64,000 nucleotides of DNA from contig JAKJEI010000001.1 in the NCBI GenBank assembly GCA_022705505.1, positions 8,157 through 72,156 on the forward strand, in the 5' to 3' direction. The stretch comes from Patescibacteria group bacterium (GTDB lineage: Bacteria; Patescibacteriota; Minisyncoccia; Phycocordibacterales; XYD1-FULL-46-19). The translations under genes and the position numbers were made by a program. The notes under the pieces were generated by a model. The model searched no databases. It was not told where the DNA came from and saw nothing but the letters and a program-made list of their open reading frames with translations. This document shows positions 1 through 64,000 of the stretch, one piece after another; positions within the stretch are counted from its first letter, which is position 1, and every line of letters begins with the position of its first letter.

Positions 1-1720
1 TGTAAAATTTGCCGTTCTTGGCTAGTTTGATAATCATTGGGCCGCCACAAACGGGGCACTTGGCGTTGTCGGGCGCTGGACCGAGGTTTGTGATTTTTTC
101 AATCTTTTTTTTGTTGGCGATTTCTTTGGTAAACGGACCATAAAAGTTTTTCAACGTTTTGACATATTCTCTTTTGCCGTCGGCAATATCGTCTAGCTCA
201 TTTTCCATTCCGGCAGTGAAAGAATCGCTGATGTAGTTGTTAAAATATTTCGTCAAAAAATCGCTGACCACTTCGCCGGTATCAGTGGGGACAAGGGACT
301 TATTTTCTTTGATGGTATAACCTCGATCTTGAATGGTTTTGATAATGGCGGCGTAGGTACTTGGTCGGCCAATTCCTCTTTTTTCCAGTTCTTTGACCAA
401 ACCGGCTTCGGTATAACGATGCGGAGGTTCGGTCTCTTTGCCGACAGCTTCTATTTCTTTTAAGACCAAAGTTTCCTTTTCGGTGAGCTTAGGCAACTCC
501 ACGTCTTCTCCACGAGCGGCTGGGTCGGCTTTTAGCCAGCCGTCAAACAGCACTTGAGAGCCATTGGTTTCAAAAGGCGGCACTTTTTGGTCATCAGCTT
601 CAGCTGAAACTTTAGTGCGTAAAATTTTGGCGTCAGCCATTTGGCTGGCTATCGCTCGTTGCCAAATTAATTGATATAATTTTTTTTCCTGCGGATTGCC
701 GCCGGCTGATTTTAGACTGGTGTGAGTGGGGCGAATTGCCTCATGCGCTTCTTGAGCATTTTTACTTTTTGTCTTGTGGGTTCTTGGTGAGGCGTAGTTT
801 GAACCAAACTCTTTGTTTATGGTCAAGATAATTTCACTGACCGCCGTTTTGCTTAAATTGGTGCTATCGGTGCGCATATAGGTAATGTGACCAGCCTCGT
901 AAAGTTTTTGGGCTAGCCGCATGGTAACGCTTGGCGCGTAGCCGAAGCGTGAAGAGGCCGCTTGTTGTAGGGTAGAAGTGGTAAATGGCGCGCGCGGGGA
1001 GCGTTTAGCCTCGGTTTCTGTAACATTGGCGATTTGCCAAACGGCCTCGCGGGCGGCGGTAACAATTTCTTCGGCTCGCTCGGCTGTTTTAGGTTCCTCG
1101 CGACATTCAAAAGGCAGGACTTGTCCGTTTTTGGTTTGAAAATTGGCGCTTATCACCCAAAAATTTTCCGGCACAAAAGCGCGAATTTCTTTTTCGCGTT
1201 CAACCAAGATGCGCAGGGCGGGTGATTGGACTCGTCCGGCTGATAAACCGTAACGTACTTTTTGCCAGATTAAAGCCGACAAGTCATAACCAAATAAGCG
1301 ATCTAGAACGCGACGTGCCTCTTGCGCTAACCGCAAATTTTCGTCAATGGCGCGGGGGTGTTTGATTGCTTCCTTGACTGCCTGCTCCGTAATTTCGTGG
1401 AAAACAATTCGCTTGGGATTTTTTAGACCAATCGCTTCTTTGACGTGCCAAGCGATTGCTTCGCCTTCGCGGTCGGGGTCGGTCGCCAGAACAATCTCGT
1501 CAGCTTTTTTGGCCAGCTGTTTTAAATCGGAAACGACTTTTTCTTTGCCGGGCGAAATTACATAACTGGGAGCAAAACCGTTTTCTATATCAATAGCGTT
1601 TTTGTTTGACTTAGGCAGGTCGCGAATGTGGCCAACACTCGCCTTGACGGTGTAGGCGTTATCCAAATATTTACTGATTGTTTTAGCTTTGGCCGGCGAC
1701 TCAACGATTAATAATTTCAT
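1..1720 (-). CDS. topA: DNA topoisomerase I, partial; C-terminal part runs off the window start
   Basis: Reverse-strand translation from the ATG at 1720 gives MKLLIVESPAKAKTISKYL...ATDPDREGEAIAWH...GYTIKEN, the TOPRIM and type IA topoisomerase motifs. The ORF continues past position 1, so it is absent from the ORF track. Confidence 0.9.
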   Translation of the reverse strand, partial: MKLLIVESPAKAKTISKYLDNAYTVKASVGHIRDLPKSNKNAIDIENGFAPSYVISPGKEKVVSDLKQLAKKADEIVLATDPDREGEAIAWHVKEAIGLKNPKRIVFHEITEQAVKEAIKHPRAIDENLRLAQEARRVLDRLFGYDLSALIWQKVRYGLSAGRVQSPALRILVEREKEIRAFVPENFWVISANFQTKNGQVLPFECREEPKTAERAEEIVTAAREAVWQIANVTETEAKRSPRAPFTTSTLQQAASSRFGYAPSVTMRLAQKLYEAGHITYMRTDSTNLSKTAVSEIILTINKEFGSNYASPRTHKTKSKNAQEAHEAIRPTHTSLKSAGGNPQEKKLYQLIWQRAIASQMADAKILRTKVSAEADDQKVPPFETNGSQVLFDGWLKADPAARGEDVELPKLTEKETLVLKEIEAVGKETEPPHRYTEAGLVKELEKRGIGRPSTYAAIIKTIQDRGYTIKENKSLVPTDTGEVVSDFLTKYFNNYISDSFTAGMENELDDIADGKREYVKTLKNFYGPFTKEIANKKKIEKITNLGPAPDNAKCPVCGGPMIIKLAKNGKFY

Positions 1721-1825
1721 ACAAACAAATTTTTAAAAAAATTAAAATTATTTAACAGTTTAGCAAGTATTATATAAATTAAGTAATAAGTCAAAAATTG
1801 AAAGTTGAGAGCTGCATAAAAATTT

Positions 1826-2698
1826 TTAGTTTTTTAGGTGTATTTCTCCCATGGCTTCTTTGATCAGGCCTCTTATCTCCATCATCGACAATGTAATATT
1901 GGCTTGACTCGGTTTCAAGCCCGACTTGGCAATCAAGGCCTCCTTATCCAAAGATTCAATTTGTAATAACTCAAGGATTATTTTTTCGTCAGGTGATAAG
2001 TCTGAAAAATTAAGGTCGACCTTGTTATCCTCTTGTGTTTGTAACCCCAGGGCCACCAAAACATCTTCGGCGGAGGTGACCGGGATAGCCCCTTGTTTAA
2101 TCAGCCAGTTGGGGCCATGGGAATTTGGTGAAAAAATTGAACCCGGAACCGCTAAAACATCCCGGTTATATTCGGTGGCTAGTCTGGCGGTGATTAGAGT
2201 GCCGGATTTGGCGCCGGCCTCTATAATTAAAGTTGCTTTTGACAAGCCGGCCATCAGGCGATTTCTTTGGGGAAAGGTATAAAGCGTGGCTGCTTGATTT
2301 GGTTCGTATTCAGACAAGAGTCCGCCGCCCGCTGCCACAATTTTTTCGGCCAAGCGGCGATTGGCTGAGGGGTAGAGAACCTTCTGGTCTAAACCGGAGC
2401 CGGGAAGAGCCAAAGTTTTTAAGCCGACCTGCAGCGCTGCTTGGTGGGCCAAAGAATCTATCCCCAAGGCTAGGCCGGAGACAATGGTAATCGGCTGTCC
2501 TCCCAGACCGAAAATAATTTTTTCCACAACCTCGCGGCCATAAGAGGAATATTTGCGGGAGCCAACCACGCAGAGCAGATATTCTTTTTTACAGTCGGCA
2601 AGTTCTCCGACCAAATAAAGAGACTTCGGTGGTTGAGGGATTTCTTGTAACGGGCCCGGGATTTCTTGTCGGGGGATTTTTTTGATGAGCCAATCCAT
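1826..2698 (-). CDS. dprA: DNA processing protein DprA (Smf)
   Basis: 290 aa with Rossmann-like DprA core (VVGSRKYSSYG...GLALGIDSLAHQAAL...GGLLSEYEP...RNRLMAGLS...LIIEAG.KSGTLITA). The dprA-topA adjacency is a conserved pairing. Confidence 0.85.
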   Translation of the reverse strand: MDWLIKKIPRQEIPGPLQEIPQPPKSLYLVGELADCKKEYLLCVVGSRKYSSYGREVVEKIIFGLGGQPITIVSGLALGIDSLAHQAALQVGLKTLALPGSGLDQKVLYPSANRRLAEKIVAAGGGLLSEYEPNQAATLYTFPQRNRLMAGLSKATLIIEAGAKSGTLITARLATEYNRDVLAVPGSIFSPNSHGPNWLIKQGAIPVTSAEDVLVALGLQTQEDNKVDLNFSDLSPDEKIILELLQIESLDKEALIAKSGLKPSQANITLSMMEIRGLIKEAMGEIHLKN

Positions 2699-2777
2699 TG
2701 GTCTTTATTTTAACAGATTTTTGTAAAATTATTTAAAGTCTTTGTTTTTTGGACTGTGATTTGCTAATATTATCAAT

Positions 2778-4040
2778 ATGTTGGACATAAAGTTTATCCG
2801 TGAAAATAAAGCCATAATCAAAGAGGCCGCGCGCAAAAAGCTCTTGGATTTTGACGTGGAGGCTTTATTGGAAGCGGATAACCAGAGACTAAAGTTAGTA
2901 GGTGAGGTTGAGAAGTTGCGCGCGCGTCAAAATGAGGCAAGTCACAGGATTGCCAAAGTTAAAGACGAGGCTGAGCGAGATGAGTTGATTGAGCAAATGA
3001 AAGATGTTAAAACTTTGCGCGAGGGAAAAGAGGAAGAACTGAAGCAAGTGCTGGAGACCTGGAAGAGTTTATTGCTAAAAGTGCCAAACATTCCCGACAT
3101 TTCAGTGCCGGAAGGCAAAGATGATAGTGAAAACCAGCAGATTAAAATTTGGGGGGACCGCCCCAAGTTTGAGTTTGCCCCCAGAGGTCACGTTGAATTG
3201 ATGACCAATTTAAAATTGGCTGATTTTGAACGGGGGGTCAAGGTTGCCGGTTTTCGTGGCTACTTTTTAAAAAATGAAGCAGTTTTGTTATCAATGGCGG
3301 CTTGGCAACATGCTATGAAAATTGCTCTAGAGGGCGGTTTTGTTCCTCTTTTGACACCTGTCTTGGATCGACCGGAAAACTTCATGGGGACAGGATATTT
3401 GCCTGACGGCGAAGAAGATTTATATAAAACCCAAGACGGTGATTATTTGGCCGGCACGGCCGAGGTCCCGACGATGGGCTATCATTTTGATGAAATTGTG
3501 CCGGCGGATCGTTTGCCGTATAAATTTATCGCTTTTTCTCCTTGTTACCGTCGCGAAGCGGGTAGCCACGGTAAGGATACTCAAGGTTTAATTCGTGTTC
3601 ATGAGTTTTATAAGGTAGAACAAGTAGTGTTATGCGAAGCAAGCCACGAAGAGAGTGTCAATTGGCATGAAAAATTGTTGGCCAACGCCGAGCGTTTTAT
3701 GCAAGACTTGAAAATTCCATATCGGGTGGTAGTTAATTGCACCGGTGATTTGGGCCAAGGCCAGGTCAAAAAATATGATATAGAAGCTTGGGTGCCATCG
3801 GAAGGGAAGTTCCGCGAGACTCATTCTATTTCTTATTTTCATGATTTCCAGGCGCGACGTTTGAACACTCGTTACCGAGACAGTGAAGGCAAACTTCGCT
3901 TTGTTCATTCTTTGAACGGCACCCTGGTGGCTTCGCCGCGAATCCTCGTTTCGCTCTTAGAAAATTATCAACAAGCCGATGGTTCCGTTGTCGTGCCGGA
4001 GGTTTTGCAACCATATCTTGGCAAAGATGTCATAAAATAA
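2778..4040 (+). CDS. serS: seryl-tRNA synthetase
   Basis: 420 aa with an N-terminal coiled coil and class II core motifs (FSPCYRREAGS..., GTLVASPRILVSLLENYQ). Confidence 0.95.
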   Translation: MLDIKFIRENKAIIKEAARKKLLDFDVEALLEADNQRLKLVGEVEKLRARQNEASHRIAKVKDEAERDELIEQMKDVKTLREGKEEELKQVLETWKSLLLKVPNIPDISVPEGKDDSENQQIKIWGDRPKFEFAPRGHVELMTNLKLADFERGVKVAGFRGYFLKNEAVLLSMAAWQHAMKIALEGGFVPLLTPVLDRPENFMGTGYLPDGEEDLYKTQDGDYLAGTAEVPTMGYHFDEIVPADRLPYKFIAFSPCYRREAGSHGKDTQGLIRVHEFYKVEQVVLCEASHEESVNWHEKLLANAERFMQDLKIPYRVVVNCTGDLGQGQVKKYDIEAWVPSEGKFRETHSISYFHDFQARRLNTRYRDSEGKLRFVHSLNGTLVASPRILVSLLENYQQADGSVVVPEVLQPYLGKDVIK

Positions 4041-4046
4041 AAAGTC

Positions 4047-4919
4047 ATGGCGGCGCCCAAAAGCAAGCGTGACATTTTAAGAAGGTCAAAGGAACGCGAA
4101 CAAAAAATGCGCAAGTTCCGGCTTGGTGGAGGTTTTTTGTTGGTGGCCATTATTGTCGGCAGTTTTTTGGGACTTTTGAATTGGAATTTTTTCTGCTTCA
4201 ACACCGTGATTGTCGCGGGAGAGACAAACGAAAACAAAGAAGCAATCCAAACTTATGTTTTGGAAAGTATCGCCGGTCGTTATTTGGGAGTAGTGCCCAA
4301 GGATAGCGTCTTTTTTCTGCGTAAAAAGATTTTGGCTGAAGCGGTTAAACATCATTTCCCCAGATTGAAAGATGTTCAGGTCAGCTTGCCGGAACTCAAC
4401 ACTTTAAAAATTTCAGTTGAGGACAAGGAGGCGAAACTTGTTTGGTGCGATGGCCAAGATGGTAAAAAAAGCGGTCATTGTTATTACCTCAACGAGGACG
4501 GTGAAGTTTACTCCGAAGCCCCCAATTTTTCGGAAGCTGTTATGACGGAAATCATCGCTCCTTTGCCGGAATTGCCGATTGGTAAAATTGTCCTTGCTTC
4601 AAGCACCGTCGAGAAAATCCAAGTTTTGGCCAGTGCCGGAGGACGTTTATTAAATGGGTTGCCCGGGGGCTACGCGCCTGACCTTGTGTCTTGGCAGCCA
4701 TTGACGGCCGGTGATTGGGCGGGGCGAGTCGCGGACCGAGAAGGCCGGGTCTGGCGAATCTTGTTCAACGAAAAAAGCAAGGCCGCTGATTTGGTTGGCG
4801 GTTTGGGTTCTATCCTAAAAAACGAAACTTTTCTTACTGACTGGTCCAGACAAAAGGGCCGTCTTGAATATATCGACCTAAGGTTCCCGCAAAAGATATT
4901 CTATCGTTTTATCCAGTAG
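4047..4919 (+). CDS. membrane protein with FtsQ/DivIB-like POTRA region (hypothetical)
   Basis: Basic N-terminus, one TM segment (FLLVAIIVGSFLGLL), then a POTRA-like stretch (VIVAGETNENKEAIQTYVLESIAGRYLGVVPKDSVFFLRKKILAEAVKHHFPRLKDVQVSL). Not located in a dcw cluster. Confidence 0.35.
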   Translation: MAAPKSKRDILRRSKEREQKMRKFRLGGGFLLVAIIVGSFLGLLNWNFFCFNTVIVAGETNENKEAIQTYVLESIAGRYLGVVPKDSVFFLRKKILAEAVKHHFPRLKDVQVSLPELNTLKISVEDKEAKLVWCDGQDGKKSGHCYYLNEDGEVYSEAPNFSEAVMTEIIAPLPELPIGKIVLASSTVEKIQVLASAGGRLLNGLPGGYAPDLVSWQPLTAGDWAGRVADREGRVWRILFNEKSKAADLVGGLGSILKNETFLTDWSRQKGRLEYIDLRFPQKIFYRFIQ

Positions 4920-4953
4920 TCATAAGCCGAAAATGTTTGTATAATAAGGGAAC

Positions 4954-5346
4954 ATGAACATCACCCTTGTCATAAGTCATTATTTCTTTTGGCACTATTC
5001 AGCCGCTCTGGTTAGGTTTACCGCCATTTACAAAGACATCATATTTTTTGTGGCAGACTTCTTTTCTTTGCCGATATTATTGAAATCTTTTTTTGCGCCA
5101 TGGCGTCGTTTGGCCGAGCCTTACCCGGAAGATAAACTTGATTTTTCAGAAATGATGTCAGTGTTTATAGTCAATAGTCTGGTGAGATTGGTGGGGGTTG
5201 TGATGCGTTCTATTATGATTTTGGTTGGTTTAATCGCGCTTGTTCTTACCGTCGTCCTTTATCCAGTCTTGGTTTTGTTATGGTTGGCCTTACCGCTAGT
5301 GATAGTTGTTTTATTAGCAGTTGGTTTGAAGCTTTTGTTTTTCTAG
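4954..5346 (+). CDS. small polytopic membrane protein, hypothetical
   Basis: 130 aa, strongly hydrophobic with several predicted TM helices. Its stop lies 4 nt before the next gene, so the two are likely co-transcribed. Confidence 0.4.
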   Translation: MNITLVISHYFFWHYSAALVRFTAIYKDIIFFVADFFSLPILLKSFFAPWRRLAEPYPEDKLDFSEMMSVFIVNSLVRLVGVVMRSIMILVGLIALVLTVVLYPVLVLLWLALPLVIVVLLAVGLKLLFF

Positions 5347-5349
5347 ATC

Positions 5350-7812
5350 ATGGCGAATAAACTACAAACATATCTTAGGGCCAGCCGCCTTTACCCGGTT
5401 CTGGTTTTGGATTCGTTAATTGCCAAACGAAAGCGCGATTGGCTGATAAATATAACCGGCACCTTGATTTTGCTCTTGCTCTTGCCGATTCTAAGTTATC
5501 AGATTTTTAGCAGCTTGCTCTCTTCTTCTATTTTTGATATTTGGTCGCTTTTGGTCCCCCGCTTTTGGGGCGCTATTTTTGTCTGTTCAGCGCTTTATTT
5601 TTTGGCTAAATCGTTAACCTTTTATTTTAATGATTCCTATTACTTTGACAATGTGGCCCTTAACAAGTATGCCAATGAAGATTTATTCAGTATTACCGTC
5701 GGCCGAGTTCTCTATCAGGCTGACAAGGGAGATGCTCTGCGCGGTTTTTTTAGGTCGCAAACCGGACAAGAAATTTTGTGGCGGCTAGGAGTAGATGAGG
5801 AAGAACAAAAAAAGTTTTTAGCAACGCGTCAGACAGTGAGTGATCTCCCTGAACAGCCGTTGAATGGTGTTCTAAAGATGCGCGCGCTGACTCAATTTTT
5901 ATATGACAAAAATCCTGACTTCGCGCTTTTCCTAAAAAAATTTGGGGTGGGCGAAAAAGATCTCTTGGGGGCGACCGATTGGGTGGTCAACCAGATTGAA
6001 ACAAACGAGTTTGTCAAACGATGGTGGTCAAAGGAAAATCTAAAACGAATTCCCGGTTTGGCCAAAGACTGGGGCTTTGGCAGCACGTTTACTTTGGACA
6101 AATATGGTTGGGATATGCTTCGGGGCGCGCGTTACTCTAACTCGAGCTATGAATATTCTTTGTTTGCCGCGGAGGTTTCCCAATTGGAAAATATTTTAGC
6201 TAAAGAAAAAGAGGCTAACGCGATTTTAGTTGGGGATTCACGAGAAGAAGCGTTGGACGTTGTTTGGCATCTCATCAGGAAGATTCAAAATCGAACGGCA
6301 GCGTCAGCTTTGGAACACAAACGCCCAATCTTATTCAACGCCTCGGTTTTTCTCTCTCATTTCAAAGAACGACAAGGAGTTGAAAAAGAATTGCTTAAAA
6401 TTTTAGACGAAGCGCGGAAAGCGGGCAATATTATCTTGGTCATTGATGACATTTACAACTTAATGACCGGTTTTCAAAATCTCGGCTCATCTTTTTTGGG
6501 GTTGGCTGAGGAGTATTTGCAAAATGGCGCTCTTCAAATTATCGCTGTGACAACAACTGACGCCTACCACCGTTTTTTGGCCGGCAACTCCGGGTTGATG
6601 AATGCTTTTGACCGCATTTTCGTAAAAACCATGAGCTCCGAATCATTGGTTCGCGGTTTGCAAGAAACGGTTTGGCAAGTGGAGGCCAAGCATAAATTGT
6701 TTTTCACCTATCAATCTTTGCATGAAATAATCTTGAGCGCGGACAGCTACTTCAGCGAAAGCGCGTCAAGCGACAAGTCGGTGGACTTAATGACTGAAAT
6801 GGTTTCTTGGGCCCAAAACCAGGGCCTGAAGATTATCCGTCGAGGTGATGTGCAGAAGTTCATTTCCAGCAAGACCAATGTGCCACTTGGCGAAATTGGG
6901 CCTGAGGAACGAACAAAATTGCAAAATTTGGAGGTTGAAATTCATAAGCGGGTAATCGGTCAAGACGAAGCGATTAAATCTGTTTCAGGGGCTTTACGTC
7001 GGTCGCGCGCCGGTGTCCGTAATCTTAACCGGCCGATTGGTTCCTTCTTGTTCTTGGGCCCGACTGGTGTCGGCAAAACAGAAACCGCCAAAGCCTTGGC
7101 GGAAGTTGTCTTCGGACAGGAATCCAGTTTGTTGCGGTTAGATATGTCAGAATTCCAGAACGAAGATGCTTTGACTAGATTGATTGGCTCGTTTGAAACA
7201 GGTAAGACCGGGATTTTGGTGGATATGTTACGTGAACACCCTTATGCTGTTTTACTGTTAGATGAATTTGAAAAAACCAATCGCGAAGTTTTAAATCTTT
7301 TCTTGCAAATTTTGGATGAGGGGCTCTTTTCTGATATGAGTGGCAAGAGAGTTAACGCCAGAAATATTATTTTTGTTGTTACCTCTAACGCTGGCGCGGA
7401 ATTAATCTGGGAAAATTTCCGACAAGGCAAAAAAGAAGAAAATACTAGTGATAACTTGATAAACCATATCGTGGCCAAGGGGATTTTTCGACCGGAACTC
7501 CTAAACCGTTTTGACGCAACCGTCGTTTTTGAACCGCTCTCGCCGGAGAGTTTGAGAGATATTGCCAGATTGATGCTCAAGAAACTTGGCAAGCGTTTGG
7601 CCGGCCAAGGGTTGGAACTGGTGGTCAGCGATTATTTGACGGAAACCGTGGCGACCCTGGGCGCCAACGAAGTTTTTGGCGCTCGTCCGATGCAGCGTTT
7701 TATTCAGGATAATATAGAACAAAAAGTTGCCGACGCGTTGATTGATGGTCGTTTGGTTCAGGGTGACAAGGTCGTATTTCAGGAACCTAACTTAGAACTG
7801 ACGAATGCCTAA
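5350..7812 (+). CDS. Clp/Hsp100-family AAA+ ATPase (ClpC/ClpB-like) with N-terminal TM anchor and degenerate D1 domain
   Basis: The C-terminal D2 module is intact: Walker A FLFLGPTGVGKTETAKALAEVVF, Walker B LLLDEFEK, and a ClpB_D2-small-like tail. The D1-equivalent region lacks Walker A (NAILVGDSREEALDVV in place of GEPGVGKT). The N-terminus has 2-3 hydrophobic helices and a Clp_N-like repeat. Confidence 0.7.
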   Translation: MANKLQTYLRASRLYPVLVLDSLIAKRKRDWLINITGTLILLLLLPILSYQIFSSLLSSSIFDIWSLLVPRFWGAIFVCSALYFLAKSLTFYFNDSYYFDNVALNKYANEDLFSITVGRVLYQADKGDALRGFFRSQTGQEILWRLGVDEEEQKKFLATRQTVSDLPEQPLNGVLKMRALTQFLYDKNPDFALFLKKFGVGEKDLLGATDWVVNQIETNEFVKRWWSKENLKRIPGLAKDWGFGSTFTLDKYGWDMLRGARYSNSSYEYSLFAAEVSQLENILAKEKEANAILVGDSREEALDVVWHLIRKIQNRTAASALEHKRPILFNASVFLSHFKERQGVEKELLKILDEARKAGNIILVIDDIYNLMTGFQNLGSSFLGLAEEYLQNGALQIIAVTTTDAYHRFLAGNSGLMNAFDRIFVKTMSSESLVRGLQETVWQVEAKHKLFFTYQSLHEIILSADSYFSESASSDKSVDLMTEMVSWAQNQGLKIIRRGDVQKFISSKTNVPLGEIGPEERTKLQNLEVEIHKRVIGQDEAIKSVSGALRRSRAGVRNLNRPIGSFLFLGPTGVGKTETAKALAEVVFGQESSLLRLDMSEFQNEDALTRLIGSFETGKTGILVDMLREHPYAVLLLDEFEKTNREVLNLFLQILDEGLFSDMSGKRVNARNIIFVVTSNAGAELIWENFRQGKKEENTSDNLINHIVAKGIFRPELLNRFDATVVFEPLSPESLRDIARLMLKKLGKRLAGQGLELVVSDYLTETVATLGANEVFGARPMQRFIQDNIEQKVADALIDGRLVQGDKVVFQEPNLELTNA

Positions 7813-9223
7813 AATGGAACGAAGCGGCGGAAAGTCGGGGAAATTTTCATTTCAGGTGGTTATCGCGCTGGCGATAATTTTAATTTTGGGCTTCATTCTT
7901 TTTCGGGTCAGTCAATTTTTGTATGCCGGTGTTTTTGGCAATGAGGCGGTTAGTTATCAAGCCGGGGCGGCTTCCGCCGGCTCCGTTTTAAAGAGTGATT
8001 ACACCGATTTTAAAGTTGGCGCGACACCTGTTCCCAAGCTTGGCAAATCGGTTATTATTGACGTCAAGAATCAAGAACTCCACCTTTTTGAAAAAGGAGA
8101 ATTGGTAAAATCTTTTTCGTTGCTAGCTATCCCTGAAAGCGGCTCGGCCTGGGAAACTTCAGGGGGCGGTTTTTCCGTAATAAAAAAAGAAGAAAATCAC
8201 TTGTCGCCGATTACCGGCTTGGAGTTCCCCTACACTGTTCAATTTTTTGGGAACTCTCTTATTCATGGTGAGCCGATGGATATAAAAGGACGAATTGCAA
8301 AAACAGCGGCCGGCGGCTTTCGATTAAAAAATGACGACGCGTTGACTGTTTTCGACTGGGTTGATTTTGACACCAAAGTTTTGGTTTACAACGCGCGCTG
8401 GACTATGGGTGGAAACAATCATTTTTCATACATTATCAAAAAATCTCAGCCGGCTCCTCTGACCGCCAAATCTTACCTAGTTTCTGATTTAAAGACCAAG
8501 GAGGTGATTTTGAGCAAAAACAAGGACAAGGCGGTGCCCATTGCTTCGGTGACCAAGTTAATGACCGCTTTGGTGGCGCTAGAAAGACTTGAGCCGAAAA
8601 CCGAGATAGAGGTTTCTCGTCAAGCTTACGAAACTTATGGCGACAGCGGCTATTTTCGAACGGGAGACAAGCTTCCTTTGGAAATTATGCTTTACCCTTT
8701 GCTCTTGGAATCAAGTAATGACGCGGCCGAAGCGATTGCCGAAAAAGTTGGCCGGGGGAAATTTATTGTTGGAATGAATAAAAAAGCCAAAGAGCTCGGG
8801 ATGGAGGAAACGTTTTTTGAGGACCCCAGCGGTTTGTCGCCTAATAATGTTTCTTCGGCCGGGGATTTGGTTAGATTGGCTGATTATATTCATCAGAATA
8901 AAATCTTTTTGTTTGATATAACAAAATTAAAGGAGTATCAGCATGGACGCTTTGTTTGGACAAATCGCAATAATTTAATTGGGATGAATTATTATGCTGG
9001 TGGTAAAAACGGTTATACGGATGAAGCCAACCGAACCTTGCTCGCGCTGTATGACTTGCCTTTGTCTGAGTTTGAGACGCGGAAAATAGTTTTGGTTTTG
9101 TTGGGGAGCGATGACCGCAAGTCCGACACCAGAAACATTGTAAATTATATCGCCGGCAATGTCTCTTATAGCGGGCCATCTGTTTTTAAAACTTTGGATG
9201 ATTTTGGGTGGGATGAAATATAA
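7805..9223 (+). CDS. fusion protein: TM anchor, YkuD (L,D-transpeptidase)-like domain with Cys-to-Gly substitution, and S11 D-Ala-D-Ala carboxypeptidase domain
   Basis: YkuD-like segment ...FFGNSLIHGEP...AAGGFRLKNDDA aligns to the SHGCIRM.NED motif with the catalytic Cys replaced by Gly. The C-terminal half has PBP5-type motifs SVTK (SxxK), SSND (SxN) and KNGYT (KTG variant). Confidence 0.65.
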   Translation: MPKMERSGGKSGKFSFQVVIALAIILILGFILFRVSQFLYAGVFGNEAVSYQAGAASAGSVLKSDYTDFKVGATPVPKLGKSVIIDVKNQELHLFEKGELVKSFSLLAIPESGSAWETSGGGFSVIKKEENHLSPITGLEFPYTVQFFGNSLIHGEPMDIKGRIAKTAAGGFRLKNDDALTVFDWVDFDTKVLVYNARWTMGGNNHFSYIIKKSQPAPLTAKSYLVSDLKTKEVILSKNKDKAVPIASVTKLMTALVALERLEPKTEIEVSRQAYETYGDSGYFRTGDKLPLEIMLYPLLLESSNDAAEAIAEKVGRGKFIVGMNKKAKELGMEETFFEDPSGLSPNNVSSAGDLVRLADYIHQNKIFLFDITKLKEYQHGRFVWTNRNNLIGMNYYAGGKNGYTDEANRTLLALYDLPLSEFETRKIVLVLLGSDDRKSDTRNIVNYIAGNVSYSGPSVFKTLDDFGWDEI

Positions 9224-9232
9224 ACAGCAAAT

Positions 9233-10243
9233 ATGAATTTAGCCAAAAAATTACTGCCGTTGTTGGGCGGTCTGGTTGTCGGTCTGAGTTTAATTTTCTG
9301 GTTCTTTTGTTTTGCTTCAAGGCAAGATGTTTTTTTAAACGAAGAAGTAAAACTAAACCCGTCTTTTAAGTCTGAGGTTGAAACGGGAGAGGTAATTTTA
9401 TTGGCGGTTGGCGACATTATGCTTGACCGAGGCGTGGCCCAGCTGGTCAACAAAAAAGGCGGCGGCGACTTTGCTTATGTCTTTGAAAACATTCGCGCAT
9501 TAAAAGGCGAAGCCGACATTTTATTGGGAAATTTGGAAGGACCGGTTTCTGACCGAGGAGCGGATGTTGGCAATCTGTATTCTTTTCGGATGTCGCCAAA
9601 AGTTTTGCCAGTTCTGAAAGGAGTCGGATTTGATATCTTGAATGTGGCCAACAACCATGCCGGCGATTGGGGTGTGACCGCCTTTCTTGACTCGCTGGAG
9701 CGTCTTTCTGCCGCCGGCTTGGCCTACATTGGCGGTGGTTTAACCAAAGTTCAAGCGGAAAAGCCGGTTATTATTGAAAAAAACGGATTAAAAGTTGGTT
9801 TTTTGGGTTTTTCCGATGTGGGGCCAAACTGGTTGGCAGCCACCGAACGAGAGGCCGGCATTTTGTTGGCCGGTGATACCCATTTCAGCGAAATAATCAC
9901 TCAAGCGGCTGGTCAAACAGATGTTCTAATTGTCATGATTCATTTTGGTGAAGAGTACCAGGCGTTCCACAATGAGCGGCAAGAAAACTTAGCCAAAACG
10001 GCGCTTCAAGCAGGCGCGCGGGCGGTGGTTGGTCACCATCCGCACGTGGTTCAAGACGAAGAGAGCTTGGGCCACCAATATATTGCTTACAGTTTGGGCA
10101 ACTTTATTTTTGACCAGAATTTTTCCGTTGAAACGATGTCCGGGCTTGCCTTAAAGCTAAAGTTGAGTCAAGATGGCGTCGCCGGCGTGGAAAAATTGCC
10201 TATTTCCATAAATCATAATTTCCAGCCAAATTTTGCGAATTAA
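9233..10243 (+). CDS. CapA/PGA_cap family metallophosphatase-like protein
   Basis: N-terminal TM segment, then LLAVGDIMLDRGV...GNLEGP...NVANNHAGDWG...GHHPHVVQ, characteristic of the CapA (poly-gamma-glutamate capsule synthesis protein) family. Confidence 0.7.
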   Translation: MNLAKKLLPLLGGLVVGLSLIFWFFCFASRQDVFLNEEVKLNPSFKSEVETGEVILLAVGDIMLDRGVAQLVNKKGGGDFAYVFENIRALKGEADILLGNLEGPVSDRGADVGNLYSFRMSPKVLPVLKGVGFDILNVANNHAGDWGVTAFLDSLERLSAAGLAYIGGGLTKVQAEKPVIIEKNGLKVGFLGFSDVGPNWLAATEREAGILLAGDTHFSEIITQAAGQTDVLIVMIHFGEEYQAFHNERQENLAKTALQAGARAVVGHHPHVVQDEESLGHQYIAYSLGNFIFDQNFSVETMSGLALKLKLSQDGVAGVEKLPISINHNFQPNFAN

Positions 10244-10244
10244 A

Positions 10245-11264
10245 ATGAAATCTTTTTGGGGAAAATTGAATAAACCGTTTTTTGCTTTGGCGCCGATGTA
10301 TGATGTGACGGATGCTCCTTTTCGAGCGATGTTTGCCAAATACAGCAAAAAAGCCAAGGCCAAAGAAGTGCCGGACCTGGTGTTGTTTACCGAATTCGTA
10401 TCCTGTGATGGTTTGGCAAGTGAGGAGGGCCGGTCCAAATTATTGCGGGAACTTTATTATACCGAAGCTGAACGGCCGATTGTGGCGCAAGTTTTTGGCG
10501 CGCGGCCGGGGAACATGGAAAAAGCCGCTAGACTGATTAGCGAGCTTGGGTTTGACGGCTTAGACTTGAATATGGGTTGTCCCGATAAAGCGATTGAAAA
10601 GCAAGGCGCTGGCGCCGCTTTGCTTAAAGACCCAATCTTGGCGCGAGAGGTTGTCGCGGCTGCCAAACAGGGAGCAGGTGATTTGCCGGTTTCGGTTAAA
10701 ACTCGTTTGGGCTATAACAAATTAGATTTAGTTTGGTTAGAGAAAATTATCGCAACCAAACCGGCGGCCCTGACGGTTCACTTGAGGACCAGAAAAGAGA
10801 TGTCTCTCGTGCCGGCGCGGTGGTCTGATTTTCCGCCGATTGTCACGTTGGCTCACGAGGCCGGTTTGGTGGTAGTTGGCAACGGTGACGTTGTTGGGAT
10901 AGCAGATGGGCAACAAAAAGCGAACGCGAGTGGCGCTGACGGCATTATGATTGGCCGCGGCGCTTTTGGGCGGCCGTGGCTGTTTGCTGGTGGGGAAGAA
11001 CCCGTGCTTAAAGAAAAATTAAAAATATTGGAAGAGCAAACGGAACTTTTTTGGGATTTGTATGGTCCGACCGAAACCAACAAGAAACTTTTTGCCGGGC
11101 ACCAAAAAAACTTCGCGGTGATGAAAAAACATTTCAAGGCTTACGTCAGCGGCTTTGCCGGCGCGAGCAATTTGCGCGCCAAACTGATGGCGGCGGAAAA
11201 TCCGGAGGCAGTCAAAAAGATAATCAGAGAAGCCGAAAAAGAGGGTTTAGGTTGCCTAGTTTAG
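10245..11264 (+). CDS. dus: tRNA-dihydrouridine synthase
   Basis: FALAPMYDVTDAPFR...LDLNMGCPDKAI.KQGAGAALLKDP...KTRLG. The track ORF begins at a TTG at 10233; the ATG at 10245 is the more likely start. Confidence 0.85.
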   Translation: MKSFWGKLNKPFFALAPMYDVTDAPFRAMFAKYSKKAKAKEVPDLVLFTEFVSCDGLASEEGRSKLLRELYYTEAERPIVAQVFGARPGNMEKAARLISELGFDGLDLNMGCPDKAIEKQGAGAALLKDPILAREVVAAAKQGAGDLPVSVKTRLGYNKLDLVWLEKIIATKPAALTVHLRTRKEMSLVPARWSDFPPIVTLAHEAGLVVVGNGDVVGIADGQQKANASGADGIMIGRGAFGRPWLFAGGEEPVLKEKLKILEEQTELFWDLYGPTETNKKLFAGHQKNFAVMKKHFKAYVSGFAGASNLRAKLMAAENPEAVKKIIREAEKEGLGCLV

Positions 11265-11317
11265 AGTAAGGCATAAGTTCAACAAGTAATTGCAACACTT
11301 GGTAAAATATCAAGTGT

Positions 11318-12322
11318 ATGAAATTCAAACATTTTTCGATTGAGGAGCGTGAGAAAGTTCAAGAATTGCTTTGGCAAAAGATCTCAATCAGAAGTATCGC
11401 TAAAGCAATTGGTCGATCCCCATCATCTGTCTCAAGGGAAATTAAGCGAAACAATCCTCCATTGAGAAATCTATATACTCCACGACTTGCTCACCAAAGA
11501 GCTCTAGAAAGTCGCACAAATCGTGGCAGAAAAATGAGATTGAAAAACGGATTCATCCGCAGGTATGTCGCAGGTGGTTTGAAAGCAGGGCTCTCTCCCG
11601 AACAAATATCTGGTAGGTTACATTTAGAATACCCAAAAGAATCGATTTCATACGAAGCAATATACAGATACATATATTCTCAAGTTCACAGAGAAGGATA
11701 TGGATATATGAAATCTGGGTATCAGGACCTTAGAAAATATTTGAAACGCAGGCACAAACAGAGGCAGAAGAAAGGAATGAGAAAAGCACAGAGGATATTT
11801 AGACCAGAGATTCCTTCGATTGAGCAGAGACCAAAAGAAATTGAGACAAGAAAAACACTTGGTCACTGGGAAACTGATTCCGTGATTTCAAGGAAAAGCT
11901 TGGTTGGACTCAATACCCTTGTCGAAAGAAAAACAGGTCTAGTTTTCATCTCTAGAATTGAAAATTTAAAAGCCGAAACAACAAAAAATACAATTGTTGC
12001 AAGACTTAGTTCGCTTCCAGCTGAAGTTCGAAAAACGGTGACGTCTGACAATGGAAAAGAAAACTTTCTGTTTGACTCTGTGATGACTGAGCTTGGAATC
12101 ATGTGGTTCTTTGCTCATCCATATCACTCGTGGGAGAGAGGAACAAACGAAAACACCAACGGTCTCATCCGTTGGTACTTCCCAAAAGGCACAGATTTTG
12201 CCACAATTAGTGACGAAGAGATACAAGCGGTTGAAACCGCTCTAAACAATCGTCCAAGGAAGCGACTTGGCTGGAAGACTCCATTAGAAGCATTTAATGA
12301 AAGTGTTGCATTAACAGGTTGA
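11318..12322 (+). CDS. IS30 family transposase
   Basis: N-terminal HTH (IRSIAKAIGRSPSSVSREIKRN), then DDE motifs: GHWETDSV, TSDNGKEN, HPYHSWERGTNENTNGLIRWYFPKGTDF. Confidence 0.85.
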   Translation: MKFKHFSIEEREKVQELLWQKISIRSIAKAIGRSPSSVSREIKRNNPPLRNLYTPRLAHQRALESRTNRGRKMRLKNGFIRRYVAGGLKAGLSPEQISGRLHLEYPKESISYEAIYRYIYSQVHREGYGYMKSGYQDLRKYLKRRHKQRQKKGMRKAQRIFRPEIPSIEQRPKEIETRKTLGHWETDSVISRKSLVGLNTLVERKTGLVFISRIENLKAETTKNTIVARLSSLPAEVRKTVTSDNGKENFLFDSVMTELGIMWFFAHPYHSWERGTNENTNGLIRWYFPKGTDFATISDEEIQAVETALNNRPRKRLGWKTPLEAFNESVALTG

Positions 12323-12339
12323 ATGTACCAGGGCTGTAC

Positions 12340-12368
12340 TTGCATTTTTTGCTAAAATATGCTATAAT
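12340..12368 (+). promoter_or_regulatory. consensus sigma70-like promoter (TTGCAT-N17-TATAAT) at the junction of the two IS30 elements
   Basis: ttgcat at 12340-12345, a 17-nt spacer, then tataat at 12363-12368. It faces rightwards into the 3' end of the minus-strand transposase of element B. Confidence 0.4.
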
Positions 12369-12391
12369 TATAGATAGGAAGGGTGCCTCTC

Positions 12392-13351
12392 CTAACCCCT
12401 CAAGCCGAACACAGATTGATAATTTAATTCTAACTCATTGGCGGTGAAATAACCAAGGCATCGTCTGGGTCGGTCATTCAAGAAGGTATGGATTTCTGCC
12501 AATTCTTCTTGAGTCACTGAACCGATATCTCTTCTTTTGGCGATAAAACATCTAATCCACCGATTAGTGTTTTCCACCAGTCCTTTCTCCCAAGAGTGAT
12601 ATGGGTGACAGAAATATATGCTAACATTTAAGAGTTCCTCAATATTTTGCCATTTGAGGAACGCTATATCGTTGTCAGTGGTTAGGCTTAAAAGAGGTTG
12701 ACCACTGAAAGTTTGCCGAAGCGCGTCACAAATTGTGGCGTGCTTTCGGTTTGGCAACTTAATCAACCAACTTTTCTTCAAGAAGCGATCCACGATCACC
12801 AATAAAACCCGGGGGCTTTGTTTAGAAACGATAAAGTCCATTTCATAATGACCGGGTTCTGTCACTTCTGGTCGCAATTCTATATACTTTCGACCATCGA
12901 TTGGGTTGCCGTAACGGTACTGTTTGCGACCTGATTTCTTGTTGTGTCGGCTCCAAAACAACTTGTATTCCCAACCACGACTGCCAATGAACTTATAGAT
13001 GGCTTTGGTTGAAACTGTGATATTTTGTCTTTTTAAATAACCGCTCATTTGTTCCGGAGACCATTTTTTATTCAATTTCTCCTCTACAAAACGATAGAGA
13101 AACATATCCATCACCACTTTCAGAGATTGGGTTTTGGAATATTTGCGCTTCACATATGACTTGTGAGCGGCTTTCTTTGCTATATACTGGCCCTTGACCG
13201 AATTCCTTTTAATTTCATTGCTAATTGTACTTGGACTGCGTCCAAGTATGAGGGCAATACCACGAATAGTGATAGATGCCAAAAGCAGTTTTTCAATGAC
13301 GTATCGTTCCGCCAAAGATAAATGCTTATATTTGTTTTTAATTTTTGCCAT
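12392..13351 (-). CDS. IS30 family transposase (second, divergent copy)
   Basis: HTH (IRGIALILGRSPSTISNEIKRN), then DDE motifs: HYEMDFIV, LTTDNDIAF, HPYHSWEKGLVENTNRWIRCFIAKRRDI. Confidence 0.85.
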   Translation of the reverse strand: MAKIKNKYKHLSLAERYVIEKLLLASITIRGIALILGRSPSTISNEIKRNSVKGQYIAKKAAHKSYVKRKYSKTQSLKVVMDMFLYRFVEEKLNKKWSPEQMSGYLKRQNITVSTKAIYKFIGSRGWEYKLFWSRHNKKSGRKQYRYGNPIDGRKYIELRPEVTEPGHYEMDFIVSKQSPRVLLVIVDRFLKKSWLIKLPNRKHATICDALRQTFSGQPLLSLTTDNDIAFLKWQNIEELLNVSIYFCHPYHSWEKGLVENTNRWIRCFIAKRRDIGSVTQEELAEIHTFLNDRPRRCLGYFTANELELNYQSVFGLRG

Positions 13352-13452
13352 ACACCTATTTTACTAGGTGTTCGACTTCAAAGGTTAACTGAAGGTGGTT
13401 CAATCATAATCCCCAAAGATAACCCCCAAAACAAATACTTAAACAATCGCTC
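12392..13452 (-). mobile_element. IS30-family insertion sequence (element B, distinct sequence from A); boundaries approximate
   Basis: Second intact IS30-type transposase, oriented tail-to-tail with element A. It lies immediately upstream of dnaX. Confidence 0.55.
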
Positions 13453-14553
13453 ATGCCTGTCAGGGTGGGGCGATTTTCTTTTTCTTCGGTCTTTCGGTAT
13501 AATCTCAATATGTCTGAACAAACCCTCTATCGCAAGTATCGCCCTCAAAAATTTAGCGAGGTTCTGGGACAAGAACAAGTAACGCAAGTTTTGGAGACTT
13601 CGCTCAAAAATGGCGGCTTAGTTCATGCCTATCTTTTTGCCGGCCCGCGCGGGACGGGCAAAACCAGCGTGGCCAGACTTTTGGCCAAAGCTATCAATTG
13701 TTCTGAACGGGACTTGTTTGAAATAGACGGCGCTTCTAATCGCGGAATTGATGAAATCCGCGCTTTGCGCGAGGCGGTCAGCACCTTGCCGTTTGAGTCG
13801 CCCTATAAAGTTTATATCATAGACGAGGTGCATATGCTGACGAAGGACGCTTTCAACGCCCTTCTCAAGACCTTGGAAGAACCGCCGGCGCACGTTGTCT
13901 TTATTTTGGCGACAACTGAACCGCACAAGGTGATTGAAACAATTGTTTCGCGTTGCCAAACTCATCAATTCAAAAAACCGACTCTGGAAATTTTACAAAA
14001 AATGGTGGTTGATGTTGCCCAAAAAGAAAAGGTTAGCTTGGCCGAAGAGGTGGCTTCTTTAGTCGCTTTTCTTGGCGATGGTTCTTTTCGCGATACCTTG
14101 GGGATTTTGCAGAAAGTTATCAGTTATTCGCCAGACAAAAAAATCTCCGTGGAGGAGGCGCGGCAAATTACCGGCGCGCCTTCATTTGAATTGGTGTCTG
14201 ATTTTGTTTTAGCTTTAGCTCAGTCTGATCTGGAAAGCGCGTTAGCCAGTTTGGATAAGGTCGCTGAACAATCTTTGGAAATGAAAGTTTTTCTTAAGAT
14301 AGCAATGCGCGAAATTCGTTTCCTTATTTTGTCGGTCTTCGCGCCTCGCCTAAAAACAAAAGTGGCCGGGGAGTTAACAGCGGCCAGTCGGACATTTTTA
14401 AATAAACCAAAAGAAGAGGTAGTAACCGGCGCCAAACAATTAGCCTCCGTCTTGCGCGAATTCCTGGATATTTACAGCGAACTTAACGACAGTTTCATTC
14501 CTCAAGCGCCGATAGAGCTTGCTCTAATAAAAACGTTGGGCCAAAAGCCGTAA
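13453..14553 (+). CDS. dnaX: DNA polymerase III subunit gamma/tau, short form
   Basis: YRKYRPQKFSEVLGQE...AYLFAGPRGTGKTSVARLLAKAINC...IIDEVHMLT. The alternative start at the ATG at 13510 (MSEQTLY...) is more likely. Confidence 0.9.
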   Translation: MPVRVGRFSFSSVFRYNLNMSEQTLYRKYRPQKFSEVLGQEQVTQVLETSLKNGGLVHAYLFAGPRGTGKTSVARLLAKAINCSERDLFEIDGASNRGIDEIRALREAVSTLPFESPYKVYIIDEVHMLTKDAFNALLKTLEEPPAHVVFILATTEPHKVIETIVSRCQTHQFKKPTLEILQKMVVDVAQKEKVSLAEEVASLVAFLGDGSFRDTLGILQKVISYSPDKKISVEEARQITGAPSFELVSDFVLALAQSDLESALASLDKVAEQSLEMKVFLKIAMREIRFLILSVFAPRLKTKVAGELTAASRTFLNKPKEEVVTGAKQLASVLREFLDIYSELNDSFIPQAPIELALIKTLGQKP

Positions 14554-14599
14554 AAGCGGTTTGCGATTTGCTTGGGTTTAGCTTCTCAGTATCTCAGTC

Positions 14600-14710
14600 T
14601 CAAACCATTGCTCTTGGAATCTCGTCACCCTTATCAATACCATTACATCCCAGCACTTCTGCCAGACTTGTTCCAATTTCACCCATTCCAATTACTAAAT
14701 GTTTTGTCAT
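14600..14710 (-). pseudogene. 36-codon remnant encoding a Rossmann-fold N-terminus (MTKHLVIGMGEIGTSLAEVLG...), probable gene fragment
   Basis: Reverse-strand ATG at 14710. The GxGxxG dinucleotide-binding motif is followed by an early stop. It lies immediately downstream of the XRE gene. Confidence 0.3.
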
Positions 14711-14715
14711 AAAAA

Positions 14716-14922
14716 TTACTTCAACAGCTTGTCGCTGGTAACTTCCAGTGCAACCGCAATCCGCTCAATGGTTGCAAGAGTTGGATTTTTCTTGCCACTT
14801 TCCACATTACTCATATACGCCCGGTCAAGTTTGAGCAGACGACACAAATCGCCCTGTGTCATGCCATTTTCAAGACGTATCCTGCGGATATTCTCACCCA
14901 ATCTTTTAGCCGCATCACTCAT
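14716..14922 (-). CDS. XRE-family helix-turn-helix transcriptional regulator
   Basis: MSDAAKRLGENIRRIRLENGMTQGDLCRLLKLDRAYMSNVESGKKNPTLATIERIAVALEVTSDKLL. The track ORF extends to 15003, but that extension overlaps a tRNA-like fragment and is unlikely to be coding. Confidence 0.6.
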   Translation of the reverse strand: MSDAAKRLGENIRRIRLENGMTQGDLCRLLKLDRAYMSNVESGKKNPTLATIERIAVALEVTSDKLLK

Positions 14923-15150
14923 ATCTACAACTAACAGTATACGTGTATTTGTCTTTTGAGACAACGGTGTTCTATAGAACACATTTTCGTAGCCAAAAAC
15001 CACCTGGGACTCGAACTGAGAAAACCCTTTTTAAATATGGGTATTCTAATTTTGGGCGAAAACAGCAAAATTTCGAGCCCATGACTCGTTCAAAAACTAC
15101 GTTGCAAAATATGACGATTTTAGGAGACTCGGTCGGTCTCACATGACTGC

Positions 15151-15219
15151 TGCGGGACAGGGATTCGAACCCCGATACTCGCCTCCAAAGGGCGATGTCC
15201 TACCATTAGACGATCCCGC
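15151..15219 (-). tRNA. tRNA-Gln (anticodon UUG), 69 nt with a short D-arm
   Basis: The reverse complement GCGGGATCGTCTAATGGTAGGACATCGCCCTTTGGAGGCGAGTATCGGGGTTCGAATCCCTGTCCCGCA folds as a cloverleaf. The acceptor stem is GCGGGAT/GTCCCGC, the anticodon stem TCGCC/GGCGA with loop CTTTGGA, and the T-loop TTCGAAT. Needs confirmation with tRNAscan. Confidence 0.6.
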
Positions 15220-15343
15220 AATTACTTGTTCATTTTGCCGTAAAAGAGATGTTTTTTCAAGTTTTTGAGTGCCCTTAATTTTTAAGAGGGAAAAAAGGGA
15301 GCGAAAAAATTCTTTTTTGGAGTGAAGTTTTTGCTGACCCGAA

Positions 15344-15371
15344 TTGCAAAAGTGGCAAGCGGTGTTAAAAT
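15344..15371 (+). promoter_or_regulatory. candidate promoter TTGCAA-N16-TAAAAT with TG-extended -10
   Basis: Lies about 40 nt upstream of the ATG at 15409. Confidence 0.4.
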
Positions 15372-15408
15372 GTAAGTAAGTTTAACATTAATTTTTCAAA
15401 TTTTTTAA

Positions 15409-16323
15409 ATGAAAAAATTAACCTATTTTTTGATTGTTGTTTGTTTGGCAGCCGCCGGCTGGCTGGTCTACAGTTATTATTTTAGCAATGACCCGGTCGC
15501 GGTAACTAAGAAGTTCTATGGCGGTTGGCTTGCCGGTGATTATCGCCTTAGCGATAGTTCATATAAAAATATTGAAGCTTGGACAGACCAAATGAAAAAG
15601 AAAGCTGAGGGCCTTGCGGCTTCTTTTAATCAAGGGGGCGATGATCCGATTTTGTGCGCTCAAGACAAACCGGATAACTTTTTAGCTTACGAGGTGGGAA
15701 GCAATGAAGAGGGTGTCCGAGTGGAGGTGCGAGAAGATTTTTCCGGCACGGTTAAAACAGTTCAGGTCTCTTTGATAAAAGTTGGCAGCAAATGGAAAAT
15801 TGACGACATTGTCTGTAACGATAAAGCCGCGCCAAGTAATGACGAAGAACAAAACTTGGTTAGCGATTACATCAAAGAAAATATCTCGGAGCTTTCGCCG
15901 GAAAAGGCGGTTTTGGGCGGGACCTTCTCCGTGACGAGCCTTGTCTTTGGCGAAGGGCAGACCGGTGTTGTGGAGTATGAGGATGGTCACATTTTGTTGC
16001 GCGCGGGGTTTAAATATTCCATTGGTGAAAACAACGTCGTCAAAATTGAATCTTTTGAAGTCTTGCCGGAGGAAAGCGGCGCTTTCTCGGAAACTGGAAA
16101 TCTTGTCAAAGATGAAGGGGCGGATGGCTGGCTATTAGTTTATGAAAAGCCCGGGCAACCGGCTTTGCGGGTGATGTTGGAATTTGGTCCGAATAGTCGT
16201 TGCCAGGCGACTGACGGTCCAATTACTTGCAGTGAATGGGAAATTGGCGACCGAGCAAAAATTGACGGTCGTCGGCAAGGCAACAAGGTGGCTGTTGACC
16301 TGGCAATAGAAGAGAGAAATTAA
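15409..16323 (+). CDS. secreted or membrane-anchored hypothetical protein
   Basis: 304 aa with an N-terminal signal/anchor (MKKLTYFLIVVCLAAAGWLV) and no recognisable catalytic motifs. Confidence 0.5.
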   Translation: MKKLTYFLIVVCLAAAGWLVYSYYFSNDPVAVTKKFYGGWLAGDYRLSDSSYKNIEAWTDQMKKKAEGLAASFNQGGDDPILCAQDKPDNFLAYEVGSNEEGVRVEVREDFSGTVKTVQVSLIKVGSKWKIDDIVCNDKAAPSNDEEQNLVSDYIKENISELSPEKAVLGGTFSVTSLVFGEGQTGVVEYEDGHILLRAGFKYSIGENNVVKIESFEVLPEESGAFSETGNLVKDEGADGWLLVYEKPGQPALRVMLEFGPNSRCQATDGPITCSEWEIGDRAKIDGRRQGNKVAVDLAIEERN

Positions 16324-16340
16324 ATCAAAAATCAAAAATA

Positions 16341-16378
16341 GAAAGGCGGGTGAAAACAGTTGTTTTCACCCGCCTTTC
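16341..16378. terminator. 18-bp-stem hairpin (gaaaggcgggtgaaaaca / tgttttcacccgcctttc)
   Basis: Perfect inverted repeat 18 nt after the stop of the 15409..16323 gene. It is flanked by A-run and T-rich sequence. Confidence 0.45.
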
Positions 16379-16402
16379 ACAGTCATTGGCCACAATAAAC
16401 TG

Positions 16403-16726
16403 ATGACTGAAAAAAGTTATAGATTAGAGATGATATTATTGGCTTTTGTTTTAATCCTTTTGATTTTATTGACTTATGGTTATGGGATGTTTTTCTTAAA
16501 TTTTTATTGGGGGCAATCGGTTGTTCTCTCACCGGTTGAAGCGGAAGAATTGGCCGAACCGCCGTTTGAAGAAGCGATTTACTCGCCGGCGCCACCCGGG
16601 CGAGCGCAATTTATTTCACCCTTCAGTCCGACTGGCGGTTTGGGAGCGCCACCCGATTATCCTAAATTAATCAGGTTTGGTGACAACCAACCGAAATTTG
16701 TAATGTCCGGCGAACGTCAAGTTTAG
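16403..16726 (+). CDS. small membrane-anchored Pro-rich hypothetical protein
   Basis: 107 aa with one TM segment. Confidence 0.35.
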   Translation: MTEKSYRLEMILLAFVLILLILLTYGYGMFFLNFYWGQSVVLSPVEAEELAEPPFEEAIYSPAPPGRAQFISPFSPTGGLGAPPDYPKLIRFGDNQPKFVMSGERQV

Positions 16727-16790
16727 TCTGTTTGTTTGCCCAGACATAGCTCAGACTTAAGATTTAGATTTAATTTAACCTAAACTCAGC

Positions 16791-17441
16791 TTATGAATTT
16801 TCGTCAATGACGGTTGCTTTAATAACCCTGACTGTTTCAAGCGGTTTGTCATTTTGGCCAACTTTCACTTGGCCGATTTTATCAACTACTTCTTGCCCCT
16901 TGATAACTTTGCCAAAAATAGTGTAATCGTGCGGCAGCGGTGTGTCAGCCAGCATAATAAAGAACTGACTGCCGTTGGTGTTTGGACCGGCGTTGGCCAT
17001 GGCGACAACGCCTTTTTGATAGCCGGCCTGGTAAGAAGTTGTTTCCGGGTTTAATTCATCTTTAAATTGATAACCTGGACCGCCTGTGCCGCAAGGGCCG
17101 GTGGCCGGACGCTTGGATAGTTCCGGTGAACAGTTTGGGTCGCCACCTTGGATCATAAAACCATCAATGACGCGGTGAAAAATCAGCCCATCATAATAAC
17201 CTTCGTTGGCTAGTTTTATAAAGTTAGCGACGGTTTCGGGCGCGTCGGCTGGGTAGGTTTCAAATTGGATTTCGCCGAGGTTGGTTTCCAGCTTAATAAT
17301 AGATGATGTGTTAACGGTCGGTGACATAGGTTTGTTTTTATCGGGTTCTGTTAAATTGTCGCTTTGACTAAGGCTATAAATTACCATAACCAGAATTATT
17401 AAGCCGATAATAATAGCCAAAAGACTGTATTTTCGCCCCAT
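16791..17441 (-). CDS. ppiB: peptidyl-prolyl cis-trans isomerase, cyclophilin type, membrane-anchored
   Basis: [15 protein letters not shown]...GSQFFIML. An N-terminal TM helix is present. Confidence 0.85.
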
Positions 17442-17652
17442 AATTTTTAATTATTATTGCTAATGTTTTTATTATAACAGATTTTTTTGTTTGGTTTTAG
17501 TTCTGCCGCCAAGCCATTGAGCGTGGATGTCATTAGACTTATTTTGTTAGAAACTGCGGGCACGTCTAAGACCGCGTTTGTTCTTGGGGATAATTTTTGA
17601 CCTTGTTTCCTCTCGTGCTAGAATTAAACAAATTAACATTATCTACAAAAAA

Positions 17653-18375
17653 ATGGCTAAACTTATTTTTGACATTGAAACAGCCGGCGAAAGTTATGAC
17701 GAGATGGATGAGACAACTAGGGAAATTCTAACCAAGTGGATTAAAGAAAGTTGCGAGAATGAAGAAGAATACGAACGTGAGTTGAAAAAAATAAAAGACG
17801 GGTTGGGCTTTTCACCTTTAACAGGTTATATCGTTGCCATTGGTCTTTTGGATTACGAAAAAAACAAAGGGGTGGTTTACTATCAAGCGCCGGATTCGTC
17901 AGAAGAAGAAACAGAAGAGGGGGACTTCAAGTTTAAACCAATGTCCGAAAAAGAAATGTTGGAACGTTTTTGGCATGGCGCCAAAGAGTACGACGAGTTT
18001 ATTGATTTTAACGGCCGGTCATTTGATGTGCCGTTCTTAATCGCTCGCTCGGCGGTAAATAAAGTCAAAATTACCAAAGATTTGATGTCCAACCGATACC
18101 TGAATAGCCAGCGTTATGACGCCAAGCATGTGGATTTGTTTGACCAGCTTTCTTTTTACGGCGCAGTCAGAGGCAAAAACTCCCTTCATTTATGGTGCCG
18201 CGCGTTGGGGGTCAAAAGCCCCAAGGGAGATGGGGTTTGCGGCGATGACGTGAGCAGACTTTTTCGCGAAAAAAAGTATTTGGATATCGCGCGTTATAAC
18301 GTCGGTGATTTGGTGGCTACTCGCGATTTGTATGACCACTGGCAAAAGTATATGCGAGCTGAAAATAAGCAATGA
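17653..18375 (+). CDS. RNase H-like 3'-5' exonuclease family protein (YprB / PolB-exonuclease-like)
   Basis: MAKLIFDIETAG...; DEDD-like exonuclease N-terminus. The track ORF starts earlier, at 17578. Confidence 0.55.
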   Translation: MAKLIFDIETAGESYDEMDETTREILTKWIKESCENEEEYERELKKIKDGLGFSPLTGYIVAIGLLDYEKNKGVVYYQAPDSSEEETEEGDFKFKPMSEKEMLERFWHGAKEYDEFIDFNGRSFDVPFLIARSAVNKVKITKDLMSNRYLNSQRYDAKHVDLFDQLSFYGAVRGKNSLHLWCRALGVKSPKGDGVCGDDVSRLFREKKYLDIARYNVGDLVATRDLYDHWQKYMRAENKQ

Positions 18376-19133
18376 CAAAGGACGAACGGAAATACTTAGA
18401 TTGGCTCAAAAAAGACAAATATGACGGCCAGGCAAGAGCGGCCAGCCTCGCGGTTGATTTGGGTCGGTTGCGCGCGGGCGAACCGCTTGATTATGTCATT
18501 GGTTGGCGTCCGTTTTTGGGTTGTAAGATTGTTTTGACTGAACGGCCACTCATTCCGCGAGAAGAAACTGAATATTGGGCCAAAGAGGCGATTGAGGAAA
18601 TTAAAAAAGACAAACGACCGAAAATAAAATGCTTGGACATTTTTACCGGTTCCGGCTGTGTTGGGCTGGCAGTTTTAGCCAACGCAAAAAACACGGTTGT
18701 AACTTTTGCCGACAAAAGTCCGCGGGCGTTAAAATCGGTCAGAAAAAATTTAAAAGTGAATAGTTTCCAAATCGGGTCCCATCGCGCCAAGGTGGTGGAA
18801 AGTGACGTTTTTTCCGGTCTCTCCGACCAATTTGACTATATTTTTGCCAACCCGCCTTATATTCCGCTGGGTCGGAAATTGCCGGAGTCGGTTTCGCGAT
18901 ATGAGCCGCGCGAGGCTTTGCGCGCCGGCCGAGATGGTCTGCTATTTATCAAGCGGTTTCTTGTCCAGGCTCCTGCTCATTTGGTGGAGGGTGGTAAAAT
19001 CTATTTAGAGTTTGGTTATGGCCAAAAAAAAGCAGTTGACATTCTTTTGAAAAAAATCGGTTTTGGTTCTTGGGTTTTTGGCAAGGACCAATTTGGTCGT
19101 TGCCGTTTTGCAATAATCAAAAATTCACGCTAG
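18372..19133 (+). CDS. prmC: release factor glutamine N5-methyltransferase
   Basis: GWRPFLGCKIVLTERPLIPR.ETE...FANPPYIP (NPPY motif). Overlaps the upstream gene by 4 nt. Confidence 0.85.
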   Translation: MTKDERKYLDWLKKDKYDGQARAASLAVDLGRLRAGEPLDYVIGWRPFLGCKIVLTERPLIPREETEYWAKEAIEEIKKDKRPKIKCLDIFTGSGCVGLAVLANAKNTVVTFADKSPRALKSVRKNLKVNSFQIGSHRAKVVESDVFSGLSDQFDYIFANPPYIPLGRKLPESVSRYEPREALRAGRDGLLFIKRFLVQAPAHLVEGGKIYLEFGYGQKKAVDILLKKIGFGSWVFGKDQFGRCRFAIIKNSR

Positions 19134-19298
19134 AATAATAAAAAGAAGCTATGAAAAATTACGCCAAAGTAGGAGGCAAAATCAACCGGCCCGGTTATCG
19201 GACGCCATCCACTTTTAAAATCAAGCAGAACCAAAAAGTTGAAAAACGGCGAATTCGTAATTTTAAACCAAAATAAAAAACTAATAATTTAAAAAATT

Positions 19299-20033
19299 AT
19301 GAATAACGACAACTTTAAAAATTCTACAATTTCACTCGGTCTCATTTTGGGCATCAGTTTGATTATTAGCACTCTAATTGGAGCTTATTCTTTTTATCGG
19401 GTGCGATCGTTTGATAATGCTTTGTCGGTGACCGGTTCAGCCAAACAGGCGGTAGTCGCTGATTCGGTTAAGTGGATTGCTTCTTTTAACCGAACAGTTG
19501 AGCTTGGCAATATGAAGTCGGGTTATGACCAAATGGAGCGCGACCTGGTAGCGGTCAAAAAGTTTTATTTGGCCAAAGGTTTTAAGGATGAAAATTTAAA
19601 TATCTCCCCGGTTTTTATGGATGAAGTTTGGGACCCCAATAATCGCGGCGATGCCAAGCGTTATGTTTTGCGTCGGACGGTGGAAGTCAGTTCAAACGAA
19701 GTTGAACGTATTTCCGAGGTGGCAAACAACAACGGAGAATTAATTGAAGCCGGCGTTATTTTCTCTACGCAATCACTACAATATTTTTATTCCAAACTAC
19801 CAGACCTGCGCGTATCGCTTTTGGCTTCCGCCATCGCCGACGCAAAAGCGCGAGCTGGTGAAATTGCCAAAGCCGGCGGGAAGAAGGTCGGTGACTTAAA
19901 GGCGGCCTCCAGCGGAGTGGTCCAAGTTTTGTCTGAAAACTCCGTTGAAGTTTCTGACTATGGGGCTTACGATACCTCAAACATCAATAAAGAAGTAATG
20001 GTTACGGTCAAGGCGACCTTCTATTTGAGATAG
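19299..20033 (+). CDS. SIMPL domain (DUF541) protein, secreted
   Basis: N-terminal TM/signal segment and YggE-like pattern (LLASAIADAKARAGEIAKAGGKKVGDLKAAS). Confidence 0.7.
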   Translation: MNNDNFKNSTISLGLILGISLIISTLIGAYSFYRVRSFDNALSVTGSAKQAVVADSVKWIASFNRTVELGNMKSGYDQMERDLVAVKKFYLAKGFKDENLNISPVFMDEVWDPNNRGDAKRYVLRRTVEVSSNEVERISEVANNNGELIEAGVIFSTQSLQYFYSKLPDLRVSLLASAIADAKARAGEIAKAGGKKVGDLKAASSGVVQVLSENSVEVSDYGAYDTSNINKEVMVTVKATFYLR

Positions 20034-20100
20034 ACTAATCTTTATTTTCTTGCTATTTTTAAGCGCTAGAGTGTCACATAAGGACACTTAAAACGTTATT

Positions 20101-20667
20101 ATGAAAGAGGAAGAAAAAATCAGGGACTTGGTAAATAAGGCCCAAAATGGCGATGACCACGCTTTTGCCGAGATTTACGGGCGTTATTTTACGCCCATTT
20201 ACCGCTTTATCTATTTTAAGGTGGGCAATCGCGAAGAGGCCGAAGATTTAACCCAAACGGTTTTTATGAAGGTTTTCAAGTCGCTTGATAGGTTCCGCTT
20301 CCGAGACAACCCCTTTAGCTCGTGGCTTTATCGGATTGCGAATAATATGGTCATTGATTTCTTCCGTAAAAAAAAGAGTTTGCCGCTCTTGGACGAAAAT
20401 CCGGAAGACTGGCAACTTGAGTTTGCCGATGATGCCTTGAACCCAGTTGAAGAAGCCGAAGAGCTGGAATTGGCATGGTCAGCGAGACAAGCGATAGCCG
20501 AAATGAAGGACCCTGACCGTCAAGTGCTTGTAATGCGCTATATTGACGGTTTGTCCTATAAAGACATTGCCGAAACAATAGGGAAAACGGAGGAGGCTGT
20601 CAGACAAATTAGTTCGCGTTCCATTCGGGCGCTCAAGATGATTTTTAAAAACAAGGGGCTATTATAG
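20101..20667 (+). CDS. RNA polymerase sigma-70 factor, ECF subfamily
   Basis: Region 2 (YRFIYFKVGNREEAEDLTQTVFMKVFKSLDRFR...FSSWLYRIANNMVIDFFRKK) and region 4 (MRYIDGLSYKDIAETIGKTEEAVRQISSRSIRALK). Confidence 0.85.
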   Translation: MKEEEKIRDLVNKAQNGDDHAFAEIYGRYFTPIYRFIYFKVGNREEAEDLTQTVFMKVFKSLDRFRFRDNPFSSWLYRIANNMVIDFFRKKKSLPLLDENPEDWQLEFADDALNPVEEAEELELAWSARQAIAEMKDPDRQVLVMRYIDGLSYKDIAETIGKTEEAVRQISSRSIRALKMIFKNKGLL

Positions 20668-20671
20668 AATC

Positions 20672-21085
20672 ATGGAAAACGAAGAGAAAAAATTGAATAA
20701 AATGTTCGCCGTCTTGCGACAGGCGTCCAGGCCGCGACCGGAACTTCTCCGGCGGATTTTGGCTGATTTGAACAAGCCGGTATCGTCACCATTCTTCTTT
20801 ACTGATTTTATCAAGCGTCGCAGCTTCTTGTCTTTTTCAGTGATGACTATGGCTGTTCTCTTTTTGGTTGTTTTTGGTCAAAATCTGGGTCCGGCGGGAG
20901 ATCCGTTTGCCGATAGCCAATCTGTTCACGCGCAAATTATTCGCGAGGTGGACAAGGTGATTGAATCTGGTTTTGCCGGCGAGCTTGAGATTTTGGCGGC
21001 TGAAGACGCCTTGGCGGCCGAGATCGGAACAGATGATTTTTTGCAAGATTTAAACAGTTTGGAAAATGAATTATTATTGCCTTAA
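20672..21085 (+). CDS. candidate anti-sigma factor (single-TM protein immediately downstream of the ECF sigma)
   Basis: 137 aa with a cytoplasmic N-terminus and one TM helix (FLSFSVMTMAVLFLVVFG). Assignment is inferred from position only. Confidence 0.35.
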   Translation: MENEEKKLNKMFAVLRQASRPRPELLRRILADLNKPVSSPFFFTDFIKRRSFLSFSVMTMAVLFLVVFGQNLGPAGDPFADSQSVHAQIIREVDKVIESGFAGELEILAAEDALAAEIGTDDFLQDLNSLENELLLP

Positions 21086-21929
21086 AAAATTTTTAATATT
21101 TATTTTTGTTTTCTTGCCAGTTGTCAATTTTGCTCCTTTGGCCCTGGCGGCTGAAGAGGCCATGGCTTTTTCGTTGCCGAATTTTTTGCAATTTTCCGCG
21201 CTTGCTCCGACTCCAAATGGCACAACCTCAACCACCACTCGGCTTGCCTCAACGACTATCGCGACTAGCACCGCGACAACAACCGAATTTACACCTGAAG
21301 AATTTTGCCAAAAACTGGATGAGGCGGTCACTAAATTGGAAGCCAGCTATTCTGAGAGGCGGCAAGCCATCAGCGCGAATATTGATGAACAAAACAAAAA
21401 GCTTCAAGAAGAACGGCAAAAATATGATGACCAACGTTCTTGGCTTAGAACGCGTCAAGATTATTACTTGAAGGTTTACTTTATGCGCCTCAGTCAGTTG
21501 GCCGAAACTGAAATACAAGAAAAAGGGATAGAACAATACAAAAAAGACGTCGTGGCTGCTTTGGCAGAGCGTCGCGCTTTGACCGACCTGGCGCTGGAGG
21601 AATATCGCCAAGATTTAGACAATCTTAAGATGAGCAAGATTACGGAAATGGAAACTCGTCTGATTGGCGATGAAGAAAAATTAAATGGAGAAATTCAAAA
21701 AGCGGCCGAAACTTGCGAGGTGGGGGACGTAATTAAGGCAGAAAACAGTTTACAAAATCGCTTATTCAAATTGCGTCAAGAACGAGAGAAAATTTTTAAA
21801 GATGTCAATGGAGCTGGACGCGCGATTATCGCTGAACGCGACCGCAAAGTCGCGGAAGCTGAAGTTAAATACAAAAAGGCCGTGGAATTGGCGAAAGAAA
21901 ATCTGGTCAAATTTTTGACGGCAGAATAA
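21066..21929 (+). CDS. secreted coiled-coil protein with Thr-rich linker, hypothetical
   Basis: Signal/TM segment, a TTSTTTRLASTTIATSTATTTE stretch, then a long heptad-like region. Confidence 0.4.
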   Translation: MNYYCLKKFLIFIFVFLPVVNFAPLALAAEEAMAFSLPNFLQFSALAPTPNGTTSTTTRLASTTIATSTATTTEFTPEEFCQKLDEAVTKLEASYSERRQAISANIDEQNKKLQEERQKYDDQRSWLRTRQDYYLKVYFMRLSQLAETEIQEKGIEQYKKDVVAALAERRALTDLALEEYRQDLDNLKMSKITEMETRLIGDEEKLNGEIQKAAETCEVGDVIKAENSLQNRLFKLRQEREKIFKDVNGAGRAIIAERDRKVAEAEVKYKKAVELAKENLVKFLTAE

Positions 21930-22056
21930 AAAAATGTCTAAAAGTAACCGCCGGGTCAACACGTTGACCCGGCGGTTACTTTTATTTTTGAAATGGGTTA
22001 TAATAAAGAGAATTATTAGCCTTAAGAAATTTTTTAACAATTAATATCAGTATTTT

Positions 22057-24528
22057 ATGTCTGACGAAAACAAACAGTCAACCAATCGGTCAAAGGCGTA
22101 TATCTTGTGGTTTAAAGATTTATCAATCGTTGACGTGCCATTAGTTGGCGGTAAAAATGCCGCTTTGGGAGAAATGGTCAACAACCTTATGCCTTTGGGG
22201 GTGCGTTTGCCGGACGGCTTTGCCATTACCGCTCACGCTTATAATTATTTTTTGACCAGAACCAACTTGAAGGAAAAGATAAAAAATATTTTAGAAGGTT
22301 TGGACACGCACAATGTGGCCGACTTGCAAAAAAGAGGCGCCTTAATCAGAGGAATGATTTTGAAAGAAGATATACCGTCTGATTTAGAGGCTGAAATTTT
22401 GGCCGCTTATCGACAAATGTCTGAGCAGCTTTACCAAACCAAAAATGTGGATGTGGCCGTGCGTTCTTCGGCAACCGCGGAAGACTTGCCGGGCGCTTCT
22501 TTTGCCGGCCAACAAGAAACTTACCTTAATGTTTCCGGCGAAAAAGATCTTTTGAAATCAGTTAAAAAATGCTTTGCCTCGCTTTTTACAAATCGGGCTA
22601 TTTCCTATCGAGTGGACAAAGGCTTTTCTATGTTTGATGTGCTCTTGTCGGTCGGTGTCCAGAGGATGGTTCGGAGTGACCTCGGTTCGAGCGGAGTGGC
22701 TTTTTCTATTGATACGGAAACCGGCTTTAACAAAGTCGTCGTCATAAACTCGGCTTATGGTTTAGGCGAGATGGTTGTTAAGGGCGAAGTTATTCCTGAT
22801 GAGTTTGTCGTCTTTAAGCCGACTTTGGAGAAGGGCTACAAGGCGATTCTCTCTAAAACCCTTGGCGAAAAGCATGAAAAAATGATTTACGGCAAAACCG
22901 GCACTCTAAAAGTGAAAGTTAAAGAAAATGATCGTGACAAATTTAGCCTTGGCGATGATCAGATTATCCAACTGGCAACCTGGGTCACCTTGATTGAAAA
23001 ATATTTTTCCAAAAAGTACGGCCGTTACCAACCCATGGACGTTGAGTGGGCCAAAGACGGCAAAACTGGTGAATTGTTTATTGTGCAGGCCAGGCCGGAG
23101 ACGGTTCACGCCGAAGCCGACCCAAACCTTTACCGGGAATATAAATTATCCCAAAAAGGGTTGGAACTTGCCCGTGGTGTGGCGATCGGTTCTAAAATTG
23201 CCAGTGGCAAGGTGCGGGTGATTAGACAAGCCAAAGAAATGTCCACTTTCAAACCCGGTGAAATTTTAGTGACTGAAATTACCGACCCGGACTGGGAGCC
23301 CATAATGAAAATCGCGTCAGCGATCATCACCGAAAAAGGCGGGCGGACAAGTCACGCGGCAATTGTTTCGCGCGAACTAGGCGTACCGTGTGTAGTTGGC
23401 ACCGGCAATGCCACCAAGGTTCTAAAAAATGGCCAACAGATTACAGTTGACTGCTCATCTGGTCAAGAAGGTTTAATCTACAAGGGTGACTTGCCGTTTG
23501 AAGTGATTGAACACCGTCTAAATGAAATTCCGACACCGCGGACCAAGGTGACGTTAAATGTTGGCTCGCCTGAAGAGGCTATGAAAAATTACTATTTGCC
23601 GGTGGCCGGTGTTGGCTTGGGACGTTTGGAATTTATTATCACATCTTACATTAAAATCCACCCAAACGCTTTGCTTGATTTTGACAAAATCAAACGTTCT
23701 CGCGACCGCGCTTCACAAAAAATCGCAAAACAAATTGAAGCGCTGACCAAAGAATATTCCGGCAAGAACAAACAAGATTTTTACGTCAACGAGTTGACGG
23801 AGGGAATTGGAATGATCGGCGCGGCTTTTTGGCCCAATGAAGTAATTATCCGCTTTTCTGATTTTAAGACAAATGAATATCGCACTTTGATTGGCGGTGA
23901 ACTCTATGAACCGGAGGAAGAAAATCCAATGATTGGCTGGCGCGGCGCTTCTCGTTATTATGATCCAAAGTTTAAGGCGGCTTTCGCGCTTGAAGTCCAA
24001 GCCCTGGTCAAGGTCAGAAAAGAGCTGGGGCTCACCAATGTTGTGGCGATGGTGCCGTTCTGCCGCACCCTGGAAGAAGGGCAAGCGGTCGTGCAGATTA
24101 TGGCCGAAAACGGTTTAGATCGAGAGAAGAATAAAGAATTGAAAATTTATGTGATGTGTGAAATTCCTTCCAACGTTATTTTGGCAGATAAGTTTTTGGA
24201 TATTTTTGACGGTATGTCCATCGGTTCAAACGATTTAACACAGCTGGTGCTGGGGCTTGACCGAGATTCCAACATTTTGGCGCATATCGGCAACGAAAAT
24301 GATCCGTCCGTCAAAACTTTGATTGGCGCGGTGATTGAACGTTGTCGCGCGCGTGGTAAGTATGTCGGCATTTGTGGCCAAGCACCTTCGGACTATCCGG
24401 ATTTCACTGAATTCTTGGTCAAAAGCGGTATTAACAGTATGTCTCTTAACCCGGACGTAATTATTAAGATGCTTTCGGTTGTAGAACGGGCAGAGAAAAT
24501 TACCGAAGGCGTTGTAAAGAAGAATTAA
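22057..24528 (+). CDS. ppsA: phosphoenolpyruvate synthase (pyruvate, water dikinase)
   Basis: PEP/pyruvate-binding N-domain, phospho-histidine domain GGRTSHAAIVSRELGVPCVVG, and C-terminal TIM-barrel domain. Confidence 0.9.
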   Translation: MSDENKQSTNRSKAYILWFKDLSIVDVPLVGGKNAALGEMVNNLMPLGVRLPDGFAITAHAYNYFLTRTNLKEKIKNILEGLDTHNVADLQKRGALIRGMILKEDIPSDLEAEILAAYRQMSEQLYQTKNVDVAVRSSATAEDLPGASFAGQQETYLNVSGEKDLLKSVKKCFASLFTNRAISYRVDKGFSMFDVLLSVGVQRMVRSDLGSSGVAFSIDTETGFNKVVVINSAYGLGEMVVKGEVIPDEFVVFKPTLEKGYKAILSKTLGEKHEKMIYGKTGTLKVKVKENDRDKFSLGDDQIIQLATWVTLIEKYFSKKYGRYQPMDVEWAKDGKTGELFIVQARPETVHAEADPNLYREYKLSQKGLELARGVAIGSKIASGKVRVIRQAKEMSTFKPGEILVTEITDPDWEPIMKIASAIITEKGGRTSHAAIVSRELGVPCVVGTGNATKVLKNGQQITVDCSSGQEGLIYKGDLPFEVIEHRLNEIPTPRTKVTLNVGSPEEAMKNYYLPVAGVGLGRLEFIITSYIKIHPNALLDFDKIKRSRDRASQKIAKQIEALTKEYSGKNKQDFYVNELTEGIGMIGAAFWPNEVIIRFSDFKTNEYRTLIGGELYEPEEENPMIGWRGASRYYDPKFKAAFALEVQALVKVRKELGLTNVVAMVPFCRTLEEGQAVVQIMAENGLDREKNKELKIYVMCEIPSNVILADKFLDIFDGMSIGSNDLTQLVLGLDRDSNILAHIGNENDPSVKTLIGAVIERCRARGKYVGICGQAPSDYPDFTEFLVKSGINSMSLNPDVIIKMLSVVERAEKITEGVVKKN

Positions 24529-24535
24529 TCCAAGT

Positions 24536-25552
24536 ATGTCAAAGGTTATATTTTTTGAGTTAGAAGATTGGCAAAAAGATTACCTCAAGAAGAATTATCC
24601 GACGCCGGAAGATCTTGTTCTCATCGACGGCCCTCTTTTGGCTGACCGTTTGCCGGCCGAGAAGGAGACAGAGATTATTTCTGTTTTTGTTGATTCGCGT
24701 TTAGATGAAAAAGTGCTCAGCCATTTTCCTAACTTAAAATTAATCGCAACGCGTTCTACCGGTTTTGACCACATTGATTTGGATTTGTGCCGCCAGAAAG
24801 GGATTCAGGTGGCGAATGTTCCCAGTTATGGCGAAGAGACCGTCGCCGAATTCACTTTCGCGTTGATGTTGACCTTGTCGCGAAAAGTTTGTGAGAGCTA
24901 TGACCAGGTGAGGGTAACCGGCAGTTTTGGTCTGAACGGCTTGCGTGGCTTTGATTTGAATGGCAAAACCCTAGGCGTCATTGGAACCGGCCGGATTGGC
25001 CGCAACGTGATAGAAATCGCCAAGGGTTTTAATATGAATATTATCGCTTATGATAAGTTTCCCGACGAGGAATATGCCAAAAAGATGGGTTATCGTTATT
25101 TGCCGTTCGTGGAGGTGTTGACGCAAGCTGATATTGTGACTCTCCACATACCCTACACAACTGAAAATCACCACTTGTTAAACACCGAGACGATTGCTCA
25201 AATGAAAAAAGGAGCTTACCTCATCAACACCGCGCGCGGTTCTTTGGTGGAAACGGATGCCCTTTTCAAAGCGCTTAAAAATGGGCACTTGGCTGGCGCC
25301 GCGCTTGATGTTTTGGAGGAAGAGGGAATAGTCAAAGATGAGATGAATTTTTTGAGCAATAATTGGGAGGGTCCGTATGACCTCAAAACAGTGTTACAAA
25401 ATCATATGTTGGTTGACATGCCAAACGTGATCGTTACTCCGCACAACGCTTTTAATACCTGGGAGGCCCTAAAGCGGATTTTGAACACGACAATAAAAAA
25501 TATGACGGAGTTTGGCGAAGGGAGGCCGGTTAATATAGTTAGCGAAAGTTAA
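24536..25552 (+). CDS. D-isomer-specific 2-hydroxyacid dehydrogenase family protein
   Basis: NAD-binding GVIGTGRIGRNV and catalytic-region pattern (NTARG...D..AL...L.GAALDV). Confidence 0.8.
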   Translation: MSKVIFFELEDWQKDYLKKNYPTPEDLVLIDGPLLADRLPAEKETEIISVFVDSRLDEKVLSHFPNLKLIATRSTGFDHIDLDLCRQKGIQVANVPSYGEETVAEFTFALMLTLSRKVCESYDQVRVTGSFGLNGLRGFDLNGKTLGVIGTGRIGRNVIEIAKGFNMNIIAYDKFPDEEYAKKMGYRYLPFVEVLTQADIVTLHIPYTTENHHLLNTETIAQMKKGAYLINTARGSLVETDALFKALKNGHLAGAALDVLEEEGIVKDEMNFLSNNWEGPYDLKTVLQNHMLVDMPNVIVTPHNAFNTWEALKRILNTTIKNMTEFGEGRPVNIVSES

Positions 25553-25573
25553 AAGTTAAAAGTCAAAAGTTTC

Positions 25574-25600
25574 AAGGGGAGAGGCAAAACCTCTCCCCTT
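25574..25600. terminator. 11-bp perfect hairpin aaggggagagg-caaaa-cctctcccctt
   Basis: Lies 22 nt after the dehydrogenase stop. It has no strong T-tract on the + side and is T-rich on the - side. Confidence 0.4.
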
Positions 25601-25682
25601 GGGCGTGCACTCTGGCCCTTCGCTAGGTGCGAAATGCAAAATGCTATATACTATCCATTGTTATGTTTAACTATCCATTGTT

Positions 25683-26834
25683 ATGTTTAATTTTAAAATT
25701 GAGAAAAAGTCTTCCGATAGTCTGGCGCGCGCGGGAGTGATTGAAACGCCTCATGGAGTGATTGAAACGCCGGCCTTTGTCACAGTGGGAACCAAGGCGA
25801 CGGTTAAAGCTCTTACGCCGGAAATGGTTGCGTCGCTTGGCGCGTCGGTGGTTTTGGCCAATACTTACCATCTTTACCTTCAGCCAGGGGACGAGCTAGT
25901 CAAGGCGGCTGGCGGCTTGCACCAGTTTATGAATTGGCCTGGCCCAATGATGACTGACTCCGGCGGATTCCAAGTTTTTTCACTTGGCGCCGCCTTCGGC
26001 GAAGGCGGCGTTTCAAAATTTGTGAGTGGCCATGATCCAAACAAAAAGTCCAAAGAACAAGCAGGAAATATTGCCAAGTTGGCGAAAATTGACGAAGATG
26101 GAGTTGCTTTTCAATCACACATTGATGGGAGCGCTCATCGTTTAACTCCAGAGAGGTCAATGCAAATCCAACACAACTTGGGCGCGGATATTATTTTTGC
26201 GTTTGACGAATGCACTTCTCCCTTGGCGCCTTATGATTATCAAAAAGAAGCGATGGAGCGCACCCATCGTTGGGCCAAACGGTCGTTGGATGAACACAAG
26301 CGCCTTGGCGGGCCACAGGCTTTGTTTGGGATAGTTCAGGGGGGACGCCATCAAGATTTACGCCAAGAATCATCGCGAGTGATTGGGGGAATGGATTTTG
26401 CCGGCTTTGGAATTGGCGGTTCGTTTAATAAAGAAGATATGGGCACGGCGGTTAGTTGGGTGAGCCAAAATTTACCTGAAAATAAACCAAGACATCTTTT
26501 GGGGATTGGCGAACCGGAAGACATTATCGCGGGAGTCAAGAGCGGCGCTGACACTTTTGATTGTGTCGCGCCAACTCGAATGGCTCGTAACGGCGCATTG
26601 CTAACTGCCCGAGGACGGTTAAATATTTTAAACGCTTCTTGTCGTTGCGATCTGGCGCCGATAGAAGAAGGATGTGGTTGCTATACTTGCCAAAATTATT
26701 CTCGCGCCTATCTCGCGCACCTGTTTCGCGCTAAGGAAATGTTGGCGGCGACCTTGGCTTCAATCCACAATCTGTATTATTTGATTAATCTAACGAAAAG
26801 GATTAGAAGAGATGTTTTAGAGGGTAGGTTGTAA
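25683..26834 (+). CDS. tgt: queuine tRNA-ribosyltransferase
   Basis: ARAGVIETPHGVIETPAFV.VGTKATVKAL..., LGIGEPED, CVAPTRMARNG and a C-terminal zinc site (CRCDLAPIEEGCGCYTC). Confidence 0.9.
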   Translation: MFNFKIEKKSSDSLARAGVIETPHGVIETPAFVTVGTKATVKALTPEMVASLGASVVLANTYHLYLQPGDELVKAAGGLHQFMNWPGPMMTDSGGFQVFSLGAAFGEGGVSKFVSGHDPNKKSKEQAGNIAKLAKIDEDGVAFQSHIDGSAHRLTPERSMQIQHNLGADIIFAFDECTSPLAPYDYQKEAMERTHRWAKRSLDEHKRLGGPQALFGIVQGGRHQDLRQESSRVIGGMDFAGFGIGGSFNKEDMGTAVSWVSQNLPENKPRHLLGIGEPEDIIAGVKSGADTFDCVAPTRMARNGALLTARGRLNILNASCRCDLAPIEEGCGCYTCQNYSRAYLAHLFRAKEMLAATLASIHNLYYLINLTKRIRRDVLEGRL

Positions 26835-26913
26835 GACGGAAAATGGTGGAGGTTGACCGTTGTCCAGCTTGTTCGTGATTTTATTTTTCATTATCTTGTG
26901 TTAAGCTTGCCGT

Positions 26914-28980
26914 GTGTCTAAAAATGTTTTCCAATTGAAATCTAAACTTAAACCGGCCGGGGACCAGCCCAAGGCAATTTTGGCGCTCAACAAAGGTCTG
27001 ACCAAAGAGTTGGGCCATCAAACTCTTTTGGGGGTAACTGGTTCAGGCAAAACTTTTACGATGGCCAATGTGATTGCCGCCCAAGATAAACCGGTTTTGG
27101 TCATTGCTCACAACAAGACTCTGGCGGCTCAGTTAGCGCAAGAGTACCGCGATTTTTTCCCCGATAACGCGGTTCATTATTTTGTTTCTTACTACGATTA
27201 CTATCAACCCGAAGCTTATGTTGTCGCGTCTGATACTTATATTGAAAAAGACGCCAGTATTAACGAAGAAATTGAACGTTTGCGTCATGCTTCAACGCAA
27301 GCTTTGCTCACCCGCCGTGATGTGGTTATTGTCGCCTCGGTCTCTTGTATCTATGGCTTGGGGAGTCCAAGTGAATATGCCAAAAGTCACCTCTTTTTTA
27401 AACGAGGTGACCAATTGTCCCGGAGCGACCTAATCCGCCGTTTAGTGGAGATTTATTATGAACGAACAAATGCCGACCTCTTGCCGGGACAATTCCGCGC
27501 GATTGGCAATTCGGTGGAAGTTATGCCACCGGGTGAGAGAGCGATTGTGAATATTAAAATTGAAGGAGACAAGGTGACGGAAATAATCATTTTGGACGCC
27601 GTCAGTCGCGCCATTGTTCGTGAATCTAAAGAAACTTTCTTTTTTCCAGCCAAACACTTTATTACGCAAGAAGATGAACGGAATCGGGCAATTATTTCTA
27701 TTAAAGCAGAATTAGAAAAACGCTTGGTTGAGTTAAACAAAGAGGGTAAAATCTTGGAAGCAGAAAGATTAAAGCGCCGAACCAATTATGACCTCGCAAC
27801 GATTCGGGAGGTTGGCTATTGCAACGGAATTGAAAATTATTCACGTCATCTTTCTGGCCGCGCTGCTGGCGAGGCGCCGGCCACGCTCTTGGATTATTTC
27901 CCGCGCCAAAAAGATGGCTCGCCTGACTTTTTGACGATTATTGACGAGTCGCACGTGACCGTGCCGCAAATTCGCGGAATGTATGCCGGCGATGAAAGTC
28001 GCAAAAAAACCTTGGTTGAGCACGGTTTCCGATTGCCGAGCGCTTTGGACAATCGTCCGCTTAAATTCCCGGAGTTCCAAGAAAGGATTGGCCAGGTGAT
28101 TTATACAAGCGCGACGCCAAGCGAATATGAAATAAGCGAAAGCCGACAAGCGGCGCAAGAAGCCGGTTTAAAGCCGGAGCTTGGTATCGTGGAACAAATT
28201 ATCCGCCCGACCGGCTTGCTTGACCCGATGATAGAAATTCGGCCAGTCAAGGCCTCAAGTTCTAAAAAAGCCCAAGCTTACGGCGGTCAAGTTGCCGATT
28301 TTATTGTTGAGGCAGAAAAAGAAATTAAAGCTGGCAATCGAGTAATTGCTACAACCCTAACAAAAAAAATGGCAGAGGATCTGTCACAGTTTTTGAGAGA
28401 GAAAAAAGTAAAATCGGAATATTTGCACAGCGAGGTAAAAACTTTGGAGCGGATTAAGATTTTAACCGATTTTCGCAAGGGCAAGTTTGATTGTTTGGTC
28501 GGGGTCAATCTTTTACGGGAAGGTCTAGACTTGCCGGAGGTGACCTTTATTGGCATTTTGGATGCTGACAAAGAGGGTTTTTTGCGCTCGGAAGTTTCTT
28601 TGATTCAGACGATTGGTCGAGCGGCGCGAAACGTAGACGGCCGAGTAATTCTTTACGCGGAGGTAATCACAGGTTCTATGCAAAAAGCGATAGACGAAAC
28701 TAATCGGCGACGAGCCCTGCAAATTGCCTATAACAAAAAACATCAGATTACTCCTCAATCAATTCAAAAAAAGATTAATGACATTACGGAAACTTTGGAA
28801 AGCGAGCGGGCAAGGACAGTCGGTGAAATGCTTACGGTGGACAGCAAGCTGTTTGGCGGTAATTTAAAGAAGGTGATAAAGGAAAAAGTAAAACAGTTGA
28901 ACGAAGCGGTGAAAGAGCTTGATTTTGAGACCGCGGCGATTATCAGGGACGAAATAAGAGCTCTGGAACAGAAGGCTTAG
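26914..28980 (+). CDS. uvrB: excinuclease ABC subunit B
   Basis: GTG start. MSKNVFQLKSKLKPAGDQPKAI...LLGVTGSGKTFTMANVIA. Confidence 0.95.
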   Translation: MSKNVFQLKSKLKPAGDQPKAILALNKGLTKELGHQTLLGVTGSGKTFTMANVIAAQDKPVLVIAHNKTLAAQLAQEYRDFFPDNAVHYFVSYYDYYQPEAYVVASDTYIEKDASINEEIERLRHASTQALLTRRDVVIVASVSCIYGLGSPSEYAKSHLFFKRGDQLSRSDLIRRLVEIYYERTNADLLPGQFRAIGNSVEVMPPGERAIVNIKIEGDKVTEIIILDAVSRAIVRESKETFFFPAKHFITQEDERNRAIISIKAELEKRLVELNKEGKILEAERLKRRTNYDLATIREVGYCNGIENYSRHLSGRAAGEAPATLLDYFPRQKDGSPDFLTIIDESHVTVPQIRGMYAGDESRKKTLVEHGFRLPSALDNRPLKFPEFQERIGQVIYTSATPSEYEISESRQAAQEAGLKPELGIVEQIIRPTGLLDPMIEIRPVKASSSKKAQAYGGQVADFIVEAEKEIKAGNRVIATTLTKKMAEDLSQFLREKKVKSEYLHSEVKTLERIKILTDFRKGKFDCLVGVNLLREGLDLPEVTFIGILDADKEGFLRSEVSLIQTIGRAARNVDGRVILYAEVITGSMQKAIDETNRRRALQIAYNKKHQITPQSIQKKINDITETLESERARTVGEMLTVDSKLFGGNLKKVIKEKVKQLNEAVKELDFETAAIIRDEIRALEQKA

Positions 28981-29064
28981 CAAAAAATAAAAACGGCGGG
29001 TTCTTGTTTGTTATTTGTAACCATGGTACACTAGAATAGTGTCGTGTGTACCTCCTTTCCGTTT

Positions 29065-29112
29065 GGGGTGTCTGGAATTAGCCCTGTAGGCCCAGACACC
29101 CCATATTTTTTT
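29065..29112 (+). terminator. intrinsic terminator: 11-bp stem ggggtgtctgg/ccagacacccc followed by atattttttt
   Basis: Stem-loop followed by a T7 run, 85 nt after the uvrB stop. Confidence 0.55.
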
Positions 29113-29249
29113 AGATGACGATGGTTTCGGTAGAGGTCCCTGCTCCACAAGACCATTCTTCCCGTTTTTATTTTTCTGTTTTTATGTTATAAACACATTA
29201 TCACCCCGTGGCCGAATCATGGGGCGTTTGGGCGTAAAAAGCTAATTTT

Positions 29250-31904
29250 ATGGAAGACAAAATAAAAATTAAAGGCGCGAGGACGCATAATCTAAAAAAT
29301 ATCAACCTGGAAATCCCGCGAAACAAACTCGTGGTTTTTACCGGACTGTCGGGCTCCGGCAAGTCATCGTTGGCTTTTGATACGATTTTTGCTGAAGGTC
29401 AGCGGCGTTATGTGGAATCGCTGTCAGCTTACGCCAGGCAATTTTTAAAACAGTTGCCTAAACCGGAAGTAGAGGAAATATCTGGTTTGTCGCCGGCAAT
29501 CTCTATTGACCAAAAATCTCGTTCACACAACCCGCGTTCCACGGTGGCAACCATTACCGAAATCTACGACTATTTGCGCGTTCTCTACGCGCGAATTGGC
29601 CATCCCTATTGTCCGGTTTGCGGCACTAAAATAGAAAAATTATCCAACGAAGAAATTGGCAATTTTATCAGAGATGAAATCTCTAAACATTCCACTGCGA
29701 GCGCGGTGGAAATTTACGCGCCAGTTATTCGCGGCCGTAAAGGAGAATACTACCAATTGCTCTATGATTTGCTGGAAAAAGGTTACTCAGAAGTAAAAAT
29801 AGACGGCGCGCGTCACAAATTGCGCGAACGGATTGTGATGGCCAGGACCAAAAAGCATGATATTGACGTTTTGGTTGACGAAATTGAATTGGTGGGCTTC
29901 TTGAGTCAAAAATCAGAGTCAAAGTTAAAAAAAGAGGTGGATCGAGCGATAACAGAGGCAGCTAACGAGCGATTGTCAGAAGCCGTGGAACGGGCGATCA
30001 AAGAAGCCAATGGTTTGGTCAAAGTGATAATTGGAGGGGAAGAATTTTTGTTGTCGGCTAAATTTGCCTGCCCCAACGATGGTTTTTCTTTTCCAGAAAT
30101 AGAACCGCGTCTTTTTTCTTTTAACTCACCTTACGGCGCTTGCCCAGTCTGCCACGGTTTGGGGACCAAACACTTGTTCGGCAACGAACCTTGTCCAGAA
30201 TGTTTGGGCGCGCGTCTGCGGCGAGAGGCCCTTCATGTTTTCATTGGTTCAACCAAAGAAAAATCAATCAAACAAGCGGAAGATGGAAAAGTTAAAACGA
30301 AAATAGAGAGAACCGGACTAAACATTGTTCAACTGACCGCTTTGTCTATTCGTGAAGCGACAGAATTTTTTGCTTCCTTAAAATTGACCGCTAAAGAAAA
30401 AGCCATTTCTGAAGTTTTGTTGCGCGAAATTGAAGCGCGCTTGAAGTTTCTTAATGATGTCGGTTTGGATTATATCGCGCTTGACCGGCGGGCAGATACT
30501 CTTTCCGGCGGCGAGGCTCAGCGGATTCGTCTGGCCTCGCAGCTTGGCTCACGTTTGGTCGGCACTTTGTATGTTTTAGACGAACCGACGATCGGTTTGC
30601 ACGCGCGTGATAACGACAAATTAATCAAAACCTTGCTTGAGTTGCGCGACTTGGGCAACTCTATTTTGGTGGTGGAACATGATGAAGACACAATCTTTTC
30701 TTCTGATTATTTGGTGGATATTGGGCCGGGGGCTGGCGTGCACGGCGGGGAAATTATCACTTCCGGTTGGACGGAAAAACTTTTAACGGCCAAGAAAAAT
30801 AATTTTGGTTCGCTGACGGTGGATTATTTGCGCGGCGAAAAGGAGGTGCCTTTTCCGGCGAAGAGGCGGCAAAACGACAAGGGTTCAATCAAAATCTGGG
30901 GGGGCAATATTTTCAACATCAAAAATCTAAATGTGGATATCCCGCTTGGCCGAATGGTGGCGGTGACTGGAGTTTCCGGTTCTGGAAAGTCTTCTTTGGT
31001 TTACGAAATTTTGTATAAAAATTTGCAAGGTCGCTTGGAACGGCGTTATCGGACCAACGAGGTTTTTAGCTGCAAGGAATTTTCTGGTTCGGAACATTTG
31101 GGGCGAGTGATTATGGTTGACCAGTCACCGATTGGCCGCACTCCGCGTTCCAATCCGGCCACTTATACCGGCGCTTTTACTTTTATTCGCAATTTGTTTG
31201 CTTCTACTGCGTTGGCGAGAGCGCGGGGCTGGAGTCCGTCTCGTTTTTCTTTTAATGTCCAAGGTGGTCGTTGTGAAGCCTGTCAAGGCAATGGGGAAAT
31301 CGCGGTGGAAATGCACTTTTTGCCGACGATTTTTGTGCCTTGCGACGTTTGCGGCGGCAAGCGTTATGAGAAGGATACCTTGGAGGTGGAGTACAAGAAG
31401 AAAAATATTTACCAAGTGCTCAAGATGACAATTGAAGAAACACTCCTCTTTTTTAATGATATTCCAGCTATTTATGACCGTTTAAAAACTCTTAACGAAG
31501 TTGGTTTGGGTTATTTGGAATTGGGGCAACCAGCCAATACTCTTTCCGGCGGCGAGGCACAACGAGTTAAAATTTCGTCCGAACTTTATCGGCCACAAAC
31601 TGAACGGACCATTTATCTTTTAGACGAACCGACTATCGGGTTACATTATGAAGATGTAAAAAATTTAATAGAAATTTTGCAAAAGTTAGTAGAAAAGGGG
31701 AACACTGTTTTGGTCATTGAACATAATATGGAAGTGATTAAAAATGCCGATTACGTGATTGATATGGGGCCGGAAGGCGGCAACGGCGGTGGCCAGGTGG
31801 TCGCTGCCGGCACACCGGAAGAAGTGGCTTACGCCAGTGGCTCGCACACGGCCAAATATCTAAAACGAGCGTTGAACTTGAACAAGAGAGACAAAAAACA
31901 GTAG
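29250..31904 (+). CDS. uvrA: excinuclease ABC subunit A
   Basis: Two ABC modules with LSGGEAQR signatures and zinc-finger Cys clusters. Confidence 0.95.
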
Positions 31905-31944
31905 TATTAGCAAAGAGCCAAGTTGACCGGCTCTAAGTCCTTTT

Positions 31945-33279
31945 ATGTTTTTACGTATTGATATCACAAAGTATAAGCTGCCAGACAAACCGGGCGTTTA
32001 TTATTTTTTGGGGTCGTCGAAACTTGGCAAGACAACAAAAGACGCGCGTGGGGTTTTGTATATTGGCAAGGCCACTTCTCTCAAAGATCGGGTGCGCAGC
32101 TATTTTAATGGCGATCTTGGCGAAACTCGCGGACCAAAGATAGAACAAATGCTTTTGCAAGCGGCTGACCTGAAGTGGCAAGAAACCGATTCAGTGCTTG
32201 AGGCCTTGATTCTGGAAGCCGAGCTTATAAAAAAACATCAACCGCCATATAACACCCGCGAAAAAGATGACAAGAGTTATTGGTATGTGGTTATCACCAA
32301 AGAAGATTACCCGCGCGTCTTGATGAGACGCGGGCGCGAGTTAGAGAAAGACTTGTCCCGAAAATATGAGATTGAAAAAACTTTCGGTCCATTTCCTTTT
32401 TCGTCAGAGTTAAAAGCGGCCCTAAAAATTGTTCGCCGGATTTTCCCTTATCGCGACACTTGTTTACTTTATTCTGAAAAAAATAAGGGTCTAAAAGTTC
32501 CGGGTTTGCGCGGTTGTTTCAATAGCCAAATTGGTCTTTGTCCCGGAGTTTGCACGGGCGCGATTGACAAGAAAACTTACCGTCAAATAATCAAGAATCT
32601 GGGGCTCTTTTTTGAGGGCAAAAAAGAGCAAGTGGTAAAAAATTTGGAAAAAGAAATGAAAATAGCGGTCAAAGCGCAAAACTTTGAGGAAGCCGCGCGC
32701 TGGCGCGATCAAATTTTTGCGCTTAAGCATATCCAAGATGTTTCCTTGCTAAAAAATACCAAAACAGAAAATTTTTTGTTTGAGGCTGGAGCAGAACTAG
32801 TTAATCGTCGGAACGGAAAAGAGAAGACTGTTTTTCGTTTAGAGGCTTATGATGTAGCGCATTTGGCTGGGGCCGGCACGGTTGGCGCGATGGCTGTATG
32901 GGAAGGGCGCGAACTAAATAAAAGTGAATATAGACTTTTCAAATTGCGCGGTCGGAGCGCCAACAAGAGTGACGATACCGGCAACCTGGCGGAAATTTTG
33001 CGGCGACGTTTTACGCATCGGGAATGGAGGCTGCCGGATTTGGTTGTAGTTGATGGCGGACAAGCGCAATTTAACGCGGCTCAAAAAACTTTGAATCAGC
33101 TGAACCTTAGTCTGCCCTTGGTTGCGGTCGTCAAAGACGAAAAGCACCGCCCGCGGGAAATATTGGGCGAGAAGACAATGGCCAAGAACCACCGGCGAAA
33201 AATTTTGGCGGTTAATGCCGATGTCCACCGTTTTGTGCTTGCTTACCATAGAAAAATTTTACGGCAGATGTTAAAATAA
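31945..33279 (+). CDS. uvrC: excinuclease ABC subunit C, short form lacking the C-terminal (HhH)2 domain
   Basis: GIY-YIG N-terminus (PGVYYF...LYIGKATSLKDRVRSYF), UvrBC-interaction region and endonuclease domain. The protein ends after the RNase-H-like endonuclease region at 444 aa. Confidence 0.85.
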   Translation: MFLRIDITKYKLPDKPGVYYFLGSSKLGKTTKDARGVLYIGKATSLKDRVRSYFNGDLGETRGPKIEQMLLQAADLKWQETDSVLEALILEAELIKKHQPPYNTREKDDKSYWYVVITKEDYPRVLMRRGRELEKDLSRKYEIEKTFGPFPFSSELKAALKIVRRIFPYRDTCLLYSEKNKGLKVPGLRGCFNSQIGLCPGVCTGAIDKKTYRQIIKNLGLFFEGKKEQVVKNLEKEMKIAVKAQNFEEAARWRDQIFALKHIQDVSLLKNTKTENFLFEAGAELVNRRNGKEKTVFRLEAYDVAHLAGAGTVGAMAVWEGRELNKSEYRLFKLRGRSANKSDDTGNLAEILRRRFTHREWRLPDLVVVDGGQAQFNAAQKTLNQLNLSLPLVAVVKDEKHRPREILGEKTMAKNHRRKILAVNADVHRFVLAYHRKILRQMLK

Positions 33280-33284
33280 AAAGA

Positions 33285-34280
33285 ATGGATTCCTATCCAA
33301 GTTCACTTTTTGATTTATTTATTTTATTGTCCTCTCCTACTTTTTGGTTGGTGGCGCTTCTTATCTTTGTGGCGGCCGCTGTTTTGGGCTATTGGTATCG
33401 CGGCCGCAGCGGCCGAGTCCAAATGTCCATAAAGGAAGCAAACCTAAAAACCAGGCAAATCAAGGAGTTGGAAAAAATTAATCGTGAATTGGAAAACAAA
33501 AATCGCGAACTTTACGCCAAAGAACTAGAGTTGGTGATGGCCAACAAGCGCTTGCAGTCCCTAGAGGCAGCCAAGTCAAAATTTATTTCAGTGACCACTC
33601 ATCAATTACGGACGCCTCTGGCCGCCATTAAGTGGACTTTTGATATGGCCGTCAAGGGTCAGCTGGGCAAAGTTAATGAAGAGTTCAAAAAGTTTATGGA
33701 AAAGGGCTTCCAAAGCACCGAGAGGGTTATTTCCATTGTGAATGACTTGCTAAAAATAGACACGATTGAAACTGGCAAGTTAGACTTTGTTTTCAAACCA
33801 ACGAATATTGTTGATTTAATAAACAATGTTATAGGCGAGTTTTGTAACCAGGTAAAGACTCGGCAATTGGAAATTATTTTTGAAAAACCCGCTAATCGGG
33901 TGCCGTTCGTAGAGATTGATGAAAACAAAATTAGAATGGTTCTGGAAAACTTAATAGACAATGCCATAAAATACAATTTGCCAAATGGGAAAATTTTCAT
34001 CAAGATAAGCGACGCTCGTCTTAACAGCGCGGAAAGCAGTTTGCAAATATCAATTACCGACTCGGGCATTGGGATCCCGGACGGCGAAGAAGACAAAATG
34101 TTTCAAAAGTTTTTCCGAGCCAGCAATGCCATCAAACAAGAACCGGATGGCAGCGGTTTGGGGCTTTATATCACTCGAGAAATCATAGAGAAACATCATG
34201 GCGCGATTTGGTTTGAAAGGGGCAAAGATGGAGGTACCAGTTTCACTTTCACTTTACCTTTGCACCAGAAAAAAGTATAA
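33285..34280 (+). CDS. sensor histidine kinase
   Basis: N-terminal TM segment and coiled coil, H-box VTTHQLRTPLAAIKW, and HATPase_c G-boxes (DSGIGIP...GSGLGLYI). Confidence 0.8.
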   Translation: MDSYPSSLFDLFILLSSPTFWLVALLIFVAAAVLGYWYRGRSGRVQMSIKEANLKTRQIKELEKINRELENKNRELYAKELELVMANKRLQSLEAAKSKFISVTTHQLRTPLAAIKWTFDMAVKGQLGKVNEEFKKFMEKGFQSTERVISIVNDLLKIDTIETGKLDFVFKPTNIVDLINNVIGEFCNQVKTRQLEIIFEKPANRVPFVEIDENKIRMVLENLIDNAIKYNLPNGKIFIKISDARLNSAESSLQISITDSGIGIPDGEEDKMFQKFFRASNAIKQEPDGSGLGLYITREIIEKHHGAIWFERGKDGGTSFTFTLPLHQKKV

Positions 34281-34335
34281 TGGGGAGCAGGGAAAAATCC
34301 TTGATTTACAAGCTTTAAACATCTAATTTTATAAA

Positions 34336-34704
34336 ATGACAAAGAAAATATTGATTGTTGAAGATGATGAGTTCCTTCGTTCTCTAAATGCCAAACGTTT
34401 GGAAGGGGAGGGTTTTGAGGTTTTGGTAGCGGTTGATGGCAACGAAGCCTTGACTAAATTGACCGAAATAAAACCAGACTTGATTTTTTTGGATTTACTT
34501 TTGCCTAACGTGGACGGTTTTGAAGTTTTGACTAAAATCAAGCAAGATGAAACAACCAAAAATATTCCGGTAATTGTCTTTTCTAACTTAGGACAGGCTG
34601 AGGATATTGAAAAAGCCAAAAAATTGGGCGCCGATGATTTTATGGTCAAAGCCAATTTTACGTTGGACGACGTCATCAGCAAGATTAAGGAGACACTCAA
34701 GTAG
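34336..34704 (+). CDS. single-domain response regulator (CheY-like receiver)
   Basis: ILIVEDDEFL...DLIFLDLLLPNVDGFEVL...PVIVFSN. No output domain is present. Confidence 0.8.
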   Translation: MTKKILIVEDDEFLRSLNAKRLEGEGFEVLVAVDGNEALTKLTEIKPDLIFLDLLLPNVDGFEVLTKIKQDETTKNIPVIVFSNLGQAEDIEKAKKLGADDFMVKANFTLDDVISKIKETLK

Positions 34705-34789
34705 TTGATTGGTTTCTAAATTACTCTAAAGTTGTTGCCATACTGCTTTTAACTTTTAACTTATTTTCTTCTTGTGTTAAAATATAAGC

Positions 34790-35770
34790 ATGTCTTCATC
34801 CTTGATTAGGGTCGGAGTTATGCGTGGCGGTCTTGGGTCTGAATATGAAGTCTCGCTCAAAACGGGCGCGACCGTTTTGGAGTATTTGCCGCGCGAAAAA
34901 TATCAACCGCGAGATATTTTGATTACCAAAGATGGCCAATGGCATATGGATGGCTTTGGGATAGAACCGGCTCGTTTGCGAAACAGTCTGGACGTCGTCT
35001 TTAATGCCTTGCATGGCGAGTTCGGCGAAGATGGGCAAGTTCAAACCTTGCTTGATAACACAATGCTGCCCTATACCGGTTCTGGCCGTTTGGCTTCGGC
35101 GCTAGGAATGAACAAGGTGGCCGCCAAAGAAATTATCTCGCGCGCCGGGCTGAAGGTTCCGCGCGGTGTCCACCTCAAGTTTAAACCGGAGACTAAGGCC
35201 GAAGCGGTTGCTTATGACGTTTTTTTAAAAATTTCACCGCCTTGGATTGTTAAGCCGGTCAGTCGCGGTTCCTCCGTTGGCGTCTTTTTGGCAAAGACCT
35301 TTGATGACTTGGTTGTTGCGGTTTCGGAATGTTTCAAAATCAGTGAAGTCATCTTGGTGGAAGAATACATCAGAGGGCGCGAAGCGACCTGCGGTGTGGT
35401 GGACGATTTTCGCGGACATAAAACTTACCCGCTCTTGCCGATTGAAATCGCGCCGCCGGCTGGCAAAAAGTTTTTTGATTATGAGGCCAAGTATTCCGGT
35501 CAGTCAACTGAGATTTGCCCCAGTCAGTTTTCAATTGAAGAAAAAAGAGAACTGGGCGAGTTAGCGGCTGCTGTTCATAAACTGCTTGGTCTTAAGCATT
35601 ACTCACGCACTGACTTCATCGTTTCGCCACGCGGAATCTATATTTTGGAAGTCAATTCTTTGCCCGGTTTGACAGCCGAATCTTTGGTTCCCAAATCCTT
35701 GGCGGCTCTTGGCGTCCCCCTGCCGCATTTTTTGGACCATGTTGTTTCCCTCGCTTTAGGCAGAAAATAA
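34790..35770 (+). CDS. ddl: D-alanine--D-alanine ligase
   Basis: IRVGVMRGGLGSEYEVSLKTG... followed by an ATP-grasp pattern. Confidence 0.9.
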   Translation: MSSSLIRVGVMRGGLGSEYEVSLKTGATVLEYLPREKYQPRDILITKDGQWHMDGFGIEPARLRNSLDVVFNALHGEFGEDGQVQTLLDNTMLPYTGSGRLASALGMNKVAAKEIISRAGLKVPRGVHLKFKPETKAEAVAYDVFLKISPPWIVKPVSRGSSVGVFLAKTFDDLVVAVSECFKISEVILVEEYIRGREATCGVVDDFRGHKTYPLLPIEIAPPAGKKFFDYEAKYSGQSTEICPSQFSIEEKRELGELAAAVHKLLGLKHYSRTDFIVSPRGIYILEVNSLPGLTAESLVPKSLAALGVPLPHFLDHVVSLALGRK

Positions 35771-35825
35771 ATTCAGGCGGGCCAATCGCGCTCAAGGAGG
35801 CCCTTGGTTAGTTAATTTAACATAG

Positions 35826-35857
35826 AGCTTGTTACGTAGCATGTTACGTAACAGCTT
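35826..35857. repeat. 32-bp near-palindrome with core GTTACGTA-RCATGY-TACGTAAC (copy 1 of 2)
   Basis: agcttgttacgtagcatgttacgtaacagctt. A second copy of the core, in reverse-complement form, is at 46817-46848. Confidence 0.5.
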
Positions 35858-35894
35858 CGCCCTCAAAAGGAGGTCTGACCTCCTTTTGAGGGCG
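35858..35894 (+). terminator. 16-17 bp perfect hairpin cgccctcaaaaggagg..cctccttttgagggcg followed by atttattt
   Basis: Lies downstream of the ddl stop and immediately 3' of tRNA-Ala on the other strand. Confidence 0.5.
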
Positions 35895-35901
35895 ATTTAT
35901 T

Positions 35902-35978
35902 TGGTGGACCCGACCGGGCTCGAACCGGTGACCTCCACATTGCAAATGTGGCGTTCTAGCCAACTGAACTACGGGCCC
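35902..35978 (-). tRNA. tRNA-Ala (anticodon UGC), CCA encoded
   Basis: The reverse complement GGGCCCGTAGTTCAGTTGGCTAGAACGCCACATTTGCAATGTGGAGGTCACCGGTTCGAGCCCGGTCGGGTCCACCA folds as a full cloverleaf and carries the G3:U70 alanine identity pair. Confidence 0.9.
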
Positions 35979-36065
35979 TGAATATTAAAATATACACAAG
36001 CGTATACTTTGGGTAAACAAAATTAATATAACACAAACTAGGACAGGCTGGAATACCTGTCAGCT

Positions 36066-36107
36066 AAAAAACCGACAACCTCCCACGGAAGGAGGTTGTC
36101 GGTTTTT
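36066..36107. terminator. bidirectional terminator: 17-bp stem aaaaaccgacaacctcc / ggaggttgtcggttttt
   Basis: Perfect inverted repeat flanked by A5 and T5 runs, 10 nt beyond the stop of the minus-strand small ORF. Confidence 0.5.
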
Positions 36108-36116
36108 AGGTTATTT

Positions 36117-36326
36117 CTATTCAAGCAAGTCTGTCTCCGAAGTGGTGGCGCTGGTCGTTCCGAAGATGTCCTCATTGTCAAAATCATCAAAGACATCGCC
36201 GCTTGTTGTCGTGTCCGGAACGACATCAATATCATTAGGTTCAGCGACATAATAATTGTAGATAATTATGCCCAAAACAACAATGATTATCAAAACAATG
36301 ATTGTTGTAACTATTTTTGAGTCCAT
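36117..36326 (-). CDS. small membrane protein with acidic C-terminal tail (hypothetical)
   Basis: 69 aa with an N-terminal TM helix (IVTTIIVLIIIVVLGIIIY) and a D/E-rich tail. A terminator directly follows. Confidence 0.4.
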   Translation of the reverse strand: MDSKIVTTIIVLIIIVVLGIIIYNYYVAEPNDIDVVPDTTTSGDVFDDFDNEDIFGTTSATTSETDLLE

Positions 36327-36611
36327 ATTTTACAAAATAAATTGCTGATAATTTTAAAAACGACTAAATTTATTGCTGTTTTAATTAATCATGAATTTTA
36401 TGAAGTTTCTATTAAAATCGGCTGAACTACTTTTATTAAAGCGCTCAGCCAGGAGTTTTTATTAAAAAGCTGGCAAACATATCTTGATTTGTTTTTTTTT
36501 GCGCGTAAAACTTTTTAACTCTTTTACAATTTATAAAAGATTTGTTATATTTACATTTGAAAATAGTCTAAAATTGGACTATGGTGTCGTGGGCAAGAGT
36601 TTTCTGGTCAA

Positions 36612-36684
36612 GGGCCATTAGCTCATTTGGTAGAGCGCTCCCATGGCATGGGAGAGGTGACCGGTTCGATTCCGGTATGGTCCA
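36612..36684 (+). tRNA. tRNA-Ala (anticodon GGC)
   Basis: GGGCCATTAGCTCATTTGGTAGAGCGCTCCCATGGCATGGGAGAGGTGACCGGTTCGATTCCGGTATGGTCCA folds as a perfect cloverleaf with G3:U70. Confidence 0.9.
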
Positions 36685-36685
36685 C

Positions 36686-36913
36686 ATGTTTAAAGAATTT
36701 TTTGTTAAAAAAATGTTGCAATCTAAGGGCGTGTCTAAAGAACAAATCGAGCCCTTGATGGCGATTGTCAAGAAAAATCCGGCTTTTTTTCAACAAATTG
36801 CCGGTGAAATTGAAGAAAAAGTCAAAAAAAATAAGGTTGACCATATGACGGCGACAATGGAAATCATCAATAATCACCGCGACGAATTGCAAAAACTGCT
36901 AACGGACAAATAA
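36686..36913 (+). CDS. small helical hypothetical protein (75 aa) starting 2 nt after the tRNA-Ala 3' end
   Basis: MFKEFFVKKMLQSKGVSKEQIEPLMAIVKKNPAFFQQIAGEIEEKV.... The track ORF at 36581 runs through the tRNA and is rejected in favour of this internal ATG. Confidence 0.4.
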   Translation: MFKEFFVKKMLQSKGVSKEQIEPLMAIVKKNPAFFQQIAGEIEEKVKKNKVDHMTATMEIINNHRDELQKLLTDK

Positions 36914-36918
36914 CAAAG

Positions 36919-37209
36919 ATGGCCTTGGTGTCCGACTTTAGAACAAAAGTTTTGGACGTTGTTTCGCAAATTAAAGTTGGCGAGACGCTTTCTTATGGTG
37001 AAGTGGCGCGGCGCGCCGGTTCGCCCAAGGCCGCGCGCGCCGTGGGCAACATATTGAATAAAAATTTTAATCCGCAAATTCCTTGTCATCGGGTCATTCG
37101 CGCTGACGGTCAGGTCGGCGGTTATAACCGCGGCGGCAAAGCCAAAATTCGTCGGCTCAAGCAAGAAGGCGCCAAGTTGGTTTTTGGCTTAACTAGTGCT
37201 AAAGTTTAA
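36919..37209 (+). CDS. ogt: methylated-DNA--protein-cysteine methyltransferase, C-terminal catalytic domain only
   Basis: IPCHRVIRADGQVGGY (PCHRV active-site motif). At 96 aa it has no N-terminal domain. Confidence 0.8.
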   Translation: MALVSDFRTKVLDVVSQIKVGETLSYGEVARRAGSPKAARAVGNILNKNFNPQIPCHRVIRADGQVGGYNRGGKAKIRRLKQEGAKLVFGLTSAKV

Positions 37210-37212
37210 GCT

Positions 37213-38313
37213 ATGAATATTTCTGTTGGTATTGTTGGTTTACCTAACGTGGGGAAGTCCACGCTTTTTAACGCTCTCACCAGAAAAGGCGTGCCGGCCG
37301 AAAATTATCCTTTTTGCACCATTGACCCATCGGTTGGGATCGTGCCGGTACCTGATGAGCGAGTCGGTTTGTTGGCGGATTTTTCTAAGTCCGCCAAACA
37401 AATTCCAGCGGTGATTGAGTTTGTGGATATTGCTGGCTTGGTCAAAGGCGCGTCGGCTGGTGAAGGTTTGGGCAATCAATTTTTGCAACATATCCGCGAA
37501 GTGGACGTCATCGCCGAAGTGGTACGCGTTTATGAAGACTCCAATATTGCTCACGTTTCCGGTCGGATTGACCCGATTGATGATATTGAAACGATCAACC
37601 TGGAACTGGTCTTGTCTGATTTGCAGACCGTCAGCAAACGAATGGCGAGCCTCGCGCGCGATGTCAAACGCGGCGACAAGGCCGCTGTTGCCGAAAATAT
37701 GATTTTGCTCAAGTTGGAAGAAATTCTTAAAGCCGGTCAAATGGTTTCCTCTCACCTTGCAATGCTCATGCATTCTCAAGAGCGCGAAAATGCCGCAAAT
37801 GTGTTAAAGAATCTCCATCTTTTGTCGGCAAAACCAATCTTGTATGTTTTGAATAAAAAGCATGGTGGCCAAATGATTGAGACGAAACCAACAGAAGATT
37901 TTATTACCAAACTTGGCGCTAAGTTTGTGGTGGTGGATGCCAAGATAGAAGGCGAGTTGTCCGAGCTGGAAATAGATGACCGCGCGGAATTTAAACAAGG
38001 CCTGGGGGTGGAGGATGACGGCGTTAACGATTTGATAAAAGCCAGTTATGAGCTTTTAGGTTTGGAAACGTATTTTACGACCGGTCCTGATGAAACGCGC
38101 GCTTGGACGATAAAAAAAGGCTCCACCGCGCCGGAGGCGGGTTTGGCGATCCATACTGATTTCAAAGAAAAGTTTATTCGCGCTGAAGTGGTGTTTTGGC
38201 AAGATTTGCTTGAAGCCGGTTCTTATGCTGCCGCGCGCGAGAAAGGTTTGGTCAGAACTGAAGGCAAAGAATATGTCGTCAAAGATGGGGATGTGATTGA
38301 ATTTAAAATCTAG
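37213..38313 (+). CDS. ychF: ribosome-binding ATPase YchF
   Basis: VGIVGLPNVGKSTLFNALT with a TGS/YchF C-terminus. Confidence 0.95.
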   Translation: MNISVGIVGLPNVGKSTLFNALTRKGVPAENYPFCTIDPSVGIVPVPDERVGLLADFSKSAKQIPAVIEFVDIAGLVKGASAGEGLGNQFLQHIREVDVIAEVVRVYEDSNIAHVSGRIDPIDDIETINLELVLSDLQTVSKRMASLARDVKRGDKAAVAENMILLKLEEILKAGQMVSSHLAMLMHSQERENAANVLKNLHLLSAKPILYVLNKKHGGQMIETKPTEDFITKLGAKFVVVDAKIEGELSELEIDDRAEFKQGLGVEDDGVNDLIKASYELLGLETYFTTGPDETRAWTIKKGSTAPEAGLAIHTDFKEKFIRAEVVFWQDLLEAGSYAAAREKGLVRTEGKEYVVKDGDVIEFKI

Positions 38314-38332
38314 CAATTAATTATAGAACAAT

Positions 38333-38471
38333 AAAAAAAACCGCAAGAAACGCTTGAGCAGGGCGTGCGGGGTTGTTCGCTTATCGCTACTTAATCCCAA
38401 TCTTGCGGTGGCCAATTTGTGACGGTCTTGCCTTCTCCTCGCGAGAGATTGGCTAGTCTCCTCCTGCGAGT
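38333..38471 (-). ncRNA. candidate small RNA (~140 nt) with consensus promoter and U-tract terminator
   Basis: On the minus strand: -35 TTGCAC (38506-38501), 17-nt spacer, -10 TAGAAT (38483-38478). The 3' end has CCGCAAGA...UCUUGCGG pairing followed by U8 (the plus-strand A-run at 38333-38340). No ORF of substance. RNA family not identified. Confidence 0.35.
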
Positions 38472-38542
38472 AACCAGATTCTAGCAGAGGGAAAACAAAC
38501 GTGCAATAATTGCCGCCCGGGAGTATAATAATTGATAATCTT

Positions 38543-39148
38543 ATGGTCTTGTCTTTATTTGTTTTAATTTTAATAATTATTGTCGTTTTATTAATTGTTT
38601 TTAATAATATGCAAAATAAAAACATTCTTAAATGGGCTTTGGTTATTGGCATTATCATCGTGCTTAACCTTTTCTTCCATTTTGCAACGCGGTTGGTTTA
38701 TAAAATTCCGGAGTATGAAGATTTTTGCCAATCAAAACAAGTAGAGATTCGCCCGGATACTGAGGAATCTTGCGTCGCCGAAGGTGGCGCTTGGATTACG
38801 CCGGCCAAAGAATATTATGAAGAAGCGCCGATGACTCCGCCGATCGGCGCCGAAAAAGCATATTGCGATCCCACTTACACTTGCCGCCAAGAGTTTGAAG
38901 ATGTCAGAGATGTCTATCAACGCAATGTCTTTGTTGTGATGGTTGTTCTTGGCCTCGTTTCTTTGATTCTTGGCTTTGCCCTGGCGGCCAATGAAGCTAT
39001 TTCGCTCGGTTTGTCTTATGGCGGTATTTTGTCGTTCATCATTGCCTCTATTCAATATTGGTCGGCCATGGATGATTATTTGCGGGTGATAATTCTGGCC
39101 TTGGCCTTGGCCATCTTGATTTACCTGGGATACCGGAAATTCAAATAA
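38543..39148 (+). CDS. integral membrane protein, hypothetical
   Basis: Hydrophobic N- and C-terminal helices around a Cys-containing soluble loop. The track ORF starts at a TTG at 38510; the ATG at 38543 is preferred. Confidence 0.5.
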   Translation: MVLSLFVLILIIIVVLLIVFNNMQNKNILKWALVIGIIIVLNLFFHFATRLVYKIPEYEDFCQSKQVEIRPDTEESCVAEGGAWITPAKEYYEEAPMTPPIGAEKAYCDPTYTCRQEFEDVRDVYQRNVFVVMVVLGLVSLILGFALAANEAISLGLSYGGILSFIIASIQYWSAMDDYLRVIILALALAILIYLGYRKFK

Positions 39149-39265
39149 TTCTCGCCAAAGGTTTGGTCCGCGAAAATCAATTGGCTCAGCCTAGGCTGAG
39201 CCAATTGATTTTCTCCTTTTTCGTGGTAAAATCAGCTCATTATCTCTTAAATTTTTTAGACATAA

Positions 39266-42200
39266 ATGCCCTCAAAAAAACCCGCTGCCAAATCTCAAGC
39301 TTCAAGTAAGTATGACCATAAAAAGATAGAACCGAAATGGCAAAAAGTCTGGCGTCAGTCAGATATTTACCGCGTCAAGGAAGACAAGAAAAAAGACAAG
39401 GCTTATGTTTTGGACATGTTTCCGTATCCATCAGGCGAGGGTTTGCATGTTGGTCACCCCAAAGGCTATATCGCGACCGATATCTATTCTCGTTACAAAC
39501 GGATGAAGGGCTTTAATGTTTTGCATCCCATGGGCTGGGACGCTTTTGGTTTGCCCGCCGAAAATTATGCCATAAAAAATAAGATTCACCCCGAGACCGC
39601 TGTCAAAAAAAACATCAAACGTTTTAAGGAACAGTTGGAAATTATCGGTTTTGATTATGATTGGTCTCGCGAGATAAACACCACTGACCCCAAATACTAT
39701 AAATGGACTCAATGGATTTTTTTGCAATTGTGGCAAAAGGGCTTGGCTTATCAATCCTATGAACCGATTAACTGGTGTCCGTCTTGCAAAACCGGTTTAG
39801 CTAATGAGGATTTGGAGGATGGTAAGTGTGAGCGTTGCGGTTCAGAGGTGGAAAAGAAGCCAATGCGTCAGTGGGTGCTCAAAATTACCGATTATGCCGA
39901 ACGTTTGTTAGAGGATTTGGAAGACTTGGCCTGGCCTGAATCAATCAAAGAGTCCCAACGCAACTGGATTGGCCGAAGTGAGGGCATAGAAATAGATTTT
40001 GAACTTAAAACCAAGAAGCTGAGATATGTTTTTTTGCACGGTTTTAAGAGCGGACCGAATCGTTGTTGGTTCCCATGGCTTAAACGTGAACTGGAAAAAC
40101 GCGGGCACGAGGTAGTGGTGCCGGCCCTGCCAAACCCTTTTTTGCCGGATGTCGTCAACCAGACGGAATTTGTGCTGGAAAATGTTTCTTTTGACGAAAA
40201 CACGGTTTTGGTTGGGCATAGTTTGGGGACAGTTGTCGGCTTGCGTGTTTTGGAACGTCTCAAGAAACCAATTAAAAAATTTGTGGCAGTTTCTGGTTTG
40301 GTGGAACCAAAGTTCAAAGACAAAGACCGCCCGGCTGCCGCTTTTTTGATAAATTGGGACTTTGATTTTGCCAAAATTAAAAAAAATGCCGGCGACGTTG
40401 TTATTTTGGAAGACCAGACTGACTATTTGATAAATCAAAATCAAGGAGAAAATCTGGAGGCCAAGCTGAATGGCCGACTAGTTCGCTTTGAAGCGAAAAG
40501 AACTCATACTTGCGGTACGGTGGAGCCAGTGGTGCTAGAAAATGTTTTGGATACGGTGAAAGTTTTTACGACGCGCGCCGATACGCTTTTTGGCGCCACT
40601 TACGTGGTCTTGGCGCCGGAGCATAATTTTGTTCAGAAAAATTTGTCAAAGTTTGACAACAAATCAGAAATCCAAAAGTATCAAAAACAAGCCACTAAAC
40701 AAAGCGAGATAGCCCGCATCGCGGAAACCAAAGAAAAAACCGGTGTTCAATTGAAAGGCGCGGTCGCGGTTAACCCGGCCAATGGCCGTGAAGTCCCTGT
40801 TTTTATCGCTGACTATGTTTTGCCGGATTACGGCACCGGCGCGGTGATGGCGGTACCGGCGCATGATGAGCGTGATTTCGCCTTTGCCAAGAAATATAAA
40901 CTGCCAATTATTCAGAGTATTGCCAAGAAGAACGCGCCAATCAAAAGTTACCTCATGGGCGCAAACCAGATTTCTGATGGTGAATTGGAAGAAGTTGGCG
41001 CCAAGATTTACGAAAAGAAGCCGGACGGCGACCGTCTCTTGGTTTTATCAGCAAAAAAGTTGCCAGCCTACGAAAAATTGATCAGCGAAAAAATGACCGC
41101 TGGCTATTGGAATGAATATGTGGGCAAGGAAATTGTTTTTCTTTTTAAGGATAAAAAAGATCGGGTGACCAAGATTGTTTTGACACCGGAAACTGCGGAG
41201 GAGGTTGATAAGTTGGCAAATGAATTTTCTGCAGACAAAAAAAGAAAATTTGTTTCGCCTTGGACCTGGCTGGCGGAAAATGATTGGTATAAAGATTTAA
41301 TTATCCATACTGAAGCGGGTGTTTTGGTTAATGCCGGTAAAAAATTCACCGGTCTTTCAAGCGAGAAAGCCAAGTTGGCGGTTTCGCGCTATGTGCGAGG
41401 CAAACAAGTTGTTAAATACAAACTTCGTGACTGGGTCTTTTCGCGTCAACGTTATTGGGGCGAGCCAATCCCGGTTGTTCATTGCGACAAATGCGGAGTC
41501 GTGCCGGTGCCGGAAGACAAGCTGCCGGTCAAGTTGCCGAAGGTCAAAAGTTATGCCCCAACCGACACGGGCGAATCACCTTTGGTCGATATTGAAAAAT
41601 GGGTCAAAACCAAATGTCCGGCTTGCAGCGGACCGGCTAAACGCGAAACCAACACAATGCCGCAATGGGCGGGTTCTTCTTGGTATTATTTGCGTTATCT
41701 GGACCCGAAGAATGAGACTGCTTTGGTTAGCCAAGACAAAGAAAAATATTGGCAAGAAGTTGATGTCTATGTCGGTGGAACCGAGCATGCCACTAGACAT
41801 TTGATCTATGCGCGTTTTTGGCACAAGTTTTTGTATGACCTCGGTGTGGTGAGCCGACCGGAACCTTTTGCCAAACTCAAGAACCAAGGTTTGATTTCCG
41901 GGAGTGACGGCCGCAAAATGTCTAAGCGTTGGGGAAACGTGGTTAACCCTGACGATGTCGTAAAATCTTACGGCGCCGATAGTTTGCGTGTCTATGAAAT
42001 GTTTATGGGCCCATTTGAAGCCGGCGCTTCTTGGCAAACTGAAAATATGATTGGCGCGCGTCGTTTTCTGGAAAAAGTTTGGCAGTTGTCGAAAAAAGTG
42101 GAATCTCAGAAAGGCGACAGCCTGCTGGTTGTTCAAGTCCACGAGACAATCAAAAAAGTTGGCAAGGATATCACGGACTTTGCCTTCAATACCGCTATTT

Positions 42201-42586
42201 CTGCCTTGATGATTTTGGTCAACGAGTTAGAAAAACAGCCGACAGTCAGTCGAACTGATTTTGAGAATTTACTTAAGCTTTTGGCGCCGTTTGCCCCGCA
42301 CTTGTCTGAAGAATTATGGTCACAGTTAGGGCACAAAACCTCTATTCATTTGGCGCCGTGGCCGACCTATGACGCTCAAAAGACCGTCAAGCAAGAGCTC
42401 AAAATTATGATACAAGTAAATAGCAAAATAAGAGACAAAATTGTTGTGCCAGCGAGCGCTAGTGAAGAAGAAATTCTCAAGCAGGCTCGGGCAAGCGCCG
42501 GCGCGAAGCGATGGCTTGAAGGGCAGACAATTAAAAAAGCTTTTTATGTGAAAGGCCGTCTAGTTAATTTTGTAACCAATAAGTAG
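39266..42586 (+). CDS. leuS: leucyl-tRNA synthetase with an inserted alpha/beta-hydrolase-like module
   Basis: HIGH-region (PYPSGEGLHVGHPKGY), CP1 editing motifs (TTRADTLFGATY, PAHDERDFAFAKKY), and KMSKR near RKMSKRWGN. At 1106 aa it is about 250 aa longer than usual. Confidence 0.95.
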   Translation: MPSKKPAAKSQASSKYDHKKIEPKWQKVWRQSDIYRVKEDKKKDKAYVLDMFPYPSGEGLHVGHPKGYIATDIYSRYKRMKGFNVLHPMGWDAFGLPAENYAIKNKIHPETAVKKNIKRFKEQLEIIGFDYDWSREINTTDPKYYKWTQWIFLQLWQKGLAYQSYEPINWCPSCKTGLANEDLEDGKCERCGSEVEKKPMRQWVLKITDYAERLLEDLEDLAWPESIKESQRNWIGRSEGIEIDFELKTKKLRYVFLHGFKSGPNRCWFPWLKRELEKRGHEVVVPALPNPFLPDVVNQTEFVLENVSFDENTVLVGHSLGTVVGLRVLERLKKPIKKFVAVSGLVEPKFKDKDRPAAAFLINWDFDFAKIKKNAGDVVILEDQTDYLINQNQGENLEAKLNGRLVRFEAKRTHTCGTVEPVVLENVLDTVKVFTTRADTLFGATYVVLAPEHNFVQKNLSKFDNKSEIQKYQKQATKQSEIARIAETKEKTGVQLKGAVAVNPANGREVPVFIADYVLPDYGTGAVMAVPAHDERDFAFAKKYKLPIIQSIAKKNAPIKSYLMGANQISDGELEEVGAKIYEKKPDGDRLLVLSAKKLPAYEKLISEKMTAGYWNEYVGKEIVFLFKDKKDRVTKIVLTPETAEEVDKLANEFSADKKRKFVSPWTWLAENDWYKDLIIHTEAGVLVNAGKKFTGLSSEKAKLAVSRYVRGKQVVKYKLRDWVFSRQRYWGEPIPVVHCDKCGVVPVPEDKLPVKLPKVKSYAPTDTGESPLVDIEKWVKTKCPACSGPAKRETNTMPQWAGSSWYYLRYLDPKNETALVSQDKEKYWQEVDVYVGGTEHATRHLIYARFWHKFLYDLGVVSRPEPFAKLKNQGLISGSDGRKMSKRWGNVVNPDDVVKSYGADSLRVYEMFMGPFEAGASWQTENMIGARRFLEKVWQLSKKVESQKGDSLLVVQVHETIKKVGKDITDFAFNTAISALMILVNELEKQPTVSRTDFENLLKLLAPFAPHLSEELWSQLGHKTSIHLAPWPTYDAQKTVKQELKIMIQVNSKIRDKIVVPASASEEEILKQARASAGAKRWLEGQTIKKAFYVKGRLVNFVTNK

Positions 42587-42692
42587 CGTTTGACTTATAC
42601 TAAAATAAATGATACAACTAAAGACAGCAACTAACCGGTCAAAAGAAGGACCACTCGGTCGCTAAAAAATAAAAAATTATCAGTAAAAACTT

Positions 42693-43739
42693 ATGGCCAC
42701 TAAAACAACAAAAGGTTTTTCCATAAAACCAAAAGAGATTACCAAAAAGCTACTCAACGTTTTGCCGGAACGCAATCGCGATATTTTAACCAAGCGCTAT
42801 GGTTTGGACAAAAACAGCAAACGCCTAACCCTTGAGGCAATTGGCAGCGAATATGGAATTACGCGCGAGCGTGTTCGTCAGATTGAAAATTTTGGCCTGG
42901 GCATGACCAAAAAATCCAAGACCTATGAAAGCGCGACGGAGGCTTTTGAGCAAATCAAAGATTTGATGAATGAATACGGAAGCGTGGTTCACGAGCGGGA
43001 ATTTTTGGGGTCTTTGGCCAAAGACGAATTAACTCAGAATCACATCCATTTTTTGCTGGTTGTTTCTGATAATTTCACTAAAATCAAGGAAGACGAAGAA
43101 TTCCATCATCGCTGGACGGTCAATGAAGAAAAAGCCGCTAAGGTTCATCAGTCATTGCGCAGACTTTGCGCCGGATTTTCCGAAGATGATTTGATTCCCG
43201 AACCGGAGCTTATCACTAAATTTCTTAAAGAATTAAAAGATTTTTCCAACGAACCAAATTTGGAAGGCTTGGCTCCGAAGTGGCTCAAAATTTGCAAACT
43301 TTTGGCGCGTAACCCGCTTGGCGAATGGGGGCTCAACACCTCGCCAAACATCCGCATGCGCGGTATTCGCGACTATGCTTATTTGGTGTTGCGGCAAAAC
43401 AAGGCCCCTCTCCATTTTACCGAGGTGGCTCGAGAAATTGATAAAACCTTCAACAAAAAAGCGCACCCAGCTACTTGCCACAACGAGTTGATAAAAGATG
43501 GTCGCTTTGTTTTGGTTGGTCGCGGCCTTTATGCTTTGACTGAATGGGGTTATTCTCAGGGCACGGTTGTTGACGTCGTGATGAGGATCCTGAAAGAGGC
43601 CGGCGCTTTATCAAAAGACGAAATCATCAACCATGTTTTGAAAGAGCGTTTTGTCAAAGAAAACACGATTTTGGTCAACCTGCAAAATGCCAAGTATTTC
43701 AAGCGTGACGAAAACGGACGTTACTTCTTGGTTTCCTAA
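42693..43739 (+). CDS. DNA-binding protein with sigma-70 region-4-like HTH (N-terminal) and winged-helix-like C-terminus, hypothetical
   Basis: RNRDILTKRYGLD...LTLEAIGSEYGITRERVRQIE resembles sigma70 region 4. The C-terminal ~90 aa resemble a HARE-HTH / RNA polymerase delta-like fold. Confidence 0.45.
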   Translation: MATKTTKGFSIKPKEITKKLLNVLPERNRDILTKRYGLDKNSKRLTLEAIGSEYGITRERVRQIENFGLGMTKKSKTYESATEAFEQIKDLMNEYGSVVHEREFLGSLAKDELTQNHIHFLLVVSDNFTKIKEDEEFHHRWTVNEEKAAKVHQSLRRLCAGFSEDDLIPEPELITKFLKELKDFSNEPNLEGLAPKWLKICKLLARNPLGEWGLNTSPNIRMRGIRDYAYLVLRQNKAPLHFTEVAREIDKTFNKKAHPATCHNELIKDGRFVLVGRGLYALTEWGYSQGTVVDVVMRILKEAGALSKDEIINHVLKERFVKENTILVNLQNAKYFKRDENGRYFLVS

Positions 43740-43745
43740 AATCTT

Positions 43746-43796
43746 ATCCACAATCATAAAAACGCGGCCAAAGGCCGTGTTTTTATGATTGTGGAT
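43746..43796 (+). terminator. 24-bp-arm hairpin (atccacaatcataaaaacgcggcc-aaa-ggccgtgtttttatgattgtggat)
   Basis: Near-perfect long inverted repeat (one G-U position) starting 7 nt after the stop of the preceding gene. A T-rich stretch follows. Confidence 0.45.
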
Positions 43797-43850
43797 GAAA
43801 GGGTTTTTGCCCAGTGGTTTTTTTCTCAGTAATGTTTTATTATTTAGAGG

Positions 43851-45107
43851 ATGGTTTTTATTTTAAACCTGATAGGGAACTTTTTTAGCCAGACTTGGTA
43901 TTGGATTTCTTTGGCCCTGCCTTTTACGGTCTATTTTTTGCCGTTCGTTTTGGCCTATGCTCTTTGGGAGTCTTATTTGGCTTTTATTCGCGAACGATAC
44001 ATAAACAAGGAAGAACGTATTTTGCTGGAAGTCAAAATTCCGAAAGAGATTAGCAAATCGCCGGCCGCGATGGAGCTTCTCATGCATGTTTTTTACCAAA
44101 CTTATGAAGGCGAGCTGGTAGACCAATACATCAAGGGCACTGTTCGTTCTTGGTTTTCGTTGGAGTTAGCCTCTTTTGGCGGCGAAATCCATTTCTATTT
44201 CAATATTCCGAAGTTTTTCAAAGACTTGGTAGAAGCGCAAATTTATTCTCAGTATTCCGAAGTGGAAATTTTTGAAGTTGACGATTACACGCAACAAGTA
44301 AACTTTGGCCAACCGGATTCGCCGTGGGAAATTTTCGGCTGGGAGTGGAAATTTGCCAAAGCTGATATTTACCCAATCAAAACTTATTATGATTTTGGTT
44401 TGGAAAAAGATCCCAAAGAAGAATACAAAGTTGACCCGATGACGCCCCTTATGGAATTTTTGGGCTCTATCAGACAAGACGAACAAGTTTGGTTTCAGTT
44501 TTTGGTCATGGGCGGCAAAGATCGTTTCCCAATCAAAAATAAAAAAGCAAAATGGTATAATTTCTTTTCAAAGGTAGAAATGAAGGGTTGGAAAGATGCT
44601 TCTCAAGAGGAGTTACAAAAAATTCTAAAACGTGAAGAAAAAGGCGATGATATTGCTTCCTTTGTAAAGTTGACAATGTCGCCCGGCGAGCGCCTTTTGG
44701 CTGAATCAATAGAAAGACACTTGGCCAAACTTTGTTTTGACGTTGGCATTCGCGCCGTTTACGCTTCTAAAGAAGGCATCCGCCCGATTGTCAAAGTCGG
44801 CGTTGGCAACAGCATAAAACAATTCGGTTCGCCCGGCATGAATGGTTTTAAGGTGGCGGCTACCACGAGCTATAACCAACCGTGGGAAGATTACAAGGGG
44901 ATTAGAGCCAGACGTTTGAAAAAACTGATGTTTAAATATTTTCGTGAACGCGCCTATTTCTATCCGCCAGCCAGCAAAAAACCAATGGTGATGACGACTG
45001 AAGAATTGGCAACACTCTACCACTTCCCAGGCCAAGCAGTTACTACTCCATCGCTGTCGCGTATCCCGTCCAAACGAGGTGAACCGCCAGTTAACCTGCC
45101 ATTATAG
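43851..45107 (+). CDS. hypothetical protein with N-terminal TM helices
   Basis: 418 aa with no recognisable motifs. Confidence 0.5.
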   Translation: MVFILNLIGNFFSQTWYWISLALPFTVYFLPFVLAYALWESYLAFIRERYINKEERILLEVKIPKEISKSPAAMELLMHVFYQTYEGELVDQYIKGTVRSWFSLELASFGGEIHFYFNIPKFFKDLVEAQIYSQYSEVEIFEVDDYTQQVNFGQPDSPWEIFGWEWKFAKADIYPIKTYYDFGLEKDPKEEYKVDPMTPLMEFLGSIRQDEQVWFQFLVMGGKDRFPIKNKKAKWYNFFSKVEMKGWKDASQEELQKILKREEKGDDIASFVKLTMSPGERLLAESIERHLAKLCFDVGIRAVYASKEGIRPIVKVGVGNSIKQFGSPGMNGFKVAATTSYNQPWEDYKGIRARRLKKLMFKYFRERAYFYPPASKKPMVMTTEELATLYHFPGQAVTTPSLSRIPSKRGEPPVNLPL

Positions 45108-45109
45108 TT

Positions 45110-46114
45110 ATGATTGAAGATAACACTACGACTCAAAACCTCAAGCTAAGCGAGGATAAAAAACAAATTGTGGCAACTGTGGGACAATATGTTCTGACCG
45201 CCTTTATCCTGGTTTTTATTTTGTTTAACTTGACCTTCGTCTTTCCGCCCTATACCTTTCCGGACGAGGTTTATTTCCGCGTGGAAAGCGGCGAGACTGC
45301 CGGCGAGGTGGCCGAAAATTTATACCAACAAAGTTTGGTTCGTTCACCGAAAACTTTCAAAGCCCTGATTTTTCTTTTGGGCGGCCAAAAGAAAATCCAG
45401 GCGGGCAGTTATTATTTCGGCGAACCGATTTCTACCTTGGCGATTGCGATGCGTCTCACAAACCGCTTTTTGGGCCACGAGCCGTACCGGATTACTTTTT
45501 TTGAGGGCGCGTCGGCGGCGAAAATTGCCAAGGCCATCAGCCAAGAAGCGCCCGACTTTAACGAAGAATTGTTTGTGGAGTTGGGGACTCATTGGGAGGG
45601 CTATCTTTTTCCCGACACCTATTTCTTTTCCAAACTGGACGGTCCGGCCGATATGATTAAGGTAATGCGGGATAATTTTGATACTCGCATAAAGGAAGTA
45701 GAAGGCGATATCAAAGCGACCGGTAAGACGATGAATGAAATAATCACGATGGCCTCTATTATTGACCGTGAAGTTCGCACCGAAAAAGACCGCCATCTTG
45801 TTTCCGGCATACTTTGGAAAAGAATTGCCTCCGGTATGCCCCTGCAAGTGGATGCCACCTTTGAATATTATTTGGGCAAAACTACTTTTGACCTGACCAA
45901 GACCGACCTTAAGTCCGAATCGCCTTACAACACTTATGTCAACAAGGGTTTGCCTCCAACTCCAATCGGCAATCCGGGTTGGGACGCGATTGTCGCCGCC
46001 ATTTTTCCCGAAGAAAGCGATTATTGGTTTTATTTATCTGACCATGATGGGAATATCCACTACGCCAAAACGTTTGAGGAACACAAGGCTAATCGCGTTC
46101 GCTATGGGATATGA
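45110..46114 (+). CDS. mltG: endolytic murein transglycosylase MltG (YceG family)
   Basis: N-terminal TM segment and YceG motifs, including GLPPTPIGNPGWDAIVAA. Confidence 0.85.
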   Translation: MIEDNTTTQNLKLSEDKKQIVATVGQYVLTAFILVFILFNLTFVFPPYTFPDEVYFRVESGETAGEVAENLYQQSLVRSPKTFKALIFLLGGQKKIQAGSYYFGEPISTLAIAMRLTNRFLGHEPYRITFFEGASAAKIAKAISQEAPDFNEELFVELGTHWEGYLFPDTYFFSKLDGPADMIKVMRDNFDTRIKEVEGDIKATGKTMNEIITMASIIDREVRTEKDRHLVSGILWKRIASGMPLQVDATFEYYLGKTTFDLTKTDLKSESPYNTYVNKGLPPTPIGNPGWDAIVAAIFPEESDYWFYLSDHDGNIHYAKTFEEHKANRVRYGI

Positions 46115-46231
46115 GGAAGGTTATAAGTTTTAGCAAAAAGACAATTTTTTATTTTAATTTTTATAGCTTACATTCATTACCATTCGTTTCATTCGTATGA
46201 ATTCGTATATTAGTGTCGTGCTTAATTTATT

Positions 46232-46786
46232 ATGGAAAAGAAACAAAAATTAGCTTTTATAGACCTTGAAACCACCGGCCTTGACCCGGAAAAGCACGAA
46301 ATTTTAGAAATTGGTGGAGTCGTTGTTTGGCACAATATTGATGATCGTGGAGTCAACTCTTTTCAAGAAATTGGCGAGTTTGAATACAAAGTCAAACCAA
46401 AACATCTTGAGACGGCCAGCCCTGAAGCCTTGCGGATAAACCATTACAATGAAGCGGATTGGCTTTTTGCCGGCGAACTAAATCAAACGTTAAAAGATTT
46501 GAGCAAGAAGGTAGAAGGGGCCGTGATGGTCGCGCACAATGTCGCGTTTGACTGGGGTTTTTTGAGTGCGGCCTGTTTTCGCGAAAATATTGATTTAAAA
46601 ATGGATTACCACAAACTAGACCTGCTTTCTATCGCCTTTGCCAAACTTTATAACAAGGATTGGACGCCCAAACTTAATCTTTGGGCCTTGGCCGAGCATT
46701 TTGGTCTTCAAAATAAAAAAGCTCACTCCGCCCTCGCCGACGCCCGCGTCGCTTACGAGATTTATCAGAAATTGATGACGGGGTAG
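46232..46786 (+). CDS. DnaQ-like 3'-5' exonuclease (DEDDh)
   Basis: LAFIDLETTGLDP...HNVAFDWGFL...HSALADARVAYEIY. Confidence 0.8.
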   Translation: MEKKQKLAFIDLETTGLDPEKHEILEIGGVVVWHNIDDRGVNSFQEIGEFEYKVKPKHLETASPEALRINHYNEADWLFAGELNQTLKDLSKKVEGAVMVAHNVAFDWGFLSAACFRENIDLKMDYHKLDLLSIAFAKLYNKDWTPKLNLWALAEHFGLQNKKAHSALADARVAYEIYQKLMTG

Positions 46787-46816
46787 AGTTTAAACTAGGA
46801 AGGACTTTAACTGTTT

Positions 46817-46878
46817 GGTTTGTTACGTAACATGCTACGTAACAAACCTGCCCAAAGGAGGTTGGACCTCTTTTTTGG
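46817..46878. repeat. second copy of the GTTACGTA-RCATGY-TACGTAAC palindrome plus adjacent AAAGGAGG-containing hairpin
   Basis: ggtttgttacgtaacatgctacgtaacaaacc (13-bp arms), then cccaaaggaggttggacctcttttttgg. Same two-hairpin architecture as 35826-35894. Confidence 0.45.
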
Positions 46879-46923
46879 CAGAAATGTGGCATAATAACAA
46901 AATTAAAAATTTAAATTAAAACT

Positions 46924-47217
46924 ATGAAAAATCCTTTTGTTAATGCTTTGCTCGCGGTTTTGTATATCGCCATAATTGCCTTATTTTTGTTTAACGCGCC
47001 AAAGATTGAAAGCACGCCTTCGGTCTTGGCGCCAATTGTGATGCTGTCCTTGCTCACTTTTTCGGTGGCCGTGATGGGCTTTTTGTTCTTTTTTCAACCT
47101 CTGCAGTTGTATTTTGAAGACAAGAAAAAAGAAGCGATAAAGTCCTTCTTAACTACCTTATTAACCTTTGGCCTTTTAACCTTAATCTTCGCCGGAATAT
47201 TGTTTTATATACAATAG
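46924..47217 (+). CDS. small membrane protein (3 TM), hypothetical
   Basis: 97 aa, hydrophobic. Confidence 0.45.
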   Translation: MKNPFVNALLAVLYIAIIALFLFNAPKIESTPSVLAPIVMLSLLTFSVAVMGFLFFFQPLQLYFEDKKKEAIKSFLTTLLTFGLLTLIFAGILFYIQ

Positions 47218-47286
47218 GGCGAATGAAGACGACCAAATGAGCTCAAGAATTCTATTTGATTTGGTTATTCAAAAACTTGACGACAA

Positions 47287-47295
47287 TGTTATAAT
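47287..47295 (+). promoter_or_regulatory. TG-extended -10 element (TGTTATAAT)
   Basis: tgttataat lies about 45 nt upstream of a short ORF. No spaced -35 element is present. Confidence 0.35.
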
Positions 47296-47339
47296 GTAAG
47301 TGGGTATTAGTGTTCTTTTCTTGGAAAGGGGGTGATAAA

Positions 47340-47390
47340 ATGAAGCGATTCACTTTTCCGAGAGTTGCTCACTGCTGCAAAGGCAGTTGA
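47340..47390 (+). CDS. 16-codon leader ORF (MKRFTFPRVAHCCKGS) with strong SD, candidate leader peptide
   Basis: The SD gaaagggggtg sits 5 nt before the ATG. The ORF has tandem Cys codons and its stop is 4 nt before a terminator stem. Confidence 0.3.
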   Translation: MKRFTFPRVAHCCKGS

Positions 47391-47394
47391 GGTT

Positions 47395-47431
47395 GCCTGC
47401 GGAACCTTTAGGTTCCGCAGGCTCTTTTTGT
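47395..47431 (+). terminator. intrinsic terminator: 12-bp stem gcctgcggaacc/ggttccgcaggc followed by tctttttgtgtt
   Basis: Perfect hairpin followed by a T-run, 38 nt upstream of the mnmA start. Confidence 0.55.
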
Positions 47432-47468
47432 GTTCAAAAACAAAAATTCGTGGTAATGTTAGCGGGAA

Positions 47469-48587
47469 ATGGCTTTGAATAACAATAAAAAAGTCCCAAA
47501 AACAGTTTATGTTGGCATGTCAGGCGGGGTAGATAGCTCGGTTTCCGCCGCCTTGCTAAAAAAAGCCGGTTATAAGGTGGTCGGCGTTTTTATTAAACCT
47601 TGGGACCCGGCTGATGACCCAGAGACCGACTGGGGTATCGCTTGCAATTGGCGCGTTGAACGCCGCGAGGCGATGCGCGCAGCCGCCCACCTTGATATTC
47701 CGCTTATTACCCTTGACGCTTCAGGTGAATACAAAGAAAAAGTAGTTGATTATCTCTTAAGCGAATATCGCGCCGGCCGGACACCAAACCCTGATGTGAT
47801 GTGCAACAAACAAATTAAATTTGGAATCTTCTATAACTGGGCCATCGCTCAAGGCGCGAATTTTGTGGCGACAGGGCACTATTGCCAACTTAAAGCCCAA
47901 AGTTTAAAGCGCAAAACTAAAGATTTTAAGTTAGTGGTCAGCAAAGACAAAAATAAAGACCAAACTTATTTTTTGTGGAATTTAAAAAAAGAACAATTAC
48001 CGCATATTTTGTTTCCGGTCGGCGGTTACGAAAAAGAAGAAGTGCGGAAACTGGCAAAAAAATTTGGGTTGCCAAACGCCAAGAAAAAAGACAGCCAGGG
48101 GCTCTGTTTTATCGGTCAAATTGATTTTAAAAAATTTTTGAGTGGACAAATACCGCTCCAAACCGGCGCCGTTTTAAACGAAGCGGGGGAAATTATTGGT
48201 CACCATGATGGCGCGATTTTCCTTACCATCGGCGAACGGCGAGGTTTTGTTGTTGAGAAAAAAACACCTGACCAAAAACCATACTTTGTCATCGCCAAAG
48301 ATGTTAAAAAAAACACTGTCACTGTTTCATCTGAGCCAAATAAAACCAAAAAGATGAATGCTATTTTTGAAATCAATGAAATAAATTGGATCAACGAGGT
48401 CCCAAGAGTTGGCCAAAAATATCAGGCGCGTTTCCGCTATCGCCAGCCGTTGCAAACCGGCCAGTTTACCAAAGTCACACAAGAGGAGGCTGTTTTTTGT
48501 TTTGACGAATCGCAACTTAAACCAAGCGGGCAATCCTTGGTGATTTATGACGGCGATGTCTGTTTGGGTGGAGGGGCGATAAGATAA
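47469..48587 (+). CDS. mnmA: tRNA-specific 2-thiouridylase
   Basis: PP-loop VYVGMSGGVDSSVSAALL and catalytic Cys motifs. Confidence 0.9.
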   Translation: MALNNNKKVPKTVYVGMSGGVDSSVSAALLKKAGYKVVGVFIKPWDPADDPETDWGIACNWRVERREAMRAAAHLDIPLITLDASGEYKEKVVDYLLSEYRAGRTPNPDVMCNKQIKFGIFYNWAIAQGANFVATGHYCQLKAQSLKRKTKDFKLVVSKDKNKDQTYFLWNLKKEQLPHILFPVGGYEKEEVRKLAKKFGLPNAKKKDSQGLCFIGQIDFKKFLSGQIPLQTGAVLNEAGEIIGHHDGAIFLTIGERRGFVVEKKTPDQKPYFVIAKDVKKNTVTVSSEPNKTKKMNAIFEINEINWINEVPRVGQKYQARFRYRQPLQTGQFTKVTQEEAVFCFDESQLKPSGQSLVIYDGDVCLGGGAIR

Positions 48588-48685
48588 TGTAAAAATTAAA
48601 ATAGTAGGGGCCGAGAGTTTAGATAATTTAAAGATAAATACATAGTTTTTTTGCGCTTGGGCCGTTGTTTTGTTAAGATTAAATC

Positions 48686-50596
48686 ATGATTTCTGAAGAA
48701 ATTCGTCAAAAATTTTTGACTTTTTTTGAAAAAAGGGGACACAAAATAATCCCCTCGGCCTCTCTGGTGCCGGCTGATTATGGCGACGAAGGCACCCTTT
48801 TTACCACGGCCGGTATGCAACCCTTGATTCCTTATCTCTTGGGTCGACCTCACCCGGCCGGCGCTCGCTTGGTTGATGTTCAAAAATGCGTTCGAACGGG
48901 CGACATTGAAGACGTTGGCGACAACCGCCACCTGACTTTTTTTGAAATGATGGGTAACTGGTCAATCGGTGACTCCACCGCAGAAAACGGAATTGGGGCA
49001 GGTTACTTCAAGCAAGAATCTATTAATTGGAGCCTTGAATTTTTAACAAGCAAAGAAGAGGGTCTAGGCTTGGACCCCAAGCGTTTTTATGTGACAATTT
49101 TTCGGGGCGAAGATGGCCTGCCGCGCGATGAAGAAGCGATCAAAATTTGGCAGGCGGCTTTTGCTCAAGCTGGTTTGGAAGCGAACATTGCCGGCGAAGA
49201 CGAAGTGGTTGGGGAAAACATCAGAATCATCCCGCTTGGCAAAGAGGACAATTTCTGGATTGCCGGCGCTACCGGTCCATGCGGCGGCGACACGGAGATT
49301 TTTTATGACACTCGTCCGACAGATGGCCCGCTTGTTGGAAAGTTCGGTGAAATGGTGGATTCTTTCCGTCTGATTGAAGTCTGGAACAACGTTTTTATGG
49401 AATATGAAAAAATGCCGGATGGCAGTTACAAACCGCTCAAACAAAAAAACGTTGATACCGGCATGGGGTTGGAGAGGACAACCGCCGTCTTGAATAATGT
49501 TGGTGTTTTCCAGACTGATATTTTTGCTCCGATTTTGGCTGAAATCACCGCTCACAGCAATCAAGACGACGAGCAGGCCAAACGGATTATTGCCGACCAT
49601 CTTCGCACGGCTGTCTTTATGTTGGCCTCCGGTGTGGGGCCAGCCAATACTGACCGCGGCTACATCTTGCGCCGGATTATTAGGCGTTTGGTGCGTTACA
49701 GCGACAAGATTGGCGCGACCGATAACCTTAGCGAGAAATTGGTGGATTTGGTGGTGGCTAAGTATGAAAATTTTTATCCGGAACTAGCCACCGAAAAAGA
49801 TAAAATAATTGTTGAGCTTAAAAAAGAAGAGGAAAAGTTCCGTCAAACTTTAGCGGCGGGCATTAAAATTATTGACAAAGAATTTGCCGGAAAACTAAAT
49901 GAAGTCATTGACACCGCAGAAAATATGACTAGCCCGTTGTTGACTGGCGAATTTTTCTTCAACCTCTATCAAACTTACGGCATTCCGCTTGAACTTGGTT
50001 TGGAAGAGGTCAAAAATCGCGGTTTGAAATTAGTAAAAGGAATAGAGGAAAAATTAAAAACAGAATTTGGCGACCGTTTGCAAAAACACCAAGAATTATC
50101 ACGCGCCGGCGCTGACCAAAAGTTCAAAGGCGGCTTGGCCAGTGAAAGCAAACAAGTAGTCAGATACCATACCGCCACCCACCTCCTACAGGCTGCTTTA
50201 AAAGAAGTTTTGGGGCCGGAAGTGGCGCAAAGGGGCAGCAACATTACAGATGAACGGTTACGTTTTGACTTTGCTTATCCGGCCAAATTGACAGATGACC
50301 AAAAAAACGCAGTTGAAAATTTGGTTAATGAAAAAATCAAAGCTGATTTGCCAATGAACCGCGTGGAATTGCCAAAGACTGAGGCCGAAAAAACTGGCGC
50401 GACTCACCTTTTTGGTGAAAAATACGGCGAGACCGTCACAGTTTATTACACCGGCGATGATGTCGCTTCCGCTTGGTCCAAAGAATTTTGCGGGGGACCG
50501 CATGTTTCGCGCACTGGTGAATTAGGTCATTTTAAAATTAAAAAAGAAGAAGCTATAGCGGCCGGTGTTCGACGGATAAAGGCAGTTTTGGAATAA
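48686..50596 (+). CDS. alaS: alanyl-tRNA synthetase, short form without the C-terminal C-Ala domain
   Basis: Class II catalytic core (FTTAGMQPLIPYLLG...FFEMMGNWSIGD) and editing domain (HTATHLLQAALKEVLG, CGGPHV). Confidence 0.9.
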   Translation: MISEEIRQKFLTFFEKRGHKIIPSASLVPADYGDEGTLFTTAGMQPLIPYLLGRPHPAGARLVDVQKCVRTGDIEDVGDNRHLTFFEMMGNWSIGDSTAENGIGAGYFKQESINWSLEFLTSKEEGLGLDPKRFYVTIFRGEDGLPRDEEAIKIWQAAFAQAGLEANIAGEDEVVGENIRIIPLGKEDNFWIAGATGPCGGDTEIFYDTRPTDGPLVGKFGEMVDSFRLIEVWNNVFMEYEKMPDGSYKPLKQKNVDTGMGLERTTAVLNNVGVFQTDIFAPILAEITAHSNQDDEQAKRIIADHLRTAVFMLASGVGPANTDRGYILRRIIRRLVRYSDKIGATDNLSEKLVDLVVAKYENFYPELATEKDKIIVELKKEEEKFRQTLAAGIKIIDKEFAGKLNEVIDTAENMTSPLLTGEFFFNLYQTYGIPLELGLEEVKNRGLKLVKGIEEKLKTEFGDRLQKHQELSRAGADQKFKGGLASESKQVVRYHTATHLLQAALKEVLGPEVAQRGSNITDERLRFDFAYPAKLTDDQKNAVENLVNEKIKADLPMNRVELPKTEAEKTGATHLFGEKYGETVTVYYTGDDVASAWSKEFCGGPHVSRTGELGHFKIKKEEAIAAGVRRIKAVLE

Positions 50597-50609
50597 TCTA
50601 AATATTATT

Positions 50610-51518
50610 ATGGAAAAACCCCAGCCCAATCCTGAGAGCAAGAAAAAATCGGTCTTTGGGCATTTTAGAGAACCAATCAAACCCCAAGAAGAAGGGGGGT
50701 TAGATGAAATCCTGGCCAAAGCCCAAGGCTTCCAACGCCAAGAGGACGAACTGACCGGCAAGATTGATGACAAAATAAGAGAAATAAGCTCACTTTTTCT
50801 CGGGCCTCAAGAAGACTTGCCTCGGCCAACGGTTGAGGCGATAGAAGAAGTAATAGAAAAAAGTGCCAAGTTTAAGTATAAAGGGCCGGAGGAGACTAGC
50901 AGACTTGACGCTGAACTTAAACGTTCTCTTCAAAAAACTGAAGCGTCTTTGACAACAAAAGAGTCGGATTCTTTCGCCAGGTTGGAGGCCCTAGTTAAAG
51001 ATCTCATAAGTTTTAACGAAAGAGACGATTTCCACCCGGAAACTGCCCCCATTGTTGGACAGCTAGAGGATTTAACGACAATCGACTTCCAAGCAATGGG
51101 TGAAGAAGTTAAGTCGAGCGATTCTAACGAATATATCATCAACCGAGAATCTGTCTCTGCGGATTTAAGTAAACTTAGCCCCCTCAGCTTAGGGCTTAAT
51201 GGACTGGCCGGATTCAAATTATCCGAGATATTTAATCGGGTGATAAAAAATGATCCTTCAAGATATTACTTTCCCAGCTGTGATTACTTGCTTGCTTGCA
51301 GGTCTGGCTCGGCCGATGTGTTCAGGGAGGGCACGCTTATTTTGCCCGGTTTTTTCATTAGGGGTCAAGATGGTCGCTGGAAAGTTCTTGGTTTGAAATA
51401 CAATGAACAATACCGATGTCTTCTTTTTTATTTTTTTGACTTAAATCAAATTCTTGATGAAGAAGAGTCAAGGGAAATAAGACTCATGGTGTTTGAAAAA
51501 GAAAAGCGCGACGATTAA
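50610..51518 (+). CDS. hypothetical protein
   Basis: 302 aa, acidic, with no recognisable motifs. Confidence 0.45.
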   Translation: MEKPQPNPESKKKSVFGHFREPIKPQEEGGLDEILAKAQGFQRQEDELTGKIDDKIREISSLFLGPQEDLPRPTVEAIEEVIEKSAKFKYKGPEETSRLDAELKRSLQKTEASLTTKESDSFARLEALVKDLISFNERDDFHPETAPIVGQLEDLTTIDFQAMGEEVKSSDSNEYIINRESVSADLSKLSPLSLGLNGLAGFKLSEIFNRVIKNDPSRYYFPSCDYLLACRSGSADVFREGTLILPGFFIRGQDGRWKVLGLKYNEQYRCLLFYFFDLNQILDEEESREIRLMVFEKEKRDD

Positions 51519-51558
51519 TCCCTTTCTTTTTTTCTAGGAGAATCTTATAATATAAGAA

Positions 51559-54087
51559 GTGTCTTTCTTATCACGCAAAAAAGGAGAAGGCGATTTAGTG
51601 GCGTTGATTGACATTGGCAGCAATCAAATCAGCGGCGCGATTTTTCGGACTGGCCAAAAAAACAAAACGAGCATCTCTTCCAGCATTTTGTTCTTTACGC
51701 AAACAGAATTATCGCCCCAAAGGTCTATCGCTTTTAAAGATTATCTCAAGGAAGCAAGCCAAGCCTTGGAAAAGGTTTTAAAGGCGCTAAAAGCAAGTCA
51801 CCATAAGCCGCAGGCTGTTTTTTGCTTTTTATCATCACCTTACTTTATAACCAGAACCAAAGACATAGTTTGGCGGTCGGAACAAAAAGCGCCCATTACA
51901 ACCAAGAAAATAGGGGAACTTAGCGTTGGGTCAGCCAAAGATTTTGCCGACAAACACCCTTCGCTTTATCCGGAAATTCTAAATGACCGAACTATTATTA
52001 TTGAAAATGAAATAATGTCGGTTGTTCTTGACGGTTACAAAGGCGACAACCTAACCAGGGGGGTGGCCGGCAAGGTGGAGATTAGCCAATATGTTAGTCT
52101 TGGCTCAGAGACTCTTTTGGGTTATTTCAAAAATATGGTGGCTAGTTTTTTTCCGCAAGCGCCCGTCAAATTCCAGACCTTTACCTTTGCCGCTTATAGT
52201 GTCTTCAAAGATTTAATGACCGGTGAAAAAGATTTTTTCCTGATAGATGCGGCCGGCGATATCACAGATATTTTGGTGGTCAACGACGGCGTTTTGGCCG
52301 AACATAGGTCTTTTCCTTTTGGCCGCCGACAAATTTTGAAAAAATTAGCTGAATTTTCGGGCACGGTTCCGGCCGAGGCCGAGTCATTGCTGAAGTTGCT
52401 GACAGAAAGTAAAACAAGTCAATCTGCCAACGCGCGCGTCACCGGCGCGCTGGAAAAAATTTTTATCCACTGGTCAACTTTGTTCAAAAACACTATCAGC
52501 CAAATTGCCGAAACAGTTTTTATTCCATCGCGCGTTTATCTGATTGGTTACGATAGCTCAGATTTATTGTTGGCTGATTGGATAAAAAGAATTGAGTTGT
52601 CCAAGTTTTTGTTATCATCCGAAAACTACCTCTCGGTTGGCCTTATTGATAAAAAGTTGCTTACTTATGAACCGATAAACAGCCTCGGACAAGTTACCAA
52701 CACCTTTATTTTGGCTGAAGCGCTGTTTTGTGATAAGCTGTATAAAAATCCAAATAGCTTTTATTTTATTAATTCATTAAAAAACATGCAGGATATTGTC
52801 AAAAACAAAAAAAGTCTTCGTGAAATTTTCCCAGAAGTTGGCGCGTCAAAGATGAAGTCAGGAATAACCAACACACCACCACCGACCTCTTCCCTTTCCT
52901 CTCGCACCAACCCCAGCCCTCGCCGCCGCTTTCGTTTTGCCGGTTGGCTAGTCTTATTGGTTGTTTTGTTGATTGTTGGTGTTGGAGGGTTTGTTTTGTC
53001 CAATGTTTTTGCCAGAGCAATTGTAAATATTCAACCTAAACAAGGACAATTGGATGTTTCCGGCACTCACGTAGCGACTAGAGAAGGTGATGAGGGCTTG
53101 AAATTTGTTTTGGCTGAAGATGTAGAAGAAGTGGATACGGCGACGGTGGCTGCCTCCGGTAGTGAAAAAGTAGAAATCAAAGCTAGCGGCCGAATTGTCA
53201 TTATCAACAAGGATAGTTCCACTAGCCAGACCTTGGTGGAAAAAACCCGTTTCCAAGCGCCCAATGGCAATATTTACCGGATTGCCGAATCAGTAACCGT
53301 GCCGGGCACTCACAAGAATGAAAAGGGCGAGACCGTGCCGGGACAGTTGGAAGTAACGGTTTATGCCGACAAAGCCGGCTCGGCTTATAACTTGGGACTA
53401 GCAGACTTCACTATCCCCGGTTTTGCCAAAACCCCTAAATTTGAAAAAATTACCGCCAAATCAAAGACTCCCATCAGTGGCGGGTTTATCGGCGAGAGGC
53501 CAAAAATTTCAGAAGCCGATATGGCCAACTTAGAGGAATCAATGAGCGGCAGCCTGCAAGCTAAAGTTATCGAGAAAATTAAACAACAAGTGCCCGAGGA
53601 CTATGTTCTTTTTGATGACGCGGTTTTGACCCGATTTTCTACCGAAATTGCCACCTCATCGGAAAGCGGTTCAGACAAAGTGGTCGTCAGGGGCAAAGTA
53701 ACCGCCACCGGTATTCTTTTTAACCGCGCTGACCTAAGCCAATACTTGGCCAAAGCAATCCCCGGCTGGACCGGCGAGGACAAGGTTGATATTGCGAACA
53801 TGGAAAATCTTGGTTTTACTTTGTTGGACAAAGAAAACCTTAACCCTGAAAGTCTGACTTCTATTTCCTTTAATCTGCAAGGAATCGCTCATGTTGTTTG
53901 GCAATTTGACGAGAATGCCCTCAAAGACGACCTGCAAAAAGCTGATAAAGACGACTATAACGACGTTTTTGAATCCTATCCTGAAATTCAAAAGGCGGTA
54001 ATTGTTTTCCGCCCGGGGTGGGTTCGCTCTGTGTCCCAAAATGACGCCAAAATTGAGATAAAAATAGAAGAAAAAGCTTTTGAATAG
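51559..54087 (+). CDS. large hypothetical protein: N-terminal actin-like ATPase fold (PilM/FtsA-like), Pro/Ser linker, TM helix, ~370 aa extracytoplasmic domain
   Basis: ALIDIGSNQISGAIF...FLIDAAGDITDILVVNDGVL..FPFGRRQ match actin-fold phosphate motifs. The linker is NTPPPTSSLSSRTNPSPRRR and the TM segment WLVLLVVLLIVGVGGFVL. The start is uncertain (GTG). Confidence 0.5.
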   Translation: MSFLSRKKGEGDLVALIDIGSNQISGAIFRTGQKNKTSISSSILFFTQTELSPQRSIAFKDYLKEASQALEKVLKALKASHHKPQAVFCFLSSPYFITRTKDIVWRSEQKAPITTKKIGELSVGSAKDFADKHPSLYPEILNDRTIIIENEIMSVVLDGYKGDNLTRGVAGKVEISQYVSLGSETLLGYFKNMVASFFPQAPVKFQTFTFAAYSVFKDLMTGEKDFFLIDAAGDITDILVVNDGVLAEHRSFPFGRRQILKKLAEFSGTVPAEAESLLKLLTESKTSQSANARVTGALEKIFIHWSTLFKNTISQIAETVFIPSRVYLIGYDSSDLLLADWIKRIELSKFLLSSENYLSVGLIDKKLLTYEPINSLGQVTNTFILAEALFCDKLYKNPNSFYFINSLKNMQDIVKNKKSLREIFPEVGASKMKSGITNTPPPTSSLSSRTNPSPRRRFRFAGWLVLLVVLLIVGVGGFVLSNVFARAIVNIQPKQGQLDVSGTHVATREGDEGLKFVLAEDVEEVDTATVAASGSEKVEIKASGRIVIINKDSSTSQTLVEKTRFQAPNGNIYRIAESVTVPGTHKNEKGETVPGQLEVTVYADKAGSAYNLGLADFTIPGFAKTPKFEKITAKSKTPISGGFIGERPKISEADMANLEESMSGSLQAKVIEKIKQQVPEDYVLFDDAVLTRFSTEIATSSESGSDKVVVRGKVTATGILFNRADLSQYLAKAIPGWTGEDKVDIANMENLGFTLLDKENLNPESLTSISFNLQGIAHVVWQFDENALKDDLQKADKDDYNDVFESYPEIQKAVIVFRPGWVRSVSQNDAKIEIKIEEKAFE

Positions 54088-54116
54088 CACCTGCCGGTTA
54101 AATTGGTCGATTTGCC

Positions 54117-54146
54117 TTGACTTTTAAGGCGTAAATTTGTTAATAT
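54117..54146 (+). promoter_or_regulatory. candidate promoter TTGACT-N18-TAATAT upstream of infA
   Basis: ttgact at 54117-54122 and taatat at 54141-54146. Confidence 0.45.
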
Positions 54147-54164
54147 GTCCAAGTCAATTTGGTA

Positions 54165-54413
54165 ATGGAAATAGACAAAAAAAAGACCCCTGACAACTCA
54201 CCTAAAAAGGAGGATATCGTTTATGGGGTTGTTATAGAGGCTCTGCCAAACACTTTGTTCAAAGTGAAGTTGGACAATGAGCCAGATAAGGAGATTTTGG
54301 CTTACCTAGCCGGAAAAATGCGGATTAACCGTATCCGAGTTATGGTTGGGGATAGGGTCCAAATGGTCATGGACCCCTACGGAAATCGTAGCCGAATTGT
54401 GAGGAGGGGCTAA
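54165..54413 (+). CDS. infA: translation initiation factor IF-1
   Basis: S1-like OB fold ([20 protein letters not shown]...[22 protein letters not shown]). The track start at 54159 is a TTG; the ATG at 54165 is preferred. Confidence 0.85.
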
Positions 54414-54424
54414 ATAGCAAAAAG

Positions 54425-54541
54425 ATGAAAATCAGGTCAACCATCAAAAAAAGATGCGCTCAATGCAAAATGGTCAAAAGAAGGGGCCATCTTTATATTA
54501 TTTGCAAAAATAAGCCTCGCCACAAACAAAAGCAGGCCTAG
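54425..54541 (+). CDS. rpmJ: 50S ribosomal protein L36
   Basis: MKIRSTIKKRCAQCKMVKRRGHLYIICKNKPRHKQKQA (38 aa; C-x2-C...C-x-N/H zinc ribbon). Below the track length cutoff. Confidence 0.85.
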   Translation: MKIRSTIKKRCAQCKMVKRRGHLYIICKNKPRHKQKQA

Positions 54542-54561
54542 ATAATTTTTATTTTAATATT

Positions 54562-54936
54562 ATGAGAATCGCCGGTATCACTTTGCCGAACAAAAGAATA
54601 GAGTACGCCCTGACAGCCATTTATGGCATCGGTTTACCTCGAGCGCAGGAAATTTTGGCCGAAGCCAAAATTGATTTTGGCAAAAAAAGTGACGACCTGA
54701 CTGATGACGAAGAAAACGCGATTCGTAAAGTGATAGAAGATTATAAGATTGAAGGCGACCTGAAAAGAGAGCGCTCAGCAAATATTAAGCGTCTGCGTGA
54801 TATCAAAAGCTACCGCGGTCTGAGACACCAAAGAGGTTTGCCGGCTCGCGGTCAACGCACCAAGACTAACGCCCGAACTTTGCGTGGCAAGAAAAAGACA
54901 ATGGGTTCCGGCAAACGTAAGGTTGAAAAGAAATAA
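54562..54936 (+). CDS. rpsM: 30S ribosomal protein S13
   Basis: MRIAGITLPNKRIEYALTAIYGIG. Confidence 0.95.
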   Translation: MRIAGITLPNKRIEYALTAIYGIGLPRAQEILAEAKIDFGKKSDDLTDDEENAIRKVIEDYKIEGDLKRERSANIKRLRDIKSYRGLRHQRGLPARGQRTKTNARTLRGKKKTMGSGKRKVEKK

Positions 54937-54949
54937 TAATTATTGAGTT

Positions 54950-55378
54950 ATGGGAAAGAAACGAGTTATCAAAAAAGGAGGTCAAGACAACACCAGTCGT
55001 AGTGCCGCCAGCCAAAAAACATCCAAGAAAAAATTGGATCGGGGCATTTTATACGTGGAAGCCACTTACAATAACACCAAGTTGTTATTGACCGACCCTT
55101 CTGGCAAAGCTTACGCTTGGTCATCCAGTGGCTCCCTTGGTTTTTCTGGTTCCAAAAAAGGCACGCCTTTCGCGGCGAGCAAGGTTGGCGAACTTTTGGC
55201 TGACCGCGCTTTGGCGATGGGCCTAAAAGATGCCGATGTCATTATTAAAGGTGTTGGCGCCGGTCGCGAGTCAGCAATGCGCGCTTTTTCTGCTAAAGGT
55301 ATCAATATTTTGTCAATTAAGGACCGCACGCCGGTTCCGTTCAACGGACCAAAACCGCCAAAGCCGCGCCGCGTATAA
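54950..55378 (+). CDS. rpsK: 30S ribosomal protein S11
   Basis: GILYVEATYNNTKLLLTDPSGKAYAWSSSGS. Confidence 0.95.
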   Translation: MGKKRVIKKGGQDNTSRSAASQKTSKKKLDRGILYVEATYNNTKLLLTDPSGKAYAWSSSGSLGFSGSKKGTPFAASKVGELLADRALAMGLKDADVIIKGVGAGRESAMRAFSAKGINILSIKDRTPVPFNGPKPPKPRRV

Positions 55379-55419
55379 TTTATCCAACTTCCAATTTCTA
55401 ATCTCAAACTTTTATTACC

Positions 55420-56034
55420 ATGAAAATCGGACCAAAATACAAAATTTGCAGGCGAGTCGGCGACCGGGTTTTTGGCAAATGCCAAACCACGAAATTTACT
55501 ATTTCTGGACCAGACAAAAAACGACGCACCGGCAAGCGACCTAAGGGGGCGCCGTCTGAATATTCTCTCCAACTTTTGGAAAAACAAAAGGCTCGTTTTA
55601 CCTATGGTGTCACCGAAAGACAATTTGCCAAATACGTGGCTGGAATCAAAAAACACGAGGGCAGCAACCGCGCCATTAGTATGTTTAAAACCTTAGAGAC
55701 CAGGTTAGACAATGTGATTTTCCGTTTGGGCTTAGCGCCATCACGCGCCTTGGCTAGACAACTTGTTTCGCATGGTCACATTCTGGTTAATAACCGCCGT
55801 ACCCGCGTTCCGTCTACGCAAGTTCGAGTTGGCGACAAAATCTCTATTCGTCCACAAAGTAAAAATAATGGTGTCTTCCAAAACCTGACCGAAAAAACAA
55901 AAGACTACACTATACCGGAATGGTTGTCGCTTGACCTAGAAAAAGGCGAGGGGGTTGTTAAAGGTGAGCCAATTGCCGGCAAGGCGGAAACGACCATCAA
56001 TTTTGAGTTAATTTTGGAATTTTACAGCCGATAA
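55420..56034 (+). CDS. rpsD: 30S ribosomal protein S4
   Basis: MKIGPKYKICRRVG with an S4 domain. Confidence 0.95.
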   Translation: MKIGPKYKICRRVGDRVFGKCQTTKFTISGPDKKRRTGKRPKGAPSEYSLQLLEKQKARFTYGVTERQFAKYVAGIKKHEGSNRAISMFKTLETRLDNVIFRLGLAPSRALARQLVSHGHILVNNRRTRVPSTQVRVGDKISIRPQSKNNGVFQNLTEKTKDYTIPEWLSLDLEKGEGVVKGEPIAGKAETTINFELILEFYSR

Positions 56035-56074
56035 ATTTAATAGTGATTTTTAATTTTTAATAGCTTAAATAACT

Positions 56075-57076
56075 ATGCCAGATTTCAATATCATCATTCC
56101 TTCAAAGCCGCGAGTCATTGCCGAAGATGAATTCAGCGGCGTTTATGAAATCGAAGGCCTTTACCCGGGTTACGGCCACACCCTGGGTAACTCTTTACGG
56201 CGGATTATCCTTTCGTCTTTGCCTGGTTTTTCGATTACTTCTTTAAAAGTTGACGGGGTTGATCATGAGTTTTCCACCATTGACGGGGTAAAGGAAGACG
56301 TCATCAACATCATCTTAAACTTGAAGAGAATCAAGTTTAAGGTAACCGGCGACGATAGCCAAGTGGTCAAACTGCGCATCAAAGGTCCCAAAACTGTAAC
56401 CGCCGGCGATTTGGATTTGCCGGGCCAAGTAGAAGTTATCAACAAAGAACAGGAAATTGCCACTGTTACCGACAAAAATACTGAGCTGGCAATTGAGATG
56501 ACCCTAGACAAAGGTTTGGGCTACGTTTCAAAGGATATTTTGAAAAAAGACAAGGTGGAAGTCGGCACAATTGCGGTTGACGCCACTTTTACGCCAATTC
56601 GCAAAGCCAGCTATGAGGTAGAAAATATGCGCGTCGGCAATCGCACGGACTTCAACAAGCTTCGCCTAAGTATTGAAACCGACGGCACTCTTACGCCGCG
56701 CGAAGCGATGGAAAAAAGCATTCGGATTATGATTGACCAGTTCAAGGCCATCATCGGTTTTGTGGAAGAAGAAGAGGAAATTGAATCAGGCGCTGTTATC
56801 AAAGAGGGGGGCAGTTTGTATGATGATTTGGAATATCACAGCGCGATTCGCCGACCGGGCGACAATAGTATTGACGAAAACATTCTGAAAACCAGAATTG
56901 AAGACTTAGACTTGTCTGTTCGCACCATCAAGGCGCTGACTGGCGCGAGTATCCGCACCGTAAGCGGCCTGGCTAGAAAAAAAGAATCAGATCTGCTAGA
57001 AATAAGTGGACTGGGAGACAAGGGTATCCAAGAGATTAAGCGAGCCCTAGGCGGTCTGGGTATCACCCTTAAGTAA
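56075..57076 (+). CDS. rpoA: DNA-directed RNA polymerase subunit alpha
   Basis: N-terminal dimerisation domain and alpha-CTD (LDLSVRTIKALTGASIRTVSGL). Confidence 0.95.
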   Translation: MPDFNIIIPSKPRVIAEDEFSGVYEIEGLYPGYGHTLGNSLRRIILSSLPGFSITSLKVDGVDHEFSTIDGVKEDVINIILNLKRIKFKVTGDDSQVVKLRIKGPKTVTAGDLDLPGQVEVINKEQEIATVTDKNTELAIEMTLDKGLGYVSKDILKKDKVEVGTIAVDATFTPIRKASYEVENMRVGNRTDFNKLRLSIETDGTLTPREAMEKSIRIMIDQFKAIIGFVEEEEEIESGAVIKEGGSLYDDLEYHSAIRRPGDNSIDENILKTRIEDLDLSVRTIKALTGASIRTVSGLARKKESDLLEISGLGDKGIQEIKRALGGLGITLK

Positions 57077-57093
57077 TAAGAAACAACAAAATT

Positions 57094-57444
57094 ATGAGGC
57101 ATCAAAAAACAGGTAAAAAATTCAGTCGGAAAATAGGCGTGCGAAAAGCTTTGCTTCGTTCTTTGATGTCCAACTTAATCTTAAAGGAAAAGATTACCAC
57201 GACCGAAACCAAGGCCAAAGAAACCCGCCGTTTGATAGAAAAGCTGGTCACTAAAGCCAAAGTTGATACCGTTGCTAACCGCAAGTTGGTCACCGAGAAC
57301 CTCGGTTCACCGTTACGGGTTAACAAATTGTTTAAAGAAATCGGACCGCGTTATGCTGAACGGGCGGGCGGCTATACCCGAATTACCAAGTTGCCAAAAC
57401 GAACTAGTGACGGCAGTTCAATGGCGGTAATAGAATTTGTCTAA
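57094..57444 (+). CDS. rplQ: 50S ribosomal protein L17
   Basis: MRHQKTGKKFSRKIGVRKALLRSL. Confidence 0.95.
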   Translation: MRHQKTGKKFSRKIGVRKALLRSLMSNLILKEKITTTETKAKETRRLIEKLVTKAKVDTVANRKLVTENLGSPLRVNKLFKEIGPRYAERAGGYTRITKLPKRTSDGSSMAVIEFV

Positions 57445-57445
57445 T

Positions 57446-57799
57446 ATGAAAAACAAAGAAGTTACAATTGATGCTACCGGTAAGGCCATTGGGCGTGTCG
57501 CCTCTGAAGCGGCCGTTGCTTTGCGCAACAAAAATAGCGCCGAGTTTGAACGCCACCTCACGCCGGCGGTAAAAGTTTCCATCATCAATGCCAGTCTTAT
57601 GGATATTTCTAATAAGAAGAAAAAAACAAAAGTTTACCATCACTACAGCGGTTACCCGGGTGGTCTAAAAGAAGAAACTTTGGAACACGTCATTGATAAA
57701 AAAGGTTACCGCGAAGCGCTTTTGCGAGCGATAAAAGGCATGTTGCCCGACAATAAGTTGCGCGCGGTGGCAATGAAAAATTTAACGATAACCGAATAA
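57446..57799 (+). CDS. rplM: 50S ribosomal protein L13
   Basis: MKNKEVTIDATGKAIGRVAS. The track start at 57437 is a TTG overlapping rplQ; the ATG at 57446 is preferred. Confidence 0.9.
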   Translation: MKNKEVTIDATGKAIGRVASEAAVALRNKNSAEFERHLTPAVKVSIINASLMDISNKKKKTKVYHHYSGYPGGLKEETLEHVIDKKGYREALLRAIKGMLPDNKLRAVAMKNLTITE

Positions 57800-57803
57800 G
57801 ATT

Positions 57804-58208
57804 ATGGCTACTGTAACAAAAGACAAATACATCGAGGCGGTCGGTCGCCGCAAAACATCTATCGCCAGAGTTCGTCTCTATACCGGCAAGGGCGAGATTG
57901 TGATTAATGACAGACCTTTTAATGAGTATTTTCCAACCGAAGAATTAAGAATTCGCGCCAAAAACCAATTGGCCGATATCAAGAATCTGGATAAGTTTCT
58001 GATTTCTGTCAAAATGTCCGGTGGTGGAATTTCTTCTCAAGCCGAAGCTTTTCGTTTGGGCTTGGCCAGAGCGATTGTCAAAGCCGACGAAAAAACCAAA
58101 GCCGAAGTTAAAAAAGCCGGTTTGCTCACTAGAGATGGCCGCAAAAAAGAACGTTATAAGTTCGGCCTCAAAAAAGCGCGCAAGTCGCCACAATGGTCCA
58201 AACGTTAA
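57804..58208 (+). CDS. rpsI: 30S ribosomal protein S9
   Basis: GRRKTSIARVRL...GGGISSQAEAFRLGLARA...KSPQWSKR. Confidence 0.95.
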   Translation: MATVTKDKYIEAVGRRKTSIARVRLYTGKGEIVINDRPFNEYFPTEELRIRAKNQLADIKNLDKFLISVKMSGGGISSQAEAFRLGLARAIVKADEKTKAEVKKAGLLTRDGRKKERYKFGLKKARKSPQWSKR

Positions 58209-58214
58209 AAACTC

Positions 58215-58240
58215 AAAAACCGGCCTTGGCCGGTTTTTTT
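58215..58240 (+). terminator. intrinsic terminator aaaaaccggcc-tt-ggccggttttttt
   Basis: 11-bp GC-rich stem followed by a T7 run, directly after rpsI. Confidence 0.6.
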
Positions 58241-58306
58241 GGGCCCCGACTTCCAGTTAGGAACCTTTGGGCGGGAAAAATCCTTATTTTTAAACATAGT
58301 TGGTAT

Positions 58307-58335
58307 TTGCATAAAAGCTTTTAACTAGTTATAAT
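58307..58335 (+). promoter_or_regulatory. consensus promoter TTGCAT-N17-TATAAT for grpE-dnaK
   Basis: ttgcat at 58307-58312 and tataat at 58330-58335. Confidence 0.55.
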
Positions 58336-58363
58336 GAGGATGAATTATCCGTTTAACTCTATA

Positions 58364-58390
58364 TAAAGTGTTTTGTTAGGGAACACTTAT
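58364..58390. promoter_or_regulatory. inverted repeat AAGTGTT-N9-AACACTT between promoter and grpE start (candidate operator)
   Basis: Perfect 7-bp arms at 58366-58372 and 58382-58388. The spacing is CIRCE-like but the sequence is not CIRCE. Confidence 0.3.
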
Positions 58391-58402
58391 TCTTATTAAT
58401 GT

Positions 58403-59002
58403 ATGTCAAAACAAACAGACAAAAATAAAGAAAACGAGCTATCGGAAGCCGACGAGATAGAATTTGAAGAGAACTTGGAAGACCGCGCGCCGGAAGCGGC
58501 CTCGGTCAACAGTAAATTAAAGAAACTGCGAGAAGAGCTTAAGACTTGCCAAACTGAACGAGGTGACTACCTGGCTGGCTGGCAACGCGCCAAAGCTGAC
58601 TACCTCAACCTAAAAAAAGAGGTAGAGAAACAACGCGGCGAAACCGCTAAGTGGGTCAAAGAAGATTTGTTTGGAGAATTTTTGTCTTTGGCCGACAGTT
58701 TTGAAATGGCGATGAGCAACAAAGAAGTCTGGGAACAAGCGCCGGAAAATTGGCGCAAAGGTGTAGAATACATTTACCAACAACTGAAAAATATTTTCCA
58801 AAATCACGGTCTGAAAGAAATTTGTCCCCAAGTCGGCGATAAATTCAATCCCACTGAAGAGCACTCCATCGCGATTGTTCCCGCCGAGTTCCCGGACCAA
58901 GATGATGTGATTGACGAAGTCGTAAAAAAGGGTTATAAAATAAATGAACAAATTTTACGTCCGGCTCAGGTAAAAGTCAGACACTGGTCGGAAAAACCTT
59001 AA
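58403..59002 (+). CDS. grpE: nucleotide exchange factor GrpE
   Basis: Coiled-coil N-terminus and GrpE core (RAKADYLNLKKEVEKQR...). Confidence 0.9.
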   Translation: MSKQTDKNKENELSEADEIEFEENLEDRAPEAASVNSKLKKLREELKTCQTERGDYLAGWQRAKADYLNLKKEVEKQRGETAKWVKEDLFGEFLSLADSFEMAMSNKEVWEQAPENWRKGVEYIYQQLKNIFQNHGLKEICPQVGDKFNPTEEHSIAIVPAEFPDQDDVIDEVVKKGYKINEQILRPAQVKVRHWSEKP

Positions 59003-59061
59003 ATAAAAACAAACGGTCCATTTAAAAATAAATTTATTAAAAATTAGACAATTCAAGATAT

Positions 59062-60996
59062 ATGGCAAAAATCATAGGTATTGACCTGGGCACCACTTAT
59101 TCCGCTGTTGCCGCCGTGGAAGGCGGACAACCAAAAATTATTGAAAATGCTGAGGGCGCGCGCACAACGCCGTCTGTTGTCGCTATCTCCAAGGCGGGTG
59201 AACGTCTGGTTGGTTTAATCGCCAAAAGACAAGCTATCACTAACCCCAAAAATACCATCTACGGCATCAAACGTTTGATGGGTCACAAATTTGAAGAACC
59301 GCATGTCCAACGCGACAAAGATATCTCACCATTTGCCATTAACAAAGCCGATGATGGCGGAGTGTTGGTCAAGATGGGTGAAAGAGATTACCGTCCGGAA
59401 GAAATTTCGGCCATGATTTTGCAAAAGCTGAAGAATGACGCGGAGGCCAAACTTGGTGAAAAAATAGAAGAGGCGGTGATTACCGTTCCGGCCTACTTTG
59501 ACGACTCTCAACGCAAAGCGACCAAGGACGCGGGCGAGATTGCCGGCTTTAAAGTCCGCCGCATCATCAACGAACCGACAGCCGCCGCTCTGGCTTACGG
59601 TTTGGATAAAAAGAAAGACGAAAAAGTTGTCGTTTACGACTTTGGCGGCGGAACTTTTGATGTTTCAGTCTTGGATATCATCGGCGGCGAAGAAGAGCAA
59701 AGTATTCAGGTTAAATCGACCGATGGCGACTCGCATATGGGCGGCGAAGATATTGACCAGAAAATTATCAAGTGGATTGCCGATGAGTTTAAAAAAGAGA
59801 CCGGCCTGGACATCAGCCACGACGAGCTGGCTCTCCAACGCCTAAAGGAAGCCGCGGAAAAAGCCAAGCATGAGCTCTCCACCTCCATGCAAACCGACAT
59901 CAATATTCCGTTTATTACTTCAGATTCTTCCGGCCCGGTTCACCTCAACAAAACTATGACACGTGCTACTCTTGAGGACTTGGCCAAAGAATTTATTGAC
60001 CGCTCTATTGAAATCACTAAGCGCGCGGTAGGCGCCTCCGGCTATCAGATATCCGATATCAATGAAATCATTTTGGTTGGCGGTCAGATTAGAATGCCGG
60101 CCATCCAGGAAGCCGTCAAAAAATTATTCGGCAAAGAACCGAACCGCACCATCAATCCGGACGAAGTGGTGGCAATTGGCGCCGCGATCCAAGGCGGTAT
60201 TTTCCAAGGGGATGTCAAAGACGTGCTCTTGCTGGATGTAACCCCGCTTTCGCTCGGCATTGAAACAATGGGCGGCGTCGCCACGAAATTAATTGAACGC
60301 AATACCACGATCCCGACTTCTCGTTCGCAAATTTTTTCCACCGCGGCAGATAATCAAACCTCGGTTGAGATTCATGTCGTCCAAGGCGAACGCGAAATGG
60401 CAGCTGATAATAAATCTCTTGGTCGTTTTATTCTAGACGGCATTCCGCCGGCGCCGCGCGGTTTGCCGCAAGTGGAAGTCGCTTTTGACATCGACGCCAA
60501 CGGCATCTTGTCAGTCAAAGCCAAAGAAAAATCCACTGGCAAAGAACAATCCATCCGGATTGAAGCCAAGACCAGCTTATCCAAAGAAGATATTGAGCGA
60601 ATGAAAAAAGACGCTGAAGCGCACGCGGAGGAAGACAAGAAAAAGCGCGAAATGGTTGAGGTCAAAAATGTCGCCGAACAAATGATTTATACTGCCGAAA
60701 AAGCTCTAAAGGATACCGATGGCCAACCAGCCGGAGAAAAAAGAATCCCTGAAGAAATTAGACGAGATGTTGAAGATAAGATTACCGTCCTCAAAGGAGT
60801 CAAAGATGGTCAAGATCTTGAGGCCATAAAAAATGCCACAAGCGCTCTTTCAACCGAAATGCAAAAAATCGGCGAATCTATGATGAAGACGCAATCACAA
60901 GAGCCGCCGAAAGAAGGCGGGTCAAATAATGAAGACAAGAAAGATGACGGGCAAGGTAGCAACGAGGGGAATGTGAGAGACGCGGAGACGAAGTAG
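59062..60996 (+). CDS. dnaK: molecular chaperone DnaK (Hsp70)
   Basis: [25 protein letters not shown] and substrate-binding domain signatures. Confidence 0.97.
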
Positions 60997-61164
60997 CGCA
61001 AAACTCAAAGCTTAGAGCTAAAAAATCAATAACCTTAACTAAAACCCCTGGCGCGTAAGCGCGCCAGGGGTTTTAGGCTATTGAAGCATTACGCATCCTT
61101 GCTCAAAAATCCTTTTAATGGTATTATTATTTAAGCTTAAAGCGCAAAACACAAAATTCAAATC

Positions 61165-61521
61165 ATGCCCAACAGTCTAAGAGAGAGAACTTATAACTTT
61201 ACCTTGAAAGTTATCAACTTGAGTTCAAAACTTCCAAACAATAGGGCAAGTTGGATTATTAGTGATCAACTAATAAGATCTGCTAGTTCCATTGGAGCCA
61301 ACCATGTTGAAGCTCAAGCGGTCAGCTCCAGATTGGAATATAAAAAATTTTTTGAAATTTCCTTAAAAAGCGCTAACGAAACAAAATATTGGCTAAGTTT
61401 ATTAAAGGACGCTAAGATAATAGACCGAGAAAAAGTTGAACCTTTAATTAAAGAGGTTGACGAGATTTGTAAAATGCTTGGCCAGAGTGTTATCACTTTA
61501 AAATCCAAGGTTTCAAGTTAA
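61165..61521 (+). CDS. four-helix-bundle protein (TIGR02436; 23S rRNA intervening-sequence protein family)
   Basis: SDQLIRSASSIGANHVEAQAVSSRLEYKKFFEISLKSANETKYWLSLL. Conspicuously AT-rich relative to its neighbours. Confidence 0.8.
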   Translation: MPNSLRERTYNFTLKVINLSSKLPNNRASWIISDQLIRSASSIGANHVEAQAVSSRLEYKKFFEISLKSANETKYWLSLLKDAKIIDREKVEPLIKEVDEICKMLGQSVITLKSKVSS

Positions 61522-61570
61522 AAGATTAAATTTTGCGTTTTGCGTTTTAAGTTTTGAGCTCATCTATATT

Positions 61571-62647
61571 ATGGCTAAAGATTACTACAAAACATTGGGC
61601 GTAGAGAAAAACGCTTCTAAAGAAGATATCCGCAAAGCCTTCCACAAGCTAGCGCATAAATATCACCCGGATAAATCTACCGGCGACGAACAAAAGTTTA
61701 AGGAAGTTAATGAAGCCTATCAGATTTTGTCTGACGACAAAAAACGCGCGCAGTATGACCAATTTGGTAACGCCGGTTTTGGCGGCCAAGGTGGTCCAGG
61801 CGGCGGTTTTGATTTCAGCGGTTTTGATTTCTCTGGTTTCAACCGTGGCCAAAATGGCTCGTTTGAATTTGACCTAGGGGACATCTTTGGGGACATCTTT
61901 GGCGGCGGTCGCCGAACCAAAGTTAAACGCGGACGAGATATTTCGGTGGATATTTTGATAACTTTCAAAGAATCGATTTTTGGCACAGAACGAAAACTTT
62001 TAATCAATAAAGTTGGGCTTTGCGATGTTTGTAATGGCGCCGGCGCCGAAAAAGACACTGACGTCAAGAAGTGCGCCACCTGTGACGGGAGCGGCCAAAT
62101 CAAAGAAGCCATGCGTTCCATCTTGGGAACTTTCCAGACCGCGAAAACCTGTCCCGCCTGTCACGGTCGCGGCAAAATACCCGAGAAAAAATGCCAGGCT
62201 TGCGGCGGCGATGGTGTCCGCAAAAAAGACGAGGAAGTTCGCGTTAAAGTGCCGGCCGGTATAAATAATGGCGAGATGATTAGAATGTCCGAGCGAGGGG
62301 AAGCGGTCGCCGACGGCCAAAATGGCGACCTTTACATCAAAATTCACGTTGAACGAGATGAACTTTGGCGCCGTTCCGGCAATGATTTGCTGGCTGATAT
62401 CAAAATTAAATTGACAGATGCGATTTTGGGCACTGACTACAAATTAAAAACTCTGGAGGGGGATTTAACCTTAACTATTCCAACCGGAATTGCTTACGGC
62501 GAAATGTTGCGGGTTAAAGGCAAAGGCGTACCAAGCGAACGCGGCCGCCGTGGCGATCTCTTGGTTCGAGTTACTTTCCCGACCCCAGGCAAACTCTCCC
62601 GCAAAGCCAAAAAAATCATTGAGGACCTCCGAGAAGAAGGGCTATAG
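61571..62647 (+). CDS. dnaJ: molecular chaperone DnaJ
   Basis: J-domain with HPD (KYHPDKS), a G/F-rich region, and four CxxCxGxG zinc-finger repeats. Confidence 0.95.
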   Translation: MAKDYYKTLGVEKNASKEDIRKAFHKLAHKYHPDKSTGDEQKFKEVNEAYQILSDDKKRAQYDQFGNAGFGGQGGPGGGFDFSGFDFSGFNRGQNGSFEFDLGDIFGDIFGGGRRTKVKRGRDISVDILITFKESIFGTERKLLINKVGLCDVCNGAGAEKDTDVKKCATCDGSGQIKEAMRSILGTFQTAKTCPACHGRGKIPEKKCQACGGDGVRKKDEEVRVKVPAGINNGEMIRMSERGEAVADGQNGDLYIKIHVERDELWRRSGNDLLADIKIKLTDAILGTDYKLKTLEGDLTLTIPTGIAYGEMLRVKGKGVPSERGRRGDLLVRVTFPTPGKLSRKAKKIIEDLREEGL

Positions 62648-62656
62648 AATTGGGGT

Positions 62657-63316
62657 GTGTTATTTAAGATAAATAATGAAATAACCCAAATGATTAAGCT
62701 TTTAATAGAATACTCAAAAGAATTTGAATTAGAAAGAATCGAGAGTACTATCAACAGACTTGATTGGTATTTGAGCAACAAATATAGTTTAAGCTCTTTA
62801 TCCTTCCCCAAAAACATTGACGTTGATAATCTTAAAGAAATAAAAAAGGAGGAATTGGTTGAAGCCGTTGGGGAGGAATACGACGAAAGTAAGTTTGTCA
62901 CTACTGCCGAGTCGATTGTACAAATGTATGAAAAATATGAGGTCAAGCTAGAAGACTTTATTAAAAGTATTGGTCTGTCGGTAATACCAGAAGTTAAGGT
63001 CTCTTTAACTAATTATGGTATTGGGGGTAGTTATCATTTACCTAACGAGATAATAGTAAATATAAATCGTTTTTTCAGTATCGGATTGATAAGAAATATC
63101 CTGCATGAGATAATTCATCTTCACATCCAAGCCTTAATTGATCAATATAAAATAAGTCAGTGGAATAAAGAAACAATTGTTAACCTCCTCTTTGAAAAGG
63201 CGTTTCCTGAAATTTACAAGGAACCTAACATCCCAATGGATACTACTAAAATCAGAAAGATATTTGAAGAAAATTTTCCTAATATTAAGAAGGTTATTTC
63301 TTTAATTAGCGAATGA
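62657..63316 (+). CDS. hypothetical protein with HExxH motif (ILHEIIHLH), AT-rich gene
   Basis: 219 aa, about 30% GC versus about 47% in the flanks. It is a possible zinc-metallopeptidase-like fold. Confidence 0.45.
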   Translation: MLFKINNEITQMIKLLIEYSKEFELERIESTINRLDWYLSNKYSLSSLSFPKNIDVDNLKEIKKEELVEAVGEEYDESKFVTTAESIVQMYEKYEVKLEDFIKSIGLSVIPEVKVSLTNYGIGGSYHLPNEIIVNINRFFSIGLIRNILHEIIHLHIQALIDQYKISQWNKETIVNLLFEKAFPEIYKEPNIPMDTTKIRKIFEENFPNIKKVISLISE

Positions 63317-63363
63317 ACATATTGGTCTCGGTGTAAAGTTTTATATGAGTTTAAAATAATTTT

Positions 63364-63708
63364 ATGAGCAAAACTTACAAATTTTTGCCTGAGGATTTTT
63401 TAGAGTTACGGAAAAAAATTATCGAACTGGAACAAGAGGTCATTGAATTTGGGCGCGAGATGGGGGAATCTACCGAGCAAAGCTCTGAAACCTGGCACGA
63501 CAACGCCACCTACGACGTGGCCCGTTTCAACTTTGAGACGACTGCCGCCAAACTGCAAGAATTGATTGAAATTCGGAACAAGGCTACACTCATAGAACCA
63601 AGGACACAACCGCCTGACAAGGTCGTCATTGGTAGCACGGTAAAAATTCTAAGCCTGGATACCGGCCAAACCCAACTGGTCAAAATTACGAGGGACACGG
63701 TAAAATAA
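63364..63708 (+). CDS. greA: GreA-like transcript cleavage factor, C-terminally truncated
   Basis: The coiled-coil N-domain (SETWHDNATYDVARFNFETTAAKLQEL) aligns to GreA. The FKBP-like C-domain begins (VVIGSTVKILSLDTGQTQLVKI) but ends about 40 aa early, with no continuation in other frames. Confidence 0.55.
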   Translation: MSKTYKFLPEDFLELRKKIIELEQEVIEFGREMGESTEQSSETWHDNATYDVARFNFETTAAKLQELIEIRNKATLIEPRTQPPDKVVIGSTVKILSLDTGQTQLVKITRDTVK

Positions 63709-63772
63709 TCGGTTGATTTCAATCCTCTTCTTTTAGCATTATTTTTGTGATATAGTTTAAGTACGGGAAACC

Positions 63773-63897
63773 GCGCTTTTAGTTTATGAAGACAAGAAAG
63801 GCCCTTGCGAGCCAATATACCGCAAGCCCAGTCGCTCAAGCTCATTCGCGCGCTTACGTCGCGCCACGAGCCAAAATAGCCCCCAGGGGCTTGTTTT
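63773..63897 (+). ncRNA. candidate structured RNA or leader (unclassified)
   Basis: GC-rich non-coding stretch containing several local hairpins (cuugcg..cgcaag; gcgcg..cgcgc). It ends in a GCCCC/GGGGC stem followed by uuguuuu. A possible TG-extended -10 (tgatatagt) lies near 63757-63765. Confidence 0.25.
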
Positions 63898-64000
63898 GGG
63901 TCAAGTTCACCTGGATTCTGACTTATTTTATTTACTTTCCCATTACCCGCATCTGCCAACACGTCAAGACAACAATAGACAATTCCTTCTTTGATTACGA

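What the first reader, a model, noticed from the sequence alone, without database searches (positions are those of the whole stretch)
35826..35894. Repeated double-hairpin intergenic element (GTTACGTA-RCATGY-TACGTAAC palindrome plus AAAGGAGG hairpin), two copies
The same ~65-bp two-part architecture occurs downstream of ddl (35826-35894) and downstream of the DnaQ-like exonuclease (46817-46878). Each has a 32-bp near-palindrome whose 22-bp core gttacgtaRcatgYtacgtaac is identical in the two loci up to reverse complementation. An immediately following second hairpin has arms containing AAAGGAGG/CCTCCTTT. Each sits where a terminator is expected. The shared core suggests a family of REP/MITE-like palindromic elements or a conserved protein-binding site coupled to terminators.
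Basis: seen in the sequence. Interest (0 to 1): 0.5.

Follow-up and report, generated by a model that had tools for sequence, protein, structure and literature searches.

The report
Patescibacteria-wide palindromic 12-bp box array
The two look-alike palindromes in this window are copies of a near-invariant 24-36 bp DNA motif, built from abutting 12-bp palindromic boxes, that occurs a few times per genome across many lineages of the ultra-small Patescibacteria (CPR), and that I could not find described in any library I could search; its function is unknown.

Summary
The 22-bp core sits at 35831-35852 and 46822-46843 (0 expected by chance). Each copy is followed by a similar second hairpin found nowhere else in the window. 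The true unit is a 12-bp palindromic box, TGYTACGTARCA, present as two or three abutting copies. The window carries variants A-B and B-A'.

The same motif, usually TTGTTACGTAGCATGCTACGTAACAA, gave more than 117 hits (about 1 expected) in 60 species-representative genomes. All look like Patescibacteria, from Saccharibacteria to Moranbacteria. Density is roughly 3-5 per Mb. Sites are about 85% intergenic. The neighbouring genes share no family and include no transposase. I found no preference for origin or terminus, and only a weak link to terminators. There were no hits in viral contigs, plasmids, phages, Rfam or the searchable papers.

Inside genes the motif always reads LR(S/N)MLRN and is conserved at synonymous sites. 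Close relatives of the window genome lack both sites.

My best reading (about 40%) is a recognition site for an unidentified conserved DNA-binding protein, acting as a genomic landmark and not as an operator. Rivals are a REP-like self-spreading palindrome, an RNA hairpin, an uptake signal and a recombinase site.

The parts
35830..35853 (.). Copy 1 of the box array: box A TGTTACGTAGCA (35830-35841) abutting box B TGTTACGTAACA (35842-35853). The 22-bp core is 35831-35852.
   Evidence: Exact pattern match; box coordinates; sequence read directly.
35826..35857 (.). Copy 1, extended near-palindrome. Locus-specific arms AGCT(T)...AGCT surround the core, with one bulge and one G-T/A-C position at the centre.
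   Evidence: RNA fold -13.1 kcal/mol, z=-3.9; also seen in the fold of the whole region.
35857..35902 (.). Copy 1, second hairpin TCGCCCTCAAAAGGAGGT-ctg-ACCTCCTTTTGAGGGCGA followed by TTTATTT. This is a canonical, two-way intrinsic terminator between convergent ddl (+) and tRNA-Ala (-).
   Evidence: Best terminator-like hit of the region; -32.3 kcal/mol, z=-8.3; tRNA-Ala(TGC) at 35902-35978 on the minus strand.
46821..46844 (.). Copy 2 of the box array: box B TGTTACGTAACA (46821-46832) abutting box A' TGCTACGTAACA (46833-46844). The 22-bp core is 46822-46843. It is the same A-B variant as copy 1, in the opposite orientation.
46817..46848 (.). Copy 2, extended palindrome with 13-bp perfect arms GGTTTGTTACGTA / TACGTAACAAACC around ACATGC.
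   Evidence: RNA fold -17.0 kcal/mol, z=-6.1; palindrome scan.
46848..46881 (.). Copy 2, second hairpin CTGCCCAAAGGAGGT-tgg-ACCTCTTTTTTGGCAG. It is related to copy 1's terminator hairpin but weaker and has no T-tail after the stem. Its 3' end overlaps a promoter-like TTGGCA-17-CAAAAT upstream of the 97-aa ORF.
   Evidence: Shared core found only at these two places; alignment; -17.6 kcal/mol; promoter-like hit at 46875-46903.
34790..35770 (+). ddl (D-Ala-D-Ala ligase). Its stop codon lies 60 nt upstream of copy 1.
   Evidence: Pfam Dala_Dala_lig_N/C.
46232..46786 (+). RNase_T/DnaQ-like exonuclease gene. Its stop codon lies 35 nt upstream of copy 2.
   Evidence: Pfam RNase_T.
46924..47217 (+). 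97-aa predicted membrane protein ORF, starting 80 nt downstream of copy 2's core. It matches no Pfam family.

Best explanation
The palindrome is a member of a Patescibacteria-wide DNA element made of two (sometimes three) directly abutting 12-bp palindromic boxes, TGYTACGTARCA, usually framed by T...A. I think it is a high-affinity recognition site on duplex DNA for a conserved, still unidentified sequence-specific protein. The protein would bind as one dimer per box, with neighbouring dimers 12 bp apart and so roughly on one face of the helix.

The site would serve as a location-independent genomic landmark, in the manner of parS, matS, NBS or Ter sites. It would not be the operator of a regulon.

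Sites are kept by selection at the DNA level wherever they are tolerated. That means mostly between genes, often beside or inside terminator hairpins, and inside genes only in the one reading frame that gives an amphipathic LR(S/N)MLRN helix. New sites arise at least partly by copying an existing site together with some flanking DNA. The two window copies are such a pair: they share a species-specific module of about 65 bp, made of the box array plus a terminator hairpin.

Shown: the motif's anatomy, distribution, conservation and turnover. Inferred: that a protein binds it, that it binds duplex DNA, and what the binding does.
For: 1. Non-random and taxon-wide. About 1 is expected from 596 Gb (my arithmetic). 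Labels span Saccharibacteria, Moran-, Falkow-, Kaiser-, Campbellbacteria and Paceibacterota. MAGs labelled otherwise carry proteins 47-83% identical to those of CPR-labelled MAGs.

2. Anatomy fits cooperative binding of dimers. The element has 2 or 3 abutting palindromic boxes, so the putative RNA loop differs between forms (CAUG versus ACGU). The flanks are T(98%)T(78%)...A(95%)A(76%).

3. Constraint at the DNA level. In prmC homologues found by protein search alone, the peptide LLRSML(R/S) is encoded by exactly the box sequence in 3 of 3 cases, while neighbouring codons differ. The same position is occupied in prmC, miaA and a Mur ligase in genomes whose proteins are only about 50% identical.

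4. Symmetry is preserved. The orthologous site in L079 and L089 (proteins 77-83% identical) differs by a symmetric double change, GCATGC to ACATGT, while the flanks have diverged.

5. The variant type is genome-specific: 82 same-type pairs within assemblies, against 45.8+-6 after permutation. This is expected if sites track one binding specificity per genome.

6. Not an operator. 259 flanking proteins fall into 232 clusters. No Pfam family occurs in more than 3 of 70 genes whose 5' end faces a site, or of 102 whose 3' end does.

7. Not carried by known mobile DNA: 0 hits in 2.9 M viral contigs, 72,556 plasmids and 50,697 phage records.
Against: - No candidate binding protein was found, and no gene recurs next to the sites.
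- Positions turn over. None of five syntenic relatives of the window genome (Ddl 78-84%, LeuS 67-76% identical) has the motif anywhere in 6-23 kb. The orthologous ddl/tRNA-Ala junction in L132 is 17 nt, against 131 nt here.
- Among sites not selected by my search pattern, decayed copies (5 with 3-4 mismatches) are at least as common as perfect ones (3).
- Many prmC homologues carry decayed or expanded versions.
- A locus-specific extension of the palindrome is enriched: at least 3 bp in 11% of sites against 2.7% in the null. Two genomes show copies that share an adjacent hairpin. Both features suit a hairpin-based or self-copying element better than a plain duplex binding site.
- Sites show no preference for the origin or terminus, so the closest analogues (parS, matS, dif) do not fit in detail.
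- All primary sites were found through an exact pattern, so the motif's apparent invariance is partly a result of how they were collected.
Confidence: 0.4

Rival explanations
1. A non-autonomous, self-propagating mini-palindrome (REP-, MITE- or RPE-like selfish DNA). An enzyme supplied in trans, or hairpin-mediated copying, would spread it. Copies would survive where they do least harm: between genes, in terminator loops, and in one tolerated reading frame.
For: - Dispersed, non-syntenic copies, absent from close relatives.
- About 85% of sites are intergenic, against about 15% non-coding DNA. Sites are spread over co-directional, convergent and divergent gaps roughly in proportion to intergenic bases.
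- In some loci the 22-bp core sits exactly at the dyad of a terminator hairpin, so that removing it leaves a ...TTAA... loop (L090, L105, L055).
- The window pair and three Falkowbacteria copies share extra flanking hairpins, so copies arise by duplication of DNA.
- Decayed copies exist.
- The number of 12-bp units varies from 2 to 6.
Against: - The sequence is identical across class-level lineages, with no linked transposase.
- No Y1/RAYT-like ORF occurs in about 0.9 Mb of site-bearing loci or in the window.
- The window's IS30-like elements have unrelated inverted repeats.
- There is no target-site duplication; the flanks are inverted TT/AA.
- Copy number is only about 3-5 per Mb.
- prmC linkers that carry two boxes are no longer than those without (20-21 aa), so there is no sign of an insertion.
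- Synonymous-site conservation in deeply diverged prmC argues for selection and against neutral selfish DNA.
- The motif is absent from viral, plasmid and phage collections.
Confidence: 0.25
2. An RNA-level element. When transcribed, the palindrome forms a stable hairpin in 3' UTRs or between cistrons. The hairpin would protect mRNA 3' ends, help termination, or be cut by a double-strand-specific RNase.
For: - Predicted hairpins are stable: -12.7 kcal/mol for two boxes and -23.7 for three.
- In co-directional gaps the site lies nearer the upstream stop codon than the downstream start in 39 of 58 cases (p=0.012; Wilcoxon p=7e-4).
- Palindrome extension is enriched.
- There is a modest excess of adjacent terminators (17% against 9.4%).
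- The symmetric double substitution keeps pairing.
- In A-B sites, G-U and not A-C falls on the transcribed strand in 11 of 16 cases (not significant).
Against: - The sequence itself is conserved and the stems do not covary.
- Two- and three-box forms would have different loops.
- Many sites lie directly after a terminator's T-run, where little transcription is expected (L045, L054, L063, L079 and others).
- The 5' UU / 3' AA flanks are the wrong way round for an intrinsic terminator.
- No Rfam family matches, even at E up to 5.
- The window's copy 2 presents the A-C mismatch, not G-U, to the exonuclease transcript.
Confidence: 0.12
3. A self-recognition tag for DNA uptake or recombination, comparable to the uptake sequences (DUS/USS) of Neisseria and Haemophilus. 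This is a special case of a protein-binding site. It would mark CPR DNA for the competence machinery that these bacteria carry.
For: - Taxon-restricted and nearly invariant.
- Occurs in terminator hairpins, and in coding DNA only in a tolerated frame, without lengthening the protein.
- The window encodes DprA.
- Natural competence of Saccharibacteria is reported (PMC10633639, abstract seen).
- Several sites border accessory or defence genes and variable regions.
Against: - Density is about 100-fold lower than known uptake sequences, which occur about once per kb (my knowledge). Here there are 2 in 64 kb, and about 3 of 117 8-kb blocks hold a second site.
- The motif is 24-36 bp, against 9-12 bp for known uptake sequences.
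- Single boxes are not over-represented.
- No paper in the library links uptake sequences with CPR.
Confidence: 0.08
4. A core site for a tyrosine (Xer-like) recombinase. It would read as two 10-bp arms around a 6-bp spacer (TTGTTACGTA-GCATGC-TACGTAACAA) and be used to exchange gene modules, as with the pdif modules of Acinetobacter plasmids or elements that integrate at dif.
For: - The commonest variant has 10-6-10 geometry.
- A type I restriction-modification island in L137 is bracketed exactly by two sites.
- Both window sites lie in gaps whose gene content differs between relatives.
Against: - Three-box and direct-repeat forms do not fit a single core site.
- The spacer is palindromic, so it gives no polarity.
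- Sites show no terminus signature: 2 of 68 against 3.6% of controls.
- Tyrosine recombinase genes are not enriched nearby: 2 in 117 loci.
- The 11 kb between the window's sites is mostly core genes that are syntenic in relatives.
Confidence: 0.07

Closest known systems
REP (repetitive extragenic palindromic) elements with their RAYT transposases
   Same: A short palindrome of 20-40 nt. Mostly extragenic, often just after stop codons and near terminators. Able to form mRNA hairpins. Dispersed copies whose flanks are unrelated.
   Different: REPs occur tens to hundreds of times per genome, are specific to a species or genus, are imperfect palindromes, and come with a RAYT gene flanked by REPs. 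Here there are only a few copies per genome, the same sequence across class-level lineages, perfect loop-less palindromes built from 12-bp boxes, no Y1/RAYT ORF in the loci, and position-conserved copies inside genes.
parS (ParB centromere site), and the related landmark sites NBS (Noc), matS (MatP) and SBS (SlmA)
   Same: A short palindrome kept nearly invariant across very distant lineages. One to some tens of copies per genome. Tolerated inside genes while conserved at the DNA level. Not tied to the function of neighbouring genes. The single box TGTT-ACGT-AACA resembles parS TGTT(TC)ACGT(GA)AACA with 2 bp removed from each half (my comparison from memory).
   Different: The sequence is not parS, and canonical parS is absent from the window and from all loci fetched by then. 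There is no enrichment near dnaA or parB or near strand-switch points. The boxes come as abutting tandems. Sites are strongly intergenic. No ParB-like partner was identified.
DNA uptake sequences (Neisseria DUS, Pasteurellaceae USS)
   Same: Taxon-restricted and nearly invariant. Found as palindromes in terminators, and in coding DNA in tolerated frames without lengthening the protein. The host group is naturally competent.
   Different: Density is about two orders of magnitude lower, the motif is far longer, and single units are not over-represented.
dif / pdif sites (Xer recombination) and the modules they flank
   Same: A palindromic site of about 26-28 bp that can be read as arm-spacer-arm. 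Conserved over wide taxonomic ranges. Sometimes brackets accessory gene modules (L137).
   Different: Several copies per chromosome with no terminus signature, a palindromic spacer, three-box forms, and no evidence of recombination.
Rickettsia palindromic elements (RPE) and other in-frame palindromic repeats
   Same: A palindromic repeat found both between genes and in frame inside conserved genes, where it encodes a tolerated helical peptide.
   Different: RPEs are 100-150 bp, genus-specific, and add residues. Here the element is 24-36 bp, shared across the group, and the prmC linker is not lengthened.

Membership tests
REP / RAYT system | Short extragenic palindrome | tested here: met
   About 85 of 122 sites are intergenic by crude ORF calls, against about 15% non-coding DNA. 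The palindromes fold at -12.7 to -23.7 kcal/mol.
REP / RAYT system | High copy number, with a sequence specific to a species or genus | tested here: not met
   2 copies in 64 kb. Only 3 of 117 8-kb blocks hold a second site. The same core occurs in 60 assemblies spanning Saccharibacteria to Moranbacteria.
REP / RAYT system | A cognate Y1 (RAYT) transposase gene, typically flanked by REPs | tested here: not met
No transposase family appears among the flanking genes.
MITE | Terminal inverted repeats around internal sequence, with a target-site duplication | tested here: not met
   The flanks are inverted (TT...AA), not direct. The element consists only of abutting boxes.
MITE | Ends matching an autonomous IS in the same genome | tested here: not met
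   The inverted repeats of the window's IS30-like element (TTCAACAAGTAATTGCAACACTT) are unrelated to the boxes.
parS / ParB centromere | The 16-bp palindrome TGTTNCACGTGNAACA | tested here: not met
   The motif differs from it. Canonical parS is absent from the window (up to 2 mismatches) and from the 130 loci fetched by then.
parS / ParB centromere | Sites clustered around oriC or parAB | tested here: not met
dif / Xer | A single site at the replication terminus, where strand bias switches | tested here: not met
   Several sites per genome. A terminus-like switch in gene orientation occurs at 2 of 68 sites, against 3.6% of control positions. GC skew is positive across the whole window.
dif / Xer | Two recombinase-binding arms around a 6-8 bp spacer | tested here: inconclusive
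   The two-box A-A' form can be read as 10-6-10, but the three-box and direct-repeat forms cannot.
DNA uptake sequence (DUS/USS) | Genome-wide over-representation, about one per kb | tested here: not met
   2 per 64 kb in the window. Single boxes are not over-represented.
DNA uptake sequence (DUS/USS) | Preferential uptake of DNA carrying the motif | not testable with these tools
   Needs transformation or uptake assays.
Transcription-factor operator (regulon) | Sites upstream of a recurring, functionally coherent set of genes, usually including the regulator's own gene | tested here: not met
   259 flanking proteins fall into 232 clusters. No Pfam family occurs in more than 3 of the 70 genes whose 5' end faces a site. 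Window site 1 lies between convergent genes.
Intrinsic (Rho-independent) terminator (second hairpin only) | A G+C-rich stem-loop followed directly by a T-tract | tested here: inconclusive
   Met for copy 1: top hit of the scan, -32.3 kcal/mol, TTTATTT tail. Not clearly met for copy 2: the T-run lies within the 3' arm and no tail follows.
Any curated RNA family (Rfam 15) | A match to a covariance model | tested here: not met
   Only tRNAs reach the gathering score in the window. At E up to 5 over 35700-47000 only weak hits appear, far below their gathering scores.
RPE-like in-frame palindromic insertion | The element adds residues relative to homologues that lack it | tested here: not met
   prmC linkers with two boxes are 20-21 aa, the same as most linkers without boxes.

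The most novel reading that the evidence does not exclude
The box array is the DNA half of an undescribed system shared across Patescibacteria. In this reading a conserved protein reads a few invariant 'self' landmarks per chromosome. Possible roles are tagging DNA for uptake or recombination, exchanging gene modules, or organising or insulating the tiny chromosome. It would be a CPR-specific counterpart of parS/ParB or DUS/ComP that nobody has noticed, because these organisms are known almost only from metagenomes.
Probability: 0.2. Interest if true: 0.85.

Novelty: new variant of a known kind. Interest (0 to 1): 0.62.

Why it matters
Almost nothing is known about cis-acting DNA signals in Patescibacteria, a very large and mostly uncultivated part of bacterial diversity. 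A 24-36 bp motif kept nearly letter-perfect across lineages as distant as Saccharibacteria and Moranbacteria implies a conserved factor that recognises it, most likely a protein. It is held even at synonymous codon positions and is not tied to any gene family.

That makes a concrete question testable. Saccharibacteria can now be grown and genetically manipulated (PMC10633639), so a pull-down with a 26-bp duplex could identify the partner, and deleting sites could show what they do.

The motif is also a practical marker of CPR DNA in metagenomes. For the window itself, the result explains the two look-alike intergenic elements. It also warns against annotating them as ordinary REPs or as operators.

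Tried and rejected
Hypotheses tested and set aside:

- Operator or regulon. I clustered 259 flanking proteins and ran Pfam on 172 of them. No recurring family appeared.
- LexA box. No SOS-type neighbours recur, and LexA-like genes are only occasionally in the same 8-kb block. The Patescibacteria LexA paper (doi 10.1111/1462-2920.13826) is not held.
- parS. Canonical parS is absent, and there is no dnaA or parB enrichment.
- dif. No terminus signature.
- Ends of the window's IS30-like elements. Their inverted repeats are unrelated.
- RAYT or Y1 transposase nearby: none. Tyrosine recombinase nearby: 2 in 117 loci, as expected by chance.
- Small GIY-YIG genes: a few are adjacent, which is not convincing.
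- oriT. The CPR type IV secretion study reports relaxases in few genomes (10.1101/2025.01.22.634366).
- Phage or plasmid origin: 0 hits.
- Rfam: none.
- Literature string searches for the motif found only unrelated primer or oligonucleotide hits. Searches combining CPR with uptake sequence or palindromic motif found nothing relevant.
- A 'home' locus with long iteron-like arrays. Only 5 stretches with at least 4 boxes exist in the metagenome collection, with at most 6 boxes. The two I annotated (L137, L138) lie beside ordinary genes.
- Another motif 'dialect' in relatives that lack the canonical motif. I found only unrelated terminator palindromes.
- Paralogy of the small ORFs next to the two window copies: none.

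Caveats on methods:

- My ORF calls are crude: longest ORFs, picked greedily.
- All primary sites were collected through an exact pattern.
Full report
**1. Check of the observation**

The window contains exactly two matches to GTTACGTARCATGYTACGTAAC, at 35831-35852 and 46822-46843. No further match appears with up to 3 mismatches, and none occurred in 100 shuffles. A regex search with up to 6 mismatches found nothing else.

Both sites are embedded in longer, locus-specific palindromes: AGCT(T).../...AGCT at 35826-35857 and GGTTT.../...AAACC at 46817-46848.

Each is followed within 5-6 nt by a second hairpin whose core, AAAGGAGGTnnGACCTCyTTT, occurs only at these two places in the window (0.06 expected). 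The two second hairpins align at about 80% identity. The sequence upstream of the palindromes does not align.

Copy 1's second hairpin is a textbook two-way terminator (-32.3 kcal/mol, TTTATTT tail) between convergent ddl and tRNA-Ala. Copy 2's is weaker (-17.6 kcal/mol) and lacks a T-tail after the stem. Copy 2 lies between a DnaQ-like exonuclease gene and a 97-aa membrane-protein ORF.

So the description is confirmed, with small corrections.

**2. What the repeated unit is**

About one match is expected by chance (4^20 against 1.2e12 positions; my arithmetic).

Reading the 131 pattern matches, which merge into 120 sites in those loci (122 with the window's two), shows that the element is a tandem of 12-bp palindromic boxes, TGYTACGTARCA, with no spacer. 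Three box forms occur:
- A = TGTTACGTAGCA
- B = TGTTACGTAACA
- A' = TGCTACGTAACA

Counts by site type were A-A' 66, A-B 25, B-B 14, A-B-A' 13 and A-A-A' 4.

The window's copies are A-B and B-A', the same asymmetric variant in opposite orientations.

The flanks are T(98%)T(78%)...A(95%)A(76%), so the commonest form is the 26-bp perfect palindrome TTGTTACGTAGCATGCTACGTAACAA.

Arrays of four or more boxes are very rare. Only 5 stretches exist in the whole metagenome collection, with at most six boxes, and these are direct repeats of one asymmetric box.

**3. Who has it**

The hits come from 60 assemblies labelled Saccharibacteria, Moraniibacteriota/Moranbacteria, Falkow-, Kaiser- and Campbellbacteria, Paceibacterota, Parcubacteria or 'Patescibacteria group'.

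About a quarter of the loci come from MAGs labelled Gammaproteobacteria, Bdellovibrionales or Planctomycetia. Proteins in those loci are 47-83% identical to proteins in CPR-labelled loci, and their G+C content is similar.

The window genome itself is a Paceibacterota-type organism, judged from its gene content and from the names attached to its LeuS and Ddl homologues.

The motif is absent from 2.9 million viral contigs, from PLSDB plasmids and from GenBank phages. It matches no Rfam family. Its sequence appears in no relevant paper of the searchable library.

**4. Where the sites lie**

By crude ORF calls, about 85% of sites are intergenic, although only about 15% of the DNA is.

Across co-directional, convergent and divergent gaps the sites fall roughly in proportion to the intergenic bases available: 56/16/7 observed against 56/11/11 expected, p=0.15.

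Within co-directional gaps a site tends to lie nearer the upstream stop codon than the downstream start: 39 of 58 cases, p=0.012.

A strict terminator-like hairpin lies within 70 nt of 17% of sites, against 9.4% of control gaps (p=0.048). In many loci the terminator's T-run runs straight into the motif.

In 11% of sites the palindrome continues for at least 3 locus-specific base pairs, against 2.7% in the null. In the clearest cases the 22-bp core sits exactly at the dyad of an A-run/stem/T-run terminator (L090, L105, L055).

Only 3 of 117 8-kb blocks hold a second site. This implies about 3-5 sites per Mb, and the most seen in one (fragmented) assembly was 7.

**5. What the sites are not**

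The neighbouring genes share nothing. 259 flanking proteins fall into 232 clusters. Pfam families among the 70 genes whose 5' end faces a site, and among the 102 whose 3' end does, are ordinary housekeeping families, each seen at most 3 times (aminoacyl-tRNA synthetases, EF-Tu, FtsX, RecR and so on). No transposase is among them. This excludes a conventional regulon and a linked mobility gene.

Three further tests were negative:
- dnaA (1 locus) and parB (2 loci) are no commoner near sites than chance predicts. Canonical parS is absent.
- Terminus-like switches of gene orientation occur at 2 of 68 sites, against 3.6% of control positions.
- Y1 transposases are absent, and tyrosine recombinases (2 loci) are not enriched.

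**6. Evidence for constraint on the DNA itself**

All 16 sites inside long ORFs use the single frame that reads LR(S/N)MLRN. Of the other two frames, one contains a stop codon and the other would read CYV(A/T)CYV.

The site occupies the same position in prmC (three genomes), miaA (three) and a Mur ligase (two), in proteins only about 50% identical.

Among 120 prmC homologues found by protein search, 9 carry the exact peptide in the linker between PRPETE and DxGTGSG. About 35 carry decayed or expanded versions with a 4-residue period. Linkers with two boxes are no longer than linkers without (20-21 aa).

I fetched the DNA of three homologues chosen only by their protein sequence. In all three the peptide is encoded by exactly the box sequence, while adjacent codons differ. 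Of about 15,000 possible encodings, the motif is the one used.

An orthologous intergenic site in two genomes with 77-83% identical neighbouring proteins differs by a symmetric double substitution, GCATGC to ACATGT, while the flanks have diverged.

The variant type is also significantly genome-specific: 82 same-type pairs against 45.8+-6 after permutation.

**7. Evidence for turnover and copying**

Five syntenic relatives of the window genome (LeuS 67-76% or Ddl 78-84% identical) have no motif anywhere in 6-23 kb.

In L132, ddl is followed after 17 nt by the tRNA-Ala gene (identical over the stretch read), whereas the window has 131 nt holding the motif and the terminator. Both window sites lie in gaps whose gene content differs between relatives (ddl to ychF, and exonuclease to mnmA).

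Flanks of different copies are generally unrelated, even within one genome. The window pair is an exception, since the two copies share the second hairpin. Three copies in a Falkowbacteria MAG share a different hairpin. At least some new copies therefore arise by duplicating an existing copy together with adjacent DNA.

Among sites not selected by my pattern, 5 decayed copies (3-4 mismatches, 0.07 expected by chance) stand against 3 perfect ones.

One metagenome contig has a type I restriction-modification island bracketed exactly by two sites. Another locus has Schlafen-type helicase genes at its sites. These cases are suggestive but anecdotal.

**8. Interpretation**

The evidence has two sides:
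- Near-invariance across class-level lineages, a box structure in two- and three-box forms, conservation at synonymous sites and maintained symmetry point to a conserved sequence-specific reader.
- Low copy number, neighbours with nothing in common and placement wherever the motif is tolerated point away from gene regulation.

I therefore favour a duplex-DNA recognition site for an unidentified CPR protein that serves as a genomic landmark (confidence about 0.4). The binding, the duplex form and the role are all inferred.

The alternatives are:
- A REP-like self-copying palindrome (0.25). It explains the turnover, the copies at terminator dyads and the duplicated modules. It does not explain the cross-lineage identity without a mobility gene, or the long-term conservation inside genes.
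- An RNA hairpin role (0.12). It fits the bias toward gene 3' ends and the extended stems. It does not fit sequence invariance, the different loops of the two forms, or sites placed after terminators.
- An uptake tag (0.08) and a Xer-type module-exchange site (0.07). Each fits some facts but fails on density and on geometry or terminus tests respectively.

Within the window, the second hairpin of copy 1 is simply the ddl/tRNA-Ala terminator. Copy 2's second hairpin is a decayed relative of it.

**9. Novelty**

The element resembles several known kinds (REP, parS-type landmarks, uptake sequences, dif-type sites) but fails a defining test of each. I found no description of it in Rfam or in the papers I could search. 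I rate it a new variant of a known kind, namely a dispersed, conserved palindromic recognition motif.

Interest is moderately high, because the motif implies an unknown conserved partner in a poorly understood part of bacterial diversity and is directly testable.

Noticed in passing
window 11278-13372: Two IS30-like transposase genes (HTH_38 + rve) lie back to back, at 11318-12322 (+) and 12392-13351 (-). The first is framed by 23-nt inverted repeats at 11278-11300 and 12301-12323. Its exact protein is listed in 59 blocks of the assembly collection, and the one place shown (L128) is a different genomic context, so it looks like an active insertion sequence.
   Followed up: partly
window 39266-42586 (leuS): The leucyl-tRNA synthetase is 1106 aa and carries alpha/beta-hydrolase-like Pfam hits (weak or faint in the window protein). 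Nearly all Paceibacteria homologues listed share such hits, and many also have a NUDIX domain hit. This looks like a lineage-typical fusion or insertion.
   Followed up: no
window 35771-37212, compared with L129, L130, L131, L132, L133: The gap between ddl and ychF is a hot spot of gene-content variation. The window has tRNA-Ala (-), a 69-aa ORF, tRNA-Ala (+) and ogt. Relatives instead carry an AsnC-type regulator plus an RND efflux pump, a MarR regulator, or small GIY-YIG genes with a large serine recombinase (L132; also the contig of P0019, which adds a Prim-Pol gene).
   Followed up: partly
prmC homologues P0121-P0240 (linker between PRPETE and DxGTGSG): Besides the LR(S/N)M-type repeats, a second recurring linker peptide (...SHQSSVINII / NTQYSILNII...) appears in many Moranbacteria-type PrmC proteins. 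It may reflect another DNA-level repeat in the same hypervariable linker.
   Followed up: no
L050 6752-6789 and L015 1460-1483: Directly upstream of the canonical boxes lie further repeats, apparently with a 12-nt period, of a diverged type (CGTACTTACGnn). In L050 they lie inside a 401-aa ORF, where they read VST(C/S) repeats. They may be decayed or alternative boxes.
   Followed up: no
L137 430-447, 8159-8176 and 11474-11515: A type I restriction-modification island (hsdR, an ATPase, a fused hsdM-hsdS) is bracketed exactly by two box arrays, and a third array of four boxes lies at the contig end. One of the arrays is a variant, TTGCTACGTAGCAAGCTACGTAGCAA.
   Followed up: partly
window 21939-21984, 39172-39213, 16341-16378, 61039-61076: Long perfect palindromes of 38-46 bp with 0-4 nt between the arms lie at or near ORF ends and look like two-way terminators. 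Relatives have similar loop-less palindromes with unrelated sequences (for example a 44-bp one in L131). Loop-less perfect palindromes seem to be a general style of intergenic hairpin in these genomes.
   Followed up: no
window 35866-35886 and 46854-46874: The arms of the second hairpin are a Shine-Dalgarno sequence (AAAGGAGGT) and its complement (ACCTCCTTT). The complement resembles the 3' end of 16S rRNA (comparison from memory). A third terminator, at 36067-36107, also contains GGAGGTTG/CAACCTCC.
   Followed up: no
L006, L007, L008 (same species as the window): Three independent assemblies of this species end 186 bp after ddl, inside the tRNA-Ala gene just beyond the module. This points to a repeat or strain variation that breaks assembly at this point.
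   Followed up: no
L034 7195-7834: Two box arrays lie 573 bp apart, each preceded by 50 nt that are 96% identical. This is a local tandem duplication of a segment that includes the site.
   Followed up: no
window 1826-2698: A dprA gene (DNA-processing protein A, used in natural transformation) is present, consistent with the competence reported for this group.
   Followed up: no

Follow-up and report, generated by a model that had tools for sequence, protein, structure and literature searches.

An rRNA-like hairpin loop in a predicted small RNA encoded beside ychF in Paceibacterota

Known RNAs of similar design

Among the described RNAs closest in design to the one considered here are the leaders of ribosomal-protein operons (L1, L10, L20 and S8/spc). 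In these, a short RNA copies a hairpin or loop of rRNA, the stem covaries and the loop is kept. The leaders lie in the 5' UTR of the operon that they regulate and act in cis. 6S RNA and CsrB/RsmZ are independent small transcripts with an intrinsic terminator, which mimic the nucleic-acid ligand of a protein. 6S RNA forms a long rod by pairing of its two ends, with a large bubble at the centre, and CsrB displays many GGA motifs in hairpin loops. A further comparison is with the trans-encoded sRNAs, intergenic transcripts of ~140 nt with their own promoter, a terminator hairpin and a U tail. No described small or regulatory RNA was found in the literature on Patescibacteria, Parcubacteria or the candidate phyla radiation (CPR).

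The locus described here comes from a member of the Paceibacterota, within the CPR, that recurs in metagenomes of anaerobic digesters and activated sludge. The whole stretch of DNA analysed, 64,000 nt (64 kb) long, is called the window below. Within the 229-nt spacer between ychF and a membrane-protein gene, the minus strand carries a unit, convergent with ychF, that had been proposed from its signals to encode an uncharacterised sRNA. That reading is supported by absence from Rfam, by homologues in which the spacing of the signals is kept, by covariation and by under-substitution between strains. From these sequence comparisons, the unit is quite probably a real RNA gene of a new, undescribed family.

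The likeness to the ribosomal-protein leaders lies in a covarying stem that carries a kept, rRNA-like loop. The unit differs from them in being free-standing: it has a promoter and a terminator of its own, no gene follows it, and it has no Rfam leader match. With 6S RNA and CsrB/RsmZ it would share, by analogy, the mechanism proposed below, but it matches none of them in sequence or in Rfam. The rod and bubble of 6S RNA are absent from its predicted folds, and it is without the loop arrangement of CsrB: its 139 nt contain four GGA motifs, near the ~2.7 that we estimate from composition, and these fall mostly in predicted stems. It has the length, intergenic position and signals of a trans-encoded sRNA. 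Unlike these, however, it has a terminator stem that closes a structured domain of 50-65 nt with an rRNA-like loop, and no complementary target was found.

A search of Rfam 15, which the original prediction had suggested as a check, found no match on either strand of the window locus at gathering thresholds or, in 351 nt, at E <= 10. The failure to recognize SRP RNA, 6S RNA, tmRNA or RNase P by eye therefore holds with the Rfam covariance models, and the same is true of 5S RNA. ARAGORN found no tRNA or tmRNA. For the two homologues described below, there was again no Rfam match at gathering thresholds and nothing relevant at E <= 10 (401-nt search).

The locus

The features of the locus are collected in Table 1. 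Past the RNA unit, nothing lies downstream on the minus strand but the convergent ychF, and no second copy of the unit was found elsewhere in the 64-kb window.

Table 1. Features of the candidate RNA gene (window positions) and contents of the corresponding slot in related genomes (positions of the contig named)
Feature	Sequence	Position	Strand	Remarks
ychF		37213-38313	+	upstream gene of the spacer
Membrane-protein gene, 201 aa		likeliest start ATG 38543		divergent from the RNA unit; leuS comes after
-35 hexamer	TTGCAC	38506-38501	-	from the sequence
-10 hexamer	TAGAAT	38483-38478	-	from the sequence; 17 nt between -35 and -10
Extended -10	TGCTAGAAT (TGn + TAGAAT)	38478..38486	-	from the sequence
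Predicted RNA, ~139 nt		38333..38471	-	putative start ~7 nt after the -10; end at the last U
5' hairpin	CUCGCAGGAGGAGA and CUCUCGCGAGGAGA	38438..38470	-	purine-rich direct repeats; from the fold and direct repeat D3
Hb helix	GGC / GCC	38432-38430 / 38412-38410 (38410..38432)	-	encloses a 17-nt linker; L045 GUCCG/CGGAU, L120 GUCC/GGAC
3' domain closed by P1		38340..38409	-	inverted repeat; P1 identical in three lineages
P1, 9-bp perfect inverted repeat	ACCGCAAGA / UCUUGCGGU	38409-38401 / 38348-38340	-	invariant in window, L045 and L120
P1 stem core	CCGCAAGA / UCUUGCGG	38408-38401 / 38348-38341	-	9 bp with A38409-U38340
P2 helix	UUG / CAA			L045 GUCUUGG/CUAAGAC, L120 GUUUGGG/CCCAAAC
P3 hairpin	GGAUU / AACCC	38397-38393 / 38374-38370 (38370..38397)	-	one A.C mismatch; L045 GGACU/AGUCC, L120 GGAAC/GUUCC
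P3 loop, 18 nt	AAGUAGCGAUAAGCGAAC	38392-38375	-	
U8 tract		38333..38340	-	from the sequence
L092 slot		4081-4159		80-nt spacer, nothing else
L093 and L094 slots		L093 4081-4507; L094 1442-1862	-	64-aa zinc-ribbon gene; TTGCAT-17-TAATAT at the equivalent place
L091 slot		1210-1568	+	80-aa gene
L011 slot		2068-2586		103-aa gene
L022 slot		1316-2855		three genes: a GNAT acetyltransferase and two others
L092, L015, L026 and L124 slots				empty of small genes; spacers of some relatives 30-90 nt

The leuS gene (39266-42586, plus strand) encodes an unusually long LeuRS of 1106 aa. Its insert gives faint Pfam matches to alpha/beta-hydrolases (Abhydrolase_1/6, Ser_hydrolase) and is also present in the LeuRS of L091 (1109 aa). 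On the other side of the spacer, a 110-aa ORF at 36581-36913 (plus strand), which is annotated as a gene in several metagenome contigs, overlaps a tRNA on the same strand (36612-36684). Other callers give this ORF 75-78 aa, and the long form is probably a miscalled start.

Promoter and terminator signals

The promoter from which the gene was proposed, TTGCAC-N17-TAGAAT on the minus strand, is present. Its -35 hexamer agrees with the Escherichia coli consensus TTGACA at three of six positions, and a generic consensus scan omits the site. On the two strands of the 64 kb, the class TTGCAN-N16-18-TANNNT has only five members, fewer than the 8.8 that shuffled sequence would give. Non-coding DNA, 8.8% of the window, contains four of them completely; the remaining one runs over the 3' terminal bases of a gene and stands just before a 41-codon ORF. 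A TGn extension of the -10 box is common to many other likely promoters in the window.

The 41-codon ORF, which is unlisted, follows the promoter-like sequence TTGCAA-17-TAGAAT by 15 nt (19108-19277, plus strand) and encodes a very basic peptide, MKNYAKVGGKINRPGYRTPSTFKIKQNQKVEKRRIRNFKPK, which may be a small ribosomal or nucleic-acid-binding protein. Elsewhere on the plus strand (12340-12368), a strong promoter-like sequence, TTGCAT-17-TGcTATAAT, occupies a 69-nt gap between convergent genes (11318-12322, plus strand; 12392-13351, minus strand). Transcription from this site would run into the 3' end of the minus-strand gene in antisense orientation, and the sequence beyond the site yielded no terminator.

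The -35 hexamer of the RNA reads GTGCAA on the plus strand, where it stands 17 nt upstream of a TATAAT (38524-38529) that ends 13 nt before the ATG of the membrane-protein gene and is the likely promoter of that gene. The spacing of TATAAT and ATG, 11-13 nt, is kept in four relatives (L091-L094). The two promoters thus stand back to back over 38501-38543 with one -35 hexamer in common, and we infer that they may compete.

At the other end, the predicted helix followed by eight U was found ~140 nt past the promoter, the -10 box lying 137 nt upstream of the U tract. P1 has five G-C pairs in its 9-bp stem and the U tract comes directly after it, as in an intrinsic terminator. Its arms are, however, 52 nt apart, against the 3-8-nt loop of an intrinsic terminator, and the site is not listed by a terminator scan. 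P1 is thus the closure of a structured domain rather than a simple terminator hairpin; P1 and the U tract together are a predicted intrinsic terminator. A custom scan required a perfect stem of 8 bp or more, a loop of up to 60 nt and, after the stem, seven or more T in eight; it found three loci in the window (both strands), against a mean of 0.5 in shuffles. Two signals as rare as these, on the same strand and 137 nt apart in a spacer of 229 nt, are therefore unlikely to be an accident.

Coding potential

That the interval has no credible ORF, as originally stated, is borne out by Pfam, by the gene callers and by the leader signals. The 113-aa ORF that covers it has no Pfam match and overlaps the start of the membrane-protein gene on the opposite strand. 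No gene caller places a minus-strand gene in the spacer in any of the 22 same-species contigs listed.

In this organism, a Shine-Dalgarno-like 4-mer is found upstream of just 5 of 57 genes. In 21 of the 57, the start codon is preceded at 3-15 nt (mostly 6-9 nt) by the end of a TATAAT-like box, which suggests that leaderless mRNAs are the rule. These start-proximal boxes are often TGn-extended, for example at the genes starting at 1826 (minus strand), 4047, 4954, 33285, 34790, 51559 and 63364. No start codon is found at leaderless distance from the -10 box of the RNA unit. The 5' part of the RNA holds GGAGG boxes, but these are unlikely to be ribosome-binding sites, because the organism hardly uses Shine-Dalgarno sequences and seems largely leaderless.

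Distant homologues

The spacing of promoter and terminator, which the original prediction had proposed to look for in relatives, is conserved in two distant homologues, each with a TGn -10 box and a U tract of its own. The first, L045, was the only nhmmer match (E = 0.0056 in 1.1 Mb); it comes from a Parcubacteria genome, and its YchF and that of the window are 55% identical. The second, L120, was found with a covariance model, R1, built from the window and L045, at 67.7 bits (E = 3.5e-17). L120 was outside model R1, and its score is independent evidence. A later model scores the three members at 88.6, 95.7 and 101.3 bits, values that are not independent since the members built the model. The YchF proteins of L120 and L045 are 84% identical.

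Both homologues lie on the strand opposite ychF. At the equivalent place, the extended -10 reads TGATACAAT in L045 and TGCTATATT in L120, and the distance from the -10 box to the U tract is 147 and 154 nt respectively, giving a range of 137-154 nt for the family. The closing helix, ACCGCAAG/CUUGCGGU, is identical in the window, L045 and L120; in the homologues, the 3' end consists of P1 followed by U5-G-U4. A -35 box of the TTGCA type is found in the window only among the three lineages. All three have the TGn -10 spacing, P1 and the P3 loop by which the family is recognized.

Gene order around the RNA is partly kept. In L120, as in the window, the RNA is convergent with ychF and ends close to it, ~10 nt past the stop codon; in L045, two minus-strand genes separate RNA and ychF. 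The other flank in L120 is rpmE-prfA, against the membrane-protein gene and leuS in the window. In L045 (5259-5510) and L120 (5375-5605), the promoter region of the RNA is shared with a divergent rpmE, the gene of ribosomal protein L31, after which comes prfA. As rpmE is divergent from the RNA in both, it is outside the leader arrangement. In clade relatives that are without the RNA (L124-L126), rpmE comes directly after ychF with 87 nt between them.

Predicted fold and covariation

The original prediction noted several GC-rich local helices. Such helices are in part borne out, but the folding energy of the whole RNA is no better than that of shuffles (z = -0.1 to -0.3). In the predicted fold of the window RNA, there is no pairing between the two ends; a 5' hairpin is followed by a separately closed 3' domain. 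The 5' hairpin is species-specific and absent from L045 and L120, and the Ha hairpin of these two is in turn absent from the window.

The model common to the three RNAs has a purine-rich (A/G)GAGAA before Hb, a GCAC-containing junction after P3 and a junction of 5-8 nt before the 3' arm of P1. It lies only 3.5-8 kcal/mol above the unconstrained minimum-energy fold. The covariation analysis with homologous spacers, which had also been suggested as a check, shows that the internal 5-bp helix P3 covaries across the three lineages. When the sequences are anchored on the loop, one pair of P3 is U-A, C-G or A-U and another is U-A, U-A or C-G. In register, 14 of the 15 cells pair, against 4-9 when one arm is slid; counted in alignment A4, all cells (100%) are paired and two pairs are changed on both sides, against 35-56% and none when slid. 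P2 shows two double changes between L045 and L120. Only three lineages carry the family, two of them from one clade, and this covariation rests on few events. P1 never varies and so supports constraint on its sequence, and is no evidence for structure. RNAalifold offered an alternative helix, GUAGCG/CGCAC, which was not adopted: it shows one-sided changes only and, we reason, is sterically incompatible with the covarying P3.

The rRNA-like loop of P3

The loop of P3 follows the consensus AGUAG(C/U)G-NNN-AGCGAA and is 16-18 nt long. The 16-mer of L045, AGUAGCGGCGAGCGAA, is identical at 16 of 16 positions to nt 241-256 of E. coli 23S rRNA, as checked for position and in 5,424 E. coli genomes. 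L120 agrees with this segment at 15 of 16 positions and the window at 13 of 16. By our own arithmetic, the chance of an exact 16-mer between an RNA of 140 nt and an rRNA of 2.9 kb is ~1e-4. Outside the loop, similarity to E. coli 23S rRNA is not significant and the flanks are unrelated.

In E. coli, the segment CCCCC-loop-GGGG of 23S rRNA is predicted to fold as a stem with the same loop. This hairpin (~nt 235-262), which we take to be H13 of domain I, resembles P3 both in loop sequence and in its fold of stem plus loop. The RNA differs from it in being self-contained and closed by P1 and P2, and so has the form of a mimic rather than of a detached rRNA fragment. The literature was searched for protein partners of this 23S hairpin, and nothing useful was found.

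Variation between strains

A second haplotype of the same species is represented by four contigs (L095, L096, L099 and L100), ~97% identical to the window over 3-3.5 kb. Between the haplotypes, there are 30 substitutions in ychF and 34 in the membrane-protein gene, but one in the 139 nt of the RNA body (38418), with two more at the predicted start of the RNA (38474 and 38477). The substitution at 38418 falls in the 17-nt linker of Hb, which varies between lineages too. Four-fold degenerate sites differ by 7-8%, and at that rate a count of 1 in 139 has P = 2e-4 to 8e-4. The neighbouring segment, 38472-38608, has eight changes in 137 nt, as expected at the neutral rate. The RNA body thus appears to be under purifying constraint between strains, on a test that compares just one pair of haplotypes from a population that recombines. 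The recombination is seen in two further contigs, L097 and L098, which over 37512-38418 are mosaics: only part of ychF has the SNPs of the second haplotype in them, and from a point between 38145 and 38418 they follow the haplotype of the window.

Distribution of the family

In the nearest other species (L091-L094, YchF 81-85% identical), the order of ychF and then the membrane-protein gene is kept, and the RNA unit is missing from this slot. What the slot holds instead differs from one relative to the next (Table 1). From the sequences compared, the slot downstream of ychF is hypervariable, filled with unrelated small genes or with nothing.

Searches with blastn, nhmmer and a covariance model of L091-L094 and ~45 further Paceibacteria ychF loci found nothing similar except L045 and L120. 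The family was thus not found near ychF in ~50 other Paceibacteria lineages, the closest relatives of both clades included, among them L118, L119, L122 and L124, which are close to L045. A scan of metagenomes with a seed found just one more contig, from the same species. This absence makes the family patchy and therefore dispensable or mobile. As to a mobile or viral origin, there was no match in phage or plasmid collections. Of three pattern scans of viral contigs, two were empty and the third gave 10 chance matches in coding sequence, with no covariance-model score.

Interpretation and alternatives

The best overall explanation is probably that the unit is an independent gene for an sRNA of ~139 nt, belonging to an undescribed and patchy Paceibacteria family convergent with ychF. 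As to what the RNA does, the most economical proposal is a protein-binding mimic of an rRNA hairpin. A stable transcript of ~139 nt would be made from the minus strand and would present a copy of the 23S hairpin by way of the P3 loop. In that form, the RNA could capture a ribosome-associated protein whose usual binding site is this part of the large-subunit rRNA, and could titrate or regulate it by doing so. That it does work by rRNA mimicry we hold tentatively, as possible but doubtful.

The obvious first candidate for the partner would be YchF, a ribosome-binding ATPase in which a cleft for nucleic acids has been proposed, because it is the only conserved neighbour, a link that is positional only; a large-subunit ribosomal protein would be the alternative. 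The most far-reaching form of the proposal is that the RNA, as a free-standing copy of a universally conserved loop of 23S rRNA, is the natural ligand or regulator of YchF, or of a large-subunit protein that reads the hairpin, and hence the first decoy sRNA to mimic rRNA and the first functional sRNA in the CPR. Taken together, this is decidedly unlikely.

Among the rival explanations, the one that survives best is that the RNA is a regulatory sRNA acting by base-pairing, either in trans on mRNAs through its single-stranded segments or in cis against the complementary read-through of ychF. Its layout is typical of such RNAs, with a 5' hairpin, an unpaired purine-rich linker of 28 nt, a terminator hairpin and a U tail. 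Action in cis would also suit the convergence with ychF, kept in the window and L120, and the plus strand 3' of ychF, where a scan found no terminator before 39172. The linker, however, is the least conserved part of the RNA, both between lineages and between strains. Furthermore, no complement of the conserved loop occurs elsewhere in the 64-kb window, and the RNA has no energetic advantage over shuffled RNAs in duplexes with 57 translation start regions. The two genes that lie between the RNA and ychF in L045 mean that antisense action on ychF cannot be general. We regard base-pairing as unlikely.

The hypervariable slot itself raises a second alternative, in which the unit is decaying or neutral cargo: the remnant of a small protein gene, or else a selfish element, with promoter and terminator kept but of no use to the cell. 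The contents of the slot do differ among relatives. GGAGG boxes resembling Shine-Dalgarno sequences are present in the window unit, which has ATC at the place of the L093 ATG. By eye, the promoter, a GGAG box and CAAT(G/C) line up with the zinc-ribbon gene of L093 and L094. An origin from that gene was nevertheless rejected, as neither local nor anchored alignment showed a similarity beyond that of shuffles (p = 0.16-0.64, not significant). The RNA body is, moreover, strongly under-substituted between strains, and covarying homologues are found where YchF is only ~55% identical, a distance over which a pseudogene would not last in this way. Decay is very unlikely to be the explanation.

The strand may also be questioned. 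The plus strand could carry a Y-shaped structure in the 3' UTR of ychF or between cistrons, which would act in stabilisation, in processing or as a terminator that has no U tract, with the minus-strand signals incidental. In the window, the plus strand of 38340-38409 indeed folds at -27.6 kcal/mol (z = -3.1, with none of 200 shuffles as good), whereas the minus strand folds less well (-19.9 kcal/mol, z = -1.8). This advantage, however, is due to G.U pairs, where the homologues have Watson-Crick pairs at the same positions. L045 shows no such difference between strands (z = -2.7 and -2.4), nor does the element there follow ychF on the plus strand. The TGn -10 box and the U tract are on the minus strand only in all three lineages, and a plus-strand element is highly improbable.

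The least credible alternative is a very small protein, read in a 20-codon frame from ATC 38449 (ISREEKARPSQIGHRKIGIK) or in a 31-codon TTG frame from 38415 through the terminator: a GGAGG does lie 8-10 nt before the ATC and the first residues are loosely like the MSKEE of the L093 protein, but ATC is an unusual start codon in an organism without Shine-Dalgarno usage, the frames are not kept in L045 and L120, whose 5' parts differ, the sole SNP of the body would be non-synonymous (Q to P), and conservation peaks in the 3' domain, outside or across the frames.

Implications

An independent sRNA gene whose family has a conserved promoter, a terminator and a covarying hairpin would be a useful first example for the CPR bacteria. 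The loop shared with 23S rRNA suggests a mechanism that can be tested, namely rRNA mimicry by a free-standing RNA, and the adjacency to ychF suggests a candidate partner. If true, this would give a handle on what YchF recognizes on the ribosome, in an organism in which translation is apparently mostly leaderless. Finally, a patchy family in a hypervariable slot is a marker for the movement of small accessory elements in reduced genomes.

What the first reader, a model, noticed from the sequence alone, without database searches (positions are those of the whole stretch)
40016..40525. Alpha/beta-hydrolase-like module inserted into leucyl-tRNA synthetase at the entrance of the CP1 editing domain
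LeuS here is 1106 aa. Between the conserved RNWIGRSEGIEIDF segment and the CP1 entry motif VFTTRADTLFGATY there are about 170 extra residues (roughly aa 251-420). That segment reads like a small serine hydrolase of the RBBP9/YdeN type: YVFLHGFKSGPNRCWFPWL at its start, a nucleophile elbow GHSLG, and candidate Asp (DVVILED) and His (RTHTCG) residues in triad order. The canonical CP1 editing residues (TTRxDT, HDxRD) appear intact, so the module is additional rather than a replacement. An esterase fold fused next to a site that hydrolyses aminoacyl-tRNA esters is a plausible extra proofreading or deacylase module. It could equally be an unrelated moonlighting domain.
Basis: partly seen in the sequence, partly recalled or inferred. 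Interest (0 to 1): 0.7.

Follow-up and report, generated by a model that had tools for sequence, protein, structure and literature searches.

The report
Serine hydrolase domain nested inside LeuRS
A complete, apparently active small serine-hydrolase enzyme sits inside a surface loop of the leucyl-tRNA synthetase of an ultra-small (Patescibacteria/CPR) bacterium; the same module is nested in hundreds of related LeuRS genes and in several unrelated essential proteins, so it looks like a self-contained passenger enzyme, not a new proofreading site.

Summary
The LeuS ORF (39266-42586, 1106 aa) carries a ~177-aa insertion (aa 254-430). It lies exactly between T. thermophilus LeuRS residues 242 and 243, in the hairpin just before the CP1 TTRxDT motif.

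The insert passes Pfam thresholds for Ser_hydrolase/Abhydrolase. It matches B. subtilis YdeN (E=3.5e-12) and human RBBP9 (E=1e-8). AlphaFold models it as a separate alpha/beta domain (pLDDT 85-97).

In 102 LeuRS-embedded copies (median pairwise identity 39%), Ser319 and His414 are invariant. An acid at 386 is present in 100, the HG oxyanion motif in 100-102 and Asp383 in 98. CP1 editing residues, HIGH and KMSK(R) are intact.

The editing interpretation is weakened:
- The module also occurs free-standing.
- It is nested in SecA, TsaD, AlaRS, EngA, UvrA, UvrB, Fmt and peptidase M1, and fused at the end of an amidase.
- It sits at a second LeuRS site in some relatives.
- It shares its site with NUDIX or PD-(D/E)XK domains in others.
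- It was lost at least four times in the LeuRS tree.

Best reading: an autonomous, catalytically competent YdeN/RBBP9-type hydrolase parked in a permissive loop. I found no publication describing it. It is a new variant of a known kind.

The parts
39266..42586 (+). leuS ORF, 1106 aa, bacterial-type leucyl-tRNA synthetase and host of the insertions
   Evidence: ORF list. TIGR00396 997 bits against a cut-off of 548. PDB LeuRS hits at E about 1e-208. AF2 full-length model has mean pLDDT 89.4. Foldseek top hits are all LeuRS.
39446..39457 (+). HIGH-type signature (HVGH, aa 61-64) of the synthetic site
   Evidence: H61, G63 and H64 are invariant in the 92-sequence alignment.
40025..40555 (+). Insertion 1: nested YdeN/RBBP9-type serine hydrolase domain (aa 254-430)
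   Evidence: Boundaries come from the alignment to T. thermophilus LeuRS 242/243 and from insert-less relatives such as P0153. Pfam PF06821, PF00561 and PF12697 are above cut-off. YdeN E=3.5e-12. In the AF2 model the 10-residue blocks have pLDDT 85-97, with alternating beta/alpha elements.
40037..40042 (+). His258-Gly259, the HG oxyanion-hole motif after the first strand
   Evidence: H in 100/102 and G in 102/102 embedded modules; H in 42/44 and G in 42/44 free-standing homologues.
40214..40228 (+). Nucleophile elbow G317-H-S319-L-G321
   Evidence: S319 in 102/102 and G321 in 102/102. Aligns with Ser of YdeN (VAHSLG) and Ser75 of RBBP9. Codons read.
40412..40423 (+). Acid loop D383-Q-T-D386. 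D386 is the canonical triad acid. D383 is an extra acid specific to the nested clade.
   Evidence: Position 386 is D in 61 and E in 39 of 102 embedded copies, and D in 44/44 free-standing ones. Position 383 is D in 98/102 embedded copies and S in 44/44 free-standing ones. D383 ends strand 375-383 and D386 lies in the following loop.
40505..40507 (+). His414, triad histidine
   Evidence: 102/102 embedded and 44/44 free-standing. Lies in the loop after strand 404-408.
40556..40948 (+). CP1 editing domain core (aa 431-561), with T-rich motif TTRADT (aa 435-440, nt 40568-40585) and HDERD (aa 533-537, nt 40862-40876)
   Evidence: PF13603, 183.8 bits. The editing residues are invariant in 92 sequences.
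40949..41305 (+). Insertion 2 (aa 562-680): a second, independent ~119-aa module of unknown function between T. thermophilus residues 371 and 377
41915..41929 (+). KMSK(R) loop (aa 884-888). The leucine-specific domain that precedes it in most bacterial LeuRS is missing.
   Evidence: M885 and K887 are invariant. T. thermophilus residues 579-636 have no counterpart; the query has only aa 879-883 there.

Best explanation
The segment is a complete YdeN/RBBP9-family (Pfam PF06821) serine hydrolase domain. It is nested in frame in the loop of the beta-hairpin that leads into the CP1 editing domain of a Patescibacteria LeuRS.

It folds on its own as a minimal alpha/beta-hydrolase and carries a full catalytic set:
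- Ser319 in a GHSLG elbow
- His414
- Asp386, with a clade-specific second acid, Asp383
- an HG258-259 oxyanion motif

It most likely works by the classical acyl-enzyme mechanism, as a second and autonomous active site on the synthetase polypeptide. LeuRS keeps its own synthetic and CP1 editing sites.

By analogy with RBBP9, the only characterised family member, the substrate is probably a small alpha-aminoacyl amide or ester. RBBP9 is an aminopeptidase that requires a free alpha-amine.

The tie to LeuRS is architectural rather than mechanistic. This hydrolase subfamily (signature HG...Q...GHSLG...D..D/E...H..EP) is repeatedly found parked in permissive surface loops of large essential proteins of small-genome lineages (CPR bacteria, some DPANN archaea). 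LeuRS is by far its commonest host.

Shown by computation: the insertion, the homology, the fold prediction, residue conservation, intact host sites, multi-host distribution and repeated loss. Inferred: catalytic activity, substrate class, and that the fusion serves co-expression or retention of a housekeeping hydrolase rather than tRNA-Leu proofreading.
For: Homology:
- Pfam hits are above curated cut-offs.
- YdeN 1uxo E=3.5e-12 and RBBP9 E=1e-8.

Fold:
- Independent domain with pLDDT 85-97 and beta-alpha alternation.

Selection on catalysis:
- Among 102 embedded modules with median pairwise identity 39%, S319 and H414 are 102/102, G259 is 102/102, H258 is 100/102, D/E386 is 100/102 and D383 is 98/102.
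- The module is about as conserved as the anticodon-binding and C-terminal part of LeuRS (median 43% against 46% identity to the window).

Host sites intact:
- CP1 residues, HIGH and KMSK are invariant.

Host independence:
- The embedded-type module is nested in SecA, AlaRS, EngA, UvrA, Fmt and TsaD. The free-type is nested in UvrB and peptidase M1 and fused at the end of an amidase. Several of these were seen on multiple independent contigs.
- Free-standing ~180-aa members exist, including one with most of the embedded-type signature (P0168, MBP7708583.1).
- In P0083, P0084 and P0089 the module sits after the Zn-knuckle CxxC instead of before CP1.
- PDDEXK_3 (P0088) or NUDIX (P0089) occupy the same hairpin loop in other LeuRS.
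- Insert-less LeuRS (P0153/P0156, P0094, P0124, P0154) are scattered inside insert-bearing clades.

Breadth:
- At least 578 GTDB species genomes hold a relative. 52 of the best 80 loci lie in LeuRS-length ORFs.

Chemistry of the family:
- RBBP9 removes N-terminal aromatic residues, needs a free alpha-amine and forms an acyl-Ser75 intermediate (PMC8866121).
Against: - No activity data exist for any embedded copy.
- The module is anchored fewer than 10 residues from the T-rich editing motif. LeuRS is overwhelmingly its commonest host, and it has been inserted into LeuRS at two different sites. This could reflect a real functional link with LeuRS or aminoacyl-tRNA.
- Several other hosts also handle aminoacyl or tRNA substrates (AlaRS, Fmt, TsaD, an amidase that may be GatA-like, peptidase M1).
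- The embedded clade has systematic changes at positions invariant in free-standing relatives: W299 to Q, S383 to D, W268 to F, and an added E420. This suggests a changed specificity that I cannot interpret.
Confidence: 0.6

Rival explanations
1. Extra proofreading module. The hydrolase would cleave the aminoacyl ester of mischarged tRNA-Leu, or non-cognate aminoacyl-adenylate, as a third hydrolytic site beside CP1.
For: - The insertion point is in the CP1 entry hairpin, a few residues before TTRADT.
- The family recognises alpha-aminoacyl groups with a free amine.
- The triad is invariant in LeuRS copies.
- The module is associated with LeuRS at two different sites.
- Other hosts include AlaRS, Fmt and TsaD.
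Against: - The same clade is nested in SecA, UvrA and EngA, and the sister type in UvrB. None of these touch aminoacyl-tRNA.
- Free-standing copies exist.
- CP1 editing residues are fully intact, so there is no obvious gap to fill.
- The module was lost at least four times without loss of CP1.
- Unrelated NUDIX and PDDEXK_3 domains use the same loop.
- There is no excess positive charge relative to free-standing homologues that would suggest tRNA binding.
- From my own knowledge, no alpha/beta-hydrolase is known as an aminoacyl-tRNA deacylase.
Confidence: 0.15
2. Amino-acid supply. The domain would be an aminopeptidase, like RBBP9, that releases N-terminal hydrophobic residues such as leucine from scavenged peptides next to the synthetase of an amino-acid auxotroph.
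For: - RBBP9 aminopeptidase activity.
- A relative of the module is nested in an M1 aminopeptidase, P0238.
- CPR organisms generally lack amino-acid biosynthesis (my own knowledge).
Against: - No evidence on specificity. Pocket residues differ from those of the free-standing family.
- Hosts such as UvrA, UvrB, SecA and EngA give no reason for channelling.
- Free diffusion of leucine makes tethering of doubtful benefit.
Confidence: 0.12
3. Inactive structural spacer or pseudoenzyme that only modulates CP1 movement or provides an interaction surface.
For: The hairpin and linkers between the synthetic and editing domains matter for LeuRS activity in other species (PMC4138327, title and abstract seen).
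Against: - Every catalytic position is kept in 98-100% of 102 copies while the rest of the domain has drifted to about 39% identity. A pseudoenzyme would be expected to lose them.
- The module was lost repeatedly without replacement.
Confidence: 0.08
4. Artefact: a chimeric assembly or mis-called fusion of a neighbouring hydrolase gene with leuS.
For: Metagenome-derived sequence.
Against: - The insert is in frame, with LeuRS sequence on both sides.
- The identical protein was recovered from three samples.
- More than 100 clusters and 52 GTDB species show the same junction spacing.
- Base composition is uniform.
- There are no flanking repeats beyond chance-length matches.
Confidence: 0.01

Closest known systems
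B. subtilis YdeN (PDB 1uxo) and human RBBP9 (PDB 2qs9, 7oex), Pfam PF06821 Ser_hydrolase
   Same: About 180-aa minimal alpha/beta-hydrolase with an HG oxyanion motif, a GHSxG elbow and Ser-Asp-His order. Direct sequence homology: E=3.5e-12 and 1e-8. RBBP9 is a serine aminopeptidase that needs a free alpha-amine.
   Different: Those proteins are free-standing; here the domain is nested inside another enzyme. The nested clade differs at positions invariant in free-standing relatives: Gln for Trp at 299, Asp for Ser at 383, usually Phe for Trp at 268, and a conserved C-terminal Glu-Pro. RBBP9's amine-binding Glu108 has no strictly conserved counterpart. D/E347 and D352 are only partly conserved.
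CP1 editing domain of LeuRS/IleRS/ValRS, itself a domain nested in the Rossmann fold
   Same: A hydrolytic domain inserted into the synthetase through two antiparallel strands. It is present and intact in this protein.
   Different: Unrelated fold and chemistry: a threonine-rich pocket with no serine nucleophile or acyl-enzyme. The new module is an insertion within the CP1 insertion.
Free-standing trans-editing factors (AlaX/tRNA_SAD, YbaK/ProXp, DTD)
   Same: The concept of an additional hydrolase that clears aminoacyl esters.
   Different: Different folds. The insert gives no sequence match to them. No evidence here that the insert acts on tRNA.
Synthetases carrying extra enzymatic domains, e.g. 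NCBIfam NF040702 'isoleucine--tRNA ligase, N-acetyltransferase domain-containing' (listed), and LysRS-MprF fusions (LysX; my own knowledge)
   Same: A second enzyme on an aaRS polypeptide.
   Different: Different partner domains and, as far as I know, terminal fusions rather than insertions nested in CP1. In LysX the partner uses the aminoacyl-tRNA product, which is not shown here.
Inteins, which are insertions in conserved essential proteins
   Same: A similar host range: essential proteins, many of them ATP- or GTP-binding (aaRS, SecA, UvrA, UvrB, GTPase).
   Different: No Hint domain, no conserved junction nucleophiles or His-Asn, and junction residues vary between hosts. The module is presumably retained in the mature protein.

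Membership tests
PF06821 Ser_hydrolase (YdeN/RBBP9) within the alpha/beta-hydrolase superfamily | Sequence match to the family model above the curated threshold | tested here: met
   The excised segment scores 29.2 bits against a cut-off of 22. Also Abhydrolase_1 32.8 (25.8) and Abhydrolase_6 30.6 (26.3). phmmer to YdeN gives E=3.5e-12 over 150 residues.
PF06821 Ser_hydrolase (YdeN/RBBP9) within the alpha/beta-hydrolase superfamily | Nucleophile elbow G-x-S-x-G at the end of a strand, aligned with the family's serine | tested here: met
   GHSLG at 317-321 follows strand 313-318. It aligns to YdeN VAHSLG and to RBBP9 Ser75. Ser is present in 102/102 embedded copies.
PF06821 Ser_hydrolase (YdeN/RBBP9) within the alpha/beta-hydrolase superfamily | Acid and histidine in the order Ser-Asp-His, on loops after the last strands | tested here: met
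   D386 aligns with the invariant Asp of 44 free-standing homologues, and H414 with their invariant His. Both lie on loops after strands 375-383 and 404-408.
PF06821 Ser_hydrolase (YdeN/RBBP9) within the alpha/beta-hydrolase superfamily | Alpha/beta-hydrolase three-dimensional fold with the triad in catalytic geometry | tested here: inconclusive
   The AF2 secondary-structure order and high pLDDT fit the fold.
PF06821 Ser_hydrolase (YdeN/RBBP9) within the alpha/beta-hydrolase superfamily | Hydrolytic activity dependent on the serine | not testable with these tools
   Needs enzyme assays or activity-based probes.
Bacterial leucyl-tRNA synthetase (TIGR00396), the host protein | Full-length model match above cut-off, HIGH and KMSKS signatures, CP1 with T-rich and HDxRD motifs | tested here: met
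   997 bits against 548. H61, G63, H64, M885 and K887 are invariant, as are T435, T436, R437, D439, T440, H533, D534, R536 and D537. The leucine-specific domain is absent; this domain is variable, not defining (PMC3643597, seen).
Known aaRS editing or trans-editing domains (CP1, tRNA_SAD/AlaX, YbaK, DTD), tested for the insert | Homology of the insert to one of these hydrolytic editing folds | tested here: not met
   Pfam and NCBIfam scans of the insert return only alpha/beta-hydrolase families.
Known aaRS editing or trans-editing domains (CP1, tRNA_SAD/AlaX, YbaK, DTD), tested for the insert | Deacylation of mischarged tRNA | not testable with these tools
   Requires biochemical assay.
Inteins (Hint domain) | Hint fold; N-terminal Cys/Ser/Thr; C-terminal His-Asn followed by a nucleophile | tested here: not met
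   No Hint family in the Pfam scan. Junctions in LeuRS, SecA, TsaD, AlaRS, EngA, UvrA, UvrB and Fmt share no such residues.

The most novel reading that the evidence does not exclude
This hydrolase subfamily, together with NUDIX, HAD and PD-(D/E)XK modules seen at neighbouring LeuRS loops, would be a class of passenger enzyme domains. These domains would repeatedly colonise surface loops of essential, highly conserved proteins (LeuRS, AlaRS, SecA, UvrA, UvrB, EngA, TsaD, Fmt) in ultra-small-genome bacteria and archaea. Their host range resembles that of inteins, but they do not splice and they keep their own catalytic site. They would persist because excision from an essential gene is hard, or because tethering to an abundant protein is advantageous.
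Probability: 0.25. Interest if true: 0.8.

Novelty: new variant of a known kind. Interest (0 to 1): 0.62.

Why it matters
Aminoacyl-tRNA synthetases are among the best-studied enzymes. A bacterial LeuRS carrying a second, apparently active serine-hydrolase site would interest that field. Relatives also carry NUDIX, HAD or nuclease-like domains, across hundreds of uncultured species.

The finding bears on three matters:
- It is a natural catalogue of permissive insertion sites around CP1 and the zinc knuckles, which is useful for engineering.
- It shows how extremely reduced genomes (CPR, DPANN) package housekeeping enzymes, and that such architectures cross the bacteria/archaea boundary.
- It gives a cheap experiment (S319A, with or without a CP1 mutant, in deacylation and esterase assays) that would decide whether a new type of editing site exists.

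It also warns annotators. Some of these LeuRS are named 'alpha/beta fold hydrolase' in public records.

Tried and rejected
- **Homologue search with the insert alone.** It returned only free-standing ~185-aa proteins and seemed to show the fusion was unique. This was an effect of the word-index prefilter; the full-length search found more than 100 LeuRS with the insert.
- **Whole-model Foldseek against PDB.** It gave only LeuRS hits and said nothing about the insert.
- **Model coordinates.** They are not exposed, so Ser-His-Asp distances and the pocket's position relative to CP1 and tRNA could not be measured.
- **Gene neighbourhoods of four free-standing homologues.** No conserved context. 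One lies in a cluster with NUDIX, His_Phos and Exo_endo_phos genes. One lies next to two class-Ib synthetase genes. Two have unrelated neighbours.
- **Net charge of embedded against free-standing modules.** -0.1 against -1.3 per 100 aa, within the scatter. No sign of an RNA-binding surface.
- **Intein-like or transposon-like origin.** No conserved junction residues. Only chance-length repeats around the insert.
- **Insertion 2 as a degenerate NUDIX.** hhalign probability 0.8%. Rejected.
- **Insertion 2 fold.** Only generic ferredoxin-like similarity.
- **The search for related loci with a 21-sequence alignment.** It failed because no conserved stretch was found. A 6-sequence alignment worked.
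- **afdb50 library.** Unavailable.
- **Seven literature searches.** None found a description of this architecture. An eighth failed on term syntax.
Full report
**1. The observation**

The window carries one long ORF at 39266-42586 (+) of 1106 aa. It is a bacterial-type LeuRS: TIGR00396 gives 997 bits against a cut-off of 548, and the best PDB sequence hits are T. thermophilus, N. gonorrhoeae and E. coli LeuRS.

The alignment to T. thermophilus LeuRS is broken in two places. Query 14-253 pairs with residues 2-242 and query 431-561 with residues 243-371. So 177 residues (aa 254-430, nt ~40025-40555) are inserted without loss of a single host residue. Query 681-878 pairs with residues 377-578, so a second block of about 119 residues (aa 562-680) is also extra.

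Its coordinates are correct at the start and about 10 residues short at the end.

**2. What the insert is**

The excised segment passes Pfam's curated thresholds for Abhydrolase_1, Abhydrolase_6 and Ser_hydrolase PF06821. It matches B. subtilis YdeN (1uxo, E=3.5e-12) and human RBBP9 (E=1e-8) directly.

A full-length AlphaFold2 model built on a 92-sequence alignment has mean pLDDT 89.4. The insert is the best-predicted part (10-residue block means 85-97). It shows the alternating strand/helix order of a minimal alpha/beta-hydrolase, bracketed by host strands 237-247 and 430-435. The module therefore replaces the loop of the hairpin that leads into the T-rich editing motif (TTRADT, aa 435-440).

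**3. Is it a live enzyme?**

The full-length search found more than 100 LeuRS clusters with the same insertion. The spacing from NWIG to FTTR is about 200 aa in these, against 25-38 aa in insert-less LeuRS.

In the 102 embedded hydrolase modules, which are only 39% identical pairwise at the median, conservation is as follows:

| Position | Conserved in |
|---|---|
| Ser319 | 102/102 |
| His414 | 102/102 |
| Gly259 | 102/102 |
| His258 | 100/102 |
| Gly321 | 102/102 |
| Asp or Glu at 386 | 100/102 |
| Asp383 | 98/102 |

In 44 free-standing homologues position 386 is always Asp and position 383 is always Ser. The canonical triad acid is therefore Asp386.

The module is about as conserved as the anticodon-binding and C-terminal part of LeuRS (median 43% against 46% identity to the window). 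This pattern indicates purifying selection on catalysis.

**4. The host is intact**

The CP1 residues T435, T436, R437, D439, T440, H533, D534, R536 and D537 are invariant across 92 LeuRS with or without the insert. So are the HIGH and KMSK signatures. The module is an addition, not a replacement.

**5. Distribution**

The identical protein was assembled from three separate metagenome samples.

A scan of one genome per GTDB species found at least 578 genomes with a relative. Of the best 80 loci:
- 52 lie inside LeuRS-length ORFs with the FTTR motif about 180 aa downstream. Their genomes are labelled Paceibacterota, Vogel-, Taylor-, Uhr- and Doudnabacteria and so on.
- 28 are free-standing ~190-aa genes.

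Some LeuRS-embedded loci are in genomes labelled Pacearchaeota or Woesearchaeota. One of them, L019, has an archaeal-type tRNA-intron endonuclease next door.

**6. The evidence that changes the interpretation**

A profile-free search of 1.84 billion cluster representatives gave 1862 hits at E<=1e-3, 547 at E<=1e-10 and 33 at E<=1e-30. Of the best 150, 60 are at least 260 aa long, and 16 of those have no LeuRS flanks.

Pfam scans of ten of them show the same module nested in other hosts:

| Protein | Host | Module position |
|---|---|---|
| P0192 | SecA | not recorded |
| P0214 | TsaD | aa 204-345 |
| P0230 | AlaRS | aa 417-534 |
| P0240 | EngA | between the two GTPase domains |
| P0261 | UvrA | not recorded |
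| P0277 | UvrB | aa 441-609 |
| P0278 | Fmt | not recorded |
| P0238 | M1 aminopeptidase | not recorded |
| P0253 | an amidase | fused at the C-terminal end |

Several of these were seen on multiple independent contigs.

A signature at eleven positions separates two types:
- An embedded type, HG-F-Q-S-D-x-D/E-H-E-P, occurs in LeuRS, SecA, AlaRS, UvrA, EngA, Fmt and a few ~180-aa proteins such as MBP7708583.1.
- A free type, HG-W-W-S-S-D-D-H, occurs in most free-standing copies and in the UvrB, M1 and amidase fusions.

Within LeuRS itself the arrangement also varies:
- P0083, P0084 and P0089 carry the module after the CxxC zinc knuckle instead of before CP1.
- P0088 has a PDDEXK_3 domain and P0089 a NUDIX domain in the very loop used here.
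- P0134 has two hydrolase modules in tandem.
- P0107 and P0150 add NUDIX and HAD domains at further loops.

On a neighbour-joining tree of the LeuRS core, insert-less enzymes (P0153/P0156, P0094, P0124, P0154) fall at four separate places inside insert-bearing clades. This suggests an old insertion and repeated clean loss.

**7. Mechanism**

The most economical reading is an autonomous serine hydrolase that works by the usual acyl-enzyme route. It occupies a permissive loop of an essential, constitutively expressed protein.

The only characterised family member, RBBP9, is an aminopeptidase. It requires a free alpha-amine and forms an aminoacyl-Ser intermediate (PMC8866121). An alpha-aminoacyl amide or ester is therefore the best guess for the substrate class.

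That chemistry keeps the editing hypothesis conceivable. So do the position next to CP1 and the tRNA- or aminoacyl-related nature of several other hosts. But hosts such as SecA, UvrA, UvrB and EngA, the free-standing copies, the intact CP1, the repeated losses and the sharing of the site with unrelated domains all argue that the link to LeuRS is architectural. I put about 0.6 on the passenger-enzyme reading and about 0.15 on a true proofreading role.

**8. Checks that gave nothing**

- Neighbourhoods of free-standing homologues show no conserved context.
- There is no charge difference suggestive of RNA binding.
- There are no intein-like junction residues and no meaningful flanking repeats.
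- Base composition is uniform across the insert.

**9. Comparison and novelty**

Membership of PF06821 is met at the sequence and motif level. Fold geometry and activity are untested. The insert is not a member of any known editing-domain family, and it is not an intein.

Extra enzymatic domains on synthetases are known; one example is NCBIfam's IleRS with a GNAT domain, listed. The hydrolase family is also known. What appears undescribed is a catalytically intact alpha/beta-hydrolase nested inside the CP1 insertion of LeuRS and conserved across hundreds of CPR species. It is part of a wider habit of this module to nest in essential proteins. Seven full-text searches found no description. I class it as a new variant of a known kind.

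**10. Insertion 2**

This second module (aa 562-680) is independent of insertion 1. It is present alone in P0094 and P0124 and absent from P0059 and P0070. It has a divergent variant in P0056 and P0063. In many relatives a NUDIX domain occupies the same site.

Noticed in passing
[not shown]
   Followed up: partly
window ~41900-41930 (LeuRS aa 879-888): This LeuRS lacks the leucine-specific domain. T. thermophilus residues 579-636 have no counterpart, and only 'ISGSDGR' precedes KMSKR. This resembles the short GKDG linker reported for Mycoplasma mobile LeuRS (PMC3643597).
   Followed up: no
Relatives P0071, P0088, P0089, P0107, P0134, P0150, P0155: LeuRS of this lineage acts as a scaffold for nested enzyme domains. 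NUDIX occurs at site 1, at site 2 or in tandem. PDDEXK_3 (PF13366) occurs at site 1. HAD_2 occurs after the second zinc motif. Tandem Ser_hydrolase modules also occur. Protein lengths reach 1564 aa.
   Followed up: partly
P0192, P0214, P0230, P0238, P0240, P0253, P0261, P0277, P0278: The same hydrolase module is nested in SecA, TsaD, AlaRS, peptidase M1, EngA, UvrA, UvrB and Fmt, and is fused at the end of an amidase. Two sequence signatures distinguish an embedded type from a free type.
   Followed up: partly
L017, L019, L022, L024 and other loci: A bacterial-type LeuRS with the hydrolase insert occurs in genomes labelled DPANN archaea (Pacearchaeota, Woesearchaeota). L019 has an archaeal tRNA-intron endonuclease gene next to it. 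This suggests cross-domain transfer of the whole decorated gene, or mis-binning.
   Followed up: partly
L001 5103-7089 (free-standing homologue P0003): The free-standing hydrolase sits in a same-strand cluster: Exo_endo_phos, NUDIX, Nuc_deoxyrib_tr-like, Ser_hydrolase, His_Phos_1. This echoes the hydrolase + NUDIX + phosphatase (HAD) combinations nested in LeuRS. Three other neighbourhoods did not repeat it.
   Followed up: partly
P0070 versus P0071: These two LeuRS are identical over the N-terminal ~450 aa and the C-terminal half. They differ in the middle of CP1 and in the presence of a NUDIX cassette. They are labelled Vogelbacteria and Woesebacteria respectively. This could be a recombination mosaic or an assembly chimera.
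   Followed up: no
window 48686-50596: The AlaRS is only 636 aa (catalytic domain plus tRNA_SAD) and carries no nested module. The window's UvrA (29250-31904) and UvrB (26914-28980) also lack the hydrolase module that some relatives carry.
   Followed up: partly
window 51559-54087, 43851-45107 and 38510-39148: An 842-aa ORF and a 212-aa ORF have no Pfam match at E<=1e-5. The 418-aa ORF also gave no hit in that scan, but it carries a precomputed DUF8128 hit (PF26449) on the identical contigs.
   Followed up: no
window 39892-40374 (-) and 39941-40444 (-): Two antisense ORFs of 160 and 167 aa overlap the insert. They lie entirely inside the conserved leuS reading frame and are most likely spurious.
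   Followed up: no
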